A stretch of 64,000 nt of DNA from Acidobacteriota bacterium (GCA_030697165.1 JAUYQQ010000016.1:123638-187637), one strand, 5' to 3'. Counted from the stretch's first letter, positions 1 to 64,000 are shown. Numbers and translations: made by a program. The notes: generated by a model from the sequence alone, not told the origin.

Positions 1-699
1 ATGCGCTATGCGCCGCGCCGCATTCTCGGCATGGTGATGTATCAGTTCGGCAGCCAGCGCAACTACGCCGACAATGCCCTGTCGCTGCCGTCCGACAGCA
101 ACAATCCCGATGCGGATTGGGGCCCGGCAGCGCAAGACGTGCGGCACCGCGTCTTCTTTAACTTCAACTCGCCGGTGGGCCGCGGCGTGCGCCTGAGCCT
201 TGGCATGCAGGGGTCGTCGGCGCTGCCCTACACCATCACCACCGGCTTCGACGCCAACGGCGACACGGTGTTCAACGATCGCCCGGAAGGCGTTGCGCGC
301 AACAGCGCCCGCGGCGCGTCGCAGTGGACCGCGAACGTGCGCCTGAACAAGTCGATCGGTCTGGGCGGCGCTCGCGCCGGCGGCGCCGGTTTCCCAGGCG
401 GCATGCCGATGCCCCCGCCCGGCGGCGCCGCCGCCGCGCAGCGCGGCCAGGGCGTGGCCGCGCAGCGTGGTCCCGGCGGCATGGGCGGCCCCGGTGGTGG
501 TGGCGACGGCCCGCAGATCATGGTGATGGAAGGCGGTAACCAGAAGTATCGCCTCGACCTCTTCGTGAACCTGCAGAACGCGTTCAACCGCGTGAACTAC
601 AACGCCTTCATCGGCAACCAGCAGTCGTCGTTCTTCGGCACCCCGACCTCGGCGGGCCCGGCGCGGCGCGTCGAGATCGGCGCGTCTTTCGGATTCTGA
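1..699 (+). CDS. Outer-membrane beta-barrel (TonB-dependent-receptor-like) protein, C-terminal fragment; 5' end outside window
   Basis: ORF open at base 1; ends ...RRVEIGASFGF* (terminal aromatic residue typical of OM barrels); strand-like alternating segments; Gly/Pro/Ala low-complexity loop encoded ~350-520. Confidence 0.55.
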   Translation: MRYAPRRILGMVMYQFGSQRNYADNALSLPSDSNNPDADWGPAAQDVRHRVFFNFNSPVGRGVRLSLGMQGSSALPYTITTGFDANGDTVFNDRPEGVARNSARGASQWTANVRLNKSIGLGGARAGGAGFPGGMPMPPPGGAAAAQRGQGVAAQRGPGGMGGPGGGGDGPQIMVMEGGNQKYRLDLFVNLQNAFNRVNYNAFIGNQQSSFFGTPTSAGPARRVEIGASFGF

Positions 700-710
700 T
701 CCGGGCAGGT

Positions 711-836
711 CAACAGGAGACCAGGAGGTCAGGAGACAATTTTTCTCCTGATCTCTCGATCTCCTGTTCATGCCTGTCAACAGGCGTTCAGAAGGTCAGG
801 AGATAATATTTTCCTGATCTCTTGATCTCCTGTTCA
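711..836. repeat. Two tandem copies of an AT-rich ~60-bp imperfect palindrome (arms AACAGGAGAnCnnGnGnTCAGGAGA / TCTCCTGATCTCTnGATCTCCTGTT)
   Basis: Copy 1 ~711-770, copy 2 ~778-836; related copies at 21486-21550, 29101-29176, 52587-52650; all intergenic just after stop codons. Confidence 0.8.
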
Positions 837-847
837 TACTTATCCCC

Positions 848-1963
848 GTGAACTCGCCGTCGGTGATCGTGATCGGCGCCGGCATTGTCGGCTGCACCAT
901 CGCCCATCAACTCGCCCGGTCCGGGGCGCACGTCAGGGTGATCGAAACCCGCCAGCCGGGCCAGGGCGCGACGCGCGCATCGGCCGGCATCCTTGCGCCA
1001 TACATCGAAGGCCACGAGTCCGCGGTATTGCGGGCGCTCGGCCGCCGTAGTCTCGACCAGTTCGATTCGTTCATCACCGGGTTGCGCGCCGGCAGCGGCC
1101 ACAATGTGGTTTACCAGCGCAACGGCACGTTCGAGCTGGCGTTCGATGATGCGGATGTCGGTCGCCTTACAGCATTGTCGGCAATGCTGTCGAGCGGCGG
1201 TATCGACAACAAATGGGTCCCCCCGCAGGCGTTTGGCGACTACGAGCCGCTGGCGTCAGGCGCCGCGCGCGGTGCCTTGTTCATCGCGACGCACGGGTTC
1301 GTGGGCGTTACCTCGGTGACCCTCGCCGCGGCCGCGGCGGCCGAGCGGCTGGGTGCGACAATCACCACTGAAACAGGGGCGATCCGGATCCATTCGCTGG
1401 CGGCGGGACGCGTTGGCGTCGAGTCGGCTGGTGTCAGCTGGGATGCCGATCGCGTGGTGCTGGCTGCCGGTAGCTGGTCGTCGCAGATCAGCGTGGAGGG
1501 CGCCGAGCATGTGCCCGTGAAGCCCATTCGCGGGCAGCTCATCCAGCTCAAGGCCGAGCCGGGTGCCCTGCGACGGGTGATGTGGGGTCCCACCGGCTAC
1601 CTGGTGCCGTGGCCCGACGGCACCGTGCTCGTGGGCTCCACGGTCGAGGATGTCGGCTTCGATGAACGTCACACGGAAGCGGGCGTTCAAAGCCTGCTGG
1701 CGACGGCCGCGGCCCTGGCGCCGAGCCTGGCCGATGCGCCCATGACCGCCGTGCGCACGGGCCTTCGCCCGCGCGGACCCGACGACCTGCCCATTCTCGG
1801 CCATTCGGCGGTAGTGCCGGGCTTGATCTACGCCACCGCCCACTACCGAAACGGGGTGATGCTGACGCCCCTTACGGTGCAGCTGGTTGACGACCTGGTC
1901 TTCCACCGGGCCGGCGATCCTGCGCTTCGCGACCTGGACCCTGCGCGCCATGGCCGCCTCTGA
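848..1963 (+). CDS. thiO: FAD-dependent glycine oxidase / D-amino-acid oxidase family protein (ThiO-like)
   Basis: GTG start; Rossmann motif VIVIGAGIVGCTIAHQLARSG; C-terminal AHYRNGVMLTP motif as in glycine oxidase ThiO; 371 aa. Confidence 0.65.
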   Translation: MNSPSVIVIGAGIVGCTIAHQLARSGAHVRVIETRQPGQGATRASAGILAPYIEGHESAVLRALGRRSLDQFDSFITGLRAGSGHNVVYQRNGTFELAFDDADVGRLTALSAMLSSGGIDNKWVPPQAFGDYEPLASGAARGALFIATHGFVGVTSVTLAAAAAAERLGATITTETGAIRIHSLAAGRVGVESAGVSWDADRVVLAAGSWSSQISVEGAEHVPVKPIRGQLIQLKAEPGALRRVMWGPTGYLVPWPDGTVLVGSTVEDVGFDERHTEAGVQSLLATAAALAPSLADAPMTAVRTGLRPRGPDDLPILGHSAVVPGLIYATAHYRNGVMLTPLTVQLVDDLVFHRAGDPALRDLDPARHGRL

Positions 1964-1984
1964 GTGACATATCATCGGTTCAAC

Positions 1985-2299
1985 ATGGCTGTACTGACCC
2001 CAACCGATCTCACCGAGCAGCTGAAGGCCCTGGACGGCTGGGGCGTGGCCGGCGACGCCATCCGCAAGGAGTTCACGTTCCAGGATTTTCCTGAGGCCGT
2101 GCTGTTCGTGAGCGCGCTCGTGCCCGGCGCCGAAGACGCCGATCATCATCCCGATATCGAGATCCACTACAAGCGGGTCGTCCTGACGTACTCGACGCAC
2201 TCGGAGGGCGGCGTCACCGCCAAGGACATTGACGGCGCCGCCATGGCCGACGCCGTGGCCGCCAGCCTGCCGCACCTCGAGGAATTCGGCGACGGCTAA
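1985..2299 (+). CDS. 4a-hydroxytetrahydrobiopterin (pterin-4-alpha-carbinolamine) dehydratase
   Basis: ATG 1985 inside ORF 1964..2299; ~104 aa; conserved ...AEDADHHPDIEIHYKRVVLTYSTH... core of PCD/DCoH family. Confidence 0.8.
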   Translation: MAVLTPTDLTEQLKALDGWGVAGDAIRKEFTFQDFPEAVLFVSALVPGAEDADHHPDIEIHYKRVVLTYSTHSEGGVTAKDIDGAAMADAVAASLPHLEEFGDG

Positions 2300-2310
2300 C
2301 TGATCATGGC

Positions 2311-2433
2311 GGGACGGCACTTCTTGTCGGGACGGCACTTCTTGTCGGGAGGGCTTTTCCCGTCGGGACGGTCTTCTTCGCGGCGAACGTTCCCGACCAG
2401 CAACGCCTTCCCGACGGAAGTTGCCCTCCCGAC
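2311..2433. repeat. 18-bp repeat array: four units (GGGACGGCACTTCTTGTC-like) followed by three units in inverted orientation (CyTCCCGAC-N6-TGC); potential long hairpin
   Basis: Units at 2311-2328, 2329-2346 (identical), 2347-2364, 2365-2382, then inverted units to 2433; GTCGGGAGGGC (2344-2354) is the perfect complement of GCCCTCCCGAC (2423-2433); same unit family at 4655-4744 and 10681-10743. Confidence 0.8.
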
Positions 2434-2451
2434 ATGGAGCAGGCTCCCGTC

Positions 2452-2985
2452 ATGAAACTCAAGAAGCTGTATTCATCGCGCGAAGTGGCCCAGCTCACCG
2501 GGCTCAGCGCGCGACAGCTTCAGTGGTGGGCGCAGCGGAAGATCTTTCTGCCTGCGGTCGCCTCACACAAGACCGAGTCCGGCGGCTTTACCGAACGTCG
2601 CTACACCCCGATTGAATTGCTCGAGCTGATGGTGCTGGCGGACCTGCGCCGCAAGGGCTTCACCGTTCAGAAAATTCGCAAGCTGCTGCAGGTGCTGAAG
2701 TCGCGATTCAAGACGCGCCTCTACGACGCCATCGAAGGCGGCGGCTCCGTCACGCTGTTCATCGGCCCTTCGGCAGGCTCCGGGCCGCCCCGAGCGAAGT
2801 CGAGGGGAGACGGCGAGAACATCTACGCCAGGAACGACGCCGGCGACCTGTTCAACCTGCTGGATGATGCCGCGCAGCCGCTGCTGATGCTGGGCGAGGA
2901 CATCAAGCTGCGACAGCTGATTGCGCGTGAGCGGCCGGCGCGCAAGCGCGCCAAGGGCAGGGCGGCCACCCCCAGGCCGGCTTGA
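2452..2985 (+). CDS. MerR-family HTH transcriptional regulator
   Basis: KLYSSREVAQLTGLSARQLQWWAQRKIF helix-turn-helix; ATG 2452 preceded by GGAG (2437-2440), ORF opens at ATG 2434; contains in-frame repeat-derived segment GSGPPRAKSRGDG. Confidence 0.65.
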   Translation: MKLKKLYSSREVAQLTGLSARQLQWWAQRKIFLPAVASHKTESGGFTERRYTPIELLELMVLADLRRKGFTVQKIRKLLQVLKSRFKTRLYDAIEGGGSVTLFIGPSAGSGPPRAKSRGDGENIYARNDAGDLFNLLDDAAQPLLMLGEDIKLRQLIARERPARKRAKGRAATPRPA

Positions 2986-3016
2986 CGCCGCTCGTTCATC
3001 AGACCATAGTAGTCAC

Positions 3017-3310
3017 ATGAAGCGGACCACCAGCGTCGTCCAGCTCAAGGCGCGATTGTCGGAGTACCTGCGGATCGTCAAGGCGGGTCACGAACTCGTG
3101 ATCACGGAACGTGGCGTGCCGGTGGCCCGGGTGGTGCCGCTCGATGAGGCGGAGCGCAAATCGACGCGTCGCGCCAGGCTGGCTCGCGCCGGCCTCCTCA
3201 AGGCGGGCCGGGGAAAACTGCCCAAGTGGTTCCTGCAGGCACCGGCTGGCGAGCCGTCGGGGGTGCTCGAAGCTTTGCTGGAGGAACGTCGCGAGGCCGG
3301 TGACCGCTGA
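3017..3310 (+). CDS. Type II antitoxin, Phd/YefM family
   Basis: ATG 3017 in ORF 2921..3310; N-terminus MKRTTSVVQLKARLSEYLRIVKAGHELVITERGVPVARVVPLDE typical of Phd/YefM antitoxins; stop overlaps toxin start. Confidence 0.75.
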   Translation: MKRTTSVVQLKARLSEYLRIVKAGHELVITERGVPVARVVPLDEAERKSTRRARLARAGLLKAGRGKLPKWFLQAPAGEPSGVLEALLEERREAGDR

Positions 3311-3732
3311 TGTTCTGGGACAGTTCGGCGCTGGTCCCGCTGCTCGTGCCCGAGTCGCAGTCAGTCGTGCTGGCCGCCCTGATTGCCGACGACAAGGAAG
3401 CGACGATCTGGTGGGCCACTCCCCTCGAATGTCATTCGGCGCTGCACCGCCGCCATCGCGAGCACCCGCTGCCCCAGCCGGCCATGACCAGTGCCATCGA
3501 ACGCATTCGGACCCTGGTCGAACACACCGACACCGTCTCGCCGTCTGATGAGCTGCGTCGCCGCGCGGCGCGTCTGCTCGCCGTTCATCCACTGAGGGCT
3601 GCCGACGCGCTTCAACTCGCGGCAGCGCTCTTGTGGTGCGAGGAGCAGCCGCACGCCGAGGGGTTCGTCTCGCTGGACGTCAGGCTGCGCGAGGCCGCGC
3701 TCAAGGAGGGGTTTACGGTGCTGCCGGCGTAG
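3310..3732 (+). CDS. vapC: Type II toxin VapC (PIN-domain ribonuclease)
   Basis: TGATG stop/start overlap with antitoxin; MFWDSSAL... N-terminal acidic residue plus AADALQLA and SLDVRL acidic positions as in PIN domains; 140 aa. Confidence 0.75.
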   Translation: MFWDSSALVPLLVPESQSVVLAALIADDKEATIWWATPLECHSALHRRHREHPLPQPAMTSAIERIRTLVEHTDTVSPSDELRRRAARLLAVHPLRAADALQLAAALLWCEEQPHAEGFVSLDVRLREAALKEGFTVLPA

Positions 3733-3743
3733 ACGTGCGCGCG

Positions 3744-4026
3744 TCACGCGCCCGCAGGCCGGTGCTGCTCTTCCCAGGCGATCAGCTGTTGCCAACGCGG
3801 ATGTATCTCCTCGAGCAACGCCCGGAACGGCGGATGGTCGCGGAGAGACGCGAAGTGCCGACTGTGCTCGCTGAGGAACGGATAGTTCACGAAAGCCCGA
3901 ATCGACAGCCGTTCGCACCCACCGGACGGCCTCGTCATGGTGTCCCATGAGCGCGTAGCCCTCGGCCACGAAGATGGACGCAAACTCGTTCTGCACTGCG
4001 TTGCGCAGGAGCGCGCCGTACGCCAA
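3744..4026 (-). pseudogene. Frameshifted 3' remnant of a TPR-type protein gene
   Basis: Two minus-strand ORFs give one TPR-like C-terminus only when joined across a frameshift near ~3890: 3361..4026 (...FVAEGYALMGHHDEAVRWVRTAVDSGF) and 3744..3983 (VNYPFLSEHSRHFASLRDHPPFRALLEEI...). No N-terminal body upstream. Confidence 0.4.
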
Positions 4027-4065
4027 CGCCCCTTCGGGCCATGCCCGCCTGGCGAAGGTCGCGGA

Positions 4066-4368
4066 CTAGATCTTCTGCCGGAGCATCGGGAAGATCTTCT
4101 CGAGATCTTCCGCCGGGCGTGGAATCACGTGCACGCCGACCAGCTCGCCAACCCGGCGTGCCGCCGCGGCACCCGCGTCGGTCGCAGCCTTCACCGACCC
4201 GACGTCACCACGGACGATGGCGGTGACGAGGCCGGCGTCGACTTTCTGCCAGCCGACAAACACCACGTTGGCGGTCTTGACCATGGCGTCGGCCGCCTCG
4301 ATCATCCCGATCAGGCCGCGGGTTTCCACCATGCCAACTGCTTCGGTGCCGTCAGGTTTGCTCGCCAC
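4066..4368 (-). CDS. Bacterial microcompartment shell protein, BMC-H type (PduA/EutM/CcmK-like BMC domain)
   Basis: 100 aa; [27 protein letters not shown]...[40 protein letters not shown] is near-canonical BMC-H sequence. Confidence 0.85.
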
Positions 4369-4391
4369 GAATGCATTCTACGCTAACGGAA

Positions 4392-4436
4392 GGTGCCTAG
4401 GGTGCCTAGGGTGCCTCAGGTGCCTAAGGTGCTGGG
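4392..4436. repeat. Five tandem 9-bp units GGTGCCTAG (degenerating)
   Basis: ggtgcctag ggtgcctag ggtgcctca ggtgcctaa ggtgctggg; reverse-complement relatives at 13733-13780. Confidence 0.8.
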
Positions 4437-4437
4437 G

Positions 4438-5652
4438 TTAGGTAATGCGCCCGCGGGCGGCGATGGGCAGCGGTTCGACCGTGTCGCCGTCCACCAGCCA
4501 GGCCTGGTCGACCAGGTTCGATACGACACACGAGTGATTTGGCACGATCCGGACGAGGTCGCCGGGCTCGAGCGTGGTCGAGCCGGCCGTGGCTTTCACC
4601 GTCGCGTGCTCTTCTGACAGCCGCTCGATCAGCAGCGTGGTGTCGGCGACCTGCGGTCCCGACCAGAGCCCTTCTCCCGACGAGTAGTTCCCTCCCGACA
4701 AGGCGTGCCCTCCCGACAAGGCGTGCCCTCCCGCCAGCGAGTGAAGCACCGTCCCGTAACCGGGGGCGAGCTGAAATCCGCGAGCCCCGTCATTGGTCAG
4801 GGTCTTTGAGCCAGCGTCGAGGATGATCCGGTCCGCGGCCGGCTTGCTCACCACGCGCGCCAGCACCGTGAGGGCGCAGTCGTCGAGCGTTGCGGCGCCG
4901 AGCGCTACCTGGGTGCGGTCGAAGTAGACGTAGTTGCCGGGCCGGTACTCGGTGAAGCCGTCCTGTTGCAGCGAGAAGCGCGCCGGCGGCGTGGCGCCAG
5001 CGCTCACTTCAGCGATGGCGACTCCCGCCGCGCGGCACCGTGCCACCAGATCGCGCAGCGTCCGTGCCTCGCCCTCGGCCATCTGGCGCAATTCGTCTTC
5101 CGAATGCGCGTGATACGCGTGGCCCGCGTGGGCCAGCAATCCGCGCAGCCGCAGACCGGGAAGCGCGGCGACGCCCTTGATCATGTCCACCGCACCCGCG
5201 GCTGCCGGGTCGATGCCGCAGCGGTGAAACCCAACATCTACTTTCACGAGCACGTCGACCTGCCGGCCCGCGCGCATCATGGCGTCGGACCACTGCCGCG
5301 CTACCACGGGGTGATCGACGATAAACGACAGGTGAGTGCGATCGAGCAGCGCGACTACGCGATCGGCATTGGCCGGATTGAGCGGATAGGGGATCCGGAT
5401 GTCTGGTTTGGCAGCTTGCCCTGAGCGAAGTCGAGGGGCAAACACTTCAGCCTCGCCGAGCTTCGCGCAACAAATGCCGATGGCGCCGCGCGCGATCTGC
5501 CAGCCTGCGACGATGGGACTCTTGTGGGTCTTGGTGTGGGGCCGCAGCCTGACGCCGCGCGCATCCGCCGCGGCCTGCATGCGATCCAGGTTGCGCTCGG
5601 CGCGGGCGCGATCGATCAGGACAGCCGGAGTGGCGAGCCCATTAATGTTCAT
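4438..5652 (-). CDS. PLP-dependent D-serine dehydratase-like / D-threonine aldolase family enzyme (DSD1 family, alanine-racemase N-terminal fold)
   Basis: ATG 5652 (MNINGLATPAVLID...); RLRPHTKTHK PLP-lysine motif, LLAHAGHAY, C-terminal LSEEHA...IVPNHSCVV; carries two in-frame repeat-derived insertions. Confidence 0.75.
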   Translation of the reverse strand: MNINGLATPAVLIDRARAERNLDRMQAAADARGVRLRPHTKTHKSPIVAGWQIARGAIGICCAKLGEAEVFAPRLRSGQAAKPDIRIPYPLNPANADRVVALLDRTHLSFIVDHPVVARQWSDAMMRAGRQVDVLVKVDVGFHRCGIDPAAAGAVDMIKGVAALPGLRLRGLLAHAGHAYHAHSEDELRQMAEGEARTLRDLVARCRAAGVAIAEVSAGATPPARFSLQQDGFTEYRPGNYVYFDRTQVALGAATLDDCALTVLARVVSKPAADRIILDAGSKTLTNDGARGFQLAPGYGTVLHSLAGGHALSGGHALSGGNYSSGEGLWSGPQVADTTLLIERLSEEHATVKATAGSTTLEPGDLVRIVPNHSCVVSNLVDQAWLVDGDTVEPLPIAARGRIT

Positions 5653-5787
5653 GACTCGTCGCCTGTAGTCGACCAATTACTACCGGGTCGTTCCGTAGGA
5701 ACGACCCTTTGGGGGTCGCGGAGCCAGGTGGCGATATTACTGATCCAGCTGAGACGCTCCACTAGGCTCCCGCCCCGGCCACCGCGA

Positions 5788-6921
5788 TCACTGCTGCGAC
5801 TTCTTCTTTGCGGCTTCTCGCTCCTGCGCGCGGGCGCCGCTCATCACGCCTTCGAGGCCGTAGTTGGCCTCGTGGCAGGCGTACTCGTAGACCTGCTCGT
5901 CGGGTCGCATTGCGCGGAACTCCAACTCGCCGGTAAACGGCGCCGTGAACGTGGTCGGATCCTCGACGGTAAACCGGTACTTCAGGGTGGTGGCATCCTT
6001 GCGCGTGAAGCGTTCGGTGACCTTCAGGTTCTCCCACGAGCCGCGAAAGCCGTGGTCCGGGTGGAAATTGGTGGTCTCGACGACGAGCGTGTCGCCTTCC
6101 CAGCGGCCGATCGAGTCGCCGAACCACTGGCGGAAGCTCGCGGGCGGATGCGTGCCGCCCATCCGGACGGTCCGCACGTCGTGCACCATCTCCGTGAGGA
6201 TCATCACGTGGTCCTTCGTCTGCACGATGGTGTAGCTGTTGTTGTAGAAGTAGTTGGGCAGCATGGGCGGCCCCAGGTTGTTACCAAACGACGTGATGCA
6301 GCGCTCGGCGAGCGGCCGCAGTTCGGGATGGTCGAACTCGCCGCCGGCTTTCTTGCGCGCGGCCGCTGCTTCGGCCAGGCGCGCCCGCCCTTCAGCCGTC
6401 AGCGCGGGGACGCGGCCGTTCGGCGGATCGATCAGGATCGAGCTGCGCGGCTGGCCATCGACGCGTAGCACGCGATCGCCGGGATCGACCCAGAACGAGT
6501 TGTAGCCGCCGACCACGCCGGCGCCGGCCTGCCACACGCGCTCGAGGTAGGTCGGTTCGGCGTTAGGGCTCTTGCGCGTTTCGCCGCCCACCGGCGGGGC
6601 GCTGCGATTCGGATCGCTGTCGGCTTCGCGGGCATCGATCGCGTTTTGTGTCTTGCGTTCTTCGTCCGCGGCCGCTTCCTCGGTGAGCACGAGCGGCAGG
6701 TTCGCGCCCATGCGTTCGAGCGGCGTGATGGTGGCGTTGGTCCAGTTGCCCTGGAGGCTGGGACGGCCGTCGCTGGTGCGTGGAATGGCGCCCGCCCGAG
6801 GCGCCGCGGGTTTCTGGGCGGCGGGCTTTTGGCCGGCCGCGGGTTTGGCCGCGGGCGCTTGCGCGCCGGCCGCGACGAGCCCGAGTATCGCGGCGGTCAA
6901 GGTGAGGCCGACGGCTTTCAC
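5788..6921 (-). CDS. Secreted hypothetical protein, paralog of 6918..7787
   Basis: GTG 6921 (VKAVGLTLTAAILGLVAAGAQA signal peptide) overlaps upstream stop (GTGA); shares IGRWEGDTLVVETTNF...LKVTERF core with neighbour. Confidence 0.6.
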   Translation of the reverse strand: MKAVGLTLTAAILGLVAAGAQAPAAKPAAGQKPAAQKPAAPRAGAIPRTSDGRPSLQGNWTNATITPLERMGANLPLVLTEEAAADEERKTQNAIDAREADSDPNRSAPPVGGETRKSPNAEPTYLERVWQAGAGVVGGYNSFWVDPGDRVLRVDGQPRSSILIDPPNGRVPALTAEGRARLAEAAAARKKAGGEFDHPELRPLAERCITSFGNNLGPPMLPNYFYNNSYTIVQTKDHVMILTEMVHDVRTVRMGGTHPPASFRQWFGDSIGRWEGDTLVVETTNFHPDHGFRGSWENLKVTERFTRKDATTLKYRFTVEDPTTFTAPFTGELEFRAMRPDEQVYEYACHEANYGLEGVMSGARAQEREAAKKKSQQ

Positions 6922-7787
6922 TTGATCGGCTCCTTTCGCAGGTGGCCGTACATCAACTCGGTGACGAACTCGACGCACTTGAACTGGCCGAGCCGCGCGC
7001 CCGGCTCCACGCGGCGGTACAGCGGCATGCTCATCGTCCAGGGCTTCGAGAACGTTCCCGGATCGGTGATGGTGGCCTGGTAGTTGATGTGGTCACGACC
7101 GGTCATCGTGTAGCGCTCGGTGACCTTCAGCTGTTCGGTGTGGTGGTTGCCGGCGCGATCGAACCACGACTGATCGTTGAAGCCCGTCACTTCCACCACG
7201 AACGTGTCGCCTTCCCAGCGGCCGTACGACTGGCCCATCCAGCTGTCGATCGCGGCCGGTCCGGGATCCTTCATGTAGATGTTGCGCACCGCGCCCGCGT
7301 ATTCGTAGGCGATGAAGAACGTGCCATCGCCCTGGAAGATCTGGAATGGAAACGGCATGTAGGTGGCGCGCGGCACGCCCGGCAGGTAGCACTTGATCTC
7401 CGGGTCGCGCGTCAGCCAGTTGGCCTGGTTTTCTTCCTTCTTCTTGAGCGCTTCAGGCAGGTACGGCAGGTCGTTGCCGTCGACCACGCCCAGCCCGGCC
7501 GGCACGGCGCCGACCGCGCCGAAGGCCAGCACTTCCTTGGCCGGCACCGGTACAACCGGTCCGGGGCGCATGGCCAGGGCCGGTTTGGCCGAGTGTGCCT
7601 GGATATCCCAGTTGGCGGTGTTGATGGTTTGCCAGAGGCCGTTCATGTCCGGCTTGCCGTTCAAACGCGGTATCCCGGAGGTCCGGGTTTGCCCGGTCAC
7701 CGACGGCATGGCCGTGATTGTTACCGCTACCGCGACCACACCGGCGACCGCCGCTGCTTTCAAGACCGACACCCAGCGCATAAGCAC
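6918..7787 (-). CDS. Secreted hypothetical protein with conserved GRWEGDTFVVEVTGFND...LKVTERY core
   Basis: Signal peptide MLMRWVSVLKAAAVAGVVAVAV; paralogous to 5788..6921; no function recognised. Confidence 0.6.
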   Translation of the reverse strand: MLMRWVSVLKAAAVAGVVAVAVTITAMPSVTGQTRTSGIPRLNGKPDMNGLWQTINTANWDIQAHSAKPALAMRPGPVVPVPAKEVLAFGAVGAVPAGLGVVDGNDLPYLPEALKKKEENQANWLTRDPEIKCYLPGVPRATYMPFPFQIFQGDGTFFIAYEYAGAVRNIYMKDPGPAAIDSWMGQSYGRWEGDTFVVEVTGFNDQSWFDRAGNHHTEQLKVTERYTMTGRDHINYQATITDPGTFSKPWTMSMPLYRRVEPGARLGQFKCVEFVTELMYGHLRKEPIK

Positions 7788-7830
7788 TCACCCCCTGAAG
7801 GGCGGATTATACGAGGTTTGTGCCGTATCC

Positions 7831-9081
7831 CTACTGGACGATCCCGCGGAATGCCGCGGCCTTGACGGCGTAGCCCGGGAATACCGGCGCCGCCATCTGA
7901 GTCGTGGCCCCGAGGTGTTTCACCACCACCTCGGCGAAGACGTCGCGGAAGTCGGTGGTCACCGCCAGGTCGCGGCCCTCGAATCGCTGGTCGGCTTTCA
8001 GGCCCGGCCACTGGCCGTACACTTCGCCGCCCTTCACGCCGCCGCCGATCACGAACATGGCGTTGCCGTGGCCATGATCGGTGCCGCGGCTGCCGTTCTC
8101 GGCCACCGCCCGTCCGAACTCCGACATCGTGAGAATGATCGTGTCGGCCATGCGCTCGCCCAGGTCCTCGGCGAGCGCCGCGATGCCGCGCGAGAAGTCG
8201 TCCAGCCGGTCGGCCATCTGGCCGGTCGCCGCGCCCTGGTTCACGTGATGGTCCCACTGCGTGCTTTCGGCGAAGGCGATCTCCAGTCCGACGTCCGACT
8301 TGGCCAGTCGCGCAATCTCCTGCAACGCCTGCCCGAATGGCGAGCGCGGATACACGGCGCCGTTGGCCGGCCGGTACGGCCCCGCCGTTTTCGCGGCGAG
8401 CATGCGCATGGCGTCGAAGGCCTCGCCGCCAGTGCCGTGCAACGATCGGTCCTGTGTAGCCTGGTAGATCTCTTCGAACGTCGTGCGCGCGCTCATGTCG
8501 GCCACAGCGAAGTCGGCAGTCTTGCCGACTGCGAGCGCTGGCGCCGCGCCCTGCAACGTCCGCGGCATCTGTCCCGTGAGTGCCACCGCCCGCAACGGGT
8601 TGCGCCCCGCGGCGACCGCGGCATCGTGCGCGGCCGAGGCGGCCAGGTAGCGATTGAGCCATCCGTCCTTCGTGCTCTTGACGCCGGGCGTCGCCGACTC
8701 CATGTAGTCCTGCGCGTCGAAATGCGATCGCGTGGTGTCATGGGATCCCGACGCCTGCACGACGGCGAGCTCACCGCGATCCCATAGTGGCTTGAACGCC
8801 GACATCCGTGGATGCAGGCCGAAGAACCCATTGAGATCGATGGCACCACCATCGGCGCCGGGCCTGGCGATGGCAATGGAGGGCCGCGACCGGTAGTAGT
8901 CGGCCTCGCCGTACGGCACCACCATGTTGAGGCCGTCAACCGCGCCGCGCTGGAACACCGTGATCAGCAGCTTCTTGCGCGTGCCGGCCGCCGACGCCGT
9001 TCGCGCCAGAAACGACGGCGCAAACCCCATGGTCACCATCGCCATCGCGCCGCTCTTCAGAAATACCCGTCGGGATGTCAT
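7831..9081 (-). CDS. DUF1501 domain-containing protein (sulfatase-like) with twin-arginine signal
   Basis: ATG 9081: MTSRRVFLKSGAMAMVTMGF...; ...TDHGHGN... and SEFGR motifs typical of DUF1501; follows DUF1800 partner. Confidence 0.8.
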   Translation of the reverse strand: MTSRRVFLKSGAMAMVTMGFAPSFLARTASAAGTRKKLLITVFQRGAVDGLNMVVPYGEADYYRSRPSIAIARPGADGGAIDLNGFFGLHPRMSAFKPLWDRGELAVVQASGSHDTTRSHFDAQDYMESATPGVKSTKDGWLNRYLAASAAHDAAVAAGRNPLRAVALTGQMPRTLQGAAPALAVGKTADFAVADMSARTTFEEIYQATQDRSLHGTGGEAFDAMRMLAAKTAGPYRPANGAVYPRSPFGQALQEIARLAKSDVGLEIAFAESTQWDHHVNQGAATGQMADRLDDFSRGIAALAEDLGERMADTIILTMSEFGRAVAENGSRGTDHGHGNAMFVIGGGVKGGEVYGQWPGLKADQRFEGRDLAVTTDFRDVFAEVVVKHLGATTQMAAPVFPGYAVKAAAFRGIVQ

Positions 9082-9093
9082 GCGAACCTCTTT

Positions 9094-9165
9094 GGTCGAA
9101 CCGTCGTGATTGAACCGTCGTGATTGAACCGTCGTGATTGAACTACCGTCGTTGAAACCCTGGTG
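9094..9165. repeat. Tandem 14-bp units GTGATTGAACCGTC (about 3-4 units plus degenerate flanks)
   Basis: Units at 9106-9119, 9120-9133, 9134-9150; same unit family at 20584-20660. Confidence 0.75.
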
Positions 9166-10624
9166 AACCGATTTGCTGACCGAGATCGGCAGGAGGATTG
9201 GCAATCCAGACGCCGCGGACCTGGTTCTTGCCGAGCGCCACGGCGAAGTTCATGCGGCTGACCAGCGCCCCGGCCGACACCCAGGTCGTCGCCGTGTCGT
9301 CGTAGCCGGTCGGTGGCTGGCAGGAATAGAGCGGCATGCCCATGTCGCGCAGTTCGCGTGCCAGCGGCAGCGCCGTGCGCACCTCGGCACCGGTGGCACG
9401 CAGCGCGCTGGCCACGAACTCCAGCGGCGTCTTCACCTTGGCGCGATAGGCCTCGGGCGCGAAGAATTCCGGCGAGGTGATGATGGTCCGCACCACCTCG
9501 CGCAGGTTGCCGTTGGTCGCCGTGAACCGCGCCGCAGCGCGATCCACGAGCGCGGCTGGCGGTGTGTCGCTGACAAACCGGATCGCAAGCTTGGTGGCAA
9601 TGTGCCTCGCCGTCGAGGGATGCGCGGCCAAAATGTCGAGGACCCGTTCGAGGTCGTCTTCGCCGCCGCCAGCCTTGAAGGCATGTCCCAGCACGGTCTT
9701 GGCGCTGTCGTCGTGGAGGCGCGGCACGAACATCGTGCTCGACCCTTGGCGCGGCGTGATCGTCCAACCGGTCAGCGCTCGCGCGACATTCTGGACGTCG
9801 GCCTGCGTGTAGCCGCCGTCAACGCCCAGCGTATGAAGCTCCATGAGCTCCCGCGCGTAGTTTTCGTTGATGCCCCTGGCGGGCCGAAGGCCCGTGGGGC
9901 TCGCGGCTGCGCCGCTTGTCGGGCTCGGCGCTACGCGCCTTCGTGGGGCCGACGGGTTCTCACTTACATTCTGCCAGTTATCAAGATAGAAGAGCATGGC
10001 GGGGCTCTTGGCGCTGGCTTCGAGCATGTCGCGGAAGTTGCCCAGCACATGCGGGCCAATGGCTTCGCGCTCGTACTCGTTCAGGTAGTTGCGGGTCGCA
10101 CCCTTGCCGGCGAACACGTTGAAGTGGTTGAACCAGAAGTCCGCCAGCACTTCCTGCAGTTGCCGTTCGCCCCGGATCGCGCGCAGCAGCTTCGCCTCTT
10201 CGAGGTCGGCGATCACCTGCCGGTCCTTTCGCTGCGCCTCGCTGGGTTCCCTTCCCCTACCCGCCCCACCAGCCCCACCCGCCTGACCTGCCTGTTGCTG
10301 CCGCTCCCGTCGCTCCACCATGGCCGGGCCCGAGTACTCGCGCTGGATGGTTTGCGAATCGAGCGACAGCGTTGCCAGCCGGGCCAGTGTTGCCGTAAGC
10401 GCCCTGTCATCGATTCGCGACGGGTCGAGCTGTTGGTCGATCCACTGCTGCAGGCCCATGGCCTTCACGCGTGCCACGTCGTCCGGTCGCGGACCGAAGG
10501 TCAGTCGATTGAGCGCATGGGTGACGGCGTCATCACCAGAGGGCAGCGGATCGGGCCCACCCGCTTGCGGGTGGCCGGCAACGACGGCGATCAGCGACAA
10601 CACAGCGAAGGAACGGGTCCACAT
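9143..10624 (-). CDS. DUF1800 domain-containing protein
   Basis: Signal peptide; diagnostic ...LADFWFNHFNVF... motif; classic pairing with downstream DUF1501 gene. Confidence 0.8.
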   Translation of the reverse strand: MWTRSFAVLSLIAVVAGHPQAGGPDPLPSGDDAVTHALNRLTFGPRPDDVARVKAMGLQQWIDQQLDPSRIDDRALTATLARLATLSLDSQTIQREYSGPAMVERRERQQQAGQAGGAGGAGRGREPSEAQRKDRQVIADLEEAKLLRAIRGERQLQEVLADFWFNHFNVFAGKGATRNYLNEYEREAIGPHVLGNFRDMLEASAKSPAMLFYLDNWQNVSENPSAPRRRVAPSPTSGAAASPTGLRPARGINENYARELMELHTLGVDGGYTQADVQNVARALTGWTITPRQGSSTMFVPRLHDDSAKTVLGHAFKAGGGEDDLERVLDILAAHPSTARHIATKLAIRFVSDTPPAALVDRAAARFTATNGNLREVVRTIITSPEFFAPEAYRAKVKTPLEFVASALRATGAEVRTALPLARELRDMGMPLYSCQPPTGYDDTATTWVSAGALVSRMNFAVALGKNQVRGVWIANPPADLGQQIGSPGFQRR

Positions 10625-10680
10625 GAGTTAACCTCTTACTGCCTGATTCGACCCGCCGCGTCTGACGATCGTTTAATGCC

Positions 10681-10743
10681 GGTCCCGACAAGAGGTTCCC
10701 TCCCGACCAGGAGTGCCCTCCCGACAAGAGGTGTGTTCCCGTC
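10681..10743. repeat. 3.5 tandem 18-bp units (CCTCCCGACAAGAGGTGy family) ending at the ATG of the next gene
   Basis: ggtcccgacaagaggttc / cctcccgaccaggagtgc / cctcccgacaagaggtgt / gttcccgtc then ATG 10744. Confidence 0.8.
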
Positions 10744-11715
10744 ATGTCTTTTCGAGTAATTCCTGCCGCCGGTGATGTCCTCGAGCGCGTGCTCGACGAC
10801 ACGTTTCCCCTCTGGAACGACGGATTGACCCGAGCGCACTACGGCAAGAGCTGGGCGGCGCAGGTCAAGACGCCGTGGGGATCCGCACACCTCGATCGCG
10901 TGGCGCTCGTTGACGGTCCTCACGTCGTGTCGAGCGCCAAGCGCTACGACCTGTCGTTGCGTCTCGGCGGCCGCATCCGTCGGGTGCTGGGCATTGGCGC
11001 CGTGTTCACCCCTGCGGCGTATCGCGGCCGCGGCGCCGCGCGCGAGCTCATCGCCCGCATGCTCGAGACCGCCGTGACCGAAGGGCAAGAGTTCGCGATG
11101 CTCTTCTCGGAGATTGCCCCGGCGTTTTACGAGCGCCTGGAGTTCGTTCCGGTTCCGCTAACCGAGTGGGTCATAGAAGTCGATCAGAAGCGCGGCGGGG
11201 CGCCGGCAATCCTGGTGCGAAGCGGCGACGAGCGCGATCTGCCGAGCATTGTCGAGATGTCGGCCATTCGTTCGGCCGGGGCGCGGTTGGCGCTCGATCG
11301 CAGCGAAGACTTCATTCGCTTCGGCATCACCCGCAAGCGCCTGCTCTCGGGCCTGTCACCGGCGGGTGTACGGACGACCGAGTTCCTCGTGGCGGAAGAG
11401 GGTCAGCAGGCGGTGGCCTACCTGGTCGCCACCGAACAGGACGGCCGGTGGATGATCGAGGAGGCCGGCGATCGCGATCCGGCCGGCGCGCGGCTGGGCG
11501 CCATGCTCCAAGTGATGCTGGCGCGTTATCCGAGCGAACGGTTGCCGGAGATCCGCGGCTGGTGGCCGCAGGCGCTGGTGCCGCCGCAGCTCAGGGTCGC
11601 GGCGACGATGCCGACCCAGGAAGTGCTGATGATCCGCCCGCTGCGCGACCGGATGTTGCCGCTGCCGCCACTGGCCGCGGCCGAGGTCATCTATTGGCAC
11701 GGCGACTATTTCTGA
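10744..11715 (+). CDS. GNAT-family N-acetyltransferase with C-terminal extension (Eis-like architecture)
   Basis: Acetyl-CoA binding motif ...VFTPAAYRGRGAARELIARMLE...; 323 aa. Confidence 0.6.
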   Translation: MSFRVIPAAGDVLERVLDDTFPLWNDGLTRAHYGKSWAAQVKTPWGSAHLDRVALVDGPHVVSSAKRYDLSLRLGGRIRRVLGIGAVFTPAAYRGRGAARELIARMLETAVTEGQEFAMLFSEIAPAFYERLEFVPVPLTEWVIEVDQKRGGAPAILVRSGDERDLPSIVEMSAIRSAGARLALDRSEDFIRFGITRKRLLSGLSPAGVRTTEFLVAEEGQQAVAYLVATEQDGRWMIEEAGDRDPAGARLGAMLQVMLARYPSERLPEIRGWWPQALVPPQLRVAATMPTQEVLMIRPLRDRMLPLPPLAAAEVIYWHGDYF

Positions 11716-11738
11716 TCCTTGCCGGGAGTCGGGAAGCG

Positions 11739-11963
11739 TCAGGCTTTGCGCGTGCCCAGGTCGAACACGCCGGAACGATCGCCCACCTTCAAGTAATCAC
11801 CCAGGCATTTTCGCGAGCAGAAGACGCCCGCGTCTTCCATGTTGAAGTTGTTCGTCATGCTATCCACGTCGATCGGCACGACGTGCATGCGCCGCACTTC
11901 CCACATGTCGTACGGTTGACCCTTCGGAAACGACTCCGTGCACTGCTTGCATCGCATGCTCAT
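11739..11963 (-). CDS. Small hypothetical protein with CxxC...CxxxC (zinc-ribbon-like)
   Basis: 74 aa, MSMRCKQCTES...FCSRKCLGDY; starts 7 nt after the stop of the upstream CarboxypepD_reg gene; visibly lower GC than neighbours. Confidence 0.45.
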   Translation of the reverse strand: MSMRCKQCTESFPKGQPYDMWEVRRMHVVPIDVDSMTNNFNMEDAGVFCSRKCLGDYLKVGDRSGVFDLGTRKA

Positions 11964-11970
11964 TCAGACC

Positions 11971-13698
11971 TCACTTCGGTGCCGAGAGTTTAACGTCAAC
12001 GGCCTTGGTTTCACCGTCGGCCAACGCGAATTTCGCGGCCGCCTCCTTCACCGCTGCCAGGAACTCGGGGTCGCCGGCCTGCCCGTCTTCAAGGCCCTGC
12101 ACCGCGACGATCAGGTAATCCTCTGACGCGGGCAGGCCCGCCACGCGGTACGTGCCGTCCTGATCGGGCCGCGCCGCCTTGATGAACCGGGACTGGAACG
12201 TCCACAACTGCTGGTTCGCGGGAAACACCACGACGGTCGCGTCGAGCAGCGGCCGGCCGGCCGCGTCTGACACCACGCCCGACAGGGTCGTTGTCTTTTT
12301 CGTCAGCACGATCTGCATGCCCGCCACCGATTGGCCCGGCGGCAGTTCCGTGGGCACGTCGGTGATGTCCTGGCCGCCAAGCGCGACCGACTTCAGCGTC
12401 CACCCTTGCGGCGCGCTGACGCGGAACAGGCGGGCGTCGGTCAGGCCGCGCAGCTCGAACGTGAAATTGGCCCCGACCCGGCTGATGCCGCCGCCTGCAC
12501 CCGGCGCATCGGGATTGGCGGCGCGGGCGCCCACTTGCAGCTGCTGGGTGGGGAAGTCGAACGGCTCGCCGGTGTCGCTGACCACGAGGCCGGTGACGAT
12601 GGCGCCGGGCGCGGTCACCAACGTCACGCCGCCGACGTCTTCGGTGCCGACGACGAGGTCCATCTTGGCCAGTTCGCCATCGCCGCCGCGGCCGCCGCTG
12701 CGGGCCTGGACCTGGTAACGGCCCGGCGCGACGTTGGCAATGGTGAAGGCGCCGGTCCGGTCGATCCGTCCGCCGCCGCCGCCGCCCTGTTGCAGCTGGA
12801 TGCCCCGGCCGGTGGCGCTGCCGCCCGACAGCAACATGACGTTGCCGCCAGCTGCGGGCTCGCCAGTCGACGTGAGCACCTGGCCCGAGACCCGCACCAG
12901 CCTGGTGGCAATCAGACCGAACGACACGGTGGTGTTCTCTTGCGACACCGCCAGCGTCACGCGCGCCGCCTCGCTCAGGTTCGGGGTGCCGGGAAAGTAG
13001 GTGGCGGCGTAGCCCGAGACTTCACCGGTCGGGTCGGCGGCTTCCGGCCCCGAGCGCAACGTCGCGCTCACGAAGTACTCACCGGGCGGCAGGCCGAACA
13101 GGCGATAGTGACCCTGGTCGTCGGTGGTGTCGCGCGAGTTGGATCCCGGCGCGGCGGTCAGGCGCCGGCCGCCGCCGGCATAGCTGTAGCGCATCGCGAT
13201 CACGCTCGCATTGGCCACCGGCTCGCCGAACTCGTCGGTGATGCGGCCGCCAAGCACGCTGCCGCGCGGCAACGCGATGGTCAGCTTGTCGAGCGTCTGC
13301 CCATCGCCCAGCTCGATCGGTGTGCCGGATTCTGACGGGCGCCGCTGGCCGTACTGCAGTGTGACGAAGCCGCCCTTGCTGGCATTGATGGTGTAGCGGC
13401 CCGCGGGCAGTTCCTTGACCTCGAAGCGGCCCTGCGCGTCGGTGGCCGCCACGCGGCTCTCGCGGGCCTCGGGCGATGACACGCGGACCTGCGCCCGGCG
13501 AATCGGCGCGCCGGTGTCGGCGGCGACGATCTGTCCCCGAATGACGGCAGTGCCCCGTGGCGCGTCGTCGCGCAGCGGCGTCGCGCGCGCCTGTCCTCGC
13601 AGCGGCCCCTGGCCGCCACCGGGCACCTGGGCCAGCGCCCCGGCGGTTGCAAACAGGGCCACGACGCCAACGACGAGCAAGTGCTGCTTCACGCTCAC
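11971..13698 (-). CDS. Secreted multi-domain carboxypeptidase-regulatory-like (CarboxypepD_reg/prealbumin fold) protein
   Basis: Signal peptide; repeated ...G.V.D..G.P...A.V... modules, e.g. RGQIVAADTGAPIRRAQVRVSS...TDAQGRFEVKELPAGRYTINASKGGF; paralog of 13786..15564. Confidence 0.7.
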   Translation of the reverse strand: MSVKQHLLVVGVVALFATAGALAQVPGGGQGPLRGQARATPLRDDAPRGTAVIRGQIVAADTGAPIRRAQVRVSSPEARESRVAATDAQGRFEVKELPAGRYTINASKGGFVTLQYGQRRPSESGTPIELGDGQTLDKLTIALPRGSVLGGRITDEFGEPVANASVIAMRYSYAGGGRRLTAAPGSNSRDTTDDQGHYRLFGLPPGEYFVSATLRSGPEAADPTGEVSGYAATYFPGTPNLSEAARVTLAVSQENTTVSFGLIATRLVRVSGQVLTSTGEPAAGGNVMLLSGGSATGRGIQLQQGGGGGGRIDRTGAFTIANVAPGRYQVQARSGGRGGDGELAKMDLVVGTEDVGGVTLVTAPGAIVTGLVVSDTGEPFDFPTQQLQVGARAANPDAPGAGGGISRVGANFTFELRGLTDARLFRVSAPQGWTLKSVALGGQDITDVPTELPPGQSVAGMQIVLTKKTTTLSGVVSDAAGRPLLDATVVVFPANQQLWTFQSRFIKAARPDQDGTYRVAGLPASEDYLIVAVQGLEDGQAGDPEFLAAVKEAAAKFALADGETKAVDVKLSAPK

Positions 13699-13732
13699 AG
13701 CATACGGTCAGCAGCTGCCCGTTCGCTTACCC

Positions 13733-13780
13733 GCACCCTGGCACCCTGGCACCCTGGCACCCTAGGCACCTTAGGCACCG
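13733..13780. repeat. Tandem 8/9-bp units GCACCCTG x3 then (C/T)TAGGCACC x2
   Basis: gcaccctg gcaccctg gcaccctg gcacc ctaggcacc ttaggcacc; the 9-mers are reverse complements of the 4392-4436 unit. Confidence 0.75.
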
Positions 13781-13785
13781 GTAGT

Positions 13786-15564
13786 CTAAGGATCCAGCCT
13801 CGAGAGTTTCACGTCCACCGCCTTGGTTTCACCCTCGGTTAGAGTCACCGGCTTCGCCTCTTCGCGAGCGCGCGCGAGGAACTCCGGGTCGGCGCCCTGA
13901 CCCGATTCCAAGTTCTGGACCACGATGATCAGGTAGTCGTCCGACGGTGGCAGCGACTTGATGTTATAGCGGCCGTTGGTGTCGGGCCGCGCCGTGCGCA
14001 GGTACCTGGATTGGAACGTCCACAGTTCACGGTTCGCGGGAAACACCACCACCGTCGCATCCAGCACGGGCCGGTTGCGGTCGTCGGTCACGAGGCCCGA
14101 CAGGTCGGTGGTCTTCTGCGTGAACACCACCTCGATTCCCTCGTACGCGCGGCCAGGCGTGAACTCGATGCCCTTGTCGGTGACGTCTTCGCCGTCGAAC
14201 ATGACGGCCTTCAAATACCAGCCCGTGGCGGCGCCCGCCGAGGCGCGAATCAACCGCCGATCGCTGAGCGCGGTGATCTCGAAGGAGTAGTCGTCGCTGA
14301 CGCGCGAGGGCCCGCCGCCCACCATGTTGATGGTCATCTCGGCTGCCTGCGGGAAGATTTGCACCTGTTCGGGCCGGAACGGTGGCGTCGAACCATCATC
14401 CGTCGTCACGATGCCCTTGGCCGTCGCACCGAGAGAGGTGGTGACCAGCAGGTTGTCGATGTCGTCGTTGCCCACGGTGACCGGCATCACCGCGAACTCT
14501 TCGTTGGCGCCCGGCATCCCCATCGGCCTGACGTTGAGGTTGTAGCGGCCTGGCGAGACGTTGGCGAACTGGAACGAGCCATCAGGGCCGACCATGGCGT
14601 TGTTCATGTTCACGCTGAAGTTCATGCCCATCACCGGATCCGCCGGCGTCAGCAGCAACATGGCGCGCGCCACCGGTTCGCCGCGCGAGTTCAGTGCGCG
14701 CCCGCGGAGGCGGGCCATGCGCGCCGCGATTAGGGCGAAGTTAGCGCCGCTCATTTCCTGGCCGGCCTTGAGGGGGATGCGCGTGGCTTCGCCCAGGTTC
14801 GCCGTCCCGGGATAGTAGGTCGGTGCGAAGCCGTCGGCTTCGGTGTTGCTGATGGTCGCTTCCGAAACCATCGTCAGGCTCGACCGACTGCTGGCGCTGA
14901 CGAAGTACTCGCCGGGGGGCAGACCGTAGAGCCGGAAGCCGCCCTGATCGTCGGTACGGTCGTTGCTGCCCTCGCCGCCGCCCGGCACCAGCCGGCGCGT
15001 GCCGGCGACGAACTGGAACCGCTGGGCCGAGACCTGCGCGCCGGCGATCGGCTCGCCGCCATCGTCCAGAATGCGGCCGCTGATCACGCCGCCTCGCGCC
15101 AGCACGAAGTTCACCTTGTCGGCGGTCTGGCCATCGACCAGTTCAATCGGCGTGCCCGGGTCGCCCGCCCGCCGCTGGCCGAACTGCCCGGTGACGAAGC
15201 CACCCTTGGTCGCGGTGATGTTGTAGCGGCCGGCGGGCAACTCCTTGATCTCGAAGTTGCCTTCGGCGTCGGTGCTCGTCACGCCGCCGCCGCGCGCTTC
15301 CATCGACATGGCTCGCACCTGCGCGCGGCGCAGCGGCCCGCCGGTCACGGCCGACGTGACCTTTCCTCTCATCACCGCCGTGCCCTTGGGTGGGGTCTCA
15401 CCAGGACGCAGCGGGCGTGTGGGCATTCGCTCGGGTTGTCCGGGCGCTGGCTGCGCCGGCGCGACCTGGCCGGGCTGCGATGGTGGTGGAGCACCCGGCT
15501 GCGGCGCCTGACCAAGCACTGTGACAGTGATTCCGAAGGTGAGGACGAATGCAAGGAAACGCAT
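13786..15564 (-). CDS. Secreted multi-domain carboxypeptidase-regulatory-like protein (paralog)
   Basis: Signal peptide MRFLAFVLTFGITVTVLGQA; Pro/Gln-rich linker; same module order and many identical motifs as 11971..13698. Confidence 0.7.
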   Translation of the reverse strand: MRFLAFVLTFGITVTVLGQAPQPGAPPPSQPGQVAPAQPAPGQPERMPTRPLRPGETPPKGTAVMRGKVTSAVTGGPLRRAQVRAMSMEARGGGVTSTDAEGNFEIKELPAGRYNITATKGGFVTGQFGQRRAGDPGTPIELVDGQTADKVNFVLARGGVISGRILDDGGEPIAGAQVSAQRFQFVAGTRRLVPGGGEGSNDRTDDQGGFRLYGLPPGEYFVSASSRSSLTMVSEATISNTEADGFAPTYYPGTANLGEATRIPLKAGQEMSGANFALIAARMARLRGRALNSRGEPVARAMLLLTPADPVMGMNFSVNMNNAMVGPDGSFQFANVSPGRYNLNVRPMGMPGANEEFAVMPVTVGNDDIDNLLVTTSLGATAKGIVTTDDGSTPPFRPEQVQIFPQAAEMTINMVGGGPSRVSDDYSFEITALSDRRLIRASAGAATGWYLKAVMFDGEDVTDKGIEFTPGRAYEGIEVVFTQKTTDLSGLVTDDRNRPVLDATVVVFPANRELWTFQSRYLRTARPDTNGRYNIKSLPPSDDYLIIVVQNLESGQGADPEFLARAREEAKPVTLTEGETKAVDVKLSRLDP

Positions 15565-15664
15565 GCTCGACTCTCCCGATCCCGACTCCCGACTCCCGCC
15601 CAGGTTCAGTAAGACGACGTTGTAAGCGCGTTTGTCTGGATGGTCGCCAAGTACGGCGACCGGG

Positions 15665-17245
15665 TCAAGTCAGTTCGCGGGCAACCACCGCGGCGGCGTT
15701 TGCGCCTGAGCCGCCAGTGAGGCCGGTGCCGGGGTGGGACCCTGAACTGCACAGAAAAAGATCGCGAATCGGCGTGCGGTGACTCCCAAATCCCAGCACC
15801 GGGCGCATGGTGAAGAACTGGTCGAGCGACAGCTCGCCATGGAAAATCTGCCCGCCGGTCAGCCCCCAGCCACGTTCGAGGTCCAGCGGCGTAAGCACCT
15901 GGCGCGCAACGATGGAGGCGGAGAAACCTGGCGCGTACTGTTCGAGCGTGGTGGTGACGATGTCGCCAAGGCGATCGCGTTCGGCATCCCACGTGGTATC
16001 CCTGAGTTGATAGGGCGCAAACTGCGCATAGGCCGACAGCACGTGCGCCCCCGCCGGCGCGAGCGCAGGATCGTCGATCGACGGGATGGTGAACTCGATC
16101 CACGGATGGGTCGAATAGCGACCGTACTTGGCGTGATCGAACGCGCGTTCCAGGTAATCGAGATCGGGCGCCAGGCGAACCCGCGCCGCGAGCATGTCGC
16201 GCGTGGCGCCGGTGAACGCCGGCAGCGACGACAGCGCGAAGTTGACCTTGGCCAGCGTCCCGCGCGAGCGGTAGTTCGAGACGCGCCACGCGAACTCCGG
16301 CGGCAGGTGGTCGGCTTCGCAGAGCGCTAGGAACGTGCGCTTGGGGTCGAGGCCCGACACCACGGCGCGTCCCTCGATGTGTTCACCGTTGGCGAGCGTG
16401 ACGCCCGCGGCGCGGTCGTCCTTTGCCTCGATCCGCGCCACGGCTGCGCCGGTGCGGATCTCGACGCCGTGCCGCTCGGCCGCGCGGCGCAGTGCGCGCG
16501 CGAACGCGGCGGGTCCGCCGGCGATCACCTTGCCGCCCGGCCACGCCAGTGAGCGATTGGCCGCCGCCAGCAGCAACTGCAGGCCGCTGCCGGCTGACCA
16601 CGGGCCGAGCATCGCGCCGAAAATGCCGTCGGCGGCCAGCGTCGCCCGCAGCAGTTCGTTCTCCACCGACTCGCTCACCAGGTCGGCCACCGCCATGGGT
16701 CCCCATCGCAGCAGCCGCCACTGGTCGGCCTTGGGCAGTCCGCGGAAGGCCGACAGCGTGTGCATCAGCGCGAACAGGTCGCGCGCGTTGGGCGCATCGA
16801 TCGAGGGGGGCGCCGCCTGGAACAGCGAGCCGATCAGCCCGCCGAGTCGCCCGAGCGACTGGTGAAACGCCGGCCACGCCTGCGCGTCCTTCGCCGACCA
16901 CGCGGCTAATCCCTCCGCCGTCTTGCGCGGGTCGTTCCACAGGGTCAGCGCGCGCCCGTCGGGCGACAGGCTGCTGACGTCCACCGCCGTGTCGAGAAAC
17001 GTCAGCCCATGCAGGTACAGCTGCAGGCCTTCGACGACATCGCGGCGCACCGGCCCGGCCGCGTGCGCCAGCGTCGGCACGCGAAAGCCCGGCGCGATCT
17101 CGCTTTCGGCGGCGCAGCCACCGACCTCGTCGCGCTGCTCGACTAGCACCGTGCGCACGCCCGCCTTGCCGAGCATGGCGGCGCAGGTGAGCCCGTTCAC
17201 GCCGCCGCCGATGACGATCGCGTCGTAGCGGGCGCGTGCGCTCAT
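15665..17245 (-). CDS. NAD(P)/FAD-dependent oxidoreductase, phytoene-desaturase-like (COG1233 type)
   Basis: ATG 17245 (MSARARYDAIVIGGGVNGLTCAAMLGKAG) overlaps upstream stop (ATGA); C-terminal ...LCSSGSHPGTGLTGGSG... Confidence 0.75.
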   Translation of the reverse strand: MSARARYDAIVIGGGVNGLTCAAMLGKAGVRTVLVEQRDEVGGCAAESEIAPGFRVPTLAHAAGPVRRDVVEGLQLYLHGLTFLDTAVDVSSLSPDGRALTLWNDPRKTAEGLAAWSAKDAQAWPAFHQSLGRLGGLIGSLFQAAPPSIDAPNARDLFALMHTLSAFRGLPKADQWRLLRWGPMAVADLVSESVENELLRATLAADGIFGAMLGPWSAGSGLQLLLAAANRSLAWPGGKVIAGGPAAFARALRRAAERHGVEIRTGAAVARIEAKDDRAAGVTLANGEHIEGRAVVSGLDPKRTFLALCEADHLPPEFAWRVSNYRSRGTLAKVNFALSSLPAFTGATRDMLAARVRLAPDLDYLERAFDHAKYGRYSTHPWIEFTIPSIDDPALAPAGAHVLSAYAQFAPYQLRDTTWDAERDRLGDIVTTTLEQYAPGFSASIVARQVLTPLDLERGWGLTGGQIFHGELSLDQFFTMRPVLGFGSHRTPIRDLFLCSSGSHPGTGLTGGSGANAAAVVARELT

Positions 17246-18822
17246 CGCGGCATCTCCTTCAGGATGCGCGTGGCGGCGTTGCGTCCAGGCGCGCCCATGA
17301 TGCCGCCCCCGGGATGCGTCGCCGAGCCGCACATGTACAAGCGATCAATCGGCGTGGCGTACTGCGCGTAGCCGGGCACCGGCCGCAGGAAGAACAGCTG
17401 CTCGAGCGTCAGCTCGCCCTGGAAGATGTTGCCTTCGGTGAGGCCGAAGTCGCGCTCGATGTCGAGCGGCGTCAGCACCTGCCGGTGCAGAATGATGTCT
17501 TTGATATTGGGCGCGTACTCGGCGATGGTGTCGATGACGGCATCGCCAAACGCCTCGCGCTGGCGATCGTCCCAGACGCCGTCGCGCAGGTGGTAGGGCG
17601 CGTACTGCACGAAGCACGACATCACGTGCTTGCCCGGAGGCGCAACCGACGGATCGGTCAGCGACGGAATCACCATGTCCATGTACGGGCGGCTCGAAAA
17701 CTTCCCGTACTTCGCATCGTCGTAGGCGCGCTCCATGTAGTCGATGCTGGGGGAAATCGAGATGGCGCCGCGCAGGTGCGGACCGGCGCCTGGTAAGCAG
17801 GTGAAGTTGGGCAGTGCGTCGAGCGCGAGGTTCACCTTGCCCGACGAGCCGCGGTACTTGTAGCGCTTCACGCCCTCGACGAACTCGCCCGGCAGGTCCC
17901 GTTCGTTCATGAACTTCAGGAACGTCAGGTTGGGGTCCACGCTCGACACGACCACTTTCGCGTGAATCTCGTCACCGTTGGCCAGCGCGACGCCGGTGGC
18001 CCGGCCGTTCTTGCTGAGAATCTGCGCCACCGCGGCCTCGGTGCGAATCTCGGCGCCGAACTCGCGAGCCGCCGCGGCAATGGCGTTCGACACCGCGCCG
18101 GTGCCGCCGCGCGACAGGCCCCACGACCGGAAGGCCCCGTCGATTTCGCCCATGTAGTGATGCAGCAGCACGTAGGCCGTGCCGGGCGAACGGACCCCCA
18201 GGAAGGTCCCGATGATTCCCGACGCCGACATCGTCGCTTTCAGCACGTCGGTCTCGAACCATTGATCGAGAAAGTCCACCGCGCTCATGGTGAGCAACTG
18301 GACCTGGTTCACCTTGTCGTGGAAGCGCATGTCGCGAAAGCGCTTGCCCATGCCCAGCAACTCGAGCAGGCCGCGCGGGTCGAGCGAGGTCGGGTCGGGC
18401 GGCAGCATGCCCATGATCGGCTTGGCGAACCGGCCCATTTCGACCATGGCCTTGCCGTACTCGTCGTAAGCCTCGGCGTCGAGGCGCGAGTGGCGGGCAA
18501 TTTCGCGGCGGGTCTTGTCGTGGTCGTTGACCCGCCACAAGTAGTCGCCGTTCGGCATGGGCGTCATGGTGCCGTCGAGCGGCAGCAGTTCCATCCCGTG
18601 GCGCGGCAGGTCGAGCTCGCGGATGATCTCGGGCCGGAGCAGCGACACCACGTACGAGCAGACCGAGAACTTGAAGCCCGGGAACACTTCCTCGGTGACG
18701 GCGGCGCCCCCGAGCACGTGCCGCCGCTCGAGCACCAGGACCTTGCGGCCGGCCCGGGCGAGATAGGCGGCACAGGTCAGGCCGTTGTGCCCGCCGCCGA
18801 TAACGATCGCATCGTATTTCAT
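17242..18822 (-). CDS. NAD(P)/FAD-dependent oxidoreductase, phytoene-desaturase-like (paralog)
   Basis: ATG 18822 (MKYDAIVIGGGHNGLTCAAYLARAGRKVLVLE); ...MCGSATHPGGGIMGAPG...; collinear similarity to 15665..17245. Confidence 0.75.
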   Translation of the reverse strand: MKYDAIVIGGGHNGLTCAAYLARAGRKVLVLERRHVLGGAAVTEEVFPGFKFSVCSYVVSLLRPEIIRELDLPRHGMELLPLDGTMTPMPNGDYLWRVNDHDKTRREIARHSRLDAEAYDEYGKAMVEMGRFAKPIMGMLPPDPTSLDPRGLLELLGMGKRFRDMRFHDKVNQVQLLTMSAVDFLDQWFETDVLKATMSASGIIGTFLGVRSPGTAYVLLHHYMGEIDGAFRSWGLSRGGTGAVSNAIAAAAREFGAEIRTEAAVAQILSKNGRATGVALANGDEIHAKVVVSSVDPNLTFLKFMNERDLPGEFVEGVKRYKYRGSSGKVNLALDALPNFTCLPGAGPHLRGAISISPSIDYMERAYDDAKYGKFSSRPYMDMVIPSLTDPSVAPPGKHVMSCFVQYAPYHLRDGVWDDRQREAFGDAVIDTIAEYAPNIKDIILHRQVLTPLDIERDFGLTEGNIFQGELTLEQLFFLRPVPGYAQYATPIDRLYMCGSATHPGGGIMGAPGRNAATRILKEMPR

Positions 18823-18825
18823 CAG

Positions 18826-18887
18826 GACGCCGGGTTCATTTTTCCTCGGATTGCCGTCACAGCCACACGAAAAATGAACCCGGCGTC
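18826..18887. repeat. Perfect 19-bp inverted repeat GACGCCGGGTTCATTTTTC / GAAAAATGAACCCGGCGTC with 24-nt loop
   Basis: Arms 18826-18844 and 18869-18887; right arm contains ATG 18874; sister element at 56735-56785. Confidence 0.85.
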
Positions 18888-20097
18888 TTATACTCCTCTC
18901 GTGCCCGTTGGTTCCGCCTTCCACGCCCGCACCCGCGAACTGTGCGAAAGCCTCAGCTATCGCGACTGGGCCGGCTATTACGCCGTCAGCGCCTACGAGA
19001 CGCACTACGAGCACGAATACAACGCCCTGCGCAATGCCTGCGGCCTGATCGACATCTCCCCGCTGTTCAAATACCGCGTGTCGGGCAAGGATGCGACCCG
19101 CCTGGTGAACCGCATCATCACGCGCGATGCCGCGAAGATGGCCGTCGGGCAGGTCTATTACACCCCCTGGTGCGATGACGATGGGAAGGTCATCGATGAT
19201 GGGACGGTGACGCGGGTGGGGGAGCAGTCGTATCGGTGGACGGCCGCGGACCCGAGCTTGCGCTGGTTGACGCAGAACTCGTCTGGCCTCGACGTCCAGG
19301 TCGATGACGTGTCGGAGCAGGTGGCCGCCCTGGCACTGCAGGGACCAACCTCGGCCGCACTGCTGCGCCGCGTCTGTACGGCCAACCTCGATTCGCTGCG
19401 CTACTTCCGCGCCACCAGCGGCACCATTGCCGGCATTCCGGTGGACATCTCGCGCACGGGTTATACCGGCGACCTTGGCTATGAAATCTGGCTGCCGTGG
19501 GATGCGGCGTTGCAGGTCTGGGACGCGATCGTGTCGGCCGGTCCCACGTTCGACCTGCACCCGGTCGGCATGCTCGCGCTCGACATCGCGCGCATCGAGG
19601 CCGGACTGTTGCTGATCGACGTGGACTTCCACGGCAGCCGCAAGGCCCTGATCGAGTCGCAGAAGTACACGCCGTTCGAACTGGGCATGGCTCGGCTGGT
19701 GGACATGAAGAAAGGTCCGTTCATAGGCCGCAAGGCGATTGCCGAAGAGGTCCGTCGCGGGCAGGCGCGGCAGATCGTCGGGCTCGAGCTCGAGTGGACG
19801 GATGTGGAGAAGCTCTACGAGGCGGTTGGACTGCCGCCGACCGCACCCGCCGGCACGTCACGCGTGGCCGTACCGGTCTACAACGGCAGCACGCAGGTGG
19901 GCCGCGCAACCTCCACCACCTGGTCGCCGGTCCTGAAGAAGCTGATTGCGCTGGCGACCATCGACGCGCCGCATTTCGCCATGGGAACGCGCCTGGAAAT
20001 GGAAATGACGGTGGATGCGGTGCGGCATCGGGCGAAGGCGTCGGTCGTGCCGACGCCCTTCTTCAACCCGCCTCGGAAGACGGGAATATCCGGCTAA
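18874..20097 (+). CDS. Aminomethyltransferase-family (GcvT-like, folate-binding) protein
   Basis: ...EYNALRNACGLIDISPLFKYRVSGKDA...SRTGYTGDLGYEIW... as in glycine-cleavage T / DMG-oxidase C-terminal family; start uncertain (ATG 18874 or GTG 18901). Confidence 0.7.
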   Translation: MNPASYTPLVPVGSAFHARTRELCESLSYRDWAGYYAVSAYETHYEHEYNALRNACGLIDISPLFKYRVSGKDATRLVNRIITRDAAKMAVGQVYYTPWCDDDGKVIDDGTVTRVGEQSYRWTAADPSLRWLTQNSSGLDVQVDDVSEQVAALALQGPTSAALLRRVCTANLDSLRYFRATSGTIAGIPVDISRTGYTGDLGYEIWLPWDAALQVWDAIVSAGPTFDLHPVGMLALDIARIEAGLLLIDVDFHGSRKALIESQKYTPFELGMARLVDMKKGPFIGRKAIAEEVRRGQARQIVGLELEWTDVEKLYEAVGLPPTAPAGTSRVAVPVYNGSTQVGRATSTTWSPVLKKLIALATIDAPHFAMGTRLEMEMTVDAVRHRAKASVVPTPFFNPPRKTGISG

Positions 20098-20172
20098 AGC
20101 CGGATGCTACATTGCTGACCGGGTCTGCCTGAAGGCGGACACCACATCTGTAGCGTCCGGCTTTAGCCGGAC
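20086..20172. repeat. Inverted pair of TCCGGCT(A/T)(A/T)AGCCGGA hairpin elements
   Basis: Copy A 20086-20112 (contains the TAA stop of the GcvT-like gene); copy B 20150-20172 (GTAGCGTCCGGCTTTAGCCGGAC); further copies at 26976-27004 and 55032-55060. Confidence 0.8.
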
Positions 20173-20186
20173 TATGCCGAGCCGGA

Positions 20187-20549
20187 CTACTTGCCTAGGC
20201 GAGCTTTGCGCGCGGCGATGAAAGACTGCACGCCCAGGTAGACGTAGACAATCAACAGCGCCGCCATCACGATCTGCGACATCACGGCCGGCCGGGTCGC
20301 GCCGCCGTCCATCACCGCCGGAATGGCCCGCCCGAGCGACGCCAGCGCGCCGATCAAGCCCACCGCCACCGCGACGTGCATGGCGTGCTTGCGCATGGAC
20401 TCGGTCCGGGCGACGAGCGCGCAGATCACGAAGATCGCGCCGAAAATCGCCGGGATGAGCGCGGTCATGCTCGTTCGTCCGGTCGCCACGTAACTGGCGA
20501 TGCCGAGCACGAGCAGGATGAGGCCGAACAGGCGTGTGGTGGATGGCAT
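20187..20549 (-). CDS. Small integral membrane protein (about 4 TM helices), function unknown
   Basis: ATG 20549: MPSTTRLFGLILLVLGIASYV...; four hydrophobic stretches; 120 aa. Confidence 0.55.
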   Translation of the reverse strand: MPSTTRLFGLILLVLGIASYVATGRTSMTALIPAIFGAIFVICALVARTESMRKHAMHVAVAVGLIGALASLGRAIPAVMDGGATRPAVMSQIVMAALLIVYVYLGVQSFIAARKARLGK

Positions 20550-20583
20550 GGCAGTCACATAATACTCTCGCCCGGTTCGTCTT

Positions 20584-20660
20584 GTGAACTGAACCCTCGT
20601 GATTGAACCTTCGTGATTGAACCTTCGTGATTGAACCCTCGTGATTGAACTATCGTGATC
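20584..20660. repeat. Five tandem 14-bp units GTGATTGAACCyTC ending 2 nt before ATG 20663
   Basis: gtgaactgaaccctc gtgattgaaccttc gtgattgaaccttc gtgattgaaccctc gtgattgaactatc gtgatc; divergent intergenic region. Confidence 0.8.
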
Positions 20661-20662
20661 AA

Positions 20663-21487
20663 ATGAAGCTTGCACTCATCCAGCAACACGCCACCGCCGA
20701 CAAGACCGCCAACGTCGCGCGCGGCCTCGCGGCGCTCGACACCGCCGCGCAGAACGGCGCCCAACTGGCGTGCTTCGCCGAACTGGCGTTCGAGTGGTTC
20801 TACCCGCAGCGCCCGGCCGAACTCGGGTTTCGCGACCTGGCCGAGCCGCTCGACGGACCGACCGTGAAAGCGTTCCAGCAGAAGGCCTGCGAGCTGGGCA
20901 TGGTGGTGGTGATTAACCTCTACGAGCGTGAGGGCGACCAGACCTTTGACAGCTCGCCGGTGATCGACGCCGATGGCACACTGCTCGGCGTGACCCGGAT
21001 GATTCACATCACCGAGTACCCGTGCTTCCACGAACAGGGTTACTACACCCCCGGCGACAAGGGCGCGCCGGTGTTCAAGACCAAGGTTGGCAATGTTGGC
21101 GTGGCGATCTGCTACGACCGTCACTTCCCGGAGTACATGCGAGCCCTCGCCGTGAACGGCGCGGACCTGGTGATCGTGCCGCAGGCCGGCGCCGTGGACG
21201 AATGGCCCGAGGGGCTCTACGAAGCCGAGATGCGGGTCGCCGCCTTCCAGAACGGGTACTTCACCGCGCTCTGTAACCGGGTCGGGAAAGAGGAGTGCCT
21301 GGACTTTGCGGGTGAGTCCTTCGTGTGCGGCCCCGACGGAGAAGTGCTCGCGCGCGGCGCGAAAAGCGCCGACGACATCGTCTATGCCGAGGTCGATCTG
21401 GCCAAGACGGCCGACTCAAACGCGCGGCGCCTATTCATCAAGCATCGCCGGCCCGAACTCTACGCCGGCTGGATCAAAGAAAAGTAA
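20663..21487 (+). CDS. Carbon-nitrogen hydrolase (nitrilase superfamily) protein
   Basis: ATG 20663 MKLALIQQ...; catalytic-type motifs CFAELAF (Glu) and VGVAICYDRHFPE (Cys). Confidence 0.75.
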   Translation: MKLALIQQHATADKTANVARGLAALDTAAQNGAQLACFAELAFEWFYPQRPAELGFRDLAEPLDGPTVKAFQQKACELGMVVVINLYEREGDQTFDSSPVIDADGTLLGVTRMIHITEYPCFHEQGYYTPGDKGAPVFKTKVGNVGVAICYDRHFPEYMRALAVNGADLVIVPQAGAVDEWPEGLYEAEMRVAAFQNGYFTALCNRVGKEECLDFAGESFVCGPDGEVLARGAKSADDIVYAEVDLAKTADSNARRLFIKHRRPELYAGWIKEK

Positions 21488-21550
21488 CAGGAGATATAGA
21501 GATCAGAAATCTTGAATATCTGATCTCTTGATCTCTTGATCTCCTTTGAT
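21486..21550. repeat. AT-rich imperfect palindrome of the AACAGGAGAT...GATCTCCT family
   Basis: aacaggagatatagagatcaga...tctgatctcttgatctcttgatctcct; between convergent genes; supplies the last ~14 codons of the Rieske ORF. Confidence 0.8.
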
Positions 21551-22642
21551 CTTTTTAAGCACGAACTGATCGAACTCCCACAGTTGCTGTTCGCGCGCCG
21601 AGTAGGGGCCCGGCTGGTAGCCGCGCGAGCTGATGCCCTGGTACGACTGCTCCGAGATGGCCCAGTCCTCGCGATTGGTGCGGTCCCAGAACTCGATCGC
21701 GTCCTCGTAGACGAACCCCGGCTTCGCGATCTCGTCAGGATGGAAGTGCCACTCGGCCACCAGCCGGGTCCGGCCGGGACTCTGCGGCCAGATGGTGATG
21801 GTCATCATGTAGTCGGGATGCAGCGTGAGCAGGAAGTTCGGGTAGATCGCAAAGTAGTTGACCAGGTCCCGCTCGCGCTCGCCGAGGCCCGGCAGCACGG
21901 CGCGGCGGCGCTTGCCGTCGGTGCTGAGCGTCTCGACCCCGTCCTTGAAACCCATCGCCCCGCCGCAGTAGGTCTCGGTTGACGGCACGTTCTCGGCGCC
22001 GAGGTAATGGTGCATCCGGTTCAGCAGCGGATGGATCACCGGGCAGTGCAGGCACTCGTTGTAGTTCTGCACCACCAGCTTCCAGTTCGTCGCCACGTCA
22101 TACTGGATGCGGTGGACCATCCGCAGGTCCTGCATGCCGTACGATGCAAAGCGCTCGGGCAGGCCGTGGATCTGATCGTGAAGCGGCGGCGGCGCGTCCG
22201 ACAGGTTGATGAAGATGTGCCCGTCCCACGTTTCGCACGCGGCCGGGCGCAGCGGGTAGGCCGCCTTGTCGAACCCCGGGGCGGCGTCCATTTGCGGCGC
22301 GGCCAGCAACGCGCCGTCGAGTCCGTAGGTCCAGGCGTGATACGGACACTGGATGCTGCCGGCGAACGTCCCTTCGTCGGTCACGCACAGGCGTGTGCCA
22401 CGGTGGCGGCAAACGTTATGAAACGCCGCGAGCCGGCCATCGGCGCCGCGCACCACGATCACGCTCGCGCCTGCAATGTCGCGGGTGATGAACGCGCCTG
22501 GCTGCGCCAGCTCGGGCGCACGGCCGACGGCCAGCCACATCCTCGCGAAGATCCGGTCGCTCTCGGACTGGAACCACGCCGGATCGGTATACGCGCGGGC
22601 CTCGAGCGTGGTGCGCGCGCGGCCCGGGGAAGTGGTGCTCAT
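21503..22642 (-). CDS. Rieske [2Fe-2S] ring-hydroxylating oxygenase alpha-subunit-like protein
   Basis: ATG 22642; Rieske motif CRHRGTRL...CPYHAWTY; C-terminal catalytic-domain His residues (NECLHCPVIHP). Confidence 0.8.
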   Translation of the reverse strand: MSTTSPGRARTTLEARAYTDPAWFQSESDRIFARMWLAVGRAPELAQPGAFITRDIAGASVIVVRGADGRLAAFHNVCRHRGTRLCVTDEGTFAGSIQCPYHAWTYGLDGALLAAPQMDAAPGFDKAAYPLRPAACETWDGHIFINLSDAPPPLHDQIHGLPERFASYGMQDLRMVHRIQYDVATNWKLVVQNYNECLHCPVIHPLLNRMHHYLGAENVPSTETYCGGAMGFKDGVETLSTDGKRRRAVLPGLGERERDLVNYFAIYPNFLLTLHPDYMMTITIWPQSPGRTRLVAEWHFHPDEIAKPGFVYEDAIEFWDRTNREDWAISEQSYQGISSRGYQPGPYSAREQQLWEFDQFVLKKIKGDQEIKRSDIQDF

Positions 22643-22651
22643 CCGGGAATC

Positions 22652-25600
22652 ATGATACAACCGGCGTTCGATCCTTCCAGTTTGCCCGTGCCACGTTCGA
22701 ACCTTCACTACGGACACCTGACGCTCGGTCTCGCCGGTAGCGTGATCATGCTGGCCCTCGCGGCACAGGCCGTCCTGCTCGCGCAACCACGCGAACTGTT
22801 CGCGCAAGCACCCGCCCTCGAGACCGTCGCCGCCATCCGCGAGCGCGCGGCGTGGACGCCGTCGAAAGAAGTGGTGCGCGTGCAGGGTGTCGTGACCCTG
22901 AGTGACGGGCGCCGCGCGTTGCTGTTTGTGCAGGATGCGACCGGCGGCGTGTTTGTGGACCCCGCGGCCCCGGCGGGGAACTGGGCCGGCAGCGATGTCG
23001 TGGCGGTAACCGGCACGGCGGTGATGACGAGCCGTGGTCCCACCATTGTCGGCGCCCGCGTCGAGCCCGTGGCTCCTGGTGTGATGCCGGAGCCGCGAGC
23101 GCTGTCGGCACTAGCGGGACGGGCGATGGCCGCCGACGCCAGCCTGATCGCGATTGAGGGCGTGGTGCGCGCCGTCCGGCCGTCCGCCCAGGGCGTTGAA
23201 GCCACCATTCGCACCGCCGACGGCACGCTGACGCTGGTGCTGCCGGCGCCGGCCGGAGCCGGCGAGACGCCGGTCGATGCGGTGATCCGCGCCGAGGGCG
23301 TGTTGTCGCACGTGATGGCCGGCGACCGGTCGCTGCAGCGCCGCGAGCTGATCGCGACCTCGCCTGTTGGCATGGTGAGCGCACCGCCGTCCCAACCGTT
23401 TCAACTACCCGAGCTGGCGGTGGCCGACCTCCGCCGGCCGCTGTCGGGAAACCAGCTGATCCGGCGCGGACGTGTCAGCGGCGTGGTCACCCGCCAACGC
23501 GTCGGCCGCTCGCTGCACGTGCGGACCGCGACGCTGCCGATTCGCGTCGAATCGGAGCAGGCCACTGCGGTGGCGCCAGGCGACCGCGTTGACGTGGTGG
23601 GATTTCCTGAGCTCGACGGCTTCAGCCCGTTCATGGCCGACGCGATGTTCCGGCGCGTGGAGTCAGGCCCTGCGCCGGCGCCGGTTGAGGCCACGATCGG
23701 CGAGTTGAGTGATGGCTCGCGAGACGCCGAACTGGTGCGGGTCGAGGGCACTTTTCTCACGGGCGAACGCGGGCGCGACGAGCACACGCTGGTCATCCAG
23801 GACGGCGACCTGGTCTTCAATGCGTACGTGCCACTGGGCGAGGCGTCGCGGCTGCCAGGCGGACTGCGCCGCGGCCAGCGGGTACAACTCACCGGCATTT
23901 GCGCGGTCATTGTCGATAGCGACCGCGTGCCGCGCTCGTTCCGGCTCCAGCTGCGCGATGCGGCGGACGTGGCCATCGTGGCGCCGGGCCCGCCCATGCC
24001 GCTGGCCTCGCGCGTCCCCTGGTGGGCGTGGCTCAGCATTGCCCTGGCCGCCGTGGCGGCGGGCGCCGCGGGCTTCGTCTATCGCGCCGGCCGGGCCAAG
24101 GAGCAGACCATTCGCCGCCAGCTCGCGCGTGAGTCGGCCCTCAAGGCGCGCTTCGACGACCTGTTCGAGCGCTCGAGCGAGATCCTGATCGTGCACGACC
24201 GCCGGGGCCGGGTCTCGACGCTCAATCGCGCCGGCGAGCAGGCCACCGGCTACTCGCGCGAAGAGCTGCGGATGCTCGACCCGAACTGGATCTTCGGCGC
24301 CGACTATCTCGACGCGATTACCCGGATGATCGCCGAGGGCACCGACAGCACGCCACGGGCGTTTCGATCGGAGCTGGTGCCGAGGCGCGGGACCCGTGTG
24401 CCGATCGATGTGCACGCCAGGGTACTGGTCGGCGACGGCCAGGTAGTGGGTGTGACCGCGATTGCCCGCGACCTGAGCGAGCGCGACCGTCTCGAGAACG
24501 AGTTGCGGCAGGCGCAGAAGATGGAAGCCGTCGGGCGCCTGGCCACCGGCATCGCCCACGACTTCAACAACCTGATCACGGTGTTGCTCGGCTACAGCGA
24601 CGAGTTGATCGAGCAGGTGCCGGAAGGTTCAGATTGGCAGCGTTCGGCCATCGAGATTCGCCGCGCCGCCGAACGCGCCTCGGGCCTGACCCAGCAGTTG
24701 CTGTCGTTCAGTCGCCGGCAGGCGGCGGTCGCCCACACCGTGGACCTGAACCTGGTCGTGGCCAATATGGAGGACCTGATCCGGCGGTTGCTCGGTCCCG
24801 AGATCCGCCTCGAGTTCTCGCTCGACCCGAACCTGGCCACCATTCGCGCCGACGGCGCGCAGATCGGTCAGGTGGTGATGAACCTGGTGGTCAACGCCCG
24901 TGACGCCATGCCCAAGGGCGGCGTGCTGGCCATCGAGACCGCGAATGTCGAGCTTGGCAGCGAGCATCTCGACGTCATTCCCGGGCCTCACGTCAGCCTG
25001 TGCGTGCGCGACAGCGGCGTCGGCATGGCGGCCGACGTTCGCAACCGCCTGTTCGAGCCGTTCTTCACGACCAAGGAATCGGGCCAGGGCACCGGGCTGG
25101 GGCTGTCGCTGGTGCAGGGCATCGTCCGGCAAAGCGGCGGGCACATCGTGGTCGAGAGCCAGCCCGGCGCCGGCAGTGCGTTCCACGTGTACTTCCCCCG
25201 CCAGGTCGATGAGGCGCCGGCGCCGCTCATTGCGCCACCGGCGGCGGTCAGTTCGGTCTCGGTCAAGGGCGAGGGCACCGTGCTGCTGGCCGAAGACGAC
25301 CGGCCGGTGCGCCGGCTGGTGGTGACGGAACTGGGCCGCCGCGGCTTCACGGTGCTCGAAGCCGAGGATGGCCGTGCCGCGCTCGACCTGTTCCTGCAGC
25401 ACCAGGACACCATCGACATCGTCGTCACCGACGTCGTCATGCCGCGCATGAACGGCGCCGACCTGGCGAAGGAGGTCGAGAGGATTCGCCCCGGCACCAA
25501 GCTCCTGTTCATCTCCGGTCATCCCGAACGCGCCGGCTCCGGCGTGGATCCCACCGGAGTCACCAACCTGCTGATGAAGCCGTTTACGGCCGACACGCTC

Positions 25601-25660
25601 GCATCCCGCATCAAGGACACGCTGTCCGGAAAGAAGGAGCCCGATGGCTGGAACGGCTGA
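22652..25660 (+). CDS. Hybrid sensor histidine kinase/response regulator (large extracytoplasmic domain-TM-PAS-HisKA-HATPase-REC)
   Basis: H-box GIAHDFNNLITVLLGY, G-boxes DSGVGM / GTGLGLS, receiver VLLAEDD...VVTDVVMPRMNG; start uncertain (ATG 22652 is 9 bp from the divergent Rieske start; ATG 22748 is the alternative). Confidence 0.8.
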   Translation: MIQPAFDPSSLPVPRSNLHYGHLTLGLAGSVIMLALAAQAVLLAQPRELFAQAPALETVAAIRERAAWTPSKEVVRVQGVVTLSDGRRALLFVQDATGGVFVDPAAPAGNWAGSDVVAVTGTAVMTSRGPTIVGARVEPVAPGVMPEPRALSALAGRAMAADASLIAIEGVVRAVRPSAQGVEATIRTADGTLTLVLPAPAGAGETPVDAVIRAEGVLSHVMAGDRSLQRRELIATSPVGMVSAPPSQPFQLPELAVADLRRPLSGNQLIRRGRVSGVVTRQRVGRSLHVRTATLPIRVESEQATAVAPGDRVDVVGFPELDGFSPFMADAMFRRVESGPAPAPVEATIGELSDGSRDAELVRVEGTFLTGERGRDEHTLVIQDGDLVFNAYVPLGEASRLPGGLRRGQRVQLTGICAVIVDSDRVPRSFRLQLRDAADVAIVAPGPPMPLASRVPWWAWLSIALAAVAAGAAGFVYRAGRAKEQTIRRQLARESALKARFDDLFERSSEILIVHDRRGRVSTLNRAGEQATGYSREELRMLDPNWIFGADYLDAITRMIAEGTDSTPRAFRSELVPRRGTRVPIDVHARVLVGDGQVVGVTAIARDLSERDRLENELRQAQKMEAVGRLATGIAHDFNNLITVLLGYSDELIEQVPEGSDWQRSAIEIRRAAERASGLTQQLLSFSRRQAAVAHTVDLNLVVANMEDLIRRLLGPEIRLEFSLDPNLATIRADGAQIGQVVMNLVVNARDAMPKGGVLAIETANVELGSEHLDVIPGPHVSLCVRDSGVGMAADVRNRLFEPFFTTKESGQGTGLGLSLVQGIVRQSGGHIVVESQPGAGSAFHVYFPRQVDEAPAPLIAPPAAVSSVSVKGEGTVLLAEDDRPVRRLVVTELGRRGFTVLEAEDGRAALDLFLQHQDTIDIVVTDVVMPRMNGADLAKEVERIRPGTKLLFISGHPERAGSGVDPTGVTNLLMKPFTADTLASRIKDTLSGKKEPDGWNG

Positions 25661-26981
25661 GACACCCGCGCTCAAGCGCGCGCTCGGGCGCTGGGACCTG
25701 ACCGCGATTGGCGTGAACCAGGTCATTGGCAGCGCCATCTTCCTGCTGCCGGCCGACGTGGCGAGGCTGGTCGGTCCGTGGGGGCCGCTGGCGTTCATGG
25801 CGGTGGGCCTGCTGTCGTTGTCGATCGCCCTGTGCTTCGCGGAAGTCGGCAGCCGCTTCGAGAAGACCGGCGGCCCGTACCTGCCGGCGCGGGCGGCCTT
25901 TGGCCGCTTCGTCGGATTCGAGGTCGGCTGGATGATGTGGTTCACGCGCGTCACCAGCCAGGCGTCGGTCGCCAATGGGCTCGCCCTGGCACTGGCGTTC
26001 TATTGGCCGGCCCTGGCAGCGGGCCTGCCGCGCATGGCGCTGATTGCCGGACTGACCATCGCGATCACCTGGATCAACGTGCGCGGCATCAGGCAGTCGT
26101 CGTGGGTGGTCAACGCGCTGACCATCGGCAAGCTGGCGCCGCTCGCCATCTTCATCATCGTCGGCATTTGGTACATCGACCCGGCGCGGTTCGCGGAGAT
26201 GCCCGCGGTCACGCAGCAGCAATTGTCGAGCGCGCTGATCCTGCTGATCTTTGCGTATGGCGGCTACGAGGTCACCGGTGTGCTGGCCGGCGAAGCGGCC
26301 AACCCGCGCCGCGACGTGCCCTTCGCCTTCGTGGCCACGCTCGTCACCGTGTCGGTCGTCATGTCGCTGACGTCGCTCGTGGCGACCGGCGTGCTGCCGG
26401 ACCTGGGCGCCAGCCGCACGCCGCTGGCCGATGGTGCGGCGATCTTCATCGGCGCGGCCGGCGCGCTGATGATCTCGATCGGCTCGGCGGTGTCGATGAC
26501 CGGCAACAACATGGGGCAGATCCTGAACGGGTCACGCACCCTTTTCGCGCTGGCCGAGAACGGCGACCTGCCGAAATGGTTCGCGAAGGTCCACCCGGCG
26601 TATCTCACGCCCTCGAACGCCATCCTGTTCACGGCCGTGGTCGCGCTCACCCTGGCGCTGACCGGATCGTTCGTGGCGCTGGCGGCGGTGTCGGCCATCG
26701 CCCGGCTGGTGATGTACCTGGCGGTGTGCGCCTCGACGCTGGTGCTCAGGAAGCACGACCGAGAAATTGCCGCGCAGGTGGGCTCACACTTCGGCGACCT
26801 GGATGGAGCGGTTGCCCCGGCAAAGTTCACCGTGCCCCTCGGGCCGGTGATCCCCGTGGTTGCGTCGATCGTGGCCCTGGGAATCCTGGCGGGCGCGAGC
26901 CAGGCGCAGCTGTCGGCCGGCGCCGCCGCGCTCGCCGCCGGCGCGGTGCTCTACTTCGTCGCCACCCGCCTGAAGATGTAG
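25644..26981 (+). CDS. APC-superfamily amino acid/polyamine permease
   Basis: 445 aa, ~12 hydrophobic helices, N-terminal ...LKRALGRWDLTAIGVNQVIGSAIFLLP... typical of APC transporters; overlaps kinase stop by 17 nt. Confidence 0.8.
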   Translation: MAGTAETPALKRALGRWDLTAIGVNQVIGSAIFLLPADVARLVGPWGPLAFMAVGLLSLSIALCFAEVGSRFEKTGGPYLPARAAFGRFVGFEVGWMMWFTRVTSQASVANGLALALAFYWPALAAGLPRMALIAGLTIAITWINVRGIRQSSWVVNALTIGKLAPLAIFIIVGIWYIDPARFAEMPAVTQQQLSSALILLIFAYGGYEVTGVLAGEAANPRRDVPFAFVATLVTVSVVMSLTSLVATGVLPDLGASRTPLADGAAIFIGAAGALMISIGSAVSMTGNNMGQILNGSRTLFALAENGDLPKWFAKVHPAYLTPSNAILFTAVVALTLALTGSFVALAAVSAIARLVMYLAVCASTLVLRKHDREIAAQVGSHFGDLDGAVAPAKFTVPLGPVIPVVASIVALGILAGASQAQLSAGAAALAAGAVLYFVATRLKM

Positions 26982-27004
26982 TGTCCGGCTTTAGCCGGAC
27001 CGAC
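26976..27004. repeat. GTCCGGCTTTAGCCGGAC hairpin element
   Basis: atgTAGtgtccggctttagccggaccgac; contains the permease stop codon. Confidence 0.8.
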
Positions 27005-27005
27005 T

Positions 27006-27707
27006 CTACTCGTCCAGGAGGAAGTGCGCCTTACGGGAAGGCGTCTCCGCCGCGATCAGCGGCTCGTTCATGAACTTCACCATCGGCGAGAGTGTCTTGA
27101 ACGTCGCCAGCAGGTTCTTGTAGAAGTCCTTCGACGTCGCGAACGTGCCCGACTCTTCGCGGAAGGTCATGAACTGCTTGTGCACCAGGTAGCGGGCGGC
27201 CGGGTGGTTCTTGTCGAACCCGCGCGGCACCCGCGTCAGGGTGTCGCCACGCAGCCCGCCAAGCTTCTTGAAGGCCGGTGCGTTGACGATGGTGTCGAGC
27301 CGGCGGTAGTGGGCGGCAATGTGCTCGCGCAGCAGGTGCAGTTGCGACGTGTCGGGCCGGTAGACGCCGCCGCCAATCCAGACGTAATCAGGTCCCACCT
27401 CGAAATAGAAGCTGGCGCCATTCATGCGGCCGAGCGCGCGATGAGGAAACGTTGCGGCGACGTTGGTCTTCATGGGCGTCTTGTCGTCGCTGAACCGCGT
27501 GTCGCGAAACTGCCGGAACAGCGACTCCCTCACGCCCGCGATCAGCTCCGGCGCGAAGGCCGGCAGGTCGAGGGCCAGTCGTTCGACCACTTCGACCATG
27601 GGCGCGCGGCAGTGCTCGTCGAACTGATCCCGGCGCGAGTGAAACCACTCGCGTTTGTTATTGCGCTTGAGTGAGCGGAGAAACGACAGCGTCTTCGGCG
27701 TAAACAT
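27006..27707 (-). CDS. DUF2461 (TIGR02453-like) family protein
   Basis: MFTPKTLSFLRSLKRNNKREWFHSRRDQF... N-terminus characteristic of the family; ATG 27707 (ORF opens at GTG 27716). Confidence 0.7.
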   Translation of the reverse strand: MFTPKTLSFLRSLKRNNKREWFHSRRDQFDEHCRAPMVEVVERLALDLPAFAPELIAGVRESLFRQFRDTRFSDDKTPMKTNVAATFPHRALGRMNGASFYFEVGPDYVWIGGGVYRPDTSQLHLLREHIAAHYRRLDTIVNAPAFKKLGGLRGDTLTRVPRGFDKNHPAARYLVHKQFMTFREESGTFATSKDFYKNLLATFKTLSPMVKFMNEPLIAAETPSRKAHFLLDE

Positions 27708-29088
27708 GGCAGGCACCTATAATGTCGTAGTGATTGACGAACTGAGAAGTCTCCTTGGCGACCGCGTCTCGACCGCCGAGGCGGTGCGCGAACACCACAG
27801 CCACGGCGAGTCGTGGCACGCCGCCGGCATGCCCGAGGCGGTGGTGTTCCCCACTTCGACCGATGAGGTCAGCGCGATCGTCCGGATCTGCGCCGCGCAC
27901 GGCACGCCGATCGTGGCGTTTGGCATGGGCAGCTCGCTCGAGGGTCACGTCAACGCTGTTCACGGCGGCGTCTCGATCGACATGACGCGGATGACACGGG
28001 TGTTGCGGCTCAGTCCGGAAGATCTCGACATCACCGTCGAGGCGGGGCTGACGCGGCTCAAGCTCGACGCCCACCTGAAGAACACCGGCCTGATGTTTCC
28101 GATCGACCCCGGTGCCGATGCCACCATCGGAGGCATGACGGCGACGCGCGCCTCCGGCACGACCGCGGTCCGCTATGGGACGATGCGCGACAACGTGCTG
28201 GGATTGACGGTGGTGTTGGCCGATGGCCAGGTCATCACGACCGGCGGCCGCGCCAGGAAGTCGTCGTCCGGATACGACCTCACGCGGCTGTTGGTCGGCT
28301 CCGAAGGCACGCTGGGGGTGATCACCGAGGTCACGCTCAGGCTGTACGGTAAGCCCGAGGCGGTCCGCGCCGCCGTGTGCCCGTTCGAGTCGATGGCCGG
28401 GGCCGCCGCCACCGTGATCCAGACCATCCAGCTTGGCATCCCGGTCGCCCGCATCGAGATCGTGGACGAAGCGCAACTGCGCGTCGTCAACGCCTACTCC
28501 AAGACCAACTACCCAATTGGGCCGACGCTGTTCTTCGAGTTCCACGGCATCAGCGACGTGATGGTTGACGAGCAGATCAAGGCGGTCGAAGAGATCGCCC
28601 GCGAGCAGGGCGCCAGGGGCTTCCAGTGGGCCTCGACCCTCGAGGACCGCAATACTCTGTGGACGGCGCGCCACAACGCCTACTACGCGACGGTGGCGTC
28701 GCGCCCCGGCGCCCGTGCCTGGACCACCGACATCTGCGTGCCGATCTCGCACCTGGCCGAGTGCATTCTCGAGACCCAGGCCGACCTGAAGGAGGCCGGC
28801 GTGGTCGCGCCCCTGGTCGGTCACGCCGGCGACGGCAACTTCCACCTGATCTTCATGCTCGACGCCAACGACCCGAAAGAGTTCGCGCAGATCTCGCGCC
28901 TGAACGACCGGCTGGTCGAGCGGTCGCTGAAGTTTGGCGGCACCTGCAGCGGCGAGCACGGCGTGGGCATCGGCAAGCTCAAGTACTTGTCGAAAGAGCA
29001 CGGCGCGTCACTCGACGTCATGCGCGCGATCAAACGTGCTCTCGATCCAAACCACCTCATGAATCCGGGTAAACTGATCCCCGACTGA
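27706..29088 (+). CDS. FAD-linked oxidase, D-lactate dehydrogenase (cytochrome)/GlcD-like
   Basis: FAD-binding PCMH-type N-domain (VVFPTSTDEVSAIVRICAAHGTPIVAFGMGSSLEG) and C-terminal GTCSGEHGVGIGKLKYL motif. Confidence 0.8.
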   Translation: MAGTYNVVVIDELRSLLGDRVSTAEAVREHHSHGESWHAAGMPEAVVFPTSTDEVSAIVRICAAHGTPIVAFGMGSSLEGHVNAVHGGVSIDMTRMTRVLRLSPEDLDITVEAGLTRLKLDAHLKNTGLMFPIDPGADATIGGMTATRASGTTAVRYGTMRDNVLGLTVVLADGQVITTGGRARKSSSGYDLTRLLVGSEGTLGVITEVTLRLYGKPEAVRAAVCPFESMAGAAATVIQTIQLGIPVARIEIVDEAQLRVVNAYSKTNYPIGPTLFFEFHGISDVMVDEQIKAVEEIAREQGARGFQWASTLEDRNTLWTARHNAYYATVASRPGARAWTTDICVPISHLAECILETQADLKEAGVVAPLVGHAGDGNFHLIFMLDANDPKEFAQISRLNDRLVERSLKFGGTCSGEHGVGIGKLKYLSKEHGASLDVMRAIKRALDPNHLMNPGKLIPD

Positions 29089-29100
29089 AGTTCAAGCGAC

Positions 29101-29171
29101 ACAGGAGGTCAGGAGACCAGGAGAATACTTTTCATGGACTACTGAAGAGTTGCTCCTGATCTCTGGATCTC

Positions 29172-29176
<5 letters not shown>
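29101..29176. repeat. AT-rich imperfect palindrome of the ACAGGAG...CTCCTGATCTCT family
   Basis: Arms 29101-29124 and 29153-29176; 3 of the 5 arm mismatches would be G-U pairs in a plus-strand transcript. Confidence 0.8.
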
Positions 29177-31604
<2,428 letters not shown>

Positions 31605-31627
31605 AGGAGACATTGATGCCGCAGTAA

Positions 31628-31888
31628 TTGATCGAACGCAACATTCCGGGCGCCGGCAAGCTCACCGCCGCTGACCTCCAAGGCATCTCGCAGAAGTCGT
31701 GCGCCGTGCTGAACACGCTCGGGCCGACCATCCAGTGGGTGCACAGCTACGTGACCGACAACCAGATCATGTGCGTCTACCGTGCGCCAAACGAGGAGAT
31801 CCTGCGCGAGCACGCGAAGCAGGGCGGCTTTCCGGCCGACAAGATCTCGGAGATCAAGACGACGATCGATCCCACTACTGCCGAGTAG
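31628..31888 (+). CDS. DUF4242 domain-containing protein (apparent original start ATG 31616 cut off by in-frame TAA at codon 4)
   Basis: LIERNIPGAGKLTAADLQGISQKSCAVLNTLGPTIQWVHSYVTDNQIMCVYRAPNEE...; GGAGA Shine-Dalgarno serves ATG 31616, not TTG 31628. Confidence 0.65.
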   Translation: MIERNIPGAGKLTAADLQGISQKSCAVLNTLGPTIQWVHSYVTDNQIMCVYRAPNEEILREHAKQGGFPADKISEIKTTIDPTTAE

Positions 31889-31892
31889 CTCG

Positions 31893-32414
31893 ATGACGAC
31901 CCTGCGCGCCTGGAGCGTGCTGTCCCTGATGCTGCCGGCCCTTGCGGCGGCACAGGGCCAGCCGTCGCGCGGCCAGATCCTGGCCGGCGGCCGCGACATC
32001 ATCCAGAAAGCACGCTACTGCTCGTTCATTACGGCCGGCGAAGACGGCCATCCGCAGGCGCGTATCGTTGATCCGCTCGGGCCGGACGACAACTTCACGT
32101 TCTGGATCGCCACCAATCCACTGACCCGGAAGGTCGGGCAGATCCGTCGCGATCCGCGGGTCACGTTGCTGTGCTTTGACGCCGCGACTGCGAGTTATGC
32201 GACCGTGCTCGCCAAAGCGGCCATCGTCACCGATGCCGAGGAGAAGGCACGCCATTGGAAAGCGGCCTGGACGCCGTTCTACTCCGGCGGCGCCCAAGGC
32301 AGCGACGTGGTGCTGGTTCGCCTGTCGCCCTCTCGTCTCGAGGTCGTCGGCGTGTCGCGCGGACTCAATCCCGATCCCAAGACCTGGCTGCCGCTGGCGG
32401 TAACCTTTCCCTGA
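31893..32414 (+). CDS. Pyridoxamine 5'-phosphate oxidase-family (FMN-binding split barrel) protein with signal peptide
   Basis: MTTLRAWSVLSLMLPALAAAQG signal; ...YCSFITAGEDGHPQARIVDP...FWIATNPLTRKVGQIRRDPRVTLL... as in PNPOx/general stress protein 26 family. Confidence 0.6.
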   Translation: MTTLRAWSVLSLMLPALAAAQGQPSRGQILAGGRDIIQKARYCSFITAGEDGHPQARIVDPLGPDDNFTFWIATNPLTRKVGQIRRDPRVTLLCFDAATASYATVLAKAAIVTDAEEKARHWKAAWTPFYSGGAQGSDVVLVRLSPSRLEVVGVSRGLNPDPKTWLPLAVTFP

Positions 32415-32416
32415 CG

Positions 32417-33235
32417 CTACGCCGGGCGGACCTCGCGGCAGAGTTGATTCCTGCCCTGCTGCTTCGCCCGGTACATCAGGGCGTCCGCCGCCTGCACCAT
32501 CGGTTCCAGATCCGAGGGTGGAGTCAGGAACGTGACGACGCCCACGCTGGCGGTCACGCCGTCTGACATGTCGGCCAGCGTCCGGGTAAGCATCTCGTAG
32601 AGCCGGGTGATCGCGGGCCCGACCTGTTCCGCGCCCAGTTCGGGAAACAGCACCGCGAACTCGTCGCCACCCATCCGCGCCGGCAGGTCGGCGGCCCGCG
32701 TCGCGGATCGCAGCGCCTGCGCCACGGCCTGCAGCAATCGATCGCCGGCCGCATGGCCGTCGCGATCGTTCACTGTCTTGAAGTAGTCCAGGTCAATGTA
32801 GGCCAGCGTGACCGGCCGCCGCGTGCGGCGGCACAGCTCGATCATCCGACTGCCGTCCTCATACCAGGCGCGGCTGTTGGCGAGCCCGGTCAACGAGTCG
32901 ATGCGAGCGAGTTCGCGCTCGCGGAGTTGCGATTGCCGCAGCGTCGCGACCAGCCAGCCGACGATGGCGAAGGACGACCCTTGGACCAGCGTATTGAAGA
33001 CCCAGAAGAGCGGATTGGTGTACTGGAGACCGGCCAACTGGTTTGATACAAACCAGCCGAGCGACGCCAGGACGGCCGCCGCCAGGGCTCCGCCGCGCCC
33101 GAAATGCCAGGCGGCTAGAGCGATCGGCGCGTAGTACAGCGGGAAGGTGCGCAACTCGAAGCCACTCTGGAAGTCAACGACGGCGATCACCAGGAGGCTC
33201 AGCAGAATGATTCCGAGGGCGGCCGGTCGGCTCAT
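32417..33235 (-). CDS. Diguanylate cyclase (membrane-anchored GGDEF domain protein)
   Basis: RMGGDEFAVLF active-site motif, DSLTGLANSRAW, N-terminal ~4-5 TM helices; ATG 33235 (ORF opens at TTG 33244). Confidence 0.8.
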   Translation of the reverse strand: MSRPAALGIILLSLLVIAVVDFQSGFELRTFPLYYAPIALAAWHFGRGGALAAAVLASLGWFVSNQLAGLQYTNPLFWVFNTLVQGSSFAIVGWLVATLRQSQLRERELARIDSLTGLANSRAWYEDGSRMIELCRRTRRPVTLAYIDLDYFKTVNDRDGHAAGDRLLQAVAQALRSATRAADLPARMGGDEFAVLFPELGAEQVGPAITRLYEMLTRTLADMSDGVTASVGVVTFLTPPSDLEPMVQAADALMYRAKQQGRNQLCREVRPA

Positions 33236-33327
33236 TGCAATCAAGAGTAACTGTTGCCGAGGGCCCGTGCGGCTCGACTTGCCCTTGGCCGACGACTCGT
33301 CTGCACGAGACGTGTCACAATCACGCC

Positions 33328-33516
33328 ATGGCGAACGCCGGGTGGCTGCAGCGATGCGCGGTCGTGTTCAAGCGCACGCATCCCATGGTCTGGATCGGGA
33401 TGGGTTCCGCGTTCCTCGCCCTGGGGACCTTCGGACAATCACCCGTCTACATGGGTCTCGGCGGGGCGTTGCTGGCCGTTGGCCTGACCGCCCACAAGCG
33501 CAGCCGCTCCGAGTGA
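33328..33516 (+). CDS. Small putative membrane protein (62 aa)
   Basis: ATG 33328; two hydrophobic segments (MVWIGMGSAFLALGTF, VYMGLGGALLAVGL); no homology recognised. Confidence 0.3.
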   Translation: MANAGWLQRCAVVFKRTHPMVWIGMGSAFLALGTFGQSPVYMGLGGALLAVGLTAHKRSRSE

Positions 33517-33540
33517 CCCCGAGCGCTTGGCGAGGCCCCT

Positions 33541-34866
33541 TCACTTGCCCGGCGCCAGCGCCTCGGCAATCACGCGGCGCGAGACGTCCTCGTGGTTGGC
33601 TGCCCCCGGCACGCCGCCGCGCCGCTGGATGATCCCGACGAAGACGACCTCGTTGGCGGGGTCGATCCAGAACCAGGTGCCGGCAATGCCCCACCACCAG
33701 TAGCTGCCCTTGCCGACCTGACGCTTCGCCGCCGCCGGATCGAGGACCACTGCGAAGTCGTAGCCAAAGCCTTGGGCTGGCGAGAACTGCGCCTGGCCGA
33801 TGCCGAACTGCGAATTGAGCACCTGGTCGCTCAATACGTTCGTACGCATCATGTCGACGGTGTCCTTCTTCAGGTAACGCCTGCCATCGAACTCGCCGCC
33901 GTTGAGCAACATCTGGGCAAAGCGGAAGTAGTCGGCCGCCGTCCCATAAAGACCGCCGCCTCCGGACGGCAAGCCGGGTGCGCTCGTCGCGGTCATCTCG
34001 CCAGGCGCCGGCGCGAGCGCGGCCGTGGCCTTGTCGTACGCGTAGAGGGTCGCGACGCGCGACAGTTTGTCCGGGGGGACGTAGAAGGCGGTGTCGATCA
34101 TCCCCAGCGGATTGAACAGCCGCGTGCGCAGGAATTCGGGGAACGACTGGCCCGAGAGCTTCTCCACCAGGTATCCCTGGATGTCGACCGACACGCTGTA
34201 AACCCAGCGGGTGCCGGGCTGATAGAGCAGCGGCAGCGTCGCCATCGTGTCGATGAACGCCTTGAGGTTTGGCTGTCCCAAGGGATTCGCCGCCTGGTAC
34301 AGCTTGTCTACCGGCGAGTTGCCGAACAGTCCATAGGTGAATCCCGCCGTGTGCGACATCAGCTCGCCCATCGTCGGTGCGTGTCCGGGAGCCTCGAGCA
34401 TCATCGCGCCGTCTTTCTCGCCGGCATACACCCTCAGGTTCGCAAACTCGGGGATGTGCCGGGCGATCGGATCGGTGGGCTTCCACTTGCCTTCCTCGTA
34501 CAGCATCATCATGGCGACGCCGGTCACCGGCTTGGTCATCGAGTAGATGCGGGCAATGGTGTCGGTGCGCATCGGCGTCTGCGTGTCGAGATCCTGGTAG
34601 CCGTACGACTTGTGCTGCACGACCTTGCCTTTGCGCGCCACCAGGGTCACGACGCCAGCCAGCTGCTTCTTGTCGACAATGTCCTGCATGCCGGCGTCCA
34701 TCCGGTCGAGGCCTCCGGTAGTGAACCCGACGGCTTCGGGGGCAGCCACCGGCAGCGCCGGGACGGTGACCACCGCCGTCCGGCGCTGGGTGTGGACGGC
34801 GGCCGGCGCCAGCACCGCTGCGACGATGGCCGCGGCGGCAAGGGATGAAAGCAATCGAGTGCGCAT
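33541..34866 (-). CDS. Serine hydrolase, class C beta-lactamase/esterase family, secreted
   Basis: ATG 34866 signal peptide MRTRLLSSLAAAAIVAAVLA; SxxK motif YSMTKPVTG; ~440 aa. Confidence 0.8.
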   Translation of the reverse strand: MRTRLLSSLAAAAIVAAVLAPAAVHTQRRTAVVTVPALPVAAPEAVGFTTGGLDRMDAGMQDIVDKKQLAGVVTLVARKGKVVQHKSYGYQDLDTQTPMRTDTIARIYSMTKPVTGVAMMMLYEEGKWKPTDPIARHIPEFANLRVYAGEKDGAMMLEAPGHAPTMGELMSHTAGFTYGLFGNSPVDKLYQAANPLGQPNLKAFIDTMATLPLLYQPGTRWVYSVSVDIQGYLVEKLSGQSFPEFLRTRLFNPLGMIDTAFYVPPDKLSRVATLYAYDKATAALAPAPGEMTATSAPGLPSGGGGLYGTAADYFRFAQMLLNGGEFDGRRYLKKDTVDMMRTNVLSDQVLNSQFGIGQAQFSPAQGFGYDFAVVLDPAAAKRQVGKGSYWWWGIAGTWFWIDPANEVVFVGIIQRRGGVPGAANHEDVSRRVIAEALAPGK

Positions 34867-34980
34867 GATTCGCAACTGGCCCTCCAAGTCGAGGTGATTA
34901 TCGACGCTTGGCCTCCGGCCCGCAAGAGAGGCGGCAGCTCACACGGGTGCTGCCGCGGCTGAGTACAATCGCCAGTCAAG

Positions 34981-35085
34981 ATGATGGCTATTGACCTGTC
35001 GCCCGAGATCACCAAGAAACTCCAGGCCTCGATTAAGCGCTACGAGTTTTCCTACTGGCCGCCGGCCGGTCGCAGCCAGAGCTAG
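34981..35085 (+). pseudogene. Possible truncated remnant of a DUF2164-like gene (34 codons)
   Basis: MMAIDLSPEITKKLQASIKRYEF resembles, from memory, DUF2164 N-termini; sequence then diverges and stops; below ORF-track size cut-off. Confidence 0.25.
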
Positions 35086-35087
35086 GC

Positions 35088-35693
35088 ATGGCGATCTACA
35101 TCGGCCTGCTCCGCGCCATCAACCTGGGCTCCCATAACAAGGTCTCGATGGCCGACCTGAAGACCTGGCTGGCGGACCTCGGCATGAAGAACCCGCAAAG
35201 CATTTTGCAAAGCGGGAACCTGGTATTCGAGAGCCCCTCGCGTGCGACCGGTCCCCTCGAGAAGCTGCTGGAAACCTCGGCCGCGAAGCAGCTTGGTCTC
35301 CAAACCGACTTCTTCGTACGCACCGGCGCCGAGTGGCAGCAAGCCATCGCCGACAACCCGTTCCCGACAGAGGCGAAGCTCGACCCGAGCCACATGGTGT
35401 TGATGTGCCTGAAAGACGCGCCGCCGCCGGCCGCGGTCAAGGCGCTGCAAGAGGCGATCAAGGGGCGGGAGGTGGTCAAGGCGAAGGGCCGGCACGCCTA
35501 CTTCGTCTACCCTGACGGCATCGGCACGTCGAAAGTCACGATGACGCTGATTGAGAAGAAGCTCGGCACGACCGGCACGGCCCGCAACTGGAACACCGTG
35601 CTCAAACTCAGGGATCAGGGATCAGGGATCAGGGATCAGGGATCAGGGATCAGGGATCAGGGATCAGGGCGTTCCCCGTTCCCCGTTCCCTGA
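35088..35693 (+). CDS. DUF1697 domain-containing protein
   Basis: MAIYIGLLRAINLGSHNKVSMADLKTWL... characteristic N-terminus; last ~28 codons (RDQGSGIRDQGSGIRDQGSG...) are encoded by the GGGATCA heptamer array. Confidence 0.75.
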   Translation: MAIYIGLLRAINLGSHNKVSMADLKTWLADLGMKNPQSILQSGNLVFESPSRATGPLEKLLETSAAKQLGLQTDFFVRTGAEWQQAIADNPFPTEAKLDPSHMVLMCLKDAPPPAAVKALQEAIKGREVVKAKGRHAYFVYPDGIGTSKVTMTLIEKKLGTTGTARNWNTVLKLRDQGSGIRDQGSGIRDQGSGRSPFPVP

Positions 35694-35718
35694 TCCCTGA
35701 TCCCTGATCCCTGATCAG
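35611..35718. repeat. Heptamer repeat hairpin: GGGATCA x8, CGTTCCC x3, TGATCCC x3 + TGATCAG
   Basis: Counted directly: units start 35611, 35618 ... 35660; inverted units 35691-35718; holds the stop codons of both convergent genes (35691-35693 and 35715-35717); 12 GATC sites. Confidence 0.9.
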
Positions 35719-38594
35719 AACGACATCTGCATGCCGAAGCGGATATAGCGCGCGTCCATGATGGCGGTCGGTCTCATCCACGCGTTGGTCGCTGGGTTGG
35801 CACCATACGTTTCGTTGACCCTGGTCACGGTGCCCGCGTTCAGGATGTTGAAGAAGTCGGCGAAGCCCTGGATGCGGGTGCGGTTGCCGACACGGAAGGT
35901 GCGGCCGAGACGCAGGTCGAGTTGGTTGAAGGTGTCCAAGAACACGGTGTTAGGTTGAACGAGGTTGACCCCGATCGTGGTCGCGCCGGCCGTCGAGCCA
36001 ACGATCGGCCGGCCGGCGATGCCGGCGGTCACCGTGTAGTTGGCGGCCACGCTCGGCCCCGGCCGCGACAGGAACGAGCCGCTCAGCTGGAACTCATACG
36101 GCAGCTGATACGCGGCCGACATCTTGAACGTGGTGCGGAACGGCGGCACCGCGTCACAGAAGCGCGCGCTGTTCGGGTTGTCGCGCTCGTCGCACGAGGT
36201 CGTCGCCCGGCGGTCGGTGGTGATGCCGCCAAACAGCAACAGCTTGGTGAACCGCGCGTTGGCGCTCACTTCGAAGCCGTTGTAGACCGAGGTGTTGATG
36301 TCCGAGAACGTCCGGAGGTTGTCGGTGGCCACGCCGAGCTTGTTCGCGTTCAGCGAGTGCATGGTGATGGCGGCGCCTGAGGCCGGCAACCGCGGATCGG
36401 TCGGGGTGGCAATCGAGAACGGCGACCAGTCGGTGACCGCCAGGTTGGTGTTGTCGGTCACATCCAGGTTGTAGAACTGGCGCCGGTAGAAGCCGGCGGT
36501 CATCGACAGGCGATCCAACAGCTGGTGCTGCACGGTCGCGTTGTATTCCCAGTTGTAGCCGCGCAGCAGATCCGGATCGGGCCGGCTGGTGATGCCGCCG
36601 AAGTTCGACGTGCCGCCGAACACCTCGCCCGTCTGGACGTTGCCGGCGGCATCGTAGAGGGACTTGTTGCGGTCGAGGTCGATCCAGGCGCGGGGCTGCG
36701 TCGAATAGGTCATGCCGTTGAAGATCGCAGCGTAGCCGGCCGCGGCTGAGGCGATGTACTTGCTCGCATTCACCTTGAGGGCGGTCTTGCCGTTGCCGAA
36801 CACGTCGTACGCCGCGGCCATGCGCACCGACCAGTCATTCCAGTTGGGAACGTCCTTGATCTCGGCGAAGCTGCGCGCCTGGATCCACGTGCTCGCCGGC
36901 GCCGACTGGGCGGGGACCATCGCGTTGAAGTGGTCGAAACGGCCGCCGAGGTTGAGCGTGAGCTTGTCGATCGTCCAGGTGTCCTGGATGAAGAAGCCAA
37001 AGTCGTTCTTGACTTTCTGTTGGGCCGTGGTGGGGCCGTTGTGCACGACGACGGCGATCGGGCAGGGCAGCGCGGTGCACGGGATCGGGTTGGTGGCGCT
37101 GGCGGGCGCGCCGAGGAGGCCGTTGTTGAACACCAGCGTGTTGATCTGGGCGTTCGACGAGAACGTCCTCGAGTTGGTGCCCCACTGCATGGTGACGCCG
37201 GTCTTGAAGGCGTGCGAGCCGGTGATGTAGCTGGCCGACGCCGCGGAATTGTAGCTCTTGGTCCAGCTCGTATACGGCGGAATCGTGTTGCCGCAGGCCA
37301 CCGTCAACCTGCCGGTGGTCTGTTCCAGGCGGGGCAAGTCTGTGGGGCCGACGCTTTCACGGCAGTTCTGTTCGTAGTCCTGCGTGTAATACGAGATGCC
37401 GGCCTCGAGCAGCAGCTTGTTGGTGGTGGTCTGCGTCCACTTGAGCTGCGGAACCCAACCCAACCCGAACGCGTCGGTCGAGGCTTCGGGCGATGTGGTC
37501 GGCAGGGTGTTGAAGCCGTTGAAGAACTCGCCGTTGTACTGGCGGTCGAGATAGAAGCGGACCTTGTCCTTCTGCGACGCCTGCCAGGTCAGCCTCGTCA
37601 CCGCGCTGTAGTTCCCCATGGCCTGGCGATATGCCTGGCTGCCGTCGTCGAACGCGGAGCTGGCGACGTAGGTCTTGTTGTCCTCGTACTTGTAGGTGAA
37701 GTAAAACCACAGTTTGTCGCGTTTGATTGGGCCGCCGAACGACGGGTTGATCTGGTAGGTATAGGCGATGCTGGGCTGCGGCACGCCTGCCGCCCTCACC
37801 TCGTCCGACCGGTTGTCGGCCTGCAACCCACCGTTCATGCCGTAGGCGAAGAACGTGCCGGAGAAGGTGTTGCCGCCGTCCTTCGGCGTGCTGTTGATGC
37901 GCAAGCCGCCGTTCTGCATCTCGGCCGACTCGGCGCCGGTGGTAAAGGTGACTTCCTGGATGCTGGCGTCGTTCATGTAGAACCCGCTGTACTGGCCGCT
38001 GCCGCACAGGTTGTTGACGCGCAAGCCGTCGATGGCGATCACCATGTCGGCGGTGTTCGAGCCGTGCACGCTCATGCTGTATTGCCCCAGCACGAACGGC
38101 GTCACCGTCGTGCCCGGCAGCAGCAGCGCCCGGGCCGGCGTGTTGCGGATGGGCGTGGGAATCGAATCGAGAATGTCGCGGTTGGCCACGAACTGGGTCC
38201 GGTTGTTGGTCACGTCAACGGTCGGCGTCGCGCCGGTGACCGTGACCGACTCTTCGAGCGCGCCGACCTCGAGCCCAACGTTAATCTGCGCCGAGAAGGC
38301 GCCCTCGAGCACCACGTCCTCGCGCCGCACCGTCTTGAACCCCGGCAGGGTGAACACGACCTGATAGCGCCCTGGGCTGAGGTCCACGATCCGGTACTGC
38401 CCGGACCCGTCGGTGACCACGGTGCGGGCCTTTTCGATCAGCGCCGGGCTGGACGCCTCGACCGTGACCCCGGGCAACACGGCGCCGGATCCGTCGCGGA
38501 CCACGCCGGCGATTGAGGCCTGCGCACTGGCCTCCCTGGACGTGATGAACAACGCCACACAGAGGACTGCTGCGCACAACACAACTCGACGCAT
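35715..38594 (-). CDS. TonB-dependent receptor with N-terminal carboxypeptidase-regulatory-like domain
   Basis: ATG 38594 signal peptide MRRVVLCAAVLCVALFITSREASA; SIAGVVRDGSGAVLPGVTVEA...GQYRIVDLSPGRYQVVFTLPGF domain; C-terminal ...RYIRFGMQMSF*. Confidence 0.8.
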   Translation of the reverse strand: MRRVVLCAAVLCVALFITSREASAQASIAGVVRDGSGAVLPGVTVEASSPALIEKARTVVTDGSGQYRIVDLSPGRYQVVFTLPGFKTVRREDVVLEGAFSAQINVGLEVGALEESVTVTGATPTVDVTNNRTQFVANRDILDSIPTPIRNTPARALLLPGTTVTPFVLGQYSMSVHGSNTADMVIAIDGLRVNNLCGSGQYSGFYMNDASIQEVTFTTGAESAEMQNGGLRINSTPKDGGNTFSGTFFAYGMNGGLQADNRSDEVRAAGVPQPSIAYTYQINPSFGGPIKRDKLWFYFTYKYEDNKTYVASSAFDDGSQAYRQAMGNYSAVTRLTWQASQKDKVRFYLDRQYNGEFFNGFNTLPTTSPEASTDAFGLGWVPQLKWTQTTTNKLLLEAGISYYTQDYEQNCRESVGPTDLPRLEQTTGRLTVACGNTIPPYTSWTKSYNSAASASYITGSHAFKTGVTMQWGTNSRTFSSNAQINTLVFNNGLLGAPASATNPIPCTALPCPIAVVVHNGPTTAQQKVKNDFGFFIQDTWTIDKLTLNLGGRFDHFNAMVPAQSAPASTWIQARSFAEIKDVPNWNDWSVRMAAAYDVFGNGKTALKVNASKYIASAAAGYAAIFNGMTYSTQPRAWIDLDRNKSLYDAAGNVQTGEVFGGTSNFGGITSRPDPDLLRGYNWEYNATVQHQLLDRLSMTAGFYRRQFYNLDVTDNTNLAVTDWSPFSIATPTDPRLPASGAAITMHSLNANKLGVATDNLRTFSDINTSVYNGFEVSANARFTKLLLFGGITTDRRATTSCDERDNPNSARFCDAVPPFRTTFKMSAAYQLPYEFQLSGSFLSRPGPSVAANYTVTAGIAGRPIVGSTAGATTIGVNLVQPNTVFLDTFNQLDLRLGRTFRVGNRTRIQGFADFFNILNAGTVTRVNETYGANPATNAWMRPTAIMDARYIRFGMQMSF

Positions 38595-38719
38595 GTTCGA
38601 CTCCCTCGGGTTCGATGGATTGACGAAGTGATGCCGTGCATCAGTCGCGGACATTAAGGGGGACTGGCCGTGGTGTCAAGACAATTGGATACACGCCGCC
38701 CGGAATATCATGGCCCGGC

Positions 38720-39556
38720 ATGACGCCCCTTACGTCCTGTGACACCGCCCCTCTCTTCCGTCCGTTGTCGCGGCAGTTGGTGGGCTTGTTGCGGGCATTG
38801 CCGGCCGACGACTGGCTCCGGCCCACGGTCGCGGGCGCCTGGCGGGTGCGCGACGTGGCGGCCCACCTGCTTGACGGCCAGCTACGCAAGCTCTCGGCCC
38901 AGCGCGACGTCCACCTCACCCCGCCCGATCGCCCCATCCAGTCGGACCAGGACCTCGCGCGGTTCATCAACGCGGTCAACGCCGCCGGCGTGGCCTTTGG
39001 CGCGCGCCTGAGCACCGCGGTGTTGACCGACCTGCTCCAGCACGCCGGCGAGCAACTGGCCGACCTCGTGACCAGCCTCGACCCCCATGGGCCGGCGATC
39101 TACGCCGTGAGCTGGGCCGGCGAGCAGCAGTCCGAGAACTGGATGGACACCGGGCGCGAATACACCGAGCACTGGCACCACCAGATGCAAATCCGCGACG
39201 CCACCGGCCGCCCGCGGTTGCTGGCGCCGCGATGGCTCGAGCCGTTGCTCGCGATCTCCGTGCGGGCGTTGCCCTATGCCTATGCCGGCGTGCGCGCGGC
39301 GCCCGGCACCACCATCACGCTCGCGGTCACCGGTGAAACGACCGGCAGCTGGACGCTCGTGCGCGTCGACGACCGCTGGCAGATCTGGCGCGGTCGGCCG
39401 GCGGCGCCAGACGCGATGGTCACGATCGCGGCCGATGATGTGTGGCGGATGTTCTACAACGCGCTGGCGGGAGACGCACTGCGGCGGCGCGTGACGGTGG
39501 CGGGAGATGCCGACCTGGCCGCGCCGTTGCTGCGAGCCAGGTCGGTCATTGTGTAG
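38720..39556 (+). CDS. DinB-like / mycothiol maleylpyruvate isomerase N-terminal domain family protein
   Basis: WRVRDVAAHLLDGQLRKLS and TEHWHHQMQIRDA His-rich motifs typical of the DinB_2/TIGR03083-type fold; ATG 38720. Confidence 0.55.
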   Translation: MTPLTSCDTAPLFRPLSRQLVGLLRALPADDWLRPTVAGAWRVRDVAAHLLDGQLRKLSAQRDVHLTPPDRPIQSDQDLARFINAVNAAGVAFGARLSTAVLTDLLQHAGEQLADLVTSLDPHGPAIYAVSWAGEQQSENWMDTGREYTEHWHHQMQIRDATGRPRLLAPRWLEPLLAISVRALPYAYAGVRAAPGTTITLAVTGETTGSWTLVRVDDRWQIWRGRPAAPDAMVTIAADDVWRMFYNALAGDALRRRVTVAGDADLAAPLLRARSVIV

Positions 39557-40105
39557 TTATTTCTTCTTTGCGATCTTCAGTTCGCCGAGCTTGGCGACCA
39601 TATCGGGACCAGCCGACGTGGCCTTCACCGCGGTGTCGATGTGGAGGATCTTTCCGTCCGGGTCGATGTAGAACGTCCACCGCCGCGCCATGCCGGTGGC
39701 GCCGAGGACGCCGTACTTGGCGCCGATCTCCTTGGTGACATCGCTCAGGATCGGATAGTCCGCCTCGTGCATCTGGGCGAACTTCGTGTTGTCCTCAATC
39801 GCGTCCGTGCTGATCATGTAGTACGCGACGTTGTACTGCCGGATGAGATCGCCGCTCTCACGGAGCGACTTGCATTCGGCCGTTCAACCACCGGTAAAGG
39901 CTTTCGGGAACCACGCGAGTACCACCGCCTGCTTGCCCTTCGACTCGGCGAGCGTGTGGGTCTTACCATCCGATCCGGGTGCCGAGAACGCGGGGGCCAT
40001 GTCACCAACCTTCAATTCCGCTGGTGCCTGGGCCATGCCCGCCGCGCTCGTCACCAGGCTCAAGGCGGCGCCGACGCCAATCTTGAGCCATGACTTCATA
40101 CGCAT
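39557..40105 (-). CDS. Secreted peroxiredoxin (AhpC/TSA-Bcp-like) with in-frame TGA (39884-39886) at the peroxidatic Cys position; candidate selenoprotein
   Basis: ORFs 39884..40240 and 39557..39817 are in the same frame. Read-through gives ...VVLAWFPKAFTGG-TGA-TAECKSLRESGDLIRQYNVAYYMISTD.... GGAGGA Shine-Dalgarno before ATG 40105; signal peptide MRMKSWLKIGVGAALSLVTSAAGMA. Confidence 0.65.
39851..39869 (-). promoter_or_regulatory. Candidate bacterial SECIS-like hairpin downstream of the in-frame UGA
   Basis: Minus-strand RNA GUCGCUC-CGUGA-GAGCGGC: 7-bp stem (one G-U), 5-nt loop containing GU, stem starts 18 nt from the U of UGA. Confidence 0.35.
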
Positions 40106-40160
40106 GAGCTGATCCTCCACTGGCGAATGGTACCCCAATTGCGGGACTAGAATCGATACT

Positions 40161-43100
40161 GTGAGAGTTTGGGTGCGACGGGGGCTGGTCATTCCGGCGG
40201 CGATAGCCGCGGGGATGACGTTGGGCGCCCTGTTACTCATTCACACCCCGTGGGCGCGCAGTCGTGCCCTGTCCTGGGCCGGCGATTTCGTCGCCCGCTA
40301 CGACCTGGTACTCAGCGCGGACGCCCTGAGCTACAACGCGCTGACCCGCCGCATTACGCTCACCGGCGTGCGCCTCGCGGCCGAGGGCCACGACGACCGG
40401 CCATTCCTGGTCGCCCAACGCGTCGAAGTCACGCTGCCGTGGATGGTGTTCCGCGGCCGCTTCGCCATCGATCATCTCAGCATCGACAACGGCATTGTCG
40501 ACATCGTTCGCGACGAGAACGGCGTGACCAACCTGCCGCCGGGCTCTGACCAGCCCACGCCGGAGACGGCGCGCCGCCTCGACCTGCGCGGCCTGACGCT
40601 GCGCGGCCTCGACGTGCAGTACGCCGACCTGGTCCGCGACTGGGGCGTCAAGATTCCGCAGATCGAGTCAGCGCTCACCAGCGGCGCGCTCGGCGCCGAG
40701 GGCGCGTTCGCCGTGCGGGGCCCGCTTGCCGTGCGACTGCGCGAGCGCACCTTGACCATGGCCCCCTTCGACACGGTGATAACCTTCGATGGTTCCGACG
40801 TGACGTTGGCCGACGCCCGGCTGGTCTCGTCGGAACTGAACGCCTTTCTGAGCGGCACGATCCACCGCGTGCTGGATTCGCCAAGCCTGGCCCTCACGCT
40901 CAAGGGCACCGTCGCTCTCGAGCACGCCACCAAATGGATCCCGCCGCCGCCCGTGCCGGTCGGCGGCCTGGTCACCATCGACGGCACCATCGCCGGACCG
41001 ACCAGCGACGTCGTGACGACGCTGCGCGTGTCGAGCAACACGCTCGCGGTCGGGCGCGAGCGCGAGCTCACCCTGTCGGGTCCCGTGCTGGTCACCTTCG
41101 AATCGTTCTCGGGCACGGCGCTCGCCATCGTCCCGCGATCGGGCGGCGAGATTCGCGCCGACTTCAACGTGCCCTGGGGCGGCACCGCGATCAGCACGGC
41201 CACCGCCTCGTGGCGGGCGCTCGACGCGCAAACCGCGCTCGACATGGCCAACGTCACCCCGCAGGCGATTGCCGCCGGTTTCGACGGCAGCGGCACGTTC
41301 GAGTTCGGCGAGCCGCGCCGCTTCGCGATCACCAACCGCGCCACCGGTCGCGCCAAGCGGAACCACGTGGCCATGACCGGCACCCTCCGGGCGACGATCG
41401 TCGGCGACGACTACCGCTTCGATCACAATCACACGCTGCCAGGTGCGGCAATCGAGGGCCGCATGGCGGGCCGCATCAACCGCGATTCGGCGTTGCTGTC
41501 GACCATGACCGGCCCCGCGCATGCGCGGGTGAGCGACGTCGCCACAGCGGCGCAAGGCCTGGCGATGCTGGGGTTTCCGGTCCCCGAGATCGCCGCCGAC
41601 GTGCATGGCGCGATCGACGTGCCCATGACCCTGGCGGGTTCCTACAAGCTGCCGCAGATCGAGACGCAGGTGTCGGGCGATGACGTGGACGTGCCGCTGC
41701 TGGGCCGCGTCCGTCTCACGACGCACCTGGTCGCTGACACCACGCGCGCCGACATTACGAATCTCGAGGTGCGCCAGGGCTCGTCGCTCATCACCGGCAA
41801 CGCGGTCGCCAACATCACCGAGAGCACCTGGACCGGCCAGTTCAACGTCGATGCCCCCCGCGCCGAAGAGTTGCAGGCCGATGTGCCCGAGGCGTGGCGC
41901 GTGGCTGGTCCGCTGACGGTCGGCGCGACGCTTGGCGGCACCTTCGACGTTTACAGGCTCGACACCACCATCACCGGTTCGGCGCTGACGTGGGCCGGGC
42001 AGACCATCGACACCGCGAACGCAAAGGCCGTGGTGACCCCCGATGCCATCGACGTGACGTCGCTCGAACTGCGGCAGGGCGTGGGCTTGCTCGACGGCCG
42101 CGTGCGCTACGCCTGGGAGACCGGCGCGTACGACGCCAGCCTGAAGGGCGACCGGCTGTCGTGGCAGGGCGCCCTGCTTGCGCCCAACGACACGCAGGCC
42201 GTGTTCTCGATGCAGTTCGACGGCAAGGGCACCACTGCCCAGCCGCGTGGGCAGGGGCGCGTGGACTTCTCGTTGACCGGCGGGGACGCCGGCACCCTGA
42301 TCGGCGCGGGTGAAATGACGGCGGACCTGATGGGCGATCACGCGCGCGTCGTCGTCCGGTTGCCCTCGATTGGCGCACTGGTCAACGCCGACGTGGCCAC
42401 CGCCTCGCCTTACGACTACAAGGCGACGGCCATCCTCGATCGCCTCGAACTGGCGAGGCTGGCGCCGTTCCTCGACGCCGTCGAATCCGAGATCCTTGGC
42501 TTCGCCAGCGGCACGGTGACGGCGTCGGGCCGCTTCGCCGACGCCCGCGACCGCGTCGCCATTGTCAACCTGACCGAGCTCGACGCCGGGATTGGCGGCG
42601 TGCCCGTGAGCTTGAACGCGCCGGTCCACGTCGTGTTGCGCGGCGACGATGTGACGCTCAAGGACCTGAATGTCCGCATCGGCGCGGGCCGGTTGACGGC
42701 GGCGGGTGAGTGGAACACGAAACTCGACGGTGCGTTCCAGGGACAGTTCATCGGCGAGTTCCAGGACGCCATCCGCATGGGCCGCGCCGTGGGCGTGCCG
42801 GTCACCTTCGACGGCTCGGGCCCGCTGTCGTTGGACCTCCGATCGAACGGCAGCCGCGCCGGCACCCTCGCGACGCTGTCGCTCAAGGCCGGCACCTTCA
42901 ACTGGGGCGGGGGTCCGCCAGCGGTCACGAACCTGAACCTCGAGGCCGTGCTGCAGGGCGAGTCGCTGACCGTGTCGCGGCTCTCCGGCGATGTGGCCAG
43001 CGGCGGCGTGGTGGGCAGCTTTGCCGCCACCGCGCAAGCCGAGGTCCCGGTCCTCGAACTGTCGGCCATCGTCGGTGAGCTCACCGTCGATGCCGCCAAG

Positions 43101-46100
43101 TTCACGTTCTCTGGGATCCCGGTCGAGCAGCAGCGGCCGTCGCGGGTCGAGTTCGCGCGCGGTTCGCTGGCGGTCGCCGACATCTCGTGGATGGTGGCCA
43201 ACAACCCGCTGGTGATTGACGGGTCGGTGGGCTTTGCCGCCGAGGACCCGCCGCTCGACCTGTCGGTGCAAGGCCTGATTGACCTGCGCGTGCTGTCGGC
43301 CTTCGTCAGCACGCTGGCGTTCGACGGCAACGCCAACCTCAACACCTTGATCGGCGGCACCGTGTCGCGCCCGCTGTTCGACGGCGAGGTGGCCCTGCGG
43401 GACGCCGAAATCGCGATCGCGGAACCGCGCCTGGTGCTGTCGGACCTCAACGGAGTGATCCTGCTCGACGGCCAGCGCGTAGTGCTCGACGGCATTAGCG
43501 GCCTGGCCAATGGTGGCACGCTGGGCCTTGACGGATCGCTGCAGGTGTCGGGCGTCGACGCCATCGACGGCGTCGTCAACATCCAGGCCAAGGGCGTCGC
43601 GATCGAACTGATCGACGGGCTGCGCAGCGAACTGGACGCGCTGATCACGTTTCGCCCCGACCCCAAGGGGCCGACCATCACCGGCGACATCCGGGTGGTG
43701 CAGAGCGCCTACGCCGAAACCATCACGCTCGCGGCATTGGCCCGCCGCGCGACGCTACCGGTCTCGCCAACGCAGCAGCAGCCGTATCTCGATCGCGTGC
43801 GGCTGAACCTGAACGTCACGACCAGCGATGACATGACCGTCGACAACAACTACGGCCGGCTCGCGGCTGCCGTCAACGTGCGTGTCACCGGCACCGCGGC
43901 GGCACCCGGCATGGACGGGCGCATCACGCTGCGCGAAGGTGGCGAGATCTTCCTGGCCGGCCGGACCTTCCGCATCACCCGCGGCGACATTTCGTTCACC
44001 GATCTGCGCCGCATCCGGCCCGAGTTCAACATCGTCGCCGAGGCGCCGCTCGGTGGTGGCGACATGGCCACCCTCACCTTGACCGGGACGCTGGAACGGC
44101 CGTCGATCGACCTGACGTCGGAAGACGGGTCGCGGACGCCGGGCGAGTTGGCGGCACAACTGCTGGGCCAGACCAACACCGGCACCGCGCTCACGCTGCT
44201 GTCGGCCGACCTGCTGGGCGTGACCGGGCGGGCGATTGGCCTCGACACCTTCCGCGTCGAGCGCGGCGAGTTCGAGGATCCCGACTTCCGCGACGACCCG
44301 TCGTTGATCGGCAACGATCGAACGGACCCGACCACGCGCTTGACGCTATCGAAGCGGTTGAGCCGCAAGGTCGAGTTCACGGTGTCGCAGAACTTGCGCG
44401 AGAGCGGCAACACCACCTTCGTCATCAGCTACTACGTGACGCCGACCATCGAGATTCGCGGGTTGTCGCGTGACGACGACACCGCGAGCGTCGGCATTCG
44501 CCATCAGGTGACGTTCGGCGGCGGCGTCGGCCGCAAGCCCACGGAGCTGCGCGTGAAGCAGAAGGTGTCGGCGATTACGTTCGCGGGCGTCGAGCCCGCC
44601 GTTGAGCGGGAGGTGCGCGCCGAGATCTCGCTCGATCCCGGCGACGACTTCGATTTCCTGGTGTTGCAACGCGACGTGGACCGGGTCCGCGATCGCTTCA
44701 AGAAACAGGGCTATTTCGAGGCGCGCGTGCGGACCCGCCGCGTCGACGTGCCTGAGTCAGGCACCGTGGTGGTCGAGTACACGGTGGACCGCGGCCCGCG
44801 CACGGTCCTCGAGGTCATCGGTGCGACCCTGCCGTCGAGCCTCACCGAGGACCTCGAGGAGGCCTGGCATCGCAACGCCTTTGATCAGTTCCTGATCGAC
44901 GATCTCACGCACCGGGTTCGCCGCTACCTGGTCGGCACCAACGAGTTGGGCAGCGTCGTGGTGGGCACGGTCGATCGGCCGCTGCCGAATACCAAGCGGC
45001 TGACCATCGAGGTGACCGAGGGCGTGCGGGTCAGCGGCCGCGAGATTCGGGTCACCGGTCACCAGGCGCTGGACGGGGACCGGCTGCTGGACGCGATCGA
45101 GGCGCAAGGGCTGGACGTAGAGGCGTGGCTCAACCGCAGGCCGGTCGAGGAACTGCTCGTCACCGCCTACCACGCGGCCGGGTACCTCAAGGCCCAGGTG
45201 ACGGGTGGCCCGTTGACCATCGACGGCGACACCGGCGTGCTGCCCATTACCATTGTCGAGGGCCCGCAGACGCAGGTGACGAGTGTCCAGTTCGAGGGCG
45301 TGCCCGAGCGCCGGCTGGCGGCCATCCAGAAGGCCGCCGCTATGCAGACACCTGCGCCGTACGTGGCCACCGAGGTCAGCGCCGCCCGCCTCCGGGTCGA
45401 GGAGCAGTACCGGGGAGACGGCTTCAATGCTGCCGACGTCGAAGTGCTGCCGGAAGTGGCGGCTGACGACACCGTTCGCCTCACGTTCGCGATCACGGAG
45501 GGGCCGCAGCAGGTGCTGCAGGAGGTCGAGACGCGCGGTCTCGAGATCACGCGCGGCGACGTGCTCACCGGCTCGCTGCGCTTCGAGTTGGGCCAGCCAG
45601 TGGATCTCGACGCCTGGGCGGTGGCGCGCAAGCGCCTGTACGACACCAACGTGTTCCGGCTCGTGGACATTCAGGCCGTGCCGGTTGGCGAGCCGGTCGA
45701 TGGCGTTCAGCCGGTGAAGGCCCTGGTGGTGGTGCAGGAGTACCCCCAGTGGACGTTCCGCTATGGCTTTCAGCTGGAAGGCGACCGCGAGCTCAAGCTC
45801 GATGAGTTCACGAGCACCCGCAATGCCGGCGTGGTGGCCGAACTGAAGAACCCGAATCTGTTCGGCCGCGCCCTCACCTTCGGCGCGTTCGGCATGTATC
45901 AGTACGATCGCCAGGACGCAACGCTGTTCCTGGCCACGTCACGGCTGTTCGGCTGGCGGGCCCGGTCGAGCCTGTACGGGTTCTACTCCCGCGATCACAT
46001 TCGCGACGATGACGGGCAGGAGATCGTCGCGATCAACGACGTCCAGGGCTTCAGCGCCGACCAGCGCTGGCGGCCGCGCGGCCTGCAGGTCGTCTACGGC

Positions 46101-46784
46101 TACCGCTTCGAGCGATCGCGGACCTACGACCCCGAACCCGGCAACGACGTGGTGCCGCTCGACTTCGTCAGTAACCTCGCCTCGCTCAGCAGCGCCGCGC
46201 TGTGGGACCGCCGCGACGATCCGCTGGCGCCGGTCAAGGGCACGTTCTCGTCGGCGTCGATCGATCACGCGGCGTCGTGGCTCGGTTCCGACGTCAGCAA
46301 TCGCAAGCTGCTGGTGCAGCAGTACACGTTCGGGTCGCTCGGCCGGGTCGTGTTCGCGTCGCGCGTGCAGTGGGGCAAGAAGTTTGGGCCCGACCCGCTG
46401 TTGCCGAGCGCCCGCTTCAACGCCGGTGGTGCCACCAGCGTGCGCGGCTACGGCGAAGACAGCCTGGGACCGCGCGACTTCTTTGGCCTGCCGCTCGGCG
46501 GCGAAACGCTGCTGGTGCTCAACCAGGAAGTGCGCTTTCCGATCTATCGATGGATCAATGGCGTGAGCTTTGTCGATGCGGGTGACTTGCTGGGCAGTGA
46601 CGAGGCGTTCAGCTGGAGCGCCCTGAAGATTGGCTACGGTGGAGGACTGCGTTTCTCGACGCCGGTCGGCATGCTGCGGGTGGACTACGGTATTCCCGGC
46701 TCGGCCCTGTCCACCGCGACCACCCGGAAGCCCAACAGCCTCAGCGGAGGCCGTTGGTACTTCGGGATTGGGCACATCTTTTAG
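40161..46784 (+). CDS. Giant envelope protein: TamB/AsmA-like N-terminal ~1450 aa (incl. DUF490-type C-terminus) fused to ~5 POTRA repeats and an Omp85 (BamA/TamA-family) beta-barrel
   Basis: Uninterrupted 2207 codons; N-terminal signal anchor GLVIPAAIAAGMTLGALLLI; DUF490-like ...LTGTLERPSIDLTSEDGSRTPGELAAQLLG...VISYYVTPTIEIRGLS...; POTRA-like ~80-aa repeats; barrel motifs SVRGYGEDSLGP, GYGGGLRFSTPVGMLRVDYGIP, terminal ...GIGHIF*. Confidence 0.8.
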   Translation: MRVWVRRGLVIPAAIAAGMTLGALLLIHTPWARSRALSWAGDFVARYDLVLSADALSYNALTRRITLTGVRLAAEGHDDRPFLVAQRVEVTLPWMVFRGRFAIDHLSIDNGIVDIVRDENGVTNLPPGSDQPTPETARRLDLRGLTLRGLDVQYADLVRDWGVKIPQIESALTSGALGAEGAFAVRGPLAVRLRERTLTMAPFDTVITFDGSDVTLADARLVSSELNAFLSGTIHRVLDSPSLALTLKGTVALEHATKWIPPPPVPVGGLVTIDGTIAGPTSDVVTTLRVSSNTLAVGRERELTLSGPVLVTFESFSGTALAIVPRSGGEIRADFNVPWGGTAISTATASWRALDAQTALDMANVTPQAIAAGFDGSGTFEFGEPRRFAITNRATGRAKRNHVAMTGTLRATIVGDDYRFDHNHTLPGAAIEGRMAGRINRDSALLSTMTGPAHARVSDVATAAQGLAMLGFPVPEIAADVHGAIDVPMTLAGSYKLPQIETQVSGDDVDVPLLGRVRLTTHLVADTTRADITNLEVRQGSSLITGNAVANITESTWTGQFNVDAPRAEELQADVPEAWRVAGPLTVGATLGGTFDVYRLDTTITGSALTWAGQTIDTANAKAVVTPDAIDVTSLELRQGVGLLDGRVRYAWETGAYDASLKGDRLSWQGALLAPNDTQAVFSMQFDGKGTTAQPRGQGRVDFSLTGGDAGTLIGAGEMTADLMGDHARVVVRLPSIGALVNADVATASPYDYKATAILDRLELARLAPFLDAVESEILGFASGTVTASGRFADARDRVAIVNLTELDAGIGGVPVSLNAPVHVVLRGDDVTLKDLNVRIGAGRLTAAGEWNTKLDGAFQGQFIGEFQDAIRMGRAVGVPVTFDGSGPLSLDLRSNGSRAGTLATLSLKAGTFNWGGGPPAVTNLNLEAVLQGESLTVSRLSGDVASGGVVGSFAATAQAEVPVLELSAIVGELTVDAAKFTFSGIPVEQQRPSRVEFARGSLAVADISWMVANNPLVIDGSVGFAAEDPPLDLSVQGLIDLRVLSAFVSTLAFDGNANLNTLIGGTVSRPLFDGEVALRDAEIAIAEPRLVLSDLNGVILLDGQRVVLDGISGLANGGTLGLDGSLQVSGVDAIDGVVNIQAKGVAIELIDGLRSELDALITFRPDPKGPTITGDIRVVQSAYAETITLAALARRATLPVSPTQQQPYLDRVRLNLNVTTSDDMTVDNNYGRLAAAVNVRVTGTAAAPGMDGRITLREGGEIFLAGRTFRITRGDISFTDLRRIRPEFNIVAEAPLGGGDMATLTLTGTLERPSIDLTSEDGSRTPGELAAQLLGQTNTGTALTLLSADLLGVTGRAIGLDTFRVERGEFEDPDFRDDPSLIGNDRTDPTTRLTLSKRLSRKVEFTVSQNLRESGNTTFVISYYVTPTIEIRGLSRDDDTASVGIRHQVTFGGGVGRKPTELRVKQKVSAITFAGVEPAVEREVRAEISLDPGDDFDFLVLQRDVDRVRDRFKKQGYFEARVRTRRVDVPESGTVVVEYTVDRGPRTVLEVIGATLPSSLTEDLEEAWHRNAFDQFLIDDLTHRVRRYLVGTNELGSVVVGTVDRPLPNTKRLTIEVTEGVRVSGREIRVTGHQALDGDRLLDAIEAQGLDVEAWLNRRPVEELLVTAYHAAGYLKAQVTGGPLTIDGDTGVLPITIVEGPQTQVTSVQFEGVPERRLAAIQKAAAMQTPAPYVATEVSAARLRVEEQYRGDGFNAADVEVLPEVAADDTVRLTFAITEGPQQVLQEVETRGLEITRGDVLTGSLRFELGQPVDLDAWAVARKRLYDTNVFRLVDIQAVPVGEPVDGVQPVKALVVVQEYPQWTFRYGFQLEGDRELKLDEFTSTRNAGVVAELKNPNLFGRALTFGAFGMYQYDRQDATLFLATSRLFGWRARSSLYGFYSRDHIRDDDGQEIVAINDVQGFSADQRWRPRGLQVVYGYRFERSRTYDPEPGNDVVPLDFVSNLASLSSAALWDRRDDPLAPVKGTFSSASIDHAASWLGSDVSNRKLLVQQYTFGSLGRVVFASRVQWGKKFGPDPLLPSARFNAGGATSVRGYGEDSLGPRDFFGLPLGGETLLVLNQEVRFPIYRWINGVSFVDAGDLLGSDEAFSWSALKIGYGGGLRFSTPVGMLRVDYGIPGSALSTATTRKPNSLSGGRWYFGIGHIF

Positions 46785-46916
46785 TTGAAAGTTGAGAAGT
46801 TGAAAGTTGGTAGTTTTAGTTGAAAGTTACAATGACAGTGACAGTTTCAAGTTACTGAACTGAAACTGAAACTTTTGAACTTCAACTACCAACTACCCAC
46901 TCGTCAACTTTCAACT
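46783..46916. repeat. AT-rich long imperfect palindrome built from AGTTGAA-type heptamers and their complement TTCAACT
   Basis: Left arm agttgaaagttgagaagttgaaagttggtagtt..., right arm ...aactaccaactacccactcgtcaactttcaact; between convergent genes. Confidence 0.85.
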
Positions 46917-46924
46917 GACAAGGA

Positions 46925-47548
46925 TCATTTCAAGCTGCGCATAATCGCCTGCACCGCCTGGCGCTCGGGCGCTTCAGGGGCCAGGCGCAGGAACGCTTCG
47001 AAGTGCTCGGCGGCCTTCGGCAGCTGGCGTTGGCGCTGGGCCGCGAGGGCCGCGTAGTAATGCGCGTAGGCCAGGTCGGGCTTCAACTCGAGGGCGCGGT
47101 TGAACGCCGGCGTCGCCGTGCCCCAGTCGCTGCCTTTGCTCGCCGACAGCCCGAGTTGATAGAACGCGAATGGGTTCTCGCCGTCGGTTTGCGTGGCTCG
47201 GCGCGCGAGCTCGACCGCGCGGCCCGCGTCGTTGGCGGCGAGTGCTTCGCCAGACTCGCCGACGAGGCTCCAGGCCGGACCGTTCCCCTTGAGGCGCGCG
47301 AACTCGGCGGCCACCCCTTCCATGTTGTTGAGCTTGAGCAACGCCTGCGCCGCCAGGTAGGTCGACGCGGGGTCGCCGTCACGGGCAGCCTCGACCACCT
47401 GCTCGTAATTGCCCGACTGGAACAGCCGCTGGACTTCGGGCTTCTGCTCCGCCGCGGCCGAAATTACCGGCGCGCCGGGCACAATCCACACGCCCAGGGC
47501 GAGCATTGCCGCGAAAAGCGTCCGGTTTTGTGTGCACATTGACTTCAT
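46925..47548 (-). CDS. Secreted TPR-like repeat protein
   Basis: ATG 47548 MKSMCTQNRTLFAAMLALGVWIV signal; helical repeat segments (...AFNRALELKPDLAYAHYYAALAAQRQRQLPKAAEHFEAFLRLAP...). Confidence 0.6.
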   Translation of the reverse strand: MKSMCTQNRTLFAAMLALGVWIVPGAPVISAAAEQKPEVQRLFQSGNYEQVVEAARDGDPASTYLAAQALLKLNNMEGVAAEFARLKGNGPAWSLVGESGEALAANDAGRAVELARRATQTDGENPFAFYQLGLSASKGSDWGTATPAFNRALELKPDLAYAHYYAALAAQRQRQLPKAAEHFEAFLRLAPEAPERQAVQAIMRSLK

Positions 47549-47728
47549 TTGACTACTCCACCATTCCCTACTGCAACCACCGTGCCGACAGGTATACTGT
47601 AACCACACCTCCCCGGGTGACCCCTCGGAGGCCTGCAGACTTGGTGGCTCGCAACATTTAGCCACTCCGGCTACGCGCCAAGCCTCCACGCCCCCAAGGT
47701 TTCTCTAACTCGAAAGTAACGAAACTAC

Positions 47729-49213
47729 ATGTCAGATCAAAGACTGAAGATTGCCGTTTTCATCGATTTCGACAACGTCGAAATCGGGGTGAAGACGACC
47801 CTCGGGCTGCCCTTCGATATCGGCGCCGTGCTCGAGGCGATCAAGGAACGTGGTGAGATCATCACCAAGGTCGCCTACGGCGACTGGAAGCGGTCCGGCG
47901 ACTACGGCCGCGCCATGGCCCAGCACGCCGTGCGTCTGGTGCAGCGCGTGCCGACGCCCGGCGGCGACAAGAACGGCGCCGACATCAACCTCGCGCTCGA
48001 CGCCCTCGAAATGGCGTTCACGCATTCCCACATCAACGCCTTCGTCATCGTCGGCGGCGACAGCGACTTCATCACGCTGGTCGAGAAGCTGAAGCAGTAC
48101 GACCGCAAGGTGTTCGTGGTCGGCGGCCGCGCCTTCACCAGCCAGGTGATGCAGAAGAACTGCACCGAGTTCATCGCCTACGAGAACGTCGTGCCCGATC
48201 GCCGCCCCAGCCAGCCGCGGCCCGAGCGCGGCAGCGGCGAGCGGCAGCCGCGCCAGCAGGGCAGCGGCACGCAGCCAATCGAGCAGTCGGTGGCGCTCGT
48301 CAAGCGCGCGCTCAAGGTGCTGGCCGACCGCGAGGTCTCGCCGCAACTGGGCCTGCTCAAGAGCACGCTGTTGCAGCTCGACTCGTCGTTCTCGGAACGC
48401 GACTACGGCGTCGGCAGCTTCCGCGATTTCGCCGACAAGCTGGCCAAGCAGGGCATTGTCACGCTGAAGCACCAGGGCCGCAGCACGCTCGTGGAGTTGA
48501 ATGAAGGCGACGCGAGCGTGGTGGAGACCGCGGCCGCAGCCCCCATGATAGTGCTGACCGATGTTTCGAGCGAGACCATCTCCGCATCGCGCGAAGCCGG
48601 CCGTCGCGCCGCGCGCGAACTGCTGGAGCAGCCCGACCCCGGTCCCGGCGCGGCCGACCTGGACGACGAGAAGGAAACCCGCCCGGCGCCGACCGAGCCG
48701 GCGTCGCTTGGCGACGGCGTCGCCCTGGTGCGCCGCCTCCTGGCTGAAGCGGCGACGCCGCCGCGCTGGCCGATGTATCCGCGGCAGTTCAAGCAGTTCC
48801 TGAAGGCCGCGCAACCGGACTTCGACGAGCGCCGCTACGGGTCGATCGCCGACCTGATGCGCGCGTGCCAGAAGGACGGCATCCTGCGTCTCGAACGCGA
48901 CCGCCAGGGTGGCCTGCGCGTGTTCGCCAACGGCGCCACCGCGCGCGCGACGGTTCCCCACGGGTGGGGCCTCGTCGTGAACAACACGCAGCCACCGGTT
49001 GAGTCGCTCGAGTCGATCGAGCCGTCGCTGCTGGTCGAGCCGCTGCCGCCGGCGGTGGCCGAGCCGATCGCGGAGCCGGTTGACGTCGACGGCAACGTCG
49101 AAGCGACGCCGAAGACCGCCGCCAAGGCCAGGAAAGCGCCACGCGCGAAGAAGACCGCCGCGCCCGCCAAGGCCGAGAAGAAGAAGGCCGCGCCCCGCAA
49201 GAAGAAGGCGTAG
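47729..49213 (+). CDS. NYN (LabA/DUF88-like PIN-fold nuclease) domain protein with two OST-HTH/LOTUS-like modules and a Lys/Ala/Pro-rich basic tail
   Basis: KIAVFIDFDNVEIG...GADINLALDALEMAF...NAFVIVGGDSDFITLVEKLKQYDRKVFVVG (NYN); two ~70-aa ...LKSTLLQLDSSFSERDYGVGSFRDFADKL... / ...FKQFLKAAQPDFDERRYGSIADLMRAC... modules; tail KTAAKARKAPRAKKTAAPAKAEKKKAAPRKKKA. Confidence 0.7.
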   Translation: MSDQRLKIAVFIDFDNVEIGVKTTLGLPFDIGAVLEAIKERGEIITKVAYGDWKRSGDYGRAMAQHAVRLVQRVPTPGGDKNGADINLALDALEMAFTHSHINAFVIVGGDSDFITLVEKLKQYDRKVFVVGGRAFTSQVMQKNCTEFIAYENVVPDRRPSQPRPERGSGERQPRQQGSGTQPIEQSVALVKRALKVLADREVSPQLGLLKSTLLQLDSSFSERDYGVGSFRDFADKLAKQGIVTLKHQGRSTLVELNEGDASVVETAAAAPMIVLTDVSSETISASREAGRRAARELLEQPDPGPGAADLDDEKETRPAPTEPASLGDGVALVRRLLAEAATPPRWPMYPRQFKQFLKAAQPDFDERRYGSIADLMRACQKDGILRLERDRQGGLRVFANGATARATVPHGWGLVVNNTQPPVESLESIEPSLLVEPLPPAVAEPIAEPVDVDGNVEATPKTAAKARKAPRAKKTAAPAKAEKKKAAPRKKKA

Positions 49214-49221
49214 TAAACCTC

Positions 49222-49251
49222 GAGGAACCTGGAGCGCGCTTCAGGTTCCTC
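49222..49251 (+). terminator. Near-perfect 30-bp palindrome (GAGGAACCTGGAGCGC/GCGCTTCAGGTTCCTC) after the NYN gene, immediately followed by TATAAT
   Basis: One G-T mismatch pair; no downstream T-run, so terminator function is uncertain; TATAAT at 49252-49257, GTG start of next gene at 49268. Confidence 0.4.
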
Positions 49252-49267
49252 TATAATCGTCCTTCGC

Positions 49268-51172
49268 GTGTCCACCACTTACACCGCCAAAGACATCACC
49301 GTCCTCGAGGGACTCGAACCCGTACGCAAGCGCCCCGGCATGTACATCGGCGGCGTCGGCAGTACCGGCCTTCATCACCTCGTCTGGGAGACGCTCGACA
49401 ACTCCATCGACGAGGCCATGAACGGGCATGCCTCGAACATCCGCGTCACGCTGCACAAGGACGGCTCGTCGATCACCGTCGAAGACGATGGCCGCGGCAT
49501 TCCGGTCGATGCTCATCCCAAGACCAGGAAGAGCGCGCTTGAAGTGATCTTCACCGTGCTGCACGCCGGCGGCAAGTTCGAGGCCGGCAACTACAAGACC
49601 GCGGGCGGCCTGCACGGCGTCGGCGCGAGCGTCGTCAACGCCCTGTCGCGCGAGCTGGTGGCGACGGTGCGGCGCGACGGCCACCAGTACGAGATGACCT
49701 TCAAGCAGGGCAAGCCGCAAGGCAGCCTCAAGAAGGTCGGCCCGGCCCGCGGCAGCGGCACCACCGTGTTCTTCAGGCCCGACCCGCAGATCTTCCCGAA
49801 GGTCGAGTTCGAGGCCGCGCTGATTCGCGAGCGGCTGGAGGTGGCCAGCTACCTGCATCGGGGCGTCAAGGTCACGTTCGAGGACGAGTCCACCGGCCAG
49901 AAGGACGTCTTCCAGCACGAGGAGGGCCTGGTCGACTACCTCAGGAAGATCGTCACCGAGCGCAACGCCAAGCCGGTGCACGAAGCGCCGTTCACCCTCG
50001 AGAAGGATGGCGCGACCAAGCTCGAGCTGGTGCTGCAGTGGACCGAAGCGACCGACGAGAGCCTGCGCAGCTACGTCAACGGCATTCCCACCGCGTCGGG
50101 CGGCACCCACGAGAACGGCTTTCGTGCCGGCCTGGGCAAGGCCGTCCGCAACTACATCGAGACGCACAACCTGTCGCCCAAGGGCGTGACGCTCAGCGCC
50201 GAAGACATTCGCGAAGGCCTCACCGGCATCCTGTCGGTGTTCATCCAGGAACCGCAGTTCCAGGGACAGACCAAGGATCGGCTGAACAATCCCGAGGTGA
50301 TGTCGGCGGTCGACGGCCTGGTGCGGCCGGGCCTCGAGCACTGGCTGAACAACAACCAGTCGATCGCCGAGGCAATTGTGGCGCGCATCATCCTGTCGGC
50401 CCGCGCGCGCGAGGCCAGCCGGGCGGCCGCGTCGGAAGTGGTTCGCAAGGGTCCCACCGCCGGGCGCGTCAACCTGCCGGGCAAGCTGGCCGACTGCACC
50501 AACCCCGGTTCGATCACGAGCGAGTTGTTCGTGGTCGAAGGCGACTCGGCCGGCGGGTCGGCCAAGCAGGGCCGCGACCGCGCGCGCCAGGCGATCTTGC
50601 CGCTGCGCGGCAAGGTGTTGAACACCGAAGGCGTGTCAACCGCGAAGGTGCTCGAGAACAAGGAGCTGGCCGACCTGGTGACGGCCCTGGGTTGCGGGGT
50701 CGGCAAGAACTTCGACCTGAACCGCATGCGCTACGGCAAGGTGATCATCCTGGCCGACGCCGATTCCGACGGCCATCACATCGCGACGCTGCTGCTGACG
50801 TTTATCTTCCGGCACCTGCCTCAGCTGATGGCGGCGGGCCGCGTCTACCTGGCGCAGCCACCGCTGTATCGCATCGACATCGGCAAGGACACCTTCTGGG
50901 CCCTCGACGAGCAGCAGAAGGAGCAGATCCTGAAGACCAGGACCGGGCGCGCCGTCCCCGAGATCACCCGCTTCAAGGGCCTCGGCGAGATGATGCCGAA
51001 GGTGTTGTGGGAGACGACGCTCAATCCGCGCACGCGCCGGCTGCTGAAGGTCGAAGTCGCCGACCAGCTGGTGACGGACCGCGTGATCAACGAACTGATG
51101 GGCAAGGACGCGTCCGCCCGGTTCCGCTTCATCATGGACCGGGCCGAGGACGCCGTGGAGCTCGACGTTTAA
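49268..51172 (+). CDS. parE: Type IIA DNA topoisomerase subunit B (ParE/GyrB family; ParE-like by size and by the ParC-like partner)
   Basis: [24 protein letters not shown] ATPase motifs ([13 protein letters not shown]), Toprim [15 protein letters not shown]...[17 protein letters not shown]; 634 aa. Confidence 0.8.
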
Positions 51173-51190
51173 GGGTAGAATTTAGGCCGT

Positions 51191-52588
51191 TTGTCTGAGC
51201 CGCCGCAGAAGAAATCGCCATTCGATCGGTCGCTCGTCGAAGGCCCCATCGGCCCCGCCGTTTGGAAGCTGGCGTGGCCGACGATGCTCCAAAACGTGAT
51301 CGCCGGGCTGCAGGGCGTCGTCGATCACATCCTGGTTGGCCACCTGATTGGTTATGCCGGTAACGCCGCCATCGGTGTCAGCTGGCAGATCTTCCTGGTC
51401 GTCATCGTCTTTATTGCCTCGCTGTTCACCGGCCAGGCCGTGCTCGTGGCGCGCTTCGTCGGCGCCGGCGACGTCGATCGCGTCAACAAGACCGTGCAAC
51501 AGGCGCTGCTGACCGCCATCGCCATGTACGCGGTGATGGGGCCGGTCGGGTACTTCGCCGCGCCGTACCTCCTGGAAATGGTCAACGCCTCTGGCGAGGT
51601 CAAGGCGCTGGCGTTGCCGTTTCTCCGCATCAACTTCGCCCTGAGCTTCGGCATGCTGTCGTTCTTCATGCTGACCTCGGCGCTGCGCGCTGCCGGCGAC
51701 ACCAGGACACCGCTTCGGCTCGGCGTGACCATGACGGTGTTGAACGTGATCTTCAACCTGATCCTGATCCCGGGACTCGGCCCGATCCCCGCGCTCGGGA
51801 CCGCCGGCTCCGCGCTCGGCACCGCGATCGCCGCCAGTTCGGTCAGCGCGTATGCGCTCTACCAGCTGTTCAAGGGACGGTTGGTGTTCAGGGTGTCGCG
51901 CCACATGGACTGGCGCCCGGACTGGACGATCATCCGCGCGCTGTTCCGTTTCGGCCTGCCCACCGGCGTGCAGGGCATTGCCATGAACGTCGCCGGCGTG
52001 TTGATGCTGCGCTACATCGGCTCGTTGCCGCAGAGCGCGGCCGCCCAGGCGGCGTTCACGATTGGCTATACCGAGCTGTTCTCGATGATCACGTGGACCT
52101 CGGTCGGCCTGATGGGCGCGGCGGCCACGATTGCCGGGCAGAACCTGGGTGCCGGCCATCCCGAGCGCGCCATGCAGGGCGTGCACGCGGCGTCGCGCAT
52201 CGGTCTCGGCGTGGCCGCGTTCGTCGGGCTGCTCTTCGTGACGATCCCACAAGTCCTGCTCGGCGCCTTCGGCGCCACCGAACCGGCGGTGGCGGCGCTC
52301 GGCCAGCAGCTGCTGCAGTACCTCGCGGTGTCGGGCTTCTTCATCACGCTCGCGCTGACCTACACCGGCGGCCTGCAGGGCACCGGCGACACCCGCAGCC
52401 CGCTGTTCATCACGCTGGCGTCACAGGTGGCGGTGCCGATCGGGATGGTTTGGCTGATCCAGGCGGCCCGTCCGCTGCAGGCCGGCGACATCTGGCTGGC
52501 GATCGTCCTCGGCCACTTCACCCGCTGCGTGCTGACGGTGCTGCGCTTCCGCCAGGGCAAGTGGCGCAACATCGTCGTCGCTCATTAA
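51191..52588 (+). CDS. MATE-family efflux transporter
   Basis: TTG start; 465 aa, ~12 TM helices, N-terminal ...VWKLAWPTMLQNVIAGLQGVVDHILVGH... typical of MATE pumps. Confidence 0.8.
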   Translation: MSEPPQKKSPFDRSLVEGPIGPAVWKLAWPTMLQNVIAGLQGVVDHILVGHLIGYAGNAAIGVSWQIFLVVIVFIASLFTGQAVLVARFVGAGDVDRVNKTVQQALLTAIAMYAVMGPVGYFAAPYLLEMVNASGEVKALALPFLRINFALSFGMLSFFMLTSALRAAGDTRTPLRLGVTMTVLNVIFNLILIPGLGPIPALGTAGSALGTAIAASSVSAYALYQLFKGRLVFRVSRHMDWRPDWTIIRALFRFGLPTGVQGIAMNVAGVLMLRYIGSLPQSAAAQAAFTIGYTELFSMITWTSVGLMGAAATIAGQNLGAGHPERAMQGVHAASRIGLGVAAFVGLLFVTIPQVLLGAFGATEPAVAALGQQLLQYLAVSGFFITLALTYTGGLQGTGDTRSPLFITLASQVAVPIGMVWLIQAARPLQAGDIWLAIVLGHFTRCVLTVLRFRQGKWRNIVVAH

Positions 52589-52650
52589 CAAGAGATTAGG
52601 AGTTCAGGAGAACCAAGCATAAATTTCTCTTGGTCTCTTGATCTCCTGTT
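52587..52650. repeat. AT-rich imperfect palindrome of the AACA(A/G)GAGAT...GATCTCCTGTT family
   Basis: aacaagagattaggagttcaggagaaccaag...cttggtctcttgatctcctgtt; between convergent genes. Confidence 0.75.
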
Positions 52651-55011
52651 TTACGCTGCCGGGAGGGTGAGCGTGAAGGTTGCGCCGTCGCCCTCGCGCG
52701 AGGCGACCCGAATGGTCCCGCCCTGCTTCTCGGCGAGCGCGCGGGCGATCGTCAATCCCAGGCCCGTTCCTTGAATCCGGCGCGTGTCGCTGCCGTCCAG
52801 TTGCGTGAACGGCTCGAAGATGAAGTCGACCTGGTGGGCCGGGATGCCGGGGCCGTGGTCGCGGACGGCGATCGCCATCACGGTGCCCTCGCGCTCTGCC
52901 GACACTTCGATCGGCGAGCCCGCCGGCGCGTGCTTGATCGCGTTCGAAAGCAGGTTGACGAGCACCTGGATGCAGCGGTCGTGGTCGGCCACCACCTCGC
53001 CCAGCTCACCGGTCGGCCCGGTGATGGTCACGCCGGACGTGCGGGCGAAGCCCTCGACCGTTCGGATCGAGTCCTCGATGATCGGCCGCACCGGCGTGCG
53101 CTTCACGGCCACCGCCATCTCGCCGGCCTCGATCTTCGACATGTCGAGAATGTCGTTGACGATGCGGATCAGGCGATGGGCGTTGCCGAGCGCAACCCGC
53201 ACCAGCTGGTCGGCGTCTTCGTTGCCAGTCATGTTCTCCGCGATCAGCAGCTGCAGCGAGGCGCGGATTGACGTGAGCGGCGTCCGCAGTTCGTGGCTGA
53301 CCATCGACACGAACTGCGACTTCAGGCGTTCCAGCTCCCGGGTGGCGGTCACGTCGGTGCCCAGGCCGATCAGGAACTTGGGCGCTCCCGCCGGGCCACG
53401 AGGGGCAATCACCGTCCACGCGATCACGTGGCGCGCGCCGCCTGGCCCCACCCAGATCCGATCGAGACTGACCGGCGCCTCGGATTCAGCCAGCCGCGGG
53501 AGACCCGCCTGGACGCCGGCCCGCTCTTCGTCGAGCAGGAACGGCAGCTCCCAGATCAACCGGCCGGCGACCGCGCTCATCGCCAGTCCCGACAGCTCCT
53601 CGCACGCGCGATTGAACCGGACGACATGCCCATCCACGTCAAGCACCATGATCAGGCTGGGCACCGTGTCAAGAATGGCCGACACGAAGTCGCGCTCGGC
53701 GCGCAGTTCGGTCTGGGCGTTGACGCGGTCGGTGACGTCGCGGGCCATGCCCTGGTAGCCCTCGATCTGCCCGCCCGCCAGGATCGCGCGCACGTGCTGG
53801 CCCACCCAGATCTCGCTGCCGTCCTTCCGCCTGACCGGAAACTCCAGGTACGACGCCTCGCGCGCCCTGGCCGACTTCTCGTAGAACGCCATTGCCCGCG
53901 GCACCCAGTCGGGCCGCATCAGCTCGAAATACTTCATCGCCAGCAGTTCGCTCTCGGCGTAGCCGAGAAGGCGGGTCGCGACCGGATTGACGAAGGTGAA
54001 CCGCCCGTACGGATCGGTGCGGTAGATCATGTCGCTGGCGTTGTCGACCAGGTCACGATAGCGGCGCTCGGTGCGCTCGACCGCCTGCGTGCGGGTGCGT
54101 ACCTGTTTCTGCAGCGATCGATTCCAGGCCGTGCCGCCGGCGACGAGCAGCAGCACCAGGCCGCCGGCCACGCCGAGGATGGCGGCATACCGATCGAGCC
54201 AGGTGCGCCGGCCGGGCGCGCTCAGTTGCGCCTCGACAATGCGATCGAACTCGCCGGTGGCCTTGAGGCGATCGAGCGCGATCCGAAGGGGCGCAACCGC
54301 CAGGTCGCGGCCCTTCAACACCGCCATTTGATAGGGACGCGACAGCAGCGGCACCTCTTCGGCGTCGTCGGCCAGTGGCCCCATCAGAAACCTGAGGGTC
54401 AGGTGGTTGCCGGCCACGCCGTCGACTTCTCCTCGTGCGAAGGCGAGGATCGCGTCGGCCCGGGTGGCGACCACCTGCAGCGCGGGCCGTCGCGCTTCGG
54501 GCAGGCCGGCGAGCAGCAGGTGATTGATCGAGCCGTCGTCGACCGCGACCCGCACGCCCCACAGATCGTCGAGGCCGCGCGGGTAGCGGGGCAGGCCCGG
54601 GCGCATCATGACGACCTGCGCCAGCGTCCAGGTCTGATCGAGCAGCTGGTAGCGCGCCGCGCGCTCGTCCGAGTACGACAGGAACATCACGTCGGTTTTG
54701 CCGGCCTCGAAGGCAGCGACGCGCTCGTCGCGGGTCCCGAGCCGGATCTCGATGGCCACGCCGGCCTCGCGCGCCAGCGCGCGGATGAGCTCGACGTTGA
54801 AGCCCCGGGGGGTGCCGCTTTCGTCGAGATACTCGTAAGGGGGGAACTCGCGGTCGCCGCCGAAGACGAGCGCCCGCGGCTCCACCTTCGCGCGTTGCGC
54901 TACGGTGGACAAGCCGGGGGACAGGTCGACGGGGGGCTGCGCGGCCGCGGGTGTGGTCAGCACCGCGAGCGTCCCGACCACGAACAGGAGCCTGAGCCGG
55001 CACACAGCCAC
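52651..55011 (-). CDS. Sensor histidine kinase with periplasmic family-3 solute-binding domain, two PAS domains, HisKA and HATPase
   Basis: GTG 55011 signal; ...DREFPPYEYLDESGTPRGFNVELIRALAREAG... (SBP_bac_3); H-box VSMVSHELRTPLTSI; DHGPGIP, GTGLGLTIAR. Confidence 0.8.
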   Translation of the reverse strand: MAVCRLRLLFVVGTLAVLTTPAAAQPPVDLSPGLSTVAQRAKVEPRALVFGGDREFPPYEYLDESGTPRGFNVELIRALAREAGVAIEIRLGTRDERVAAFEAGKTDVMFLSYSDERAARYQLLDQTWTLAQVVMMRPGLPRYPRGLDDLWGVRVAVDDGSINHLLLAGLPEARRPALQVVATRADAILAFARGEVDGVAGNHLTLRFLMGPLADDAEEVPLLSRPYQMAVLKGRDLAVAPLRIALDRLKATGEFDRIVEAQLSAPGRRTWLDRYAAILGVAGGLVLLLVAGGTAWNRSLQKQVRTRTQAVERTERRYRDLVDNASDMIYRTDPYGRFTFVNPVATRLLGYAESELLAMKYFELMRPDWVPRAMAFYEKSARAREASYLEFPVRRKDGSEIWVGQHVRAILAGGQIEGYQGMARDVTDRVNAQTELRAERDFVSAILDTVPSLIMVLDVDGHVVRFNRACEELSGLAMSAVAGRLIWELPFLLDEERAGVQAGLPRLAESEAPVSLDRIWVGPGGARHVIAWTVIAPRGPAGAPKFLIGLGTDVTATRELERLKSQFVSMVSHELRTPLTSIRASLQLLIAENMTGNEDADQLVRVALGNAHRLIRIVNDILDMSKIEAGEMAVAVKRTPVRPIIEDSIRTVEGFARTSGVTITGPTGELGEVVADHDRCIQVLVNLLSNAIKHAPAGSPIEVSAEREGTVMAIAVRDHGPGIPAHQVDFIFEPFTQLDGSDTRRIQGTGLGLTIARALAEKQGGTIRVASREGDGATFTLTLPAA

Positions 55012-55031
55012 GGCAAATTGTAACCGGTTCC

Positions 55032-55060
55032 AATGTAGCGTCCGGCTTTAGCCGGACTTA
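55032..55060. repeat. GTAGCGTCCGGCTTTAGCCGGAC hairpin element
   Basis: aatgtagcgtccggctttagccggactta; in the divergent region between the kinase and the P5C dehydrogenase gene. Confidence 0.8.
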
Positions 55061-55098
55061 GAATAGAGCTTCGCCCTCAATTCAAAGGAAGCGCGCCC

Positions 55099-56733
55099 AT
55101 GTCTGACGTCATTTCCGGCCGCCGCCGGGTTCCTCGCCCCGAGAACGATCCCAACCTGACCTACGCGCCGGGCACGCCGGCCCGTGCCGAGCTCAAGGCC
55201 CGGCTGGCCACCATGGCCGGCGAAACGGTCGACATTCCAATCGTGATTGGTGGCAAGGAGATCCGGACCGGCGCCACCGAGCGCTCCGTCATGCCGCACA
55301 AGCACGGCCATGTGCTGGGGCATTATCACAAGGCGACGGCCGGCCAGGTCCGCCAGGCCGTGGATGCGGCGCTCGTGGCCCGCAAGGAGTGGGCCGGCTG
55401 GTCCTTCGAGGATCGGGCCGCGGTGTTCCTGCGTGCCGCCGAGCTGCTGACCACGTCGTGGCGCTCGACGATCGTCGCCGCGACCATGCTCGGCCAGTCG
55501 AAGACCGCCTACCAGGCCGAGATCGACGCGGCCTCGGAACTGGTGGACTTCTGGCGCTTCAACGTCGCCTTTGCACAGGATTTGCTGTCAGAGCAGCCCG
55601 ACAGCAATCACGCGGTGTGGAACCAGATGGAGTACCGGCCGCTCGAAGGCTTCGTGTACGCCATTTCACCGTTCAACTTCACCGCCATCGGCGGCAACCT
55701 CGCCGGCGCGCCCGCGCTGATGGGCAACACCGTGGTGTGGAAGCCGGCCGGCACCTCAATGCTGAGCTCGTACTACGTGATGAAGCTCCTCGAGGAGGCC
55801 GGACTGCCGCCCGGTGTCATCAACTTCGTGCCGGGCAACGCCGTCGAGATTTCCGACGTGCTGCTCGATCACCCCGACCTGGCGGGCATTCACTTCACCG
55901 GCAGCACTGCCGTGTTCAACGGCATGTGGCAGCGCGTCGGCCAGAACCTGGGCAAGTACCGCGGCTACCCGCGCCTGGTCGGCGAAACCGGCGGCAAGGA
56001 CTTCATCGTCGTGCACGCCTCGGCGGATCCGCAGGAGGTCGCCGTGGCCGCGGTGCGCGGCGCGTTCGAGTACCAGGGGCAGAAGTGCTCCGCCGCCAGC
56101 CGCATGTACGTGCCGAAGTCGCGCTGGAACGACATTCGCGATCGCATGGTCGCCATGATGAAGGACATCAAGATGGGCGATGTCCGTGATTTCCGCAACT
56201 TCATGGGCGCCGTGATCGACAAGAAGGCCTTCGACAAGGTCAGCGGTTACATTGACGATGCGAAGAAGAATGCGAAGGTGATCCAGGGCGGCGGCTACCA
56301 GGGCGACGAGGGCTACTTCATCGAGCCGACGTTGATTGAGGCCAGCGACCCCGCCTACCGTTCGATGTGCGAAGAGATCTTCGGTCCCGTGCTGTCGGTG
56401 CACGTGTACGACGATGCGAAGTGGACCGAGATGCTGGAGATCGTGGATCGCACTTCGCCTTATGCGCTGACCGGCGCGGTGTTCTCGCGGGATCGGGCGG
56501 CCGTGCGCGAGGCCTCGGCCGCGCTCAAGAATGCCGCCGGCAACTTCTACATCAACGACAAGCCGACCGGCGCGGTCGTGGGGCAGCAGCCCTTCGGCGG
56601 GGCGCGCGCCTCGGGCACCAACGACAAGGCGGGTTCGAAGATGAACCTGGTCCGCTGGGTGAGCATGCGAACGATCAAGGAGAACTTCGCGCCGCCGACG
56701 GACTACAAGTATCCGTTCATGATGGAAGAGTAA
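55099..56733 (+). CDS. pruA: L-glutamate gamma-semialdehyde (delta-1-pyrroline-5-carboxylate) dehydrogenase
   Basis: 544 aa ALDH-superfamily; N-terminal ...PENDPNLTYAPGTPARAELKARL...IPIVIGGKEIRTG typical of PruA-type P5CDH; catalytic region ...VGETGGKDF... and ...FEYQGQKCSAASR... Confidence 0.75.
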   Translation: MSDVISGRRRVPRPENDPNLTYAPGTPARAELKARLATMAGETVDIPIVIGGKEIRTGATERSVMPHKHGHVLGHYHKATAGQVRQAVDAALVARKEWAGWSFEDRAAVFLRAAELLTTSWRSTIVAATMLGQSKTAYQAEIDAASELVDFWRFNVAFAQDLLSEQPDSNHAVWNQMEYRPLEGFVYAISPFNFTAIGGNLAGAPALMGNTVVWKPAGTSMLSSYYVMKLLEEAGLPPGVINFVPGNAVEISDVLLDHPDLAGIHFTGSTAVFNGMWQRVGQNLGKYRGYPRLVGETGGKDFIVVHASADPQEVAVAAVRGAFEYQGQKCSAASRMYVPKSRWNDIRDRMVAMMKDIKMGDVRDFRNFMGAVIDKKAFDKVSGYIDDAKKNAKVIQGGGYQGDEGYFIEPTLIEASDPAYRSMCEEIFGPVLSVHVYDDAKWTEMLEIVDRTSPYALTGAVFSRDRAAVREASAALKNAAGNFYINDKPTGAVVGQQPFGGARASGTNDKAGSKMNLVRWVSMRTIKENFAPPTDYKYPFMMEE

Positions 56734-56734
56734 T

Positions 56735-56785
56735 GACGCCGGGTGTCTTTTTCGTTGGGGACGTGCGAAAAAGACACCCGGCGTC
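56735..56785. terminator. Perfect 20-bp inverted repeat GACGCCGGGTGTCTTTTTCG / CGAAAAAGACACCCGGCGTC (11-nt loop) between convergent genes
   Basis: Arms 56735-56754 and 56766-56785; starts 2 nt after the pruA stop and abuts the stop (56786-56788) of the minus-strand gene; sister of 18826-18887. Confidence 0.65.
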
Positions 56786-59059
56786 TTAAAACCTGAACAA
56801 CTTCGTGACTTTGACCACCAGGCTCCGGTTATCCAACTCAGGGAAACCGGGGCCGGTGGTGTCTCGGCCGTCACTGTAGACCACGAACAGCTCGCTGCCG
56901 GGTTGATACTCCCAGCGGAACCGCGCGTTGGTGCTGAGGGTGTCGCTGGCCGACTGGTACTGCACGAGCGCCGACGCGAACATGCGCGGGGTCAGCGTGT
57001 AAGTGAGGCGCGAGCTGACGATGTTGGCGTCGCCATCGCCAAACGGCGTCGCAAACCGGTTGAACGAGACGGTCGGCTCGGCGTAGAAGCGCGGACCGAA
57101 CTCGACCCGGCCGCGCCAGGTCAGCTCTTGCAGCGTGCCGCCATAAAAGCCGCCATAGGTGAGGGTCAGCGTCCCCGAGATGGGCCGTTGCGGCGAACTG
57201 GTGAAGAGCAGCCTGGCCTGCCCGAAGTCATACTCGCCGCCCGGCACGATCACACCCGGCGTGACCTGGAACGGCGCGTCGAGGTGCTCGAACGCCCGCG
57301 AGTACTCGGTCGCCCACTGGTCGCCGTTCGACAGCTCCATGCGATACGCCGCCTGCGCCTCGCGCGACTCGGGCCGGCCATTGCGGTCCTCGAAATAGTC
57401 GTAGCTGCCCTCGTAATAGAACTTGCGGACCGTCCTCCCTCGCGCCGGGCGCGGGCTGTAGCGGGCCTGGCCGTAGCTGCGGCGGAACGCCGTGCGGCGC
57501 AGAAAGCCGATCTCCGGGTTGAAGTGGTCGCCCAGAAACAGGTGATCGGCCTGAAATCCGATCAGGTCGGCGTTCCAAGTCACGTTGGCGCGGTAGCTGC
57601 TGCGGTCGGAAACCGATCCAGTCGTGCCCGAGGTTCCCGCCCAGTAGGTATTGATTGCCAGTTCCTCGAGCGGGTTGATGGTGCTGTCGACACCGTACGA
57701 GTAGCCTTCGGCATCGCCCGAGGCGCGCGGCGCCCGCCGCGTCGCGATCACGCCGACGCGGCTGCGCTTGAGGAGGTCGCGGTTGACGCGCAGCACCGAG
57801 AAATCGCTGGCGGGGGCGCCGGCGGCCGCGATCTCTTCCGTGCGCATCTGCAGCGCGCCGACCTGGAAGCCGTTGCCGCGCCCCAGCAGGCGGGCGCCGC
57901 CCAGGATGGGAACCACCTGGTTGTTTTGCAGGCCGATGCGCCGGCTGAAAAACACGATCGGCGTGACGTTGCTGGCACCACCCCCCATGTTGATGGCGGT
58001 CGGGCCCTGGCCGCCGCCGCCCTGGTTCGAGCCAGCGCCGGCAAAGTTGAACACGTCCTGACCCTCGAGAAAGAAGTCGCGTTTCTCGGGAAACAGCACG
58101 CTGAAGCGCGTCAGGTTGACCTGCGCTTCGTCATCCTCGACCTGGGCAAAATCGGTGTTGTAGGTGAAGTCGGTGACGACCGACTGCGTGATGCCCCACT
58201 TGGCGTCCACGCCGAACTCGGCGGCGCCGTGGTTCGCGAGCGGCGGCGTCGTCCGGTGGTTGGTCGTGTTCGAGCCCAGTCCGTACGGTTTGACGTCCAG
58301 GTTCCGGAGCCTGGACGGCGACTCGAGGCCGGCCAGCGTGCCGACCGACGACACCTTCGACAGCCCGCGGCGGCCCCACGACACCGGCACCTGCGACAGG
58401 AAGGTCAGCTCATTGCGCCAACGGACCATGCGGCGAAAGTTGATGCCCCACTCGCGGCTGCCTTCCTTGAACCGCATCGACCGGAACGGGATCACCATCT
58501 CGACCGTCCAGCCCTGGTCGAAATCGGCCGTCTTCACTTCCCAGAGGCCGTTCCAGTTGTTGCTGGGCTGCTCGTTGGTGACTTGCCAGTCGAACATCCC
58601 GCCCTGCGCATTTGAAGAGAAGCCGAAACCGTTGCGGCGGTCGTTGAAGGTATCGAACACGACCCCGAGGTGATCGTTGTTGTACAGGTTGCTGGAATCG
58701 CGCCGCATGTCGCTCGTCACGCGCCGATCGGGATGCGTCTCCCACAAGCGGGCGCCGACGTAGATGTTCTGGTCGTCGAAGAACACCCACACCTCGGTCC
58801 GGTCGCTGGCCGGCGCGCCTTCGGTTGGTTCCTGCTGGACGAAGCCCGACGCCCCTGGCACCAACGAGTAGATGGGATCGTCGAGGCGGCCGTCAAAGGT
58901 GAGCGGCGACGTCAGCCTGGTGGTTCGCAGGGTCGCGCGGCCCTGCGCATCGCGGGTCACGGCCTCTGGCGGGACGAGCGGTTCCTGGGCAGCGGTCGGT
59001 GTTGCTAAAAGACTGATAAATAGTGCAAGGATTCCGGCGCCGCGTATCAAGCCCTTCAT
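56786..59059 (-). CDS. DUF5916-like outer-membrane protein with N-terminal carbohydrate-binding-family-9-like domain
   Basis: Signal peptide MKGLIRGAGILALFISLLATPTAA; ...FDGRLDDPIYS...VWVFFDDQNIYVGARLWE... N-domain; C-terminal ...LVVKVTKLFRF* barrel-type ending. Confidence 0.55.
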   Translation of the reverse strand: MKGLIRGAGILALFISLLATPTAAQEPLVPPEAVTRDAQGRATLRTTRLTSPLTFDGRLDDPIYSLVPGASGFVQQEPTEGAPASDRTEVWVFFDDQNIYVGARLWETHPDRRVTSDMRRDSSNLYNNDHLGVVFDTFNDRRNGFGFSSNAQGGMFDWQVTNEQPSNNWNGLWEVKTADFDQGWTVEMVIPFRSMRFKEGSREWGINFRRMVRWRNELTFLSQVPVSWGRRGLSKVSSVGTLAGLESPSRLRNLDVKPYGLGSNTTNHRTTPPLANHGAAEFGVDAKWGITQSVVTDFTYNTDFAQVEDDEAQVNLTRFSVLFPEKRDFFLEGQDVFNFAGAGSNQGGGGQGPTAINMGGGASNVTPIVFFSRRIGLQNNQVVPILGGARLLGRGNGFQVGALQMRTEEIAAAGAPASDFSVLRVNRDLLKRSRVGVIATRRAPRASGDAEGYSYGVDSTINPLEELAINTYWAGTSGTTGSVSDRSSYRANVTWNADLIGFQADHLFLGDHFNPEIGFLRRTAFRRSYGQARYSPRPARGRTVRKFYYEGSYDYFEDRNGRPESREAQAAYRMELSNGDQWATEYSRAFEHLDAPFQVTPGVIVPGGEYDFGQARLLFTSSPQRPISGTLTLTYGGFYGGTLQELTWRGRVEFGPRFYAEPTVSFNRFATPFGDGDANIVSSRLTYTLTPRMFASALVQYQSASDTLSTNARFRWEYQPGSELFVVYSDGRDTTGPGFPELDNRSLVVKVTKLFRF

Positions 59060-59233
59060 TATAAGTGGGGTGGCCGAAAGGGCCGATAAACGCGGTCATG
59101 GCAGCATGGAACAAGGCCCAATCGACACTTCTGTAATCAAATGAGCCATTTCAGGACAAACCGAAGGGCGCCCGGTGACCTTCAGTTGTCAGAATGCCAT
59201 TGTCGCCAACGAGTTACGGAGACACCGCGCTGC

Positions 59234-59248
59234 TGGACTACTCCTTGC
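59234..59248 (+). promoter_or_regulatory. Weak candidate sigma54 -24/-12 element (TGGactactccTTGCt) upstream of the pilin-like operon
   Basis: GG-N10-GC spacing matches the TGGCAC-N5-TTGC consensus; only 12 nt before GTG 59261, which would imply a nearly leaderless mRNA. Confidence 0.15.
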
Positions 59249-59260
59249 TATCTCCGGGGT

Positions 59261-59758
59261 GTGCGTTCAGAACTTGGTTACACGCTGATTGAGGTGGTCA
59301 TCGTCGTGGGCCTCATTGGCGTCACGTCAGCGATTGCCGTTCCCGTCTTCATTGAGTCGAACGCGCGCAACCGGCTCTGGACCGCGTCGGAGCAGATCGG
59401 CAGCACGGTCCGGCAGACGCGCCTCCAGGCGATCAGCCAGAACACCACGTATCGCGTGGCGTTTGATTGCCCGTCGGCTGGAAGCCTGCGCAGCCTGATC
59501 ATCACCGGCGACCCGGCGGTGGACGATGACGCGGACCGCTGTAACCAGACGCTCGAGGGCGACTCCGCCGTCATCGAGATGCCGACGAGCGTGACCTACG
59601 ATCCCGCTGACGCGACCGCGCTTCAGGTCAGCGGGCGCGGCATCTTCACCGCGATCGGCGAATCCATTCCGTTAACCATCAGCGTTCAATATGGTACAGC
59701 CACGAGAACTCTTACCGTCAGCGCCACCGGCCAAATCACCTTCAGCAACATCCACTGA
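59261..59758 (+). CDS. Prepilin-type N-terminal cleavage/methylation domain protein, GspH/FimT-like minor pilin
   Basis: GTG 59261: VRSELG/YTLIEVVIVVGLIGVTSAIAVPVF...; ...RLWTASEQIGSTVRQTRLQAISQNTTYRVAFD as in the GspH/FimT family. Confidence 0.65.
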   Translation: MRSELGYTLIEVVIVVGLIGVTSAIAVPVFIESNARNRLWTASEQIGSTVRQTRLQAISQNTTYRVAFDCPSAGSLRSLIITGDPAVDDDADRCNQTLEGDSAVIEMPTSVTYDPADATALQVSGRGIFTAIGESIPLTISVQYGTATRTLTVSATGQITFSNIH

Positions 59759-60206
59759 CGAGCGCGGCCCTGTCCGCCGTAGCGCTTCGCGCGAAGGTGG
59801 ATTCACGCTCGTCGAGGCTGTGATCGCGATGGTGATCTGCACGATCGGGTTGGTTGCGCTTGCGGGGCTGATGGCGGTGACGCTGCGCACGCAGCAGCTC
59901 TCGCGCAATTCGACGCAGGCGGTGCGACTGGCCCAGGACAAGGTCGACGAGCTGACCACCCTGAGCTTTGCCACCGACCCATCGGTCGACTGCGGCGGCT
60001 CGCTGACCGCCGATGTCACCAACTACAACGACGTGCCCGGCAATGGCCCGGGCTACCGGCGCCGGTGGCTGGTGATCGAGGGGCCTGACGGCGACCTCAA
60101 CTTGCGGCAGGTCACCGTTCGCGTGATTCCGGATGTGAACGATCGCCGGACGGCCGCACCTTACGACCTCACGACGATTATTCGGGGGTTGCCGGTCGCA
60201 TGCTAA
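59691..60206 (+). CDS. PilV-like minor pilin (prepilin-type N-terminal methylation domain)
   Basis: ...REGG/FTLVEAVIAMVICTIGLVALAGL...; no start codon between 59758 and the cleavage motif, so ATG 59691 (68-nt overlap, long leader) is the only in-frame canonical start. Confidence 0.55.
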   Translation: MVQPRELLPSAPPAKSPSATSTDERGPVRRSASREGGFTLVEAVIAMVICTIGLVALAGLMAVTLRTQQLSRNSTQAVRLAQDKVDELTTLSFATDPSVDCGGSLTADVTNYNDVPGNGPGYRRRWLVIEGPDGDLNLRQVTVRVIPDVNDRRTAAPYDLTTIIRGLPVAC

Positions 60207-60862
60207 TCCACAAGACGCTTGGCAGCGACCGGGGCTTCACCCTGGTCGAGCTGCTGGTCGCCAGCATGGTGACGATGGTCGTGCTCGGCGGTGCCGTGGC
60301 GCTGACCTCGCAGGTGCAAGAGGGCTACCGGCGGCAGATCGAGAGTTCGGCCGCCGAGCAGGAGGGCCGCTACGCGCTCGACTGGGTCAGCCGGCTGATC
60401 CGGGCCTCGGGCAACAACCCCTACAACGTGGCGATCACCGACTGCCCGTCGGCCGCCACCCCGTTTGCCGCCATCGTCTTCGATCCCGACGGCGATGACA
60501 TCGACAACGACATCCGGCTGCAGACCGACTCGAACCCGCCCGACGGCCTGCTCGGCGGTGTGGCCGGCGGCTGCTCGCAGGCCAACGAGGACGTGACCGT
60601 CTCGTTCGACCCCGACACCAACAGCATCACGTTCCTCGACAACAACCTCGGCGGCACGGCCACCATCCGCACCGACGCGGTGATCGACGATCTCCGCTTC
60701 ATTTATCGCGACGCGGCGCGCGCCGTCACGACCAATCCGTTGAACGTTGTCTATGTCGAGACGCAGGTGACGGTTCGCTCGCGGACGATCAACGCCGTTA
60801 CCGGCGAGCCCGTCACCCGCGTGCTCAGCCAGGAAGTGCGCATTCGCGGACGAAACTACTGA
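60200..60862 (+). CDS. PilW-like minor pilin (prepilin-type N-terminal methylation domain)
   Basis: MLIHKTLGSDRG/FTLVELLVASMVTMVVLGGAVAL...; start overlaps upstream stop. Confidence 0.6.
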   Translation: MLIHKTLGSDRGFTLVELLVASMVTMVVLGGAVALTSQVQEGYRRQIESSAAEQEGRYALDWVSRLIRASGNNPYNVAITDCPSAATPFAAIVFDPDGDDIDNDIRLQTDSNPPDGLLGGVAGGCSQANEDVTVSFDPDTNSITFLDNNLGGTATIRTDAVIDDLRFIYRDAARAVTTNPLNVVYVETQVTVRSRTINAVTGEPVTRVLSQEVRIRGRNY

Positions 60863-62328
60863 TGAAGGCAGCAGTGAGGCACCCTATGACAACGCCACCA
60901 TCCGTCAACGCAGTTCGCTCGGAGAAAGGCGTCGCGCTGGTCATCGTCCTGCTGCTGCTGGCGGTAATGATGGGCCTGACGACCGGAATGACCCTGAGCG
61001 GCCAGACCGACATCGCCATGGCCTCGAACGAGCTCAACTATGCGGGGGCGCGCGCCGCCGCCGAGGCGGGGTTGAACCGGGCCATCGAGCAGATCATCGC
61101 CGACACGTCGACCAACTTGCTGGCCGGCGCCGACGGGGAGGTCGATGCCGGCAACCCGTTGGCGGCCGCCAACGCCGATAACGGCCGCATCCCGGGGATC
61201 GGCAACGGCCCGTTCACGATCGGCGATCGATTCGCCTACACACTGCAGATTCTCGACGATGACGATCCCTCGCTGTACCCGACAGCGCTGGCGGAGGCGC
61301 AGCTGACCCAGATGGCCGAGGACGGCAGCCCCTATACAAGCCTGAACGATCGCCTGATTCTCCGGGCGATTGGCACGGGACCGCGAGGCACGACCGTCAG
61401 CATCATGCGCGTGTTGCAGTCGGTTGCCACTGGGGCCATCCCGCCGACCAGCACCACGATCTTGTCGAATCCCGCGATCCTGGTGGGCGGCAGCTTGGAC
61501 ATCAACGGCAATATCACCGTGGGCGGCACTGAGGGCAACATTCATACGAACGGCAACGTCACTGGTGGCGGGTCCGAGGACATCAGTGGTGACATCACGG
61601 CTACTGGCACGGTCGCTGATGGCCTGGACCCGGCTGGCCTGAAGGCGGGCGGCATGCCGCCGATCACCATTCCGGAGATCAAGGCGGAAGATTACCGGAA
61701 CCTCGCTGACTGGATCCTCACCAGTACCGGAGAACGTCGGCGAGCCAGCGACAACGCGCTCTGCGGCGGCGCCGGACCGGTGTGCCCCACGGGATGGAGC
61801 TTCTCGGGTGGCGCGTGGAGTTCCTCGGGCGCCATGCCGAGCGCCGCGACCTATTACGTCGAGGGCCCGGTCTCGGTCCACGGCACCGGCAAGTCCGTGC
61901 TCACCTCGGTGTCGATCATCGCCGAGGGTTCCATCACGATTACCGGCAACGGCAAGTTTCGCCCAGAGAATTCCGCGAAGATCCAGTTCGTGACCAACGG
62001 CGACTTCGAACTGGGCGGCACCGTGGACGCGGACGACTCGGTGGACCTTGACGGCCAGATCATGGTCCGCGAGCAGATGAGGATCTACGGCAACTCCGAG
62101 TTCCAGGGCCGCGTGATGGTCGAGAACCGCGATGGTACTACCAACGCCTACGACGCGTCGACGAACCCGCACGGTCGCCGTGGCGCATCGACGACCGACG
62201 CAAACACCCTGGCCGGCAACATGCGGGTGACCTATAACGGCAACCTCGGCGACATCGTCACAACCGTCGAGACGCCGGGCTCGGATCCGACCTTTACCAA
62301 CAACATCTCGGGGTGGATCGAGCAGTGA
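60862..62328 (+). CDS. Large PilX-N-terminal-domain-like pilus assembly protein
   Basis: ...SEKGVALVIVLLLLAVMMGLTTGMTLSGQTDIAMASNELNYAGARAAAEAGL... (PilX_N type); C-terminal Gly/Asn/Thr repeat region (GNITVGGTEGNIHTNGNVTGGGSEDISGDITATG); TGATG overlap with upstream gene. Confidence 0.55.
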   Translation: MKAAVRHPMTTPPSVNAVRSEKGVALVIVLLLLAVMMGLTTGMTLSGQTDIAMASNELNYAGARAAAEAGLNRAIEQIIADTSTNLLAGADGEVDAGNPLAAANADNGRIPGIGNGPFTIGDRFAYTLQILDDDDPSLYPTALAEAQLTQMAEDGSPYTSLNDRLILRAIGTGPRGTTVSIMRVLQSVATGAIPPTSTTILSNPAILVGGSLDINGNITVGGTEGNIHTNGNVTGGGSEDISGDITATGTVADGLDPAGLKAGGMPPITIPEIKAEDYRNLADWILTSTGERRRASDNALCGGAGPVCPTGWSFSGGAWSSSGAMPSAATYYVEGPVSVHGTGKSVLTSVSIIAEGSITITGNGKFRPENSAKIQFVTNGDFELGGTVDADDSVDLDGQIMVREQMRIYGNSEFQGRVMVENRDGTTNAYDASTNPHGRRGASTTDANTLAGNMRVTYNGNLGDIVTTVETPGSDPTFTNNISGWIEQ

Positions 62329-62909
62329 TCGACCGGCGCCGCAGCGTGGTCGCGGCCATGTGCATTGGCATGGCGTTCGCGCTACCGGTTTCGGCGCAGT
62401 CGCTGGCGGATGTCGCCCGGCAGGAAGTCGCGCGACGCGAGTCGGCGAAGCCGGCGGCGAAGGCGTTCACCAACGCCGACTTGAAAATCGATCCGTTGAG
62501 CACTCCGGCCGCGGTTTCTGAAGGGAGTGCTGCGGAACCGGGCGGCTACATGAGCATCAGCGCCGGCCGCTACGTCACGGCCGCGGAGATCATTGTCAAC
62601 AGCGCCGCCAACCACGTCACCGGCGAAAAGGCCTTGCAGGAGCCGGACTGGCGCCAGCAGGCCGACACTCTTCGCGGGCAGTTAATGAAAGCTCAGCGGG
62701 AGGTTGCGGCGATCGCGGAAACGGCGAACGACGAGAGCCGCTCAGCCGGCGAACGCGCCGTGGCCGCGCGGCTGCTCGCGCAGAGACAGGGGCTTGTCGA
62801 GGACGTCGAACGTCGCTGGCTCAAGATGGAAGAGCAGGCCGAGAAGAACCGAATCCCCCGGGCGTGGCTCGATCCCCGGCCGACACTCTCGACGAAAACT
62901 CCTGAGTAA
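62313..62909 (+). CDS. Secreted hypothetical protein, last gene of the pilin-like operon
   Basis: Signal peptide ...VVAAMCIGMAFALPVSAQS; charged, probably helical C-terminal half; overlaps upstream stop by 16 nt. Confidence 0.4.
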   Translation: MDRAVIDRRRSVVAAMCIGMAFALPVSAQSLADVARQEVARRESAKPAAKAFTNADLKIDPLSTPAAVSEGSAAEPGGYMSISAGRYVTAAEIIVNSAANHVTGEKALQEPDWRQQADTLRGQLMKAQREVAAIAETANDESRSAGERAVAARLLAQRQGLVEDVERRWLKMEEQAEKNRIPRAWLDPRPTLSTKTPE

Positions 62910-63999
62910 AGAGCGCCGGCATGCCGCCGGTGTGCAGGAACACCACCGTCTCGCCGGCCGGCAGCGAACCGTCTCGCACGTGCGCGATGAGCGCCGCCAT
63001 GCCCTTCGCCGTGTAACAGGGATCCAGCAGGATCGCCTCTGACCGGGCCAGCAGGTCGATCGCCTCGAGCCCGCCGCTCGTCGGGATGCCGTAGCCGTCG
63101 CCAATGAACGCCTGATCGGTGGTGAGCTCCGACAGCTCGAGGCGCTCGGGCAGCTCAAGCGTGGCGGCGGCCTCGTTGGCAATGCGCTTTGCGCGTTCAA
63201 TCTTTTCCGGCTCGCCGGCGCTGACGGCGACGCCGTAGACGCGGTACGGTGCCTCACAAAGCCGCGCGCCGAGGGTCAGCCCGGCCTGCGTACCGCGCGA
63301 TCCGCTCGCGTAGTACAAGCGCGACGGCGCGACCGCCATGGCCGCGAGCTGCTCCACCAGTTCCGCGGTGCCGCCGACGTACCCCAACACGCCAATGCCG
63401 CTCGACCCGCCGACCGGGATCACGTACGGCCGGCGTCCGTGCGACTCTTCCTCGGCCACGACCTCGGCAACGACGGCCTCGTCCTGGCCGACCGCCAGCA
63501 TGGGATCGACCGACGGGACCAGGCGAACGGTGGCGCCGTACAGATGGTCGAGCAACAGGTTGCCCTCGAGTGCCGGCACCGGTGTGGCGTCCGGCTTTCT
63601 TGTCTCGCCGAAGCCGTCCTGTGGCGAAGGCGGAAGCCGGACCTTCGCCTCGTCCATCCGCGTCGTGAGCACCAGCACAGAGCGCATGCCGGCCACGCAC
63701 GCCGCCGCGGCGGTCATGCGCGCATGGTTCGATTGCACCGCGCCGGTCGTAATCAGCGTCGTCGCGCCCTGGGCCTGCGCATCGGCGACCAGGTACTCGA
63801 GCTTGCGCGCCTTGTTGCCGCCGAGGCCGAGCGCCGTCAGGTCGTCGCGCTTGATCAGGATGCGCGGGCAGCGTCCTGGCCCGCCGAGCGCCTCGCGCAG
63901 CCGGATGGCGTCGTGGATGGGCGTCGGCAGTTGCGCCAGTGGCAGCCGCGGCTGCCGGGCCAGGGCCGATTGAACACGCCGGACGGCACTCGAGGGCAT
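62821..63999 (-). CDS. PLP-dependent D-cysteine desulfhydrase / ACC deaminase family protein
   Basis: ATG 63999; ...RDDLTALGLGGNKARKLEYLVADA... PLP-lysine motif; ...FLHTGGMPALF... near C-terminus; 3' tail overlaps the convergent gene by 89 nt. Confidence 0.75.
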   Translation of the reverse strand: MPSSAVRRVQSALARQPRLPLAQLPTPIHDAIRLREALGGPGRCPRILIKRDDLTALGLGGNKARKLEYLVADAQAQGATTLITTGAVQSNHARMTAAAACVAGMRSVLVLTTRMDEAKVRLPPSPQDGFGETRKPDATPVPALEGNLLLDHLYGATVRLVPSVDPMLAVGQDEAVVAEVVAEEESHGRRPYVIPVGGSSGIGVLGYVGGTAELVEQLAAMAVAPSRLYYASGSRGTQAGLTLGARLCEAPYRVYGVAVSAGEPEKIERAKRIANEAAATLELPERLELSELTTDQAFIGDGYGIPTSGGLEAIDLLARSEAILLDPCYTAKGMAALIAHVRDGSLPAGETVVFLHTGGMPALFTQEFSSRVSAGDRATPGGFGSSRPALPS

Positions 64000-64000
64000 G

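Follow-up and report, generated by a model that had tools for sequence, protein, structure and literature searches.

A reading frame that gene callers split in two at an in-frame UGA very probably constitutes one intact gene for a selenocysteine (Sec)-containing peroxiredoxin, its UGA recoded by way of a SECIS element, in an acidobacterium that resembles the Vicinamibacterales. The gene lies within a 64-kb stretch of DNA from an Acidobacteriota bacterium (64,000 nucleotides, hereafter the window), and its UGA stands at the codon of the catalytic residue, where it almost certainly encodes selenocysteine. The evidence that carries this reading is largely comparative: relatives keep the UGA, an open frame downstream of it, and a hairpin, in agreement with a first-pass annotation of this DNA that had held the gene to be intact rather than decayed.

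Gene architecture

The landmarks of the peroxiredoxin gene and its neighbors are collected in Table 1. The coordinates and the description of two split ORFs given by the first-pass annotation were accurate: sequence and translation agree that both halves belong to a single frame, of which the TGA is the sole in-frame interruption, embedded in the residues AWFPKAFTGG-TGA-TAECKSLRESGD. This frame displays the G+C excess at third codon positions expected in a window of 66.6% G+C, and the GGAGGA Shine-Dalgarno sequence noted earlier is confirmed upstream of its ATG. The N-terminus consists of MRMK, a hydrophobic core, and A-Q-A, and every homolog in the alignment likewise begins with a hydrophobic segment; the protein is probably exported to the periplasm. 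As had also been recorded, the TGA is followed by xxxC, reading U74-T-A-E-C78, in which Cys78 is by analogy the probable resolving partner of a U-x3-C pair.

Table 1. Features of the putative Sec-peroxiredoxin gene and of neighboring genes in the window
Feature	Position	Strand	Details
CarboxypepD_reg + outer-membrane beta-barrel protein	35715-38654	minus	979 aa
MDMPI_N/DinB-like protein	38636-39556	plus	306 aa
Predicted Sec-peroxiredoxin CDS	40105..39557	minus	182 codons; ATG 40105-40103; TGA = codon 74; stop TAA 39559-39557
Shine-Dalgarno-like GGAGGA	40118-40113	minus	7 nt 5' of ATG; read from sequence
Probable Sec-type signal peptide	40025..40105	minus	residues 1-27; cleavage site uncertain
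UGA predicted to be read as Sec (U74)	39884..39886	minus	peroxidatic position in P67-x3-T71-x2-U74
Cys78 codon TGC, probable resolving Cys	39872..39874	minus	invariant in 28/28 aligned Sec + Cys forms
Predicted bacterial SECIS core	39851..39869	minus	7-bp stem GUCGCUC (39869-39863) / GAGCGGC (39857-39851); loop CGUGA (39862-39858)
Possible extended SECIS, lower helix	39835..39883	minus	approximately positions 7-13 with 43-49 after UGA; from MFE structures
Arg142 codon, conserved catalytic Arg	39680..39682	minus	R-W-T-F-Y-I-D strand; invariant in alignment; matches Arg of BCP structures
Single ORF with DUF748, TamB, POTRA, and Omp85 barrel	40161-46784	plus	2207 aa; TamB 1114-1450, POTRA 1468-1545, Omp85 barrel 1899-2207
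NYN-domain protein with OST-HTH domain	47729-49213	plus	494 aa

Protein family, fold, and active site

In profile searches that use Cys for codon 74, both halves of the split gene are spanned by the Pfam AhpC-TSA profile (PF00578; E 1.2e-28; 100 bits, cut-off 26), which extends over residues 33-155 and covers model positions 1-123 of 124. Among NCBIfam models, the product scores best with Bcp/PrxQ-type thiol peroxidases, in every case under the equivalog cut-off (PRK09437, 75.9 bits vs. 140; NF053650, 64.6 bits vs. 260), and the peroxiredoxin is BCP-like but no BCP/PrxQ equivalog. Membership in PrxU (NF040737; 48.1 bits vs. a cut-off of 270) and in Prx-SUH (NF045827; 29.9 bits vs. 298) was rejected, as was ResA-like membership, in each case by curated score cut-offs.

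Alignments of the product to solved BCP structures have E-values from 5e-18 to 3e-15 and put the TGA precisely on the peroxidatic Cys of these proteins, with P67-K-A-F-T71-G-G-U74 lying over the active-site motif of 3drn, 5epf, and 2ywn. The earlier placement of the TGA at the peroxidatic Cys is borne out by Cys homologs, whose Cys falls exactly in the TGA column. An alignment of 28 Sec and Cys sequences leaves P67, T71, C78, and R142 invariant, and alignment to structures matches R142 to the Arg of the BCP R-x-T-F-x-I-D strand. In an AlphaFold model computed from the 28-sequence alignment (pLDDT 87.8), residues 1-25 are disordered or unstructured (pLDDT < 50), and position 74 sits two residues ahead of a helix formed by residues 76-83. 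The best PDB match of the model is the BCP 3drn (E 3.8e-16, target-normalized TM 0.85), followed by AhpE and PrxQ, and the top 50 PDB matches listed are peroxiredoxins or thiol peroxidases. Judged from these alignments, the product is best described as an AhpC/TSA peroxiredoxin of the BCP/PrxQ-like branch, with a complete catalytic set of P67, T71, U74, and R142.

A selenoprotein with these features might instead serve as a periplasmic thiol:disulfide oxidoreductase of the TlpA/ResA-like or 'Prx-like' kind, and not as a peroxidase. Such a role would suit the signal peptide and the closely spaced U...C pair; selenoproteins of a 'Prx-like thiol:disulfide oxidoreductase' family have been described, and the product scores weakly against the NCBIfam models for ResA (35.9 bits) and for a WAxxUGC ResA-like family (18.9 bits). 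However, P-x3-T-x2-U combined with the invariant Arg142 is the peroxiredoxin set and not W-C/U-x-x-C, the spacing of the pair is U-x3-C rather than UxxC, and the best sequence and structure matches are all BCP, PrxQ, or AhpE peroxidases. We consider the oxidoreductase role unlikely and retain a Sec-dependent peroxidase as the preferred assignment.

Conservation of the UGA codon

A scan of species representatives, with one genome per species, listed 80 loci, mostly in MAGs of Vicinamibacterales or Acidobacteriota. Among these listed loci, the catalytic codon reads TGA in 46 cases and TGC in 34; both TGA and Cys forms occur in two of the 80, and another motif-search outcome, the lack of any match, applies to 2/80. 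Amino acid identity between the TGA-form homologs and the peroxiredoxin of the window ranges from about 50 to 93%. With the window's own gene added to the 46 homologs, the set comprises 47 TGA forms, and in every one of them (47/47) the frame stays open for 105-115 codons past the TGA, ending near the C-terminus of Cys-form proteins. Pairwise differences per site at codon positions 1/2/3 amount to 0.23/0.20/0.42 downstream of the TGA and 0.31/0.33/0.53 upstream of it, and the excess of third-position substitutions in the downstream part indicates that it is under coding constraint.

In a neighbor-joining tree, the TGA forms fall into one clade apart from the Cys clade, except for one locus (L028) that branches near the root; the TGA forms thus appear to represent one old clade. 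Nested within the Sec clade is a single Cys form (GGCTKECKSMREHG) from a Pirellulales-labelled MAG (L068, catalytic codon at 3172), which has likely either reverted from Sec to Cys or been transferred into a lineage that lacks Sec decoding. In two loci, a Cys paralog is found directly upstream of the Sec form and on the same strand (L028, codons at 2483 and 3208; L033, codons at 2489 and 3130), a tandem arrangement that suggests an origin of the Sec clade by tandem duplication.

The first-pass annotation had also proposed a check of the genome for further TGA-interrupted redox genes. Within the 64-kb window there is no other gene with coding signal on both sides of a TGA, the only candidates being antisense frames of real genes. 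A same-frame pair at 818-1963 and 1964-2299 was considered as a second TGA gene and rejected, as it appears to be two adjacent genes.

A predicted SECIS hairpin

The hairpin that had been proposed 18 nt from the UGA (Table 1) is present as described: its stem starts at nucleotide 18 when the U of UGA is counted as 1, and its loop begins 21 nt after the UGA. The consensus bacterial SECIS (bSECIS) model, in the form given in PMC13188914 after Zhang and Gladyshev (2005), has a loop of 3-9 nt on a stem of 4-16 bp, a G in the first two loop positions that is usually followed by G or U, a distance of 16-37 nt from the UGA to the loop, and an MFE of -7.5 kcal/mol or lower. The window hairpin fits this model in its loop (5 nt), stem (7 bp), G position (C-G-U), spacing (21 nt), and MFE (-9.6 kcal/mol), so that the compatibility in position with bacterial SECIS elements claimed at first now extends to all four published criteria.

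Taken as a single sequence, the 76-nt region of the window folds at z = -1.22 against shuffled sequences, which is not significant, and the weight of the hairpin therefore comes from the comparison of relatives. In a 57-nt alignment of the 47 TGA forms, every distinct sequence (42/42, 100%) forms all seven pairs of the stem. Double-sided, compensatory changes are seen at three stem pairs, in two independent lineages only: in L041 and L053, one C-G pair becomes U-A and another becomes G-C as the encoded peptide changes from RESG to RDNG, and in L079 a G-C pair becomes A-U. In the Cys forms, pairing at the same columns drops to 69%, and full pairing occurs in 0 of 33. Synonymous sites in the stem are frozen in the Sec forms only, the third-position entropy of the six stem codons being 0-0.3 bits in Sec forms vs. 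0.5-1.3 bits in their Cys counterparts. For Arg, nearly every Sec form is fixed for the codon CGU, which would not be expected to be a favored one at 66.6% G+C. The peptide S-L-R-E-S-G is under a dual constraint, fixed by its own RNA stem and changing to S-L-R-D-N-G only with compensatory base changes. Loop variants among the distinct sequences are CGUGA (33), CGUGC (9), and CGGGC (2). Collectively, these patterns show that the UGA forms, and they alone, possess this mRNA hairpin, which is maintained by selection and suitably spaced from the UGA.

In ten of the 33 Cys forms (e.g., L026, L030, and L042), the place of the SECIS is taken by another hairpin, GUCGCUG...CGGCGAC, whose 7-bp stem (positions 18-24 paired with 33-39) encloses a loop of 8 nt. 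This Cys-form hairpin could result incidentally from conservation of the peptide KSLAENGD, or it could possibly be a SECIS precursor. Given its occurrence, the presence of a hairpin alone cannot discriminate between the two forms; the frozen synonymous sites do. The lower helix that would extend the SECIS (Table 1) is weakly supported, with 74.5% of cells paired and zero double-sided changes, and it is not claimed here. The peroxiredoxin SECIS has no evident likeness to that of E. coli fdhF.

Selenocysteine machinery in the lineage

Sec machinery exists in the Vicinamibacterales lineage. SelA was first found in Vicinamibacterales MAGs by means of a degenerate DNA pattern for its pyridoxal-phosphate motif; two SelA proteins located by this pattern score 530 and 570 bits on TIGR00474 (cut-off 268), and SelA of this family is widespread in the Vicinamibacterales. 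Two scans with Vicinamibacterales SelA, from which 80 of more than 500 matches were listed, place SelA in at least nine assemblies that contain a TGA-form peroxiredoxin, namely, CAYGMD (whose peroxiredoxin is 92% identical to that of the window), VFZG (82%), JADZCN, JALHON, CAWJMJ, JBQTIE, DASPFV, CAWGSJ, and JADGOB; the first two come from close relatives of the window organism.

A compact selD-selC-selB-selA cluster occupies positions 1758-6733 of a 5.4-Mb contig from one Vicinamibacterales MAG (L155; CBDHFM010000030.1). Its tRNA-Sec is found both by ARAGORN and by Rfam RF01852 (65.6 bits), its selB scores 332 bits on TIGR00475, and its selD scores 383 bits on TIGR00476. The selD frame contains an in-frame TGA at G-U-A-A-K (..AAAG-U-AAKLGP..), and this SelD is predicted to be itself a selenoprotein. 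In the selD hairpin, the apical loop reads CGUGC and lies 32 nt past the UGA; in this one case its sequence is the same as one of the peroxiredoxin loop variants, and, being common to the selD hairpin of one Vicinamibacterales MAG, the CGUGN loop may be lineage-specific. The best peroxiredoxin homolog in the L155 genome is a Cys form.

Apart from L155, the flanks (6-8 kb) of about 150 Vicinamibacterales selA loci contain no selB, selD, or selC. The flanks of the 80 peroxiredoxin loci hold no sel genes and no tRNA-Sec, the only tRNAs there being tRNA-Thr and tRNA-Pro, and across the selA flanks and peroxiredoxin flanks examined, SelB, SelD, and tRNA-Sec were not seen in any TGA-form genome. Within the 64-kb window there is no selA, selB, selC, or selD, nor any tRNA, Rfam family, SelD or SelB motif, or tblastn match to SelB or SelD. 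For the lineage, the search for sel genes called for by the first-pass annotation yields the SelA-containing TGA-form assemblies and the L155 cluster, and within the window itself it comes back empty.

Decoding of the UGA and public annotation

A UGA read without selenium would be an alternative to recoding as Sec: TGA could stand for Trp or Gly in a variant code, or Trp or Cys could be inserted by near-cognate decoding. In favor of such a reading, JGI products of relatives (P0001-P0007 and P0009) have Trp at the Sec position, and a protein search that returned thousands of full-length sequences finds 'W' in the Sec column of the closest JGI homologs (62-75% identity) and Cys in more distant homologs. 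Yet the DNA underlying two of the 'W' products (L355, 79-642; L356, 501-1046) has TGA at that codon, and the Trp therefore stems from a gene caller that applied a TGA = Trp code to short contigs, a gene-calling artifact. TGA also serves as an ordinary stop, terminating 16 of the 33 confident ORFs in the window, where it is the commonest stop, and 10 of the 47 TGA-form genes; it is not reassigned in the window organism. Moreover, Trp would be unable to replace a catalytic Cys, and the conserved SECIS-like hairpin together with the sel genes of the lineage points to Sec. We accord very little credence to decoding without selenium.

A pseudogene with a TGC-to-TGA nonsense mutation at the catalytic Cys codon, for which speak the single base change needed, the two fragments seen by ORF callers, and the lack of Sec machinery within the 64-kb window, is effectively refuted by the conservation data, namely, the recurrence of the TGA across 46 species-level genomes at identities as low as about 50%, intact downstream frames with a coding-type substitution pattern, synonymous sites frozen across the hairpin, and the grouping of the TGA forms in what appears to be one old clade, and is in our estimation exceedingly improbable. 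Recoding of the UGA as Sec remains the preferred reading.

Under Sec recoding, the public record of this gene is in need of correction. Logan assemblies split it into ORFs of 73 and 86 aa, and among the protein-search matches there is no full-length NCBI product for the 82-93% identical genes present in GenBank MAGs, which indirectly suggests that the Vicinamibacterales Sec-peroxiredoxin clade is not annotated as a selenoprotein. The value of the finding for annotation is that the window gene and at least 46 orthologs are publicly mis-called, either split or translated with Trp. Corrected calls would add a selenoprotein to the Vicinamibacterales, which are common and abundant soil bacteria, and their defense against oxidative stress may depend on selenium supply.

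Proposed mechanism

During translation, the UGA at codon 74 would be recoded as Sec, with the mRNA hairpin acting as a SECIS that recruits SelB-GTP-Sec-tRNA(Sec) to the ribosome, a role consistent with its conservation and its fit to the consensus model. The predicted signal peptide would then direct the product to the periplasm. In that compartment, Thr71 and Arg142 would activate Sec74 within the P-x3-T-x2-U pocket, and the reduction of H2O2 or organic hydroperoxides by Sec74 would convert it to selenenic acid; the invariant Cys78 would resolve the selenenic acid into an intramolecular selenenylsulfide, and a thioredoxin-like reductant would regenerate the enzyme. We infer this Sec74/Cys78 catalytic cycle by analogy with the atypical 2-Cys BCPs.

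Genomic neighborhood and significance

Divergent from the Sec-peroxiredoxin gene lies a single large ORF (Table 1) that looks like a fusion of an inner-membrane TamB with a TamA/BamA-like outer-membrane protein. The two genes are adjacent in 20 of the 46 TGA-form loci and in 0 of the 32 Cys-only loci, and identity in the TamB N-terminal part across the adjacent loci goes down to 33%. The remaining neighbors, of the CarboxypepD_reg, MDMPI_N/DinB-like, and NYN kinds, have no evident link to selenium.

A broader proposal, which we put forward tentatively and regard as rather doubtful, is that these genes define a clade of exported Sec-peroxiredoxins, as yet uncatalogued and extending across the order Vicinamibacterales, characterized by a U-x3-C pair, a near-invariant CGUGN SECIS common to selD, and a conserved site divergent from TamB-POTRA-Omp85. 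If true, it would imply a selenium-dependent peroxide defense dedicated to the cell envelope, and also that SelB recognizes a motif unlike the one familiar from E. coli.

Comparison with known systems

Classical BCP/PrxQ proteins, represented by E. coli Bcp (PRK09437) and by the structures 3drn, 5epf, and 3hjp, share with the window protein the same motif and Arg, and their resolving Cys lies in the same helix. In E. coli Bcp, this pair is Cys45/Cys50, a C-x4-C arrangement in alpha2. Unlike these proteins, the window protein is predicted to have Sec in place of Cys and a U-x3-C pair (+4) as opposed to the classical C-x4-C (+5); in the alignment with 5epf, the second Cys residues of the two proteins lie one position apart. 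To our knowledge, an N-terminal signal peptide is not a feature of classical BCPs.

That selenocysteine peroxiredoxins are known in bacteria, as the first-pass annotation remarked, is well established (PMC1794560; PMC5029168; PMC13188914). The founder of the bacterial selenoprotein Prx family (PF00578, TxxU) is PrxU of Eubacterium acidaminophilum, verified experimentally (Sohling et al., 2001, as related in PMC13188914), and the family grew from 12 proteins in 2006 (PMC1794560) to 91 proteins in 78 organisms in 2016 (PMC5029168). As Sec-peroxiredoxins have been known since 2001, the window gene adds a member or clade to a known family; it leaves known selenocysteine biology unchanged and will not surprise the specialist. 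Our search of the literature found no paper linking the Vicinamibacterales to selenoproteins. Like the PrxU family, the window protein has an AhpC/TSA domain with a predicted Sec for the peroxidatic Cys in P-x3-T-x2-U, a putative SECIS within the coding region just past the UGA, and Cys homologs. Unlike PrxU, it is BCP-like and short, has its second Cys at +4, and begins with a predicted signal peptide. The hosts differ as well, being Vicinamibacterales for the window protein and anaerobic Firmicutes or Deltaproteobacteria for the PrxU family.

A further parallel is offered by the Prx-like oxidoreductases (UxxC/UxxU) and Prx-SUH, which are likewise thioredoxin-fold selenoproteins in or near PF00578 and whose prediction follows the same logic of a Sec/Cys pair. 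Their motifs are UxxC and CxxU, in contrast to the TxxU...C of the window protein.

Follow-up and report, generated by a model that had tools for sequence, protein, structure and literature searches.

A single gene of a soil acidobacterium of the order Vicinamibacterales encodes, in one unbroken polypeptide, a TamB/AsmA-like protein followed by an Omp85 protein with five POTRA domains. We consider it probable (roughly 0.7) that the product is a TAM made as one covalently continuous chain, which links the two membranes. To our knowledge, TamB and its Omp85 partner are separate proteins in all bacteria studied, and our search of open-access papers and bioRxiv returned no description of a TamB-Omp85 fusion.

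The fused open reading frame occupies positions 40161..46784 on the plus strand of the window (the whole 64-kb stretch of DNA that was analysed) and comprises 2207 codons plus a stop. The ORF listing and the translation revealed a frame free of internal stops, just as had been claimed when the sequence was first read on its own. The likelier start is the GTG at 40173, which would give a protein of 2203 aa, because homologues begin MRRGLV... The GC3 of the ORF (0.89) is similar to that of adjacent genes. From N- to C-terminus the chain consists of a signal-anchor helix, an AsmA/TamB-like all-beta body, the TamB C-terminal module, a linker, five POTRA domains and an Omp85 barrel. Pfam models of TamB, POTRA and Omp85 all matched, together with a weak match to DUF748 (AsmA-like). 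The sequence-only reading had placed the POTRA domains at ~44560-45740 and the barrel at ~45740-46784, which agrees within a few codons with the limits given below, and every motif it quoted was found (IRHQVTF, aa 1446-1452; VRGY, aa 2094-2097; terminal GHIF).

The sole hydrophobic segment of the protein is aa 8-27 (GLVIPAAIAAGMTLGALLLI; 40182..40241, plus strand), which is preceded by Arg-Arg and conserved among homologues. The hydropathy scan confined hydrophobic 19-mer windows to aa 7-29, and the AF2 model of the N-terminal part folds the segment as a helix. These properties are those of the signal anchors of TamB/AsmA-like proteins, as first proposed for this gene, and insertion of the helix into the membrane is predicted. 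The body that follows (aa 28-1326; 40242..44138, plus strand) is an all-beta, putatively periplasmic structure with a predicted beta-taco lipid groove. AF2 modelled the first 1100 aa (from GTG 40173) with a pLDDT of 88.1 and ~70 strands, and the top Foldseek matches of this model, at low TM scores, were the lipid-binding beta sheets of ApoB100 and LPD-3/BLTP1. Matches to Pfam DUF748 (aa 4-173) and YhdP were weak and fell under the Pfam thresholds. The hhalign comparison aligned residues 636-1249 of E. coli TamB (probability 97.5) and, with the family profile, found no significant match to the first 640 aa of E. coli TamB (probability 8.6). Consequently, the assignment of the N-terminal half rests on a predicted fold and weak matches. 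The long, repeating beta-groove is a predicted fold shared with the bridge-like lipid transfer proteins (BLTP1/LPD-3, VPS13, YhdP, AsmA), none of which, as far as we know, is covalently joined to a membrane-embedded docking partner such as an Omp85 barrel.

In the C-terminal part of the TamB-like half, Pfam TamB (PF04357, the former DUF490) matched aa 1114-1450 (43500..44510, plus strand) with 96 bits against a gathering cut-off of 22.4 (3.7e-27), and AF2 secondary structure defines a putative docking module made up of two helices together with six beta strands at aa 1327-1452 (44139..44516, plus strand). A DUF490 region had been claimed at about aa 1300-1450. The description of the TamB/AsmA-like part as complete stands for the C-terminal module, and for the N-terminal half it depends on the fold and matches described above. 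The last strand of the module, IRHQVTF (nt 44496-44516), aligns with the beta-signal strand that ends E. coli TamB (..LLYQFEF, then the stop) and with the end of a TamB encoded by a split gene pair. This beta-signal-like strand is internal, being followed by the linker and in all 755 residues rather than forming a free C-terminus. With 39.8 bits against a cut-off of 825 for the NCBIfam equivalog NF047952, the protein is not a proteobacterial TamB equivalog.

The five POTRA domains (aa 1468-1543, 1549-1619, 1626-1699, 1705-1779 and 1783-1860; 44562..45740, plus strand) appear in AF2 as five beta-alpha-alpha-beta-beta units, after which come 16 barrel strands; the Pfam POTRA match (PF07244) has an E-value of 2.9e-20. 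The barrel itself (aa 1864-2207; 45750..46781, plus strand) carries the loop-6 VRGY motif (46440-46451, plus strand) and ends in ..GHIF with a terminal Phe, and Pfam Omp85 (PF01103) covers aa 1899-2207 with 124.7 bits against a cut-off of 24 (7.3e-36). Full-length BamA ranked first in Foldseek (~840 columns, E 1e-29), and hhalign aligned the protein colinearly with residues 125-809 of E. coli BamA, from POTRA2 to the barrel (probability 99.6, E 8e-24). Five POTRA domains and a barrel with VRGY and terminal Phe had been proposed from the sequence, and these comparisons support both. The AF2 model of aa 1101-2207 has a pTM of 0.36 and was used for secondary structure only, its inter-domain geometry being unusable.

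The first reading had deduced a chain that starts at an inner-membrane anchor and finishes in an outer-membrane barrel, a topology that is here, too, deduced from the sequence. If the protein acts as a single-chain TAM, the signal-anchor helix would fix its N-terminus in the inner membrane. From there, ~1300 residues forming a beta-groove of AsmA/TamB type would reach across the periplasm and act as a conduit for bridge-like lipid transfer. The TamB C-terminal module, with two amphipathic helices plus six strands, the last of them beta-signal-like, would be the Omp85-docking element, and a short flexible linker would lead to the five POTRA domains and to a 16-strand barrel inserted in the outer membrane by the barrel-assembly machinery. 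Such a chain is expected to act like TamA-TamB, with a fixed 1:1 stoichiometry and permanent coupling: it would deliver phospholipids in the anterograde direction, maintain outer-membrane homeostasis and perhaps help to assemble some outer-membrane proteins. The proteobacterial pair exemplified by E. coli TamAB (PDB 9xdc, 23sp; PMC12800296, PMC13119328) shares with the fusion an inner-membrane signal anchor and a long beta-groove body (both predicted for the fusion), a DUF490 module of two helices and six strands with a beta-signal-like last strand, and an Omp85 partner in which POTRA domains are combined with a 16-strand barrel bearing the loop-6 VRGY. However, the fusion is one polypeptide rather than two, with TamB preceding Omp85 (against tamA-tamB) and five POTRA domains instead of three; its putative docking strand lies inside the chain and is tied to POTRA1, its Omp85 part lacks a signal peptide, and it scores far below the TamA and TamB equivalogs.

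The tether bears directly on docking. POTRA1 is the POTRA domain farthest from the barrel in BamA. Since the strand that would pair with barrel strand beta1 is tied by ~15 residues to POTRA1, the docking mode of E. coli may be impossible here in cis. In E. coli, lipids are carried in the TamB groove and the six C-terminal strands dock on strand beta1 of TamA (PMC12800296, PMC13119328). Two alternatives, which we regard as unlikely, are that the tether keeps the docking strands from their own barrel, so that they would dock into a second Omp85 (canonical BamA or the barrel of another protomer) and either couple the lipid bridge to BAM or form chains, or else that the protein is the sole Omp85 and the sole AsmA-like bridge of the cell, a one-protein core of outer-membrane biogenesis.

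The Omp85 moiety might also be the canonical, essential BamA, the core of BAM, with a TamB attached, rather than a TamA-like accessory paralogue. Its architecture of five POTRA domains, 16 strands and the loop-6 motif is that of BamA, hhalign prefers BamA over E. coli TamA (E 1e-16), as does the Foldseek ranking, and neither the 64-kb window nor the ±6-kb flanks of 77 loci with this gene contain a separate bamA, tamB or other Omp85 gene. In spirochaetes, tamB is reported to adjoin the only BamA (PMC4494059). However, the moiety reaches 170 bits against a cut-off of 297 for the BamA equivalog TIGR03303 (OM_YaeT), and in sequence searches of the PDB its barrel, taken alone, comes nearer to those of TamA. 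A rough NJ tree placed all fused Omp85 moieties in one clade, apart from the 750-840-aa BamA-like proteins that group with E. coli BamA. The fused protein furthermore diverges fast, at 38-40% identity where GyrB retains 83-85%, unlike a core BamA, and PMC4494059 reports a canonical BamA together with a TamB-linked paralogue in other Acidobacteria. On balance we find an attached canonical BamA quite unlikely. Unlike BamA, the moiety is not a free-standing protein with a cleavable signal peptide of its own: POTRA1 comes after the TamB module and the 15-aa linker, and no signal peptide is left in front of it. The moiety is not a TamA equivalog either (NF047950, 74 bits over the barrel only against a cut-off of 625, with five rather than three POTRA domains), while the partnership with TamB that characterizes TamA is present in the extreme form of covalent fusion.

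The linker itself (aa 1453-1467, GGVGRKPTELRVKQK; 44517..44561, plus strand) comprises 15 aa that AF2 models with low confidence between the TamB module and POTRA1, and it is predicted to be disordered. It is polar, has no hydrophobic segment and contains many Arg, Lys and Pro residues. Across the family the linker is always short (14-22 aa) and highly variable in sequence (mean identity 21%). A disordered, exposed segment of this composition could be cut by a periplasmic protease after export to release an ordinary, separate TamB and Omp85, in which case the fusion would serve as an export device in place of the lost Omp85 signal peptide. We give this precursor scenario little credence. The linker carries no conserved cleavage motif, and a variable sequence combined with a constrained length suggests a tether of defined reach instead of a processing site.

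The fusion is conserved as one gene. It was found at 77 loci of GTDB species-representative genomes, nearly all of them Vicinamibacterales or Acidobacteriota MAGs, and forms a single ORF of at least 2200 codons in 56 of the 77. Protein databases hold a large family of the same architecture: among the matches listed (of 190 significant) were 120 clusters with 62-93% identity, 99-100% colinearity and lengths of 2186-2229 aa. The junction was spanned in one stretch by ~137 of the best 150 representatives of 50%-identity clusters, down to 30% identity, and of 121 close homologues 119 have it at the same length. A sharp gap in E-value (1e-114 to 4e-59) separates fused from unfused proteins. Five copies are interrupted; all of them stem from a single series of long-read MAGs, and their breaks lie elsewhere than at the junction. 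Matches of ~740 aa starting at POTRA1 (P0135, P0186, P0248, P0261, P0264) were rejected as unfused Omp85s and assigned to truncated gene calls, because they lack a signal peptide and start within the linker or the last TamB strand. Two further short forms, P0281 (966 aa) and P0292 (809 aa), were likewise rejected as real short or split proteins, since they lie on long-read contigs with broken neighbour genes; we read them as frameshift errors. Conservation across so large a family confirms the uninterrupted passage through a short linker into the POTRA repeats that had been claimed, and rebuts the view that two genes are involved. A single-base error could in principle merge the tightly coupled tamB-omp85 pairs of other lineages, but the comparative data have already refuted a long ORF created by sequencing or assembly error, a negligible prospect given the same in-frame junction in 56 independently assembled genomes and well over 100 protein clusters, the invariant junction length of close homologues, a POTRA1 start without residual signal peptide, and the truncated or frameshift-ridden nature of the apparent short and split forms (P0135, P0264, P0281, P0292).

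The nearest unfused Omp85 relatives are encoded directly downstream of tamB. At locus L082, tamB, whose product ends in ..IRFRFEFR, shares an overlap of 32 nt with an omp85 that encodes its own signal peptide, and a TPR gene follows the pair; at locus L085 the gap is 2 nt. These pairs share with the fusion the gene order, an Omp85 with many POTRA domains, the tight coupling and a TamB ending in an ..IRFxFxF-type strand, and they look like its precursor state. The single-chain TAM would then have originated by a single fusion of a translationally coupled tamB-omp85 pair, with loss of the tamB stop codon and of the Omp85 signal peptide. The order of the two parts had been described as reversed, which is correct relative to proteobacterial tamA-tamB; it is not unique, since the split pairs and, as reported in PMC4494059, spirochaetes also have tamB before omp85. 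The spirochaete tamB-bamA operon (Borrelia; PMC5582053, PMC11361582) resembles the fusion in gene order and in an Omp85 partner with many POTRA domains. In the split pairs and the spirochaete operon, in contrast, there are two proteins, with a free C-terminus on TamB and a separate signal peptide on the Omp85; the Omp85 proteins (905-927 aa) are also longer than the fused moiety. Another acidobacterial arrangement, omp85 - SurA_N-like - tamB, corresponds to what Heinz et al. 2015 (PMC4494059) called the 'duplicated BamA'. These operons (L081, L083; Omp85 of 962-994 aa, TamB of 1336-1367 aa) come from the same phylum as the fusion and, as is probable for the fusion too, their TamB-associated BamA paralogue is not the canonical BamA. 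They differ from it in their opposite order, in the chaperone-like gene between separate proteins, and in Omp85s that fall in a different clade of the NJ tree.

In two-membrane bacteria, TamB-type bridges and Omp85 barrels have a central part in building the outer membrane. The way in which they couple is actively disputed: two cryo-EM studies of 2026 reach opposite conclusions as to whether TamA and TamB form a transient or a permanent hybrid barrel. A covalent fusion that is natural, ancient and widespread is Rosetta-stone evidence that the two form one obligate unit, and it argues that function tolerates a permanent association. The 14-22-residue tether from docking strand to POTRA1 would impose a hard geometric constraint on any docking model. 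The fusion also poses a problem of biogenesis, in that the inner membrane would have to keep hold of a 235-kDa chain as the far end of that chain folds into the outer membrane. Within a major soil phylum it fills in an evolutionary series that leads from a split operon through coupled genes to the fusion, and it offers structural biologists a single-chain TAM.

A promoter and terminator scan of the locus yielded nothing informative. The gene convergent with the fused gene (46925..47548, minus strand) encodes a secreted TPR protein of ~200 aa, a candidate partner by locus association. It adjoins the fused gene in 70 of the 77 loci, and in a second clade (L080, L084) a homologous TPR gene (E 1e-12) lies directly upstream and is co-directional.

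A single open reading frame of 2207 codons occupies window 40161-46784 (+), and its stop-free translation agrees with the sequence-only reading, which had claimed an uninterrupted gene of that length. Its third-position GC (0.89) equals that of the neighbouring genes. Since most close homologues start with MRRGLV... at the position of GTG 40173, the true product is probably a protein of 2203 aa; the frame as mechanically called starts at GTG 40161, and residues are numbered here from nt 40161. The gene appears to be monocistronic, because its upstream neighbour is divergent and its downstream neighbour convergent. Cysteine is absent from the entire 2207-residue protein (window 40161-46781).

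The in-frame fusion of TamB and Omp85 is a genuine feature and has been conserved. Among the 190 significant matches to the fused protein in a word-indexed search, 120 clusters were listed; their proteins are 2186-2229 aa long, with 62-93% identity and 99-100% colinearity, every one has TamB, POTRA and Omp85 domains, and the named ones are called Vicinamibacterales. In an exhaustive HMMER search with residues 1101-2207 as query, about 137 of the best 150 representatives of 50%-identity clusters spanned the junction in one stretch, at identities down to 30%, and 95 of these 150 exceeded 2000 aa in length. A survey of one genome per GTDB species recovered 77 loci, almost all labelled Vicinamibacterales or Acidobacteriota. 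One ORF of at least 2200 codons is present in 56 of the 77, contig ends cut 16, and in the remaining five, which share one long-read MAG series as their source, the frame is broken at various points that lie clear of the junction. When the Omp85 part of a distant member served as query, partial proteins named Bryobacteraceae and Korobacteraceae were also retrieved, which shows that the fused family extends to other Acidobacteriota. The same fused architecture, whose occurrence elsewhere the sequence-only reading had left to a database search, is thus found across Vicinamibacterales and other Acidobacteriota.

The same gene was also seen, at 37-65% identity, in MAG records titled Acidimicrobiia, Bifidobacteriaceae or Cyanobacteriota (loci L013, L017, L022, L028, L035, L037, L040 and others), and the odd-title MAGs that were cross-checked share a peroxiredoxin-fusion-TPR-NYN-gyrB synteny. 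The bins seem to have been mislabelled; the titles would then be no evidence of spread to other phyla. L001 and L007 are two copies of the locus in a single MAG (JBBQSP01); their proteins share 92% and 74% identity with that of the window, and both have the same peroxiredoxin and TonB-dependent-receptor neighbours. A bin that mixes two strains is a likelier source of the pair than a true duplication.

In full-text searches of open-access papers and bioRxiv, which took in the main papers on the evolution of the TAM and reviews of it, no mention of a TamB-Omp85 fusion was found, and a 2015 evolutionary survey (PMC4494059) does not mention one. The sequences were already known, because annotation pipelines call the fused proteins 'TamB domain-containing protein' or 'BamA/TamB', but no earlier discussion of their architecture seems to exist. 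The 2015 survey reportedly predates the first Vicinamibacteria genomes.

The sole hydrophobic segment of the chain lies at aa 8-27, with Arg-Arg just before it. With a diverse family alignment as input, AF2 modelled the first 1100 residues confidently (pLDDT 88.1), as a helix at the N-terminus and then some 70 beta strands. The best PDB matches of this model were to beta-sheet proteins that bind lipid, namely ApoB100 and LPD-3/BLTP1, a bridge-like lipid-transfer protein, at low TM scores, as expected because the folds are long and curved. The claimed match to the TamB C-terminal (DUF490) region was confirmed by Pfam, with TamB (PF04357) detected at aa 1114-1450 (96 bits against a cut-off of 22.4), and the family profile is colinear with E. 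coli TamB residues 636-1249 (probability 97.5). The AF2 secondary structure of residues 1101-2207 begins with two helices and six strands that match the module described for E. coli TamB, and the last of these strands, IRHQVTF (aa 1446-1452), aligns with the C-terminal strands of E. coli TamB (..LLYQFEF) and of a split TamB (..IRFRFEFR).

A linker of 15 residues modelled at low confidence (AF2, aa 1453-1467) leads from this module into five beta-alpha-alpha-beta-beta units and a 16-stranded barrel (Pfam Omp85, 124.7 bits) with VRGY at aa 2094-2097 and a chain C-terminus ..GHIF, so that the five POTRA domains and VRGY-bearing Omp85 barrel seen at first reading stand. In 119 of 121 close homologues the junction measures 36 residues between two anchor columns; in the divergent family as a whole the linker varies from 14 to 22 residues and has a mean identity of only 21%. 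Because its length is constrained while its sequence is free, the alignments suggest a tether of defined reach. The Omp85 half aligned with BamA over the whole BamA length in Foldseek (E 1e-29, about 840 columns), with less complete coverage of TamA, and hhalign gave E 8e-24 for BamA and 1e-16 for TamA; the barrel alone was nearest to TamA barrels in a plain sequence search of the PDB. The fused protein missed the NCBIfam equivalog cut-offs for BamA (170 vs 297), TamA (74 vs 625) and TamB (40 vs 825).

The architecture and its conservation are observations, and from them, by homology with the E. coli TAM, we infer the working of the protein. The N-terminal helix would remain in the inner membrane, phospholipids would cross the periplasm along the beta groove, the six-strand module would dock at an Omp85 lateral gate, and the barrel would hold the far end of the chain in the outer membrane, the covalent link making a 1:1 stoichiometry fixed and the association permanent. 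The groove of E. coli TamB contains lipid densities, the six C-terminal strands of the protein join TamA strand beta1 in a hybrid barrel, and DUF490 has been proposed to be an Omp85-docking domain (PMC12800296, PMC13119328). However, while the last TamB strand of the E. coli TAM pairs with barrel strand beta1, the corresponding strand of the fused protein is tethered by about 15 residues to POTRA1. In BamA, POTRA1 is the domain farthest from the barrel. The five-POTRA arm could curl into a ring and so place POTRA1 below the gate, the TamB module could dock in trans onto another Omp85 or another protomer, or it could have some other role. The pTM of the C-terminal AF2 model is 0.36.

Neither the 64-kb window nor the locus flanks contain a further Omp85 or TamB gene. 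It is nevertheless improbable that the fused protein serves as the sole BamA of the organism. It diverges fast, with 38-40% identity to the window protein in loci L054, L055 and L059 where the syntenic GyrB retains 83-85%, its BamA equivalog score is below threshold, and Acidobacteria are reported to have a canonical BamA together with a TamB-linked paralogue. These three observations point to an accessory paralogue. Within the same three comparisons, conservation is lowest in the taco body (22-28% identity) and highest in the docking module, POTRA5 and the barrel (36-40%).

In the Omp85-seeded search there is a sharp break between the fused family, with E values of 1e-114 or better, and the unfused Omp85 proteins, at E 4e-59 or worse, which are of two kinds. 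The best of them lie directly 3' of tamB: in locus L082 the genes of a 1306-aa TamB and of a 927-aa Omp85 with its own signal peptide share 32 nt, a TPR gene following, in L085 the two genes are separated by 2 nt, and L086 probably has the same arrangement. The second group comprises acidobacterial Omp85s of 962-994 aa in omp85 - SurA_N-like - tamB operons (L081, L083), an arrangement described for Acidobacteria by Heinz et al. 2015 (PMC4494059). In a rough neighbour-joining tree, calculated without support values, the fused Omp85 moieties form one clade. The simplest history would be that a translationally coupled tamB->omp85 pair fused once and thereby lost the tamB stop codon and the signal peptide of the Omp85.

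The divergent upstream neighbour (window 39557-40105, (-)) encodes a secreted AhpC/TSA-type peroxiredoxin with an in-frame TGA (39884-39886, (-)) exactly at the position of the peroxidatic Cys (..WFPKAFTGG-TGA-TAECKSL..). All 59 homologous loci examined have TGA at this codon, and a GC-rich hairpin of 7 bp begins about 17 nt downstream of it (-25.5 kcal/mol, z -1.7). The peroxiredoxin is very probably a selenoprotein with selenocysteine in a UxxC motif; the 64-kb window contains no tRNA-Sec gene. The convergent downstream neighbour, a secreted TPR protein of about 200 aa (window 46925-47548, (-)), holds this place in 70 of the 77 loci. In loci of a second acidobacterial clade, a TPR gene homologous to it (E 1e-12; L080, 3505-4113; L084, 3209-3829) directly precedes the fused gene on the same strand, about 10-15 nt away, and a TPR gene also occurs 3' of the split pair of L082. 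The TPR protein is a candidate partner of the fused protein and may be a BamD-like accessory. Just past it lies a gene for a 494-aa NYN-nuclease and OST-HTH/LOTUS protein (window 47729-49213, (+)), kept beyond the TPR gene in 63 loci and followed by a 634-aa GyrB-like gene; a GyrA/ParC-like gene is found 18 kb away (window 29172-31604).
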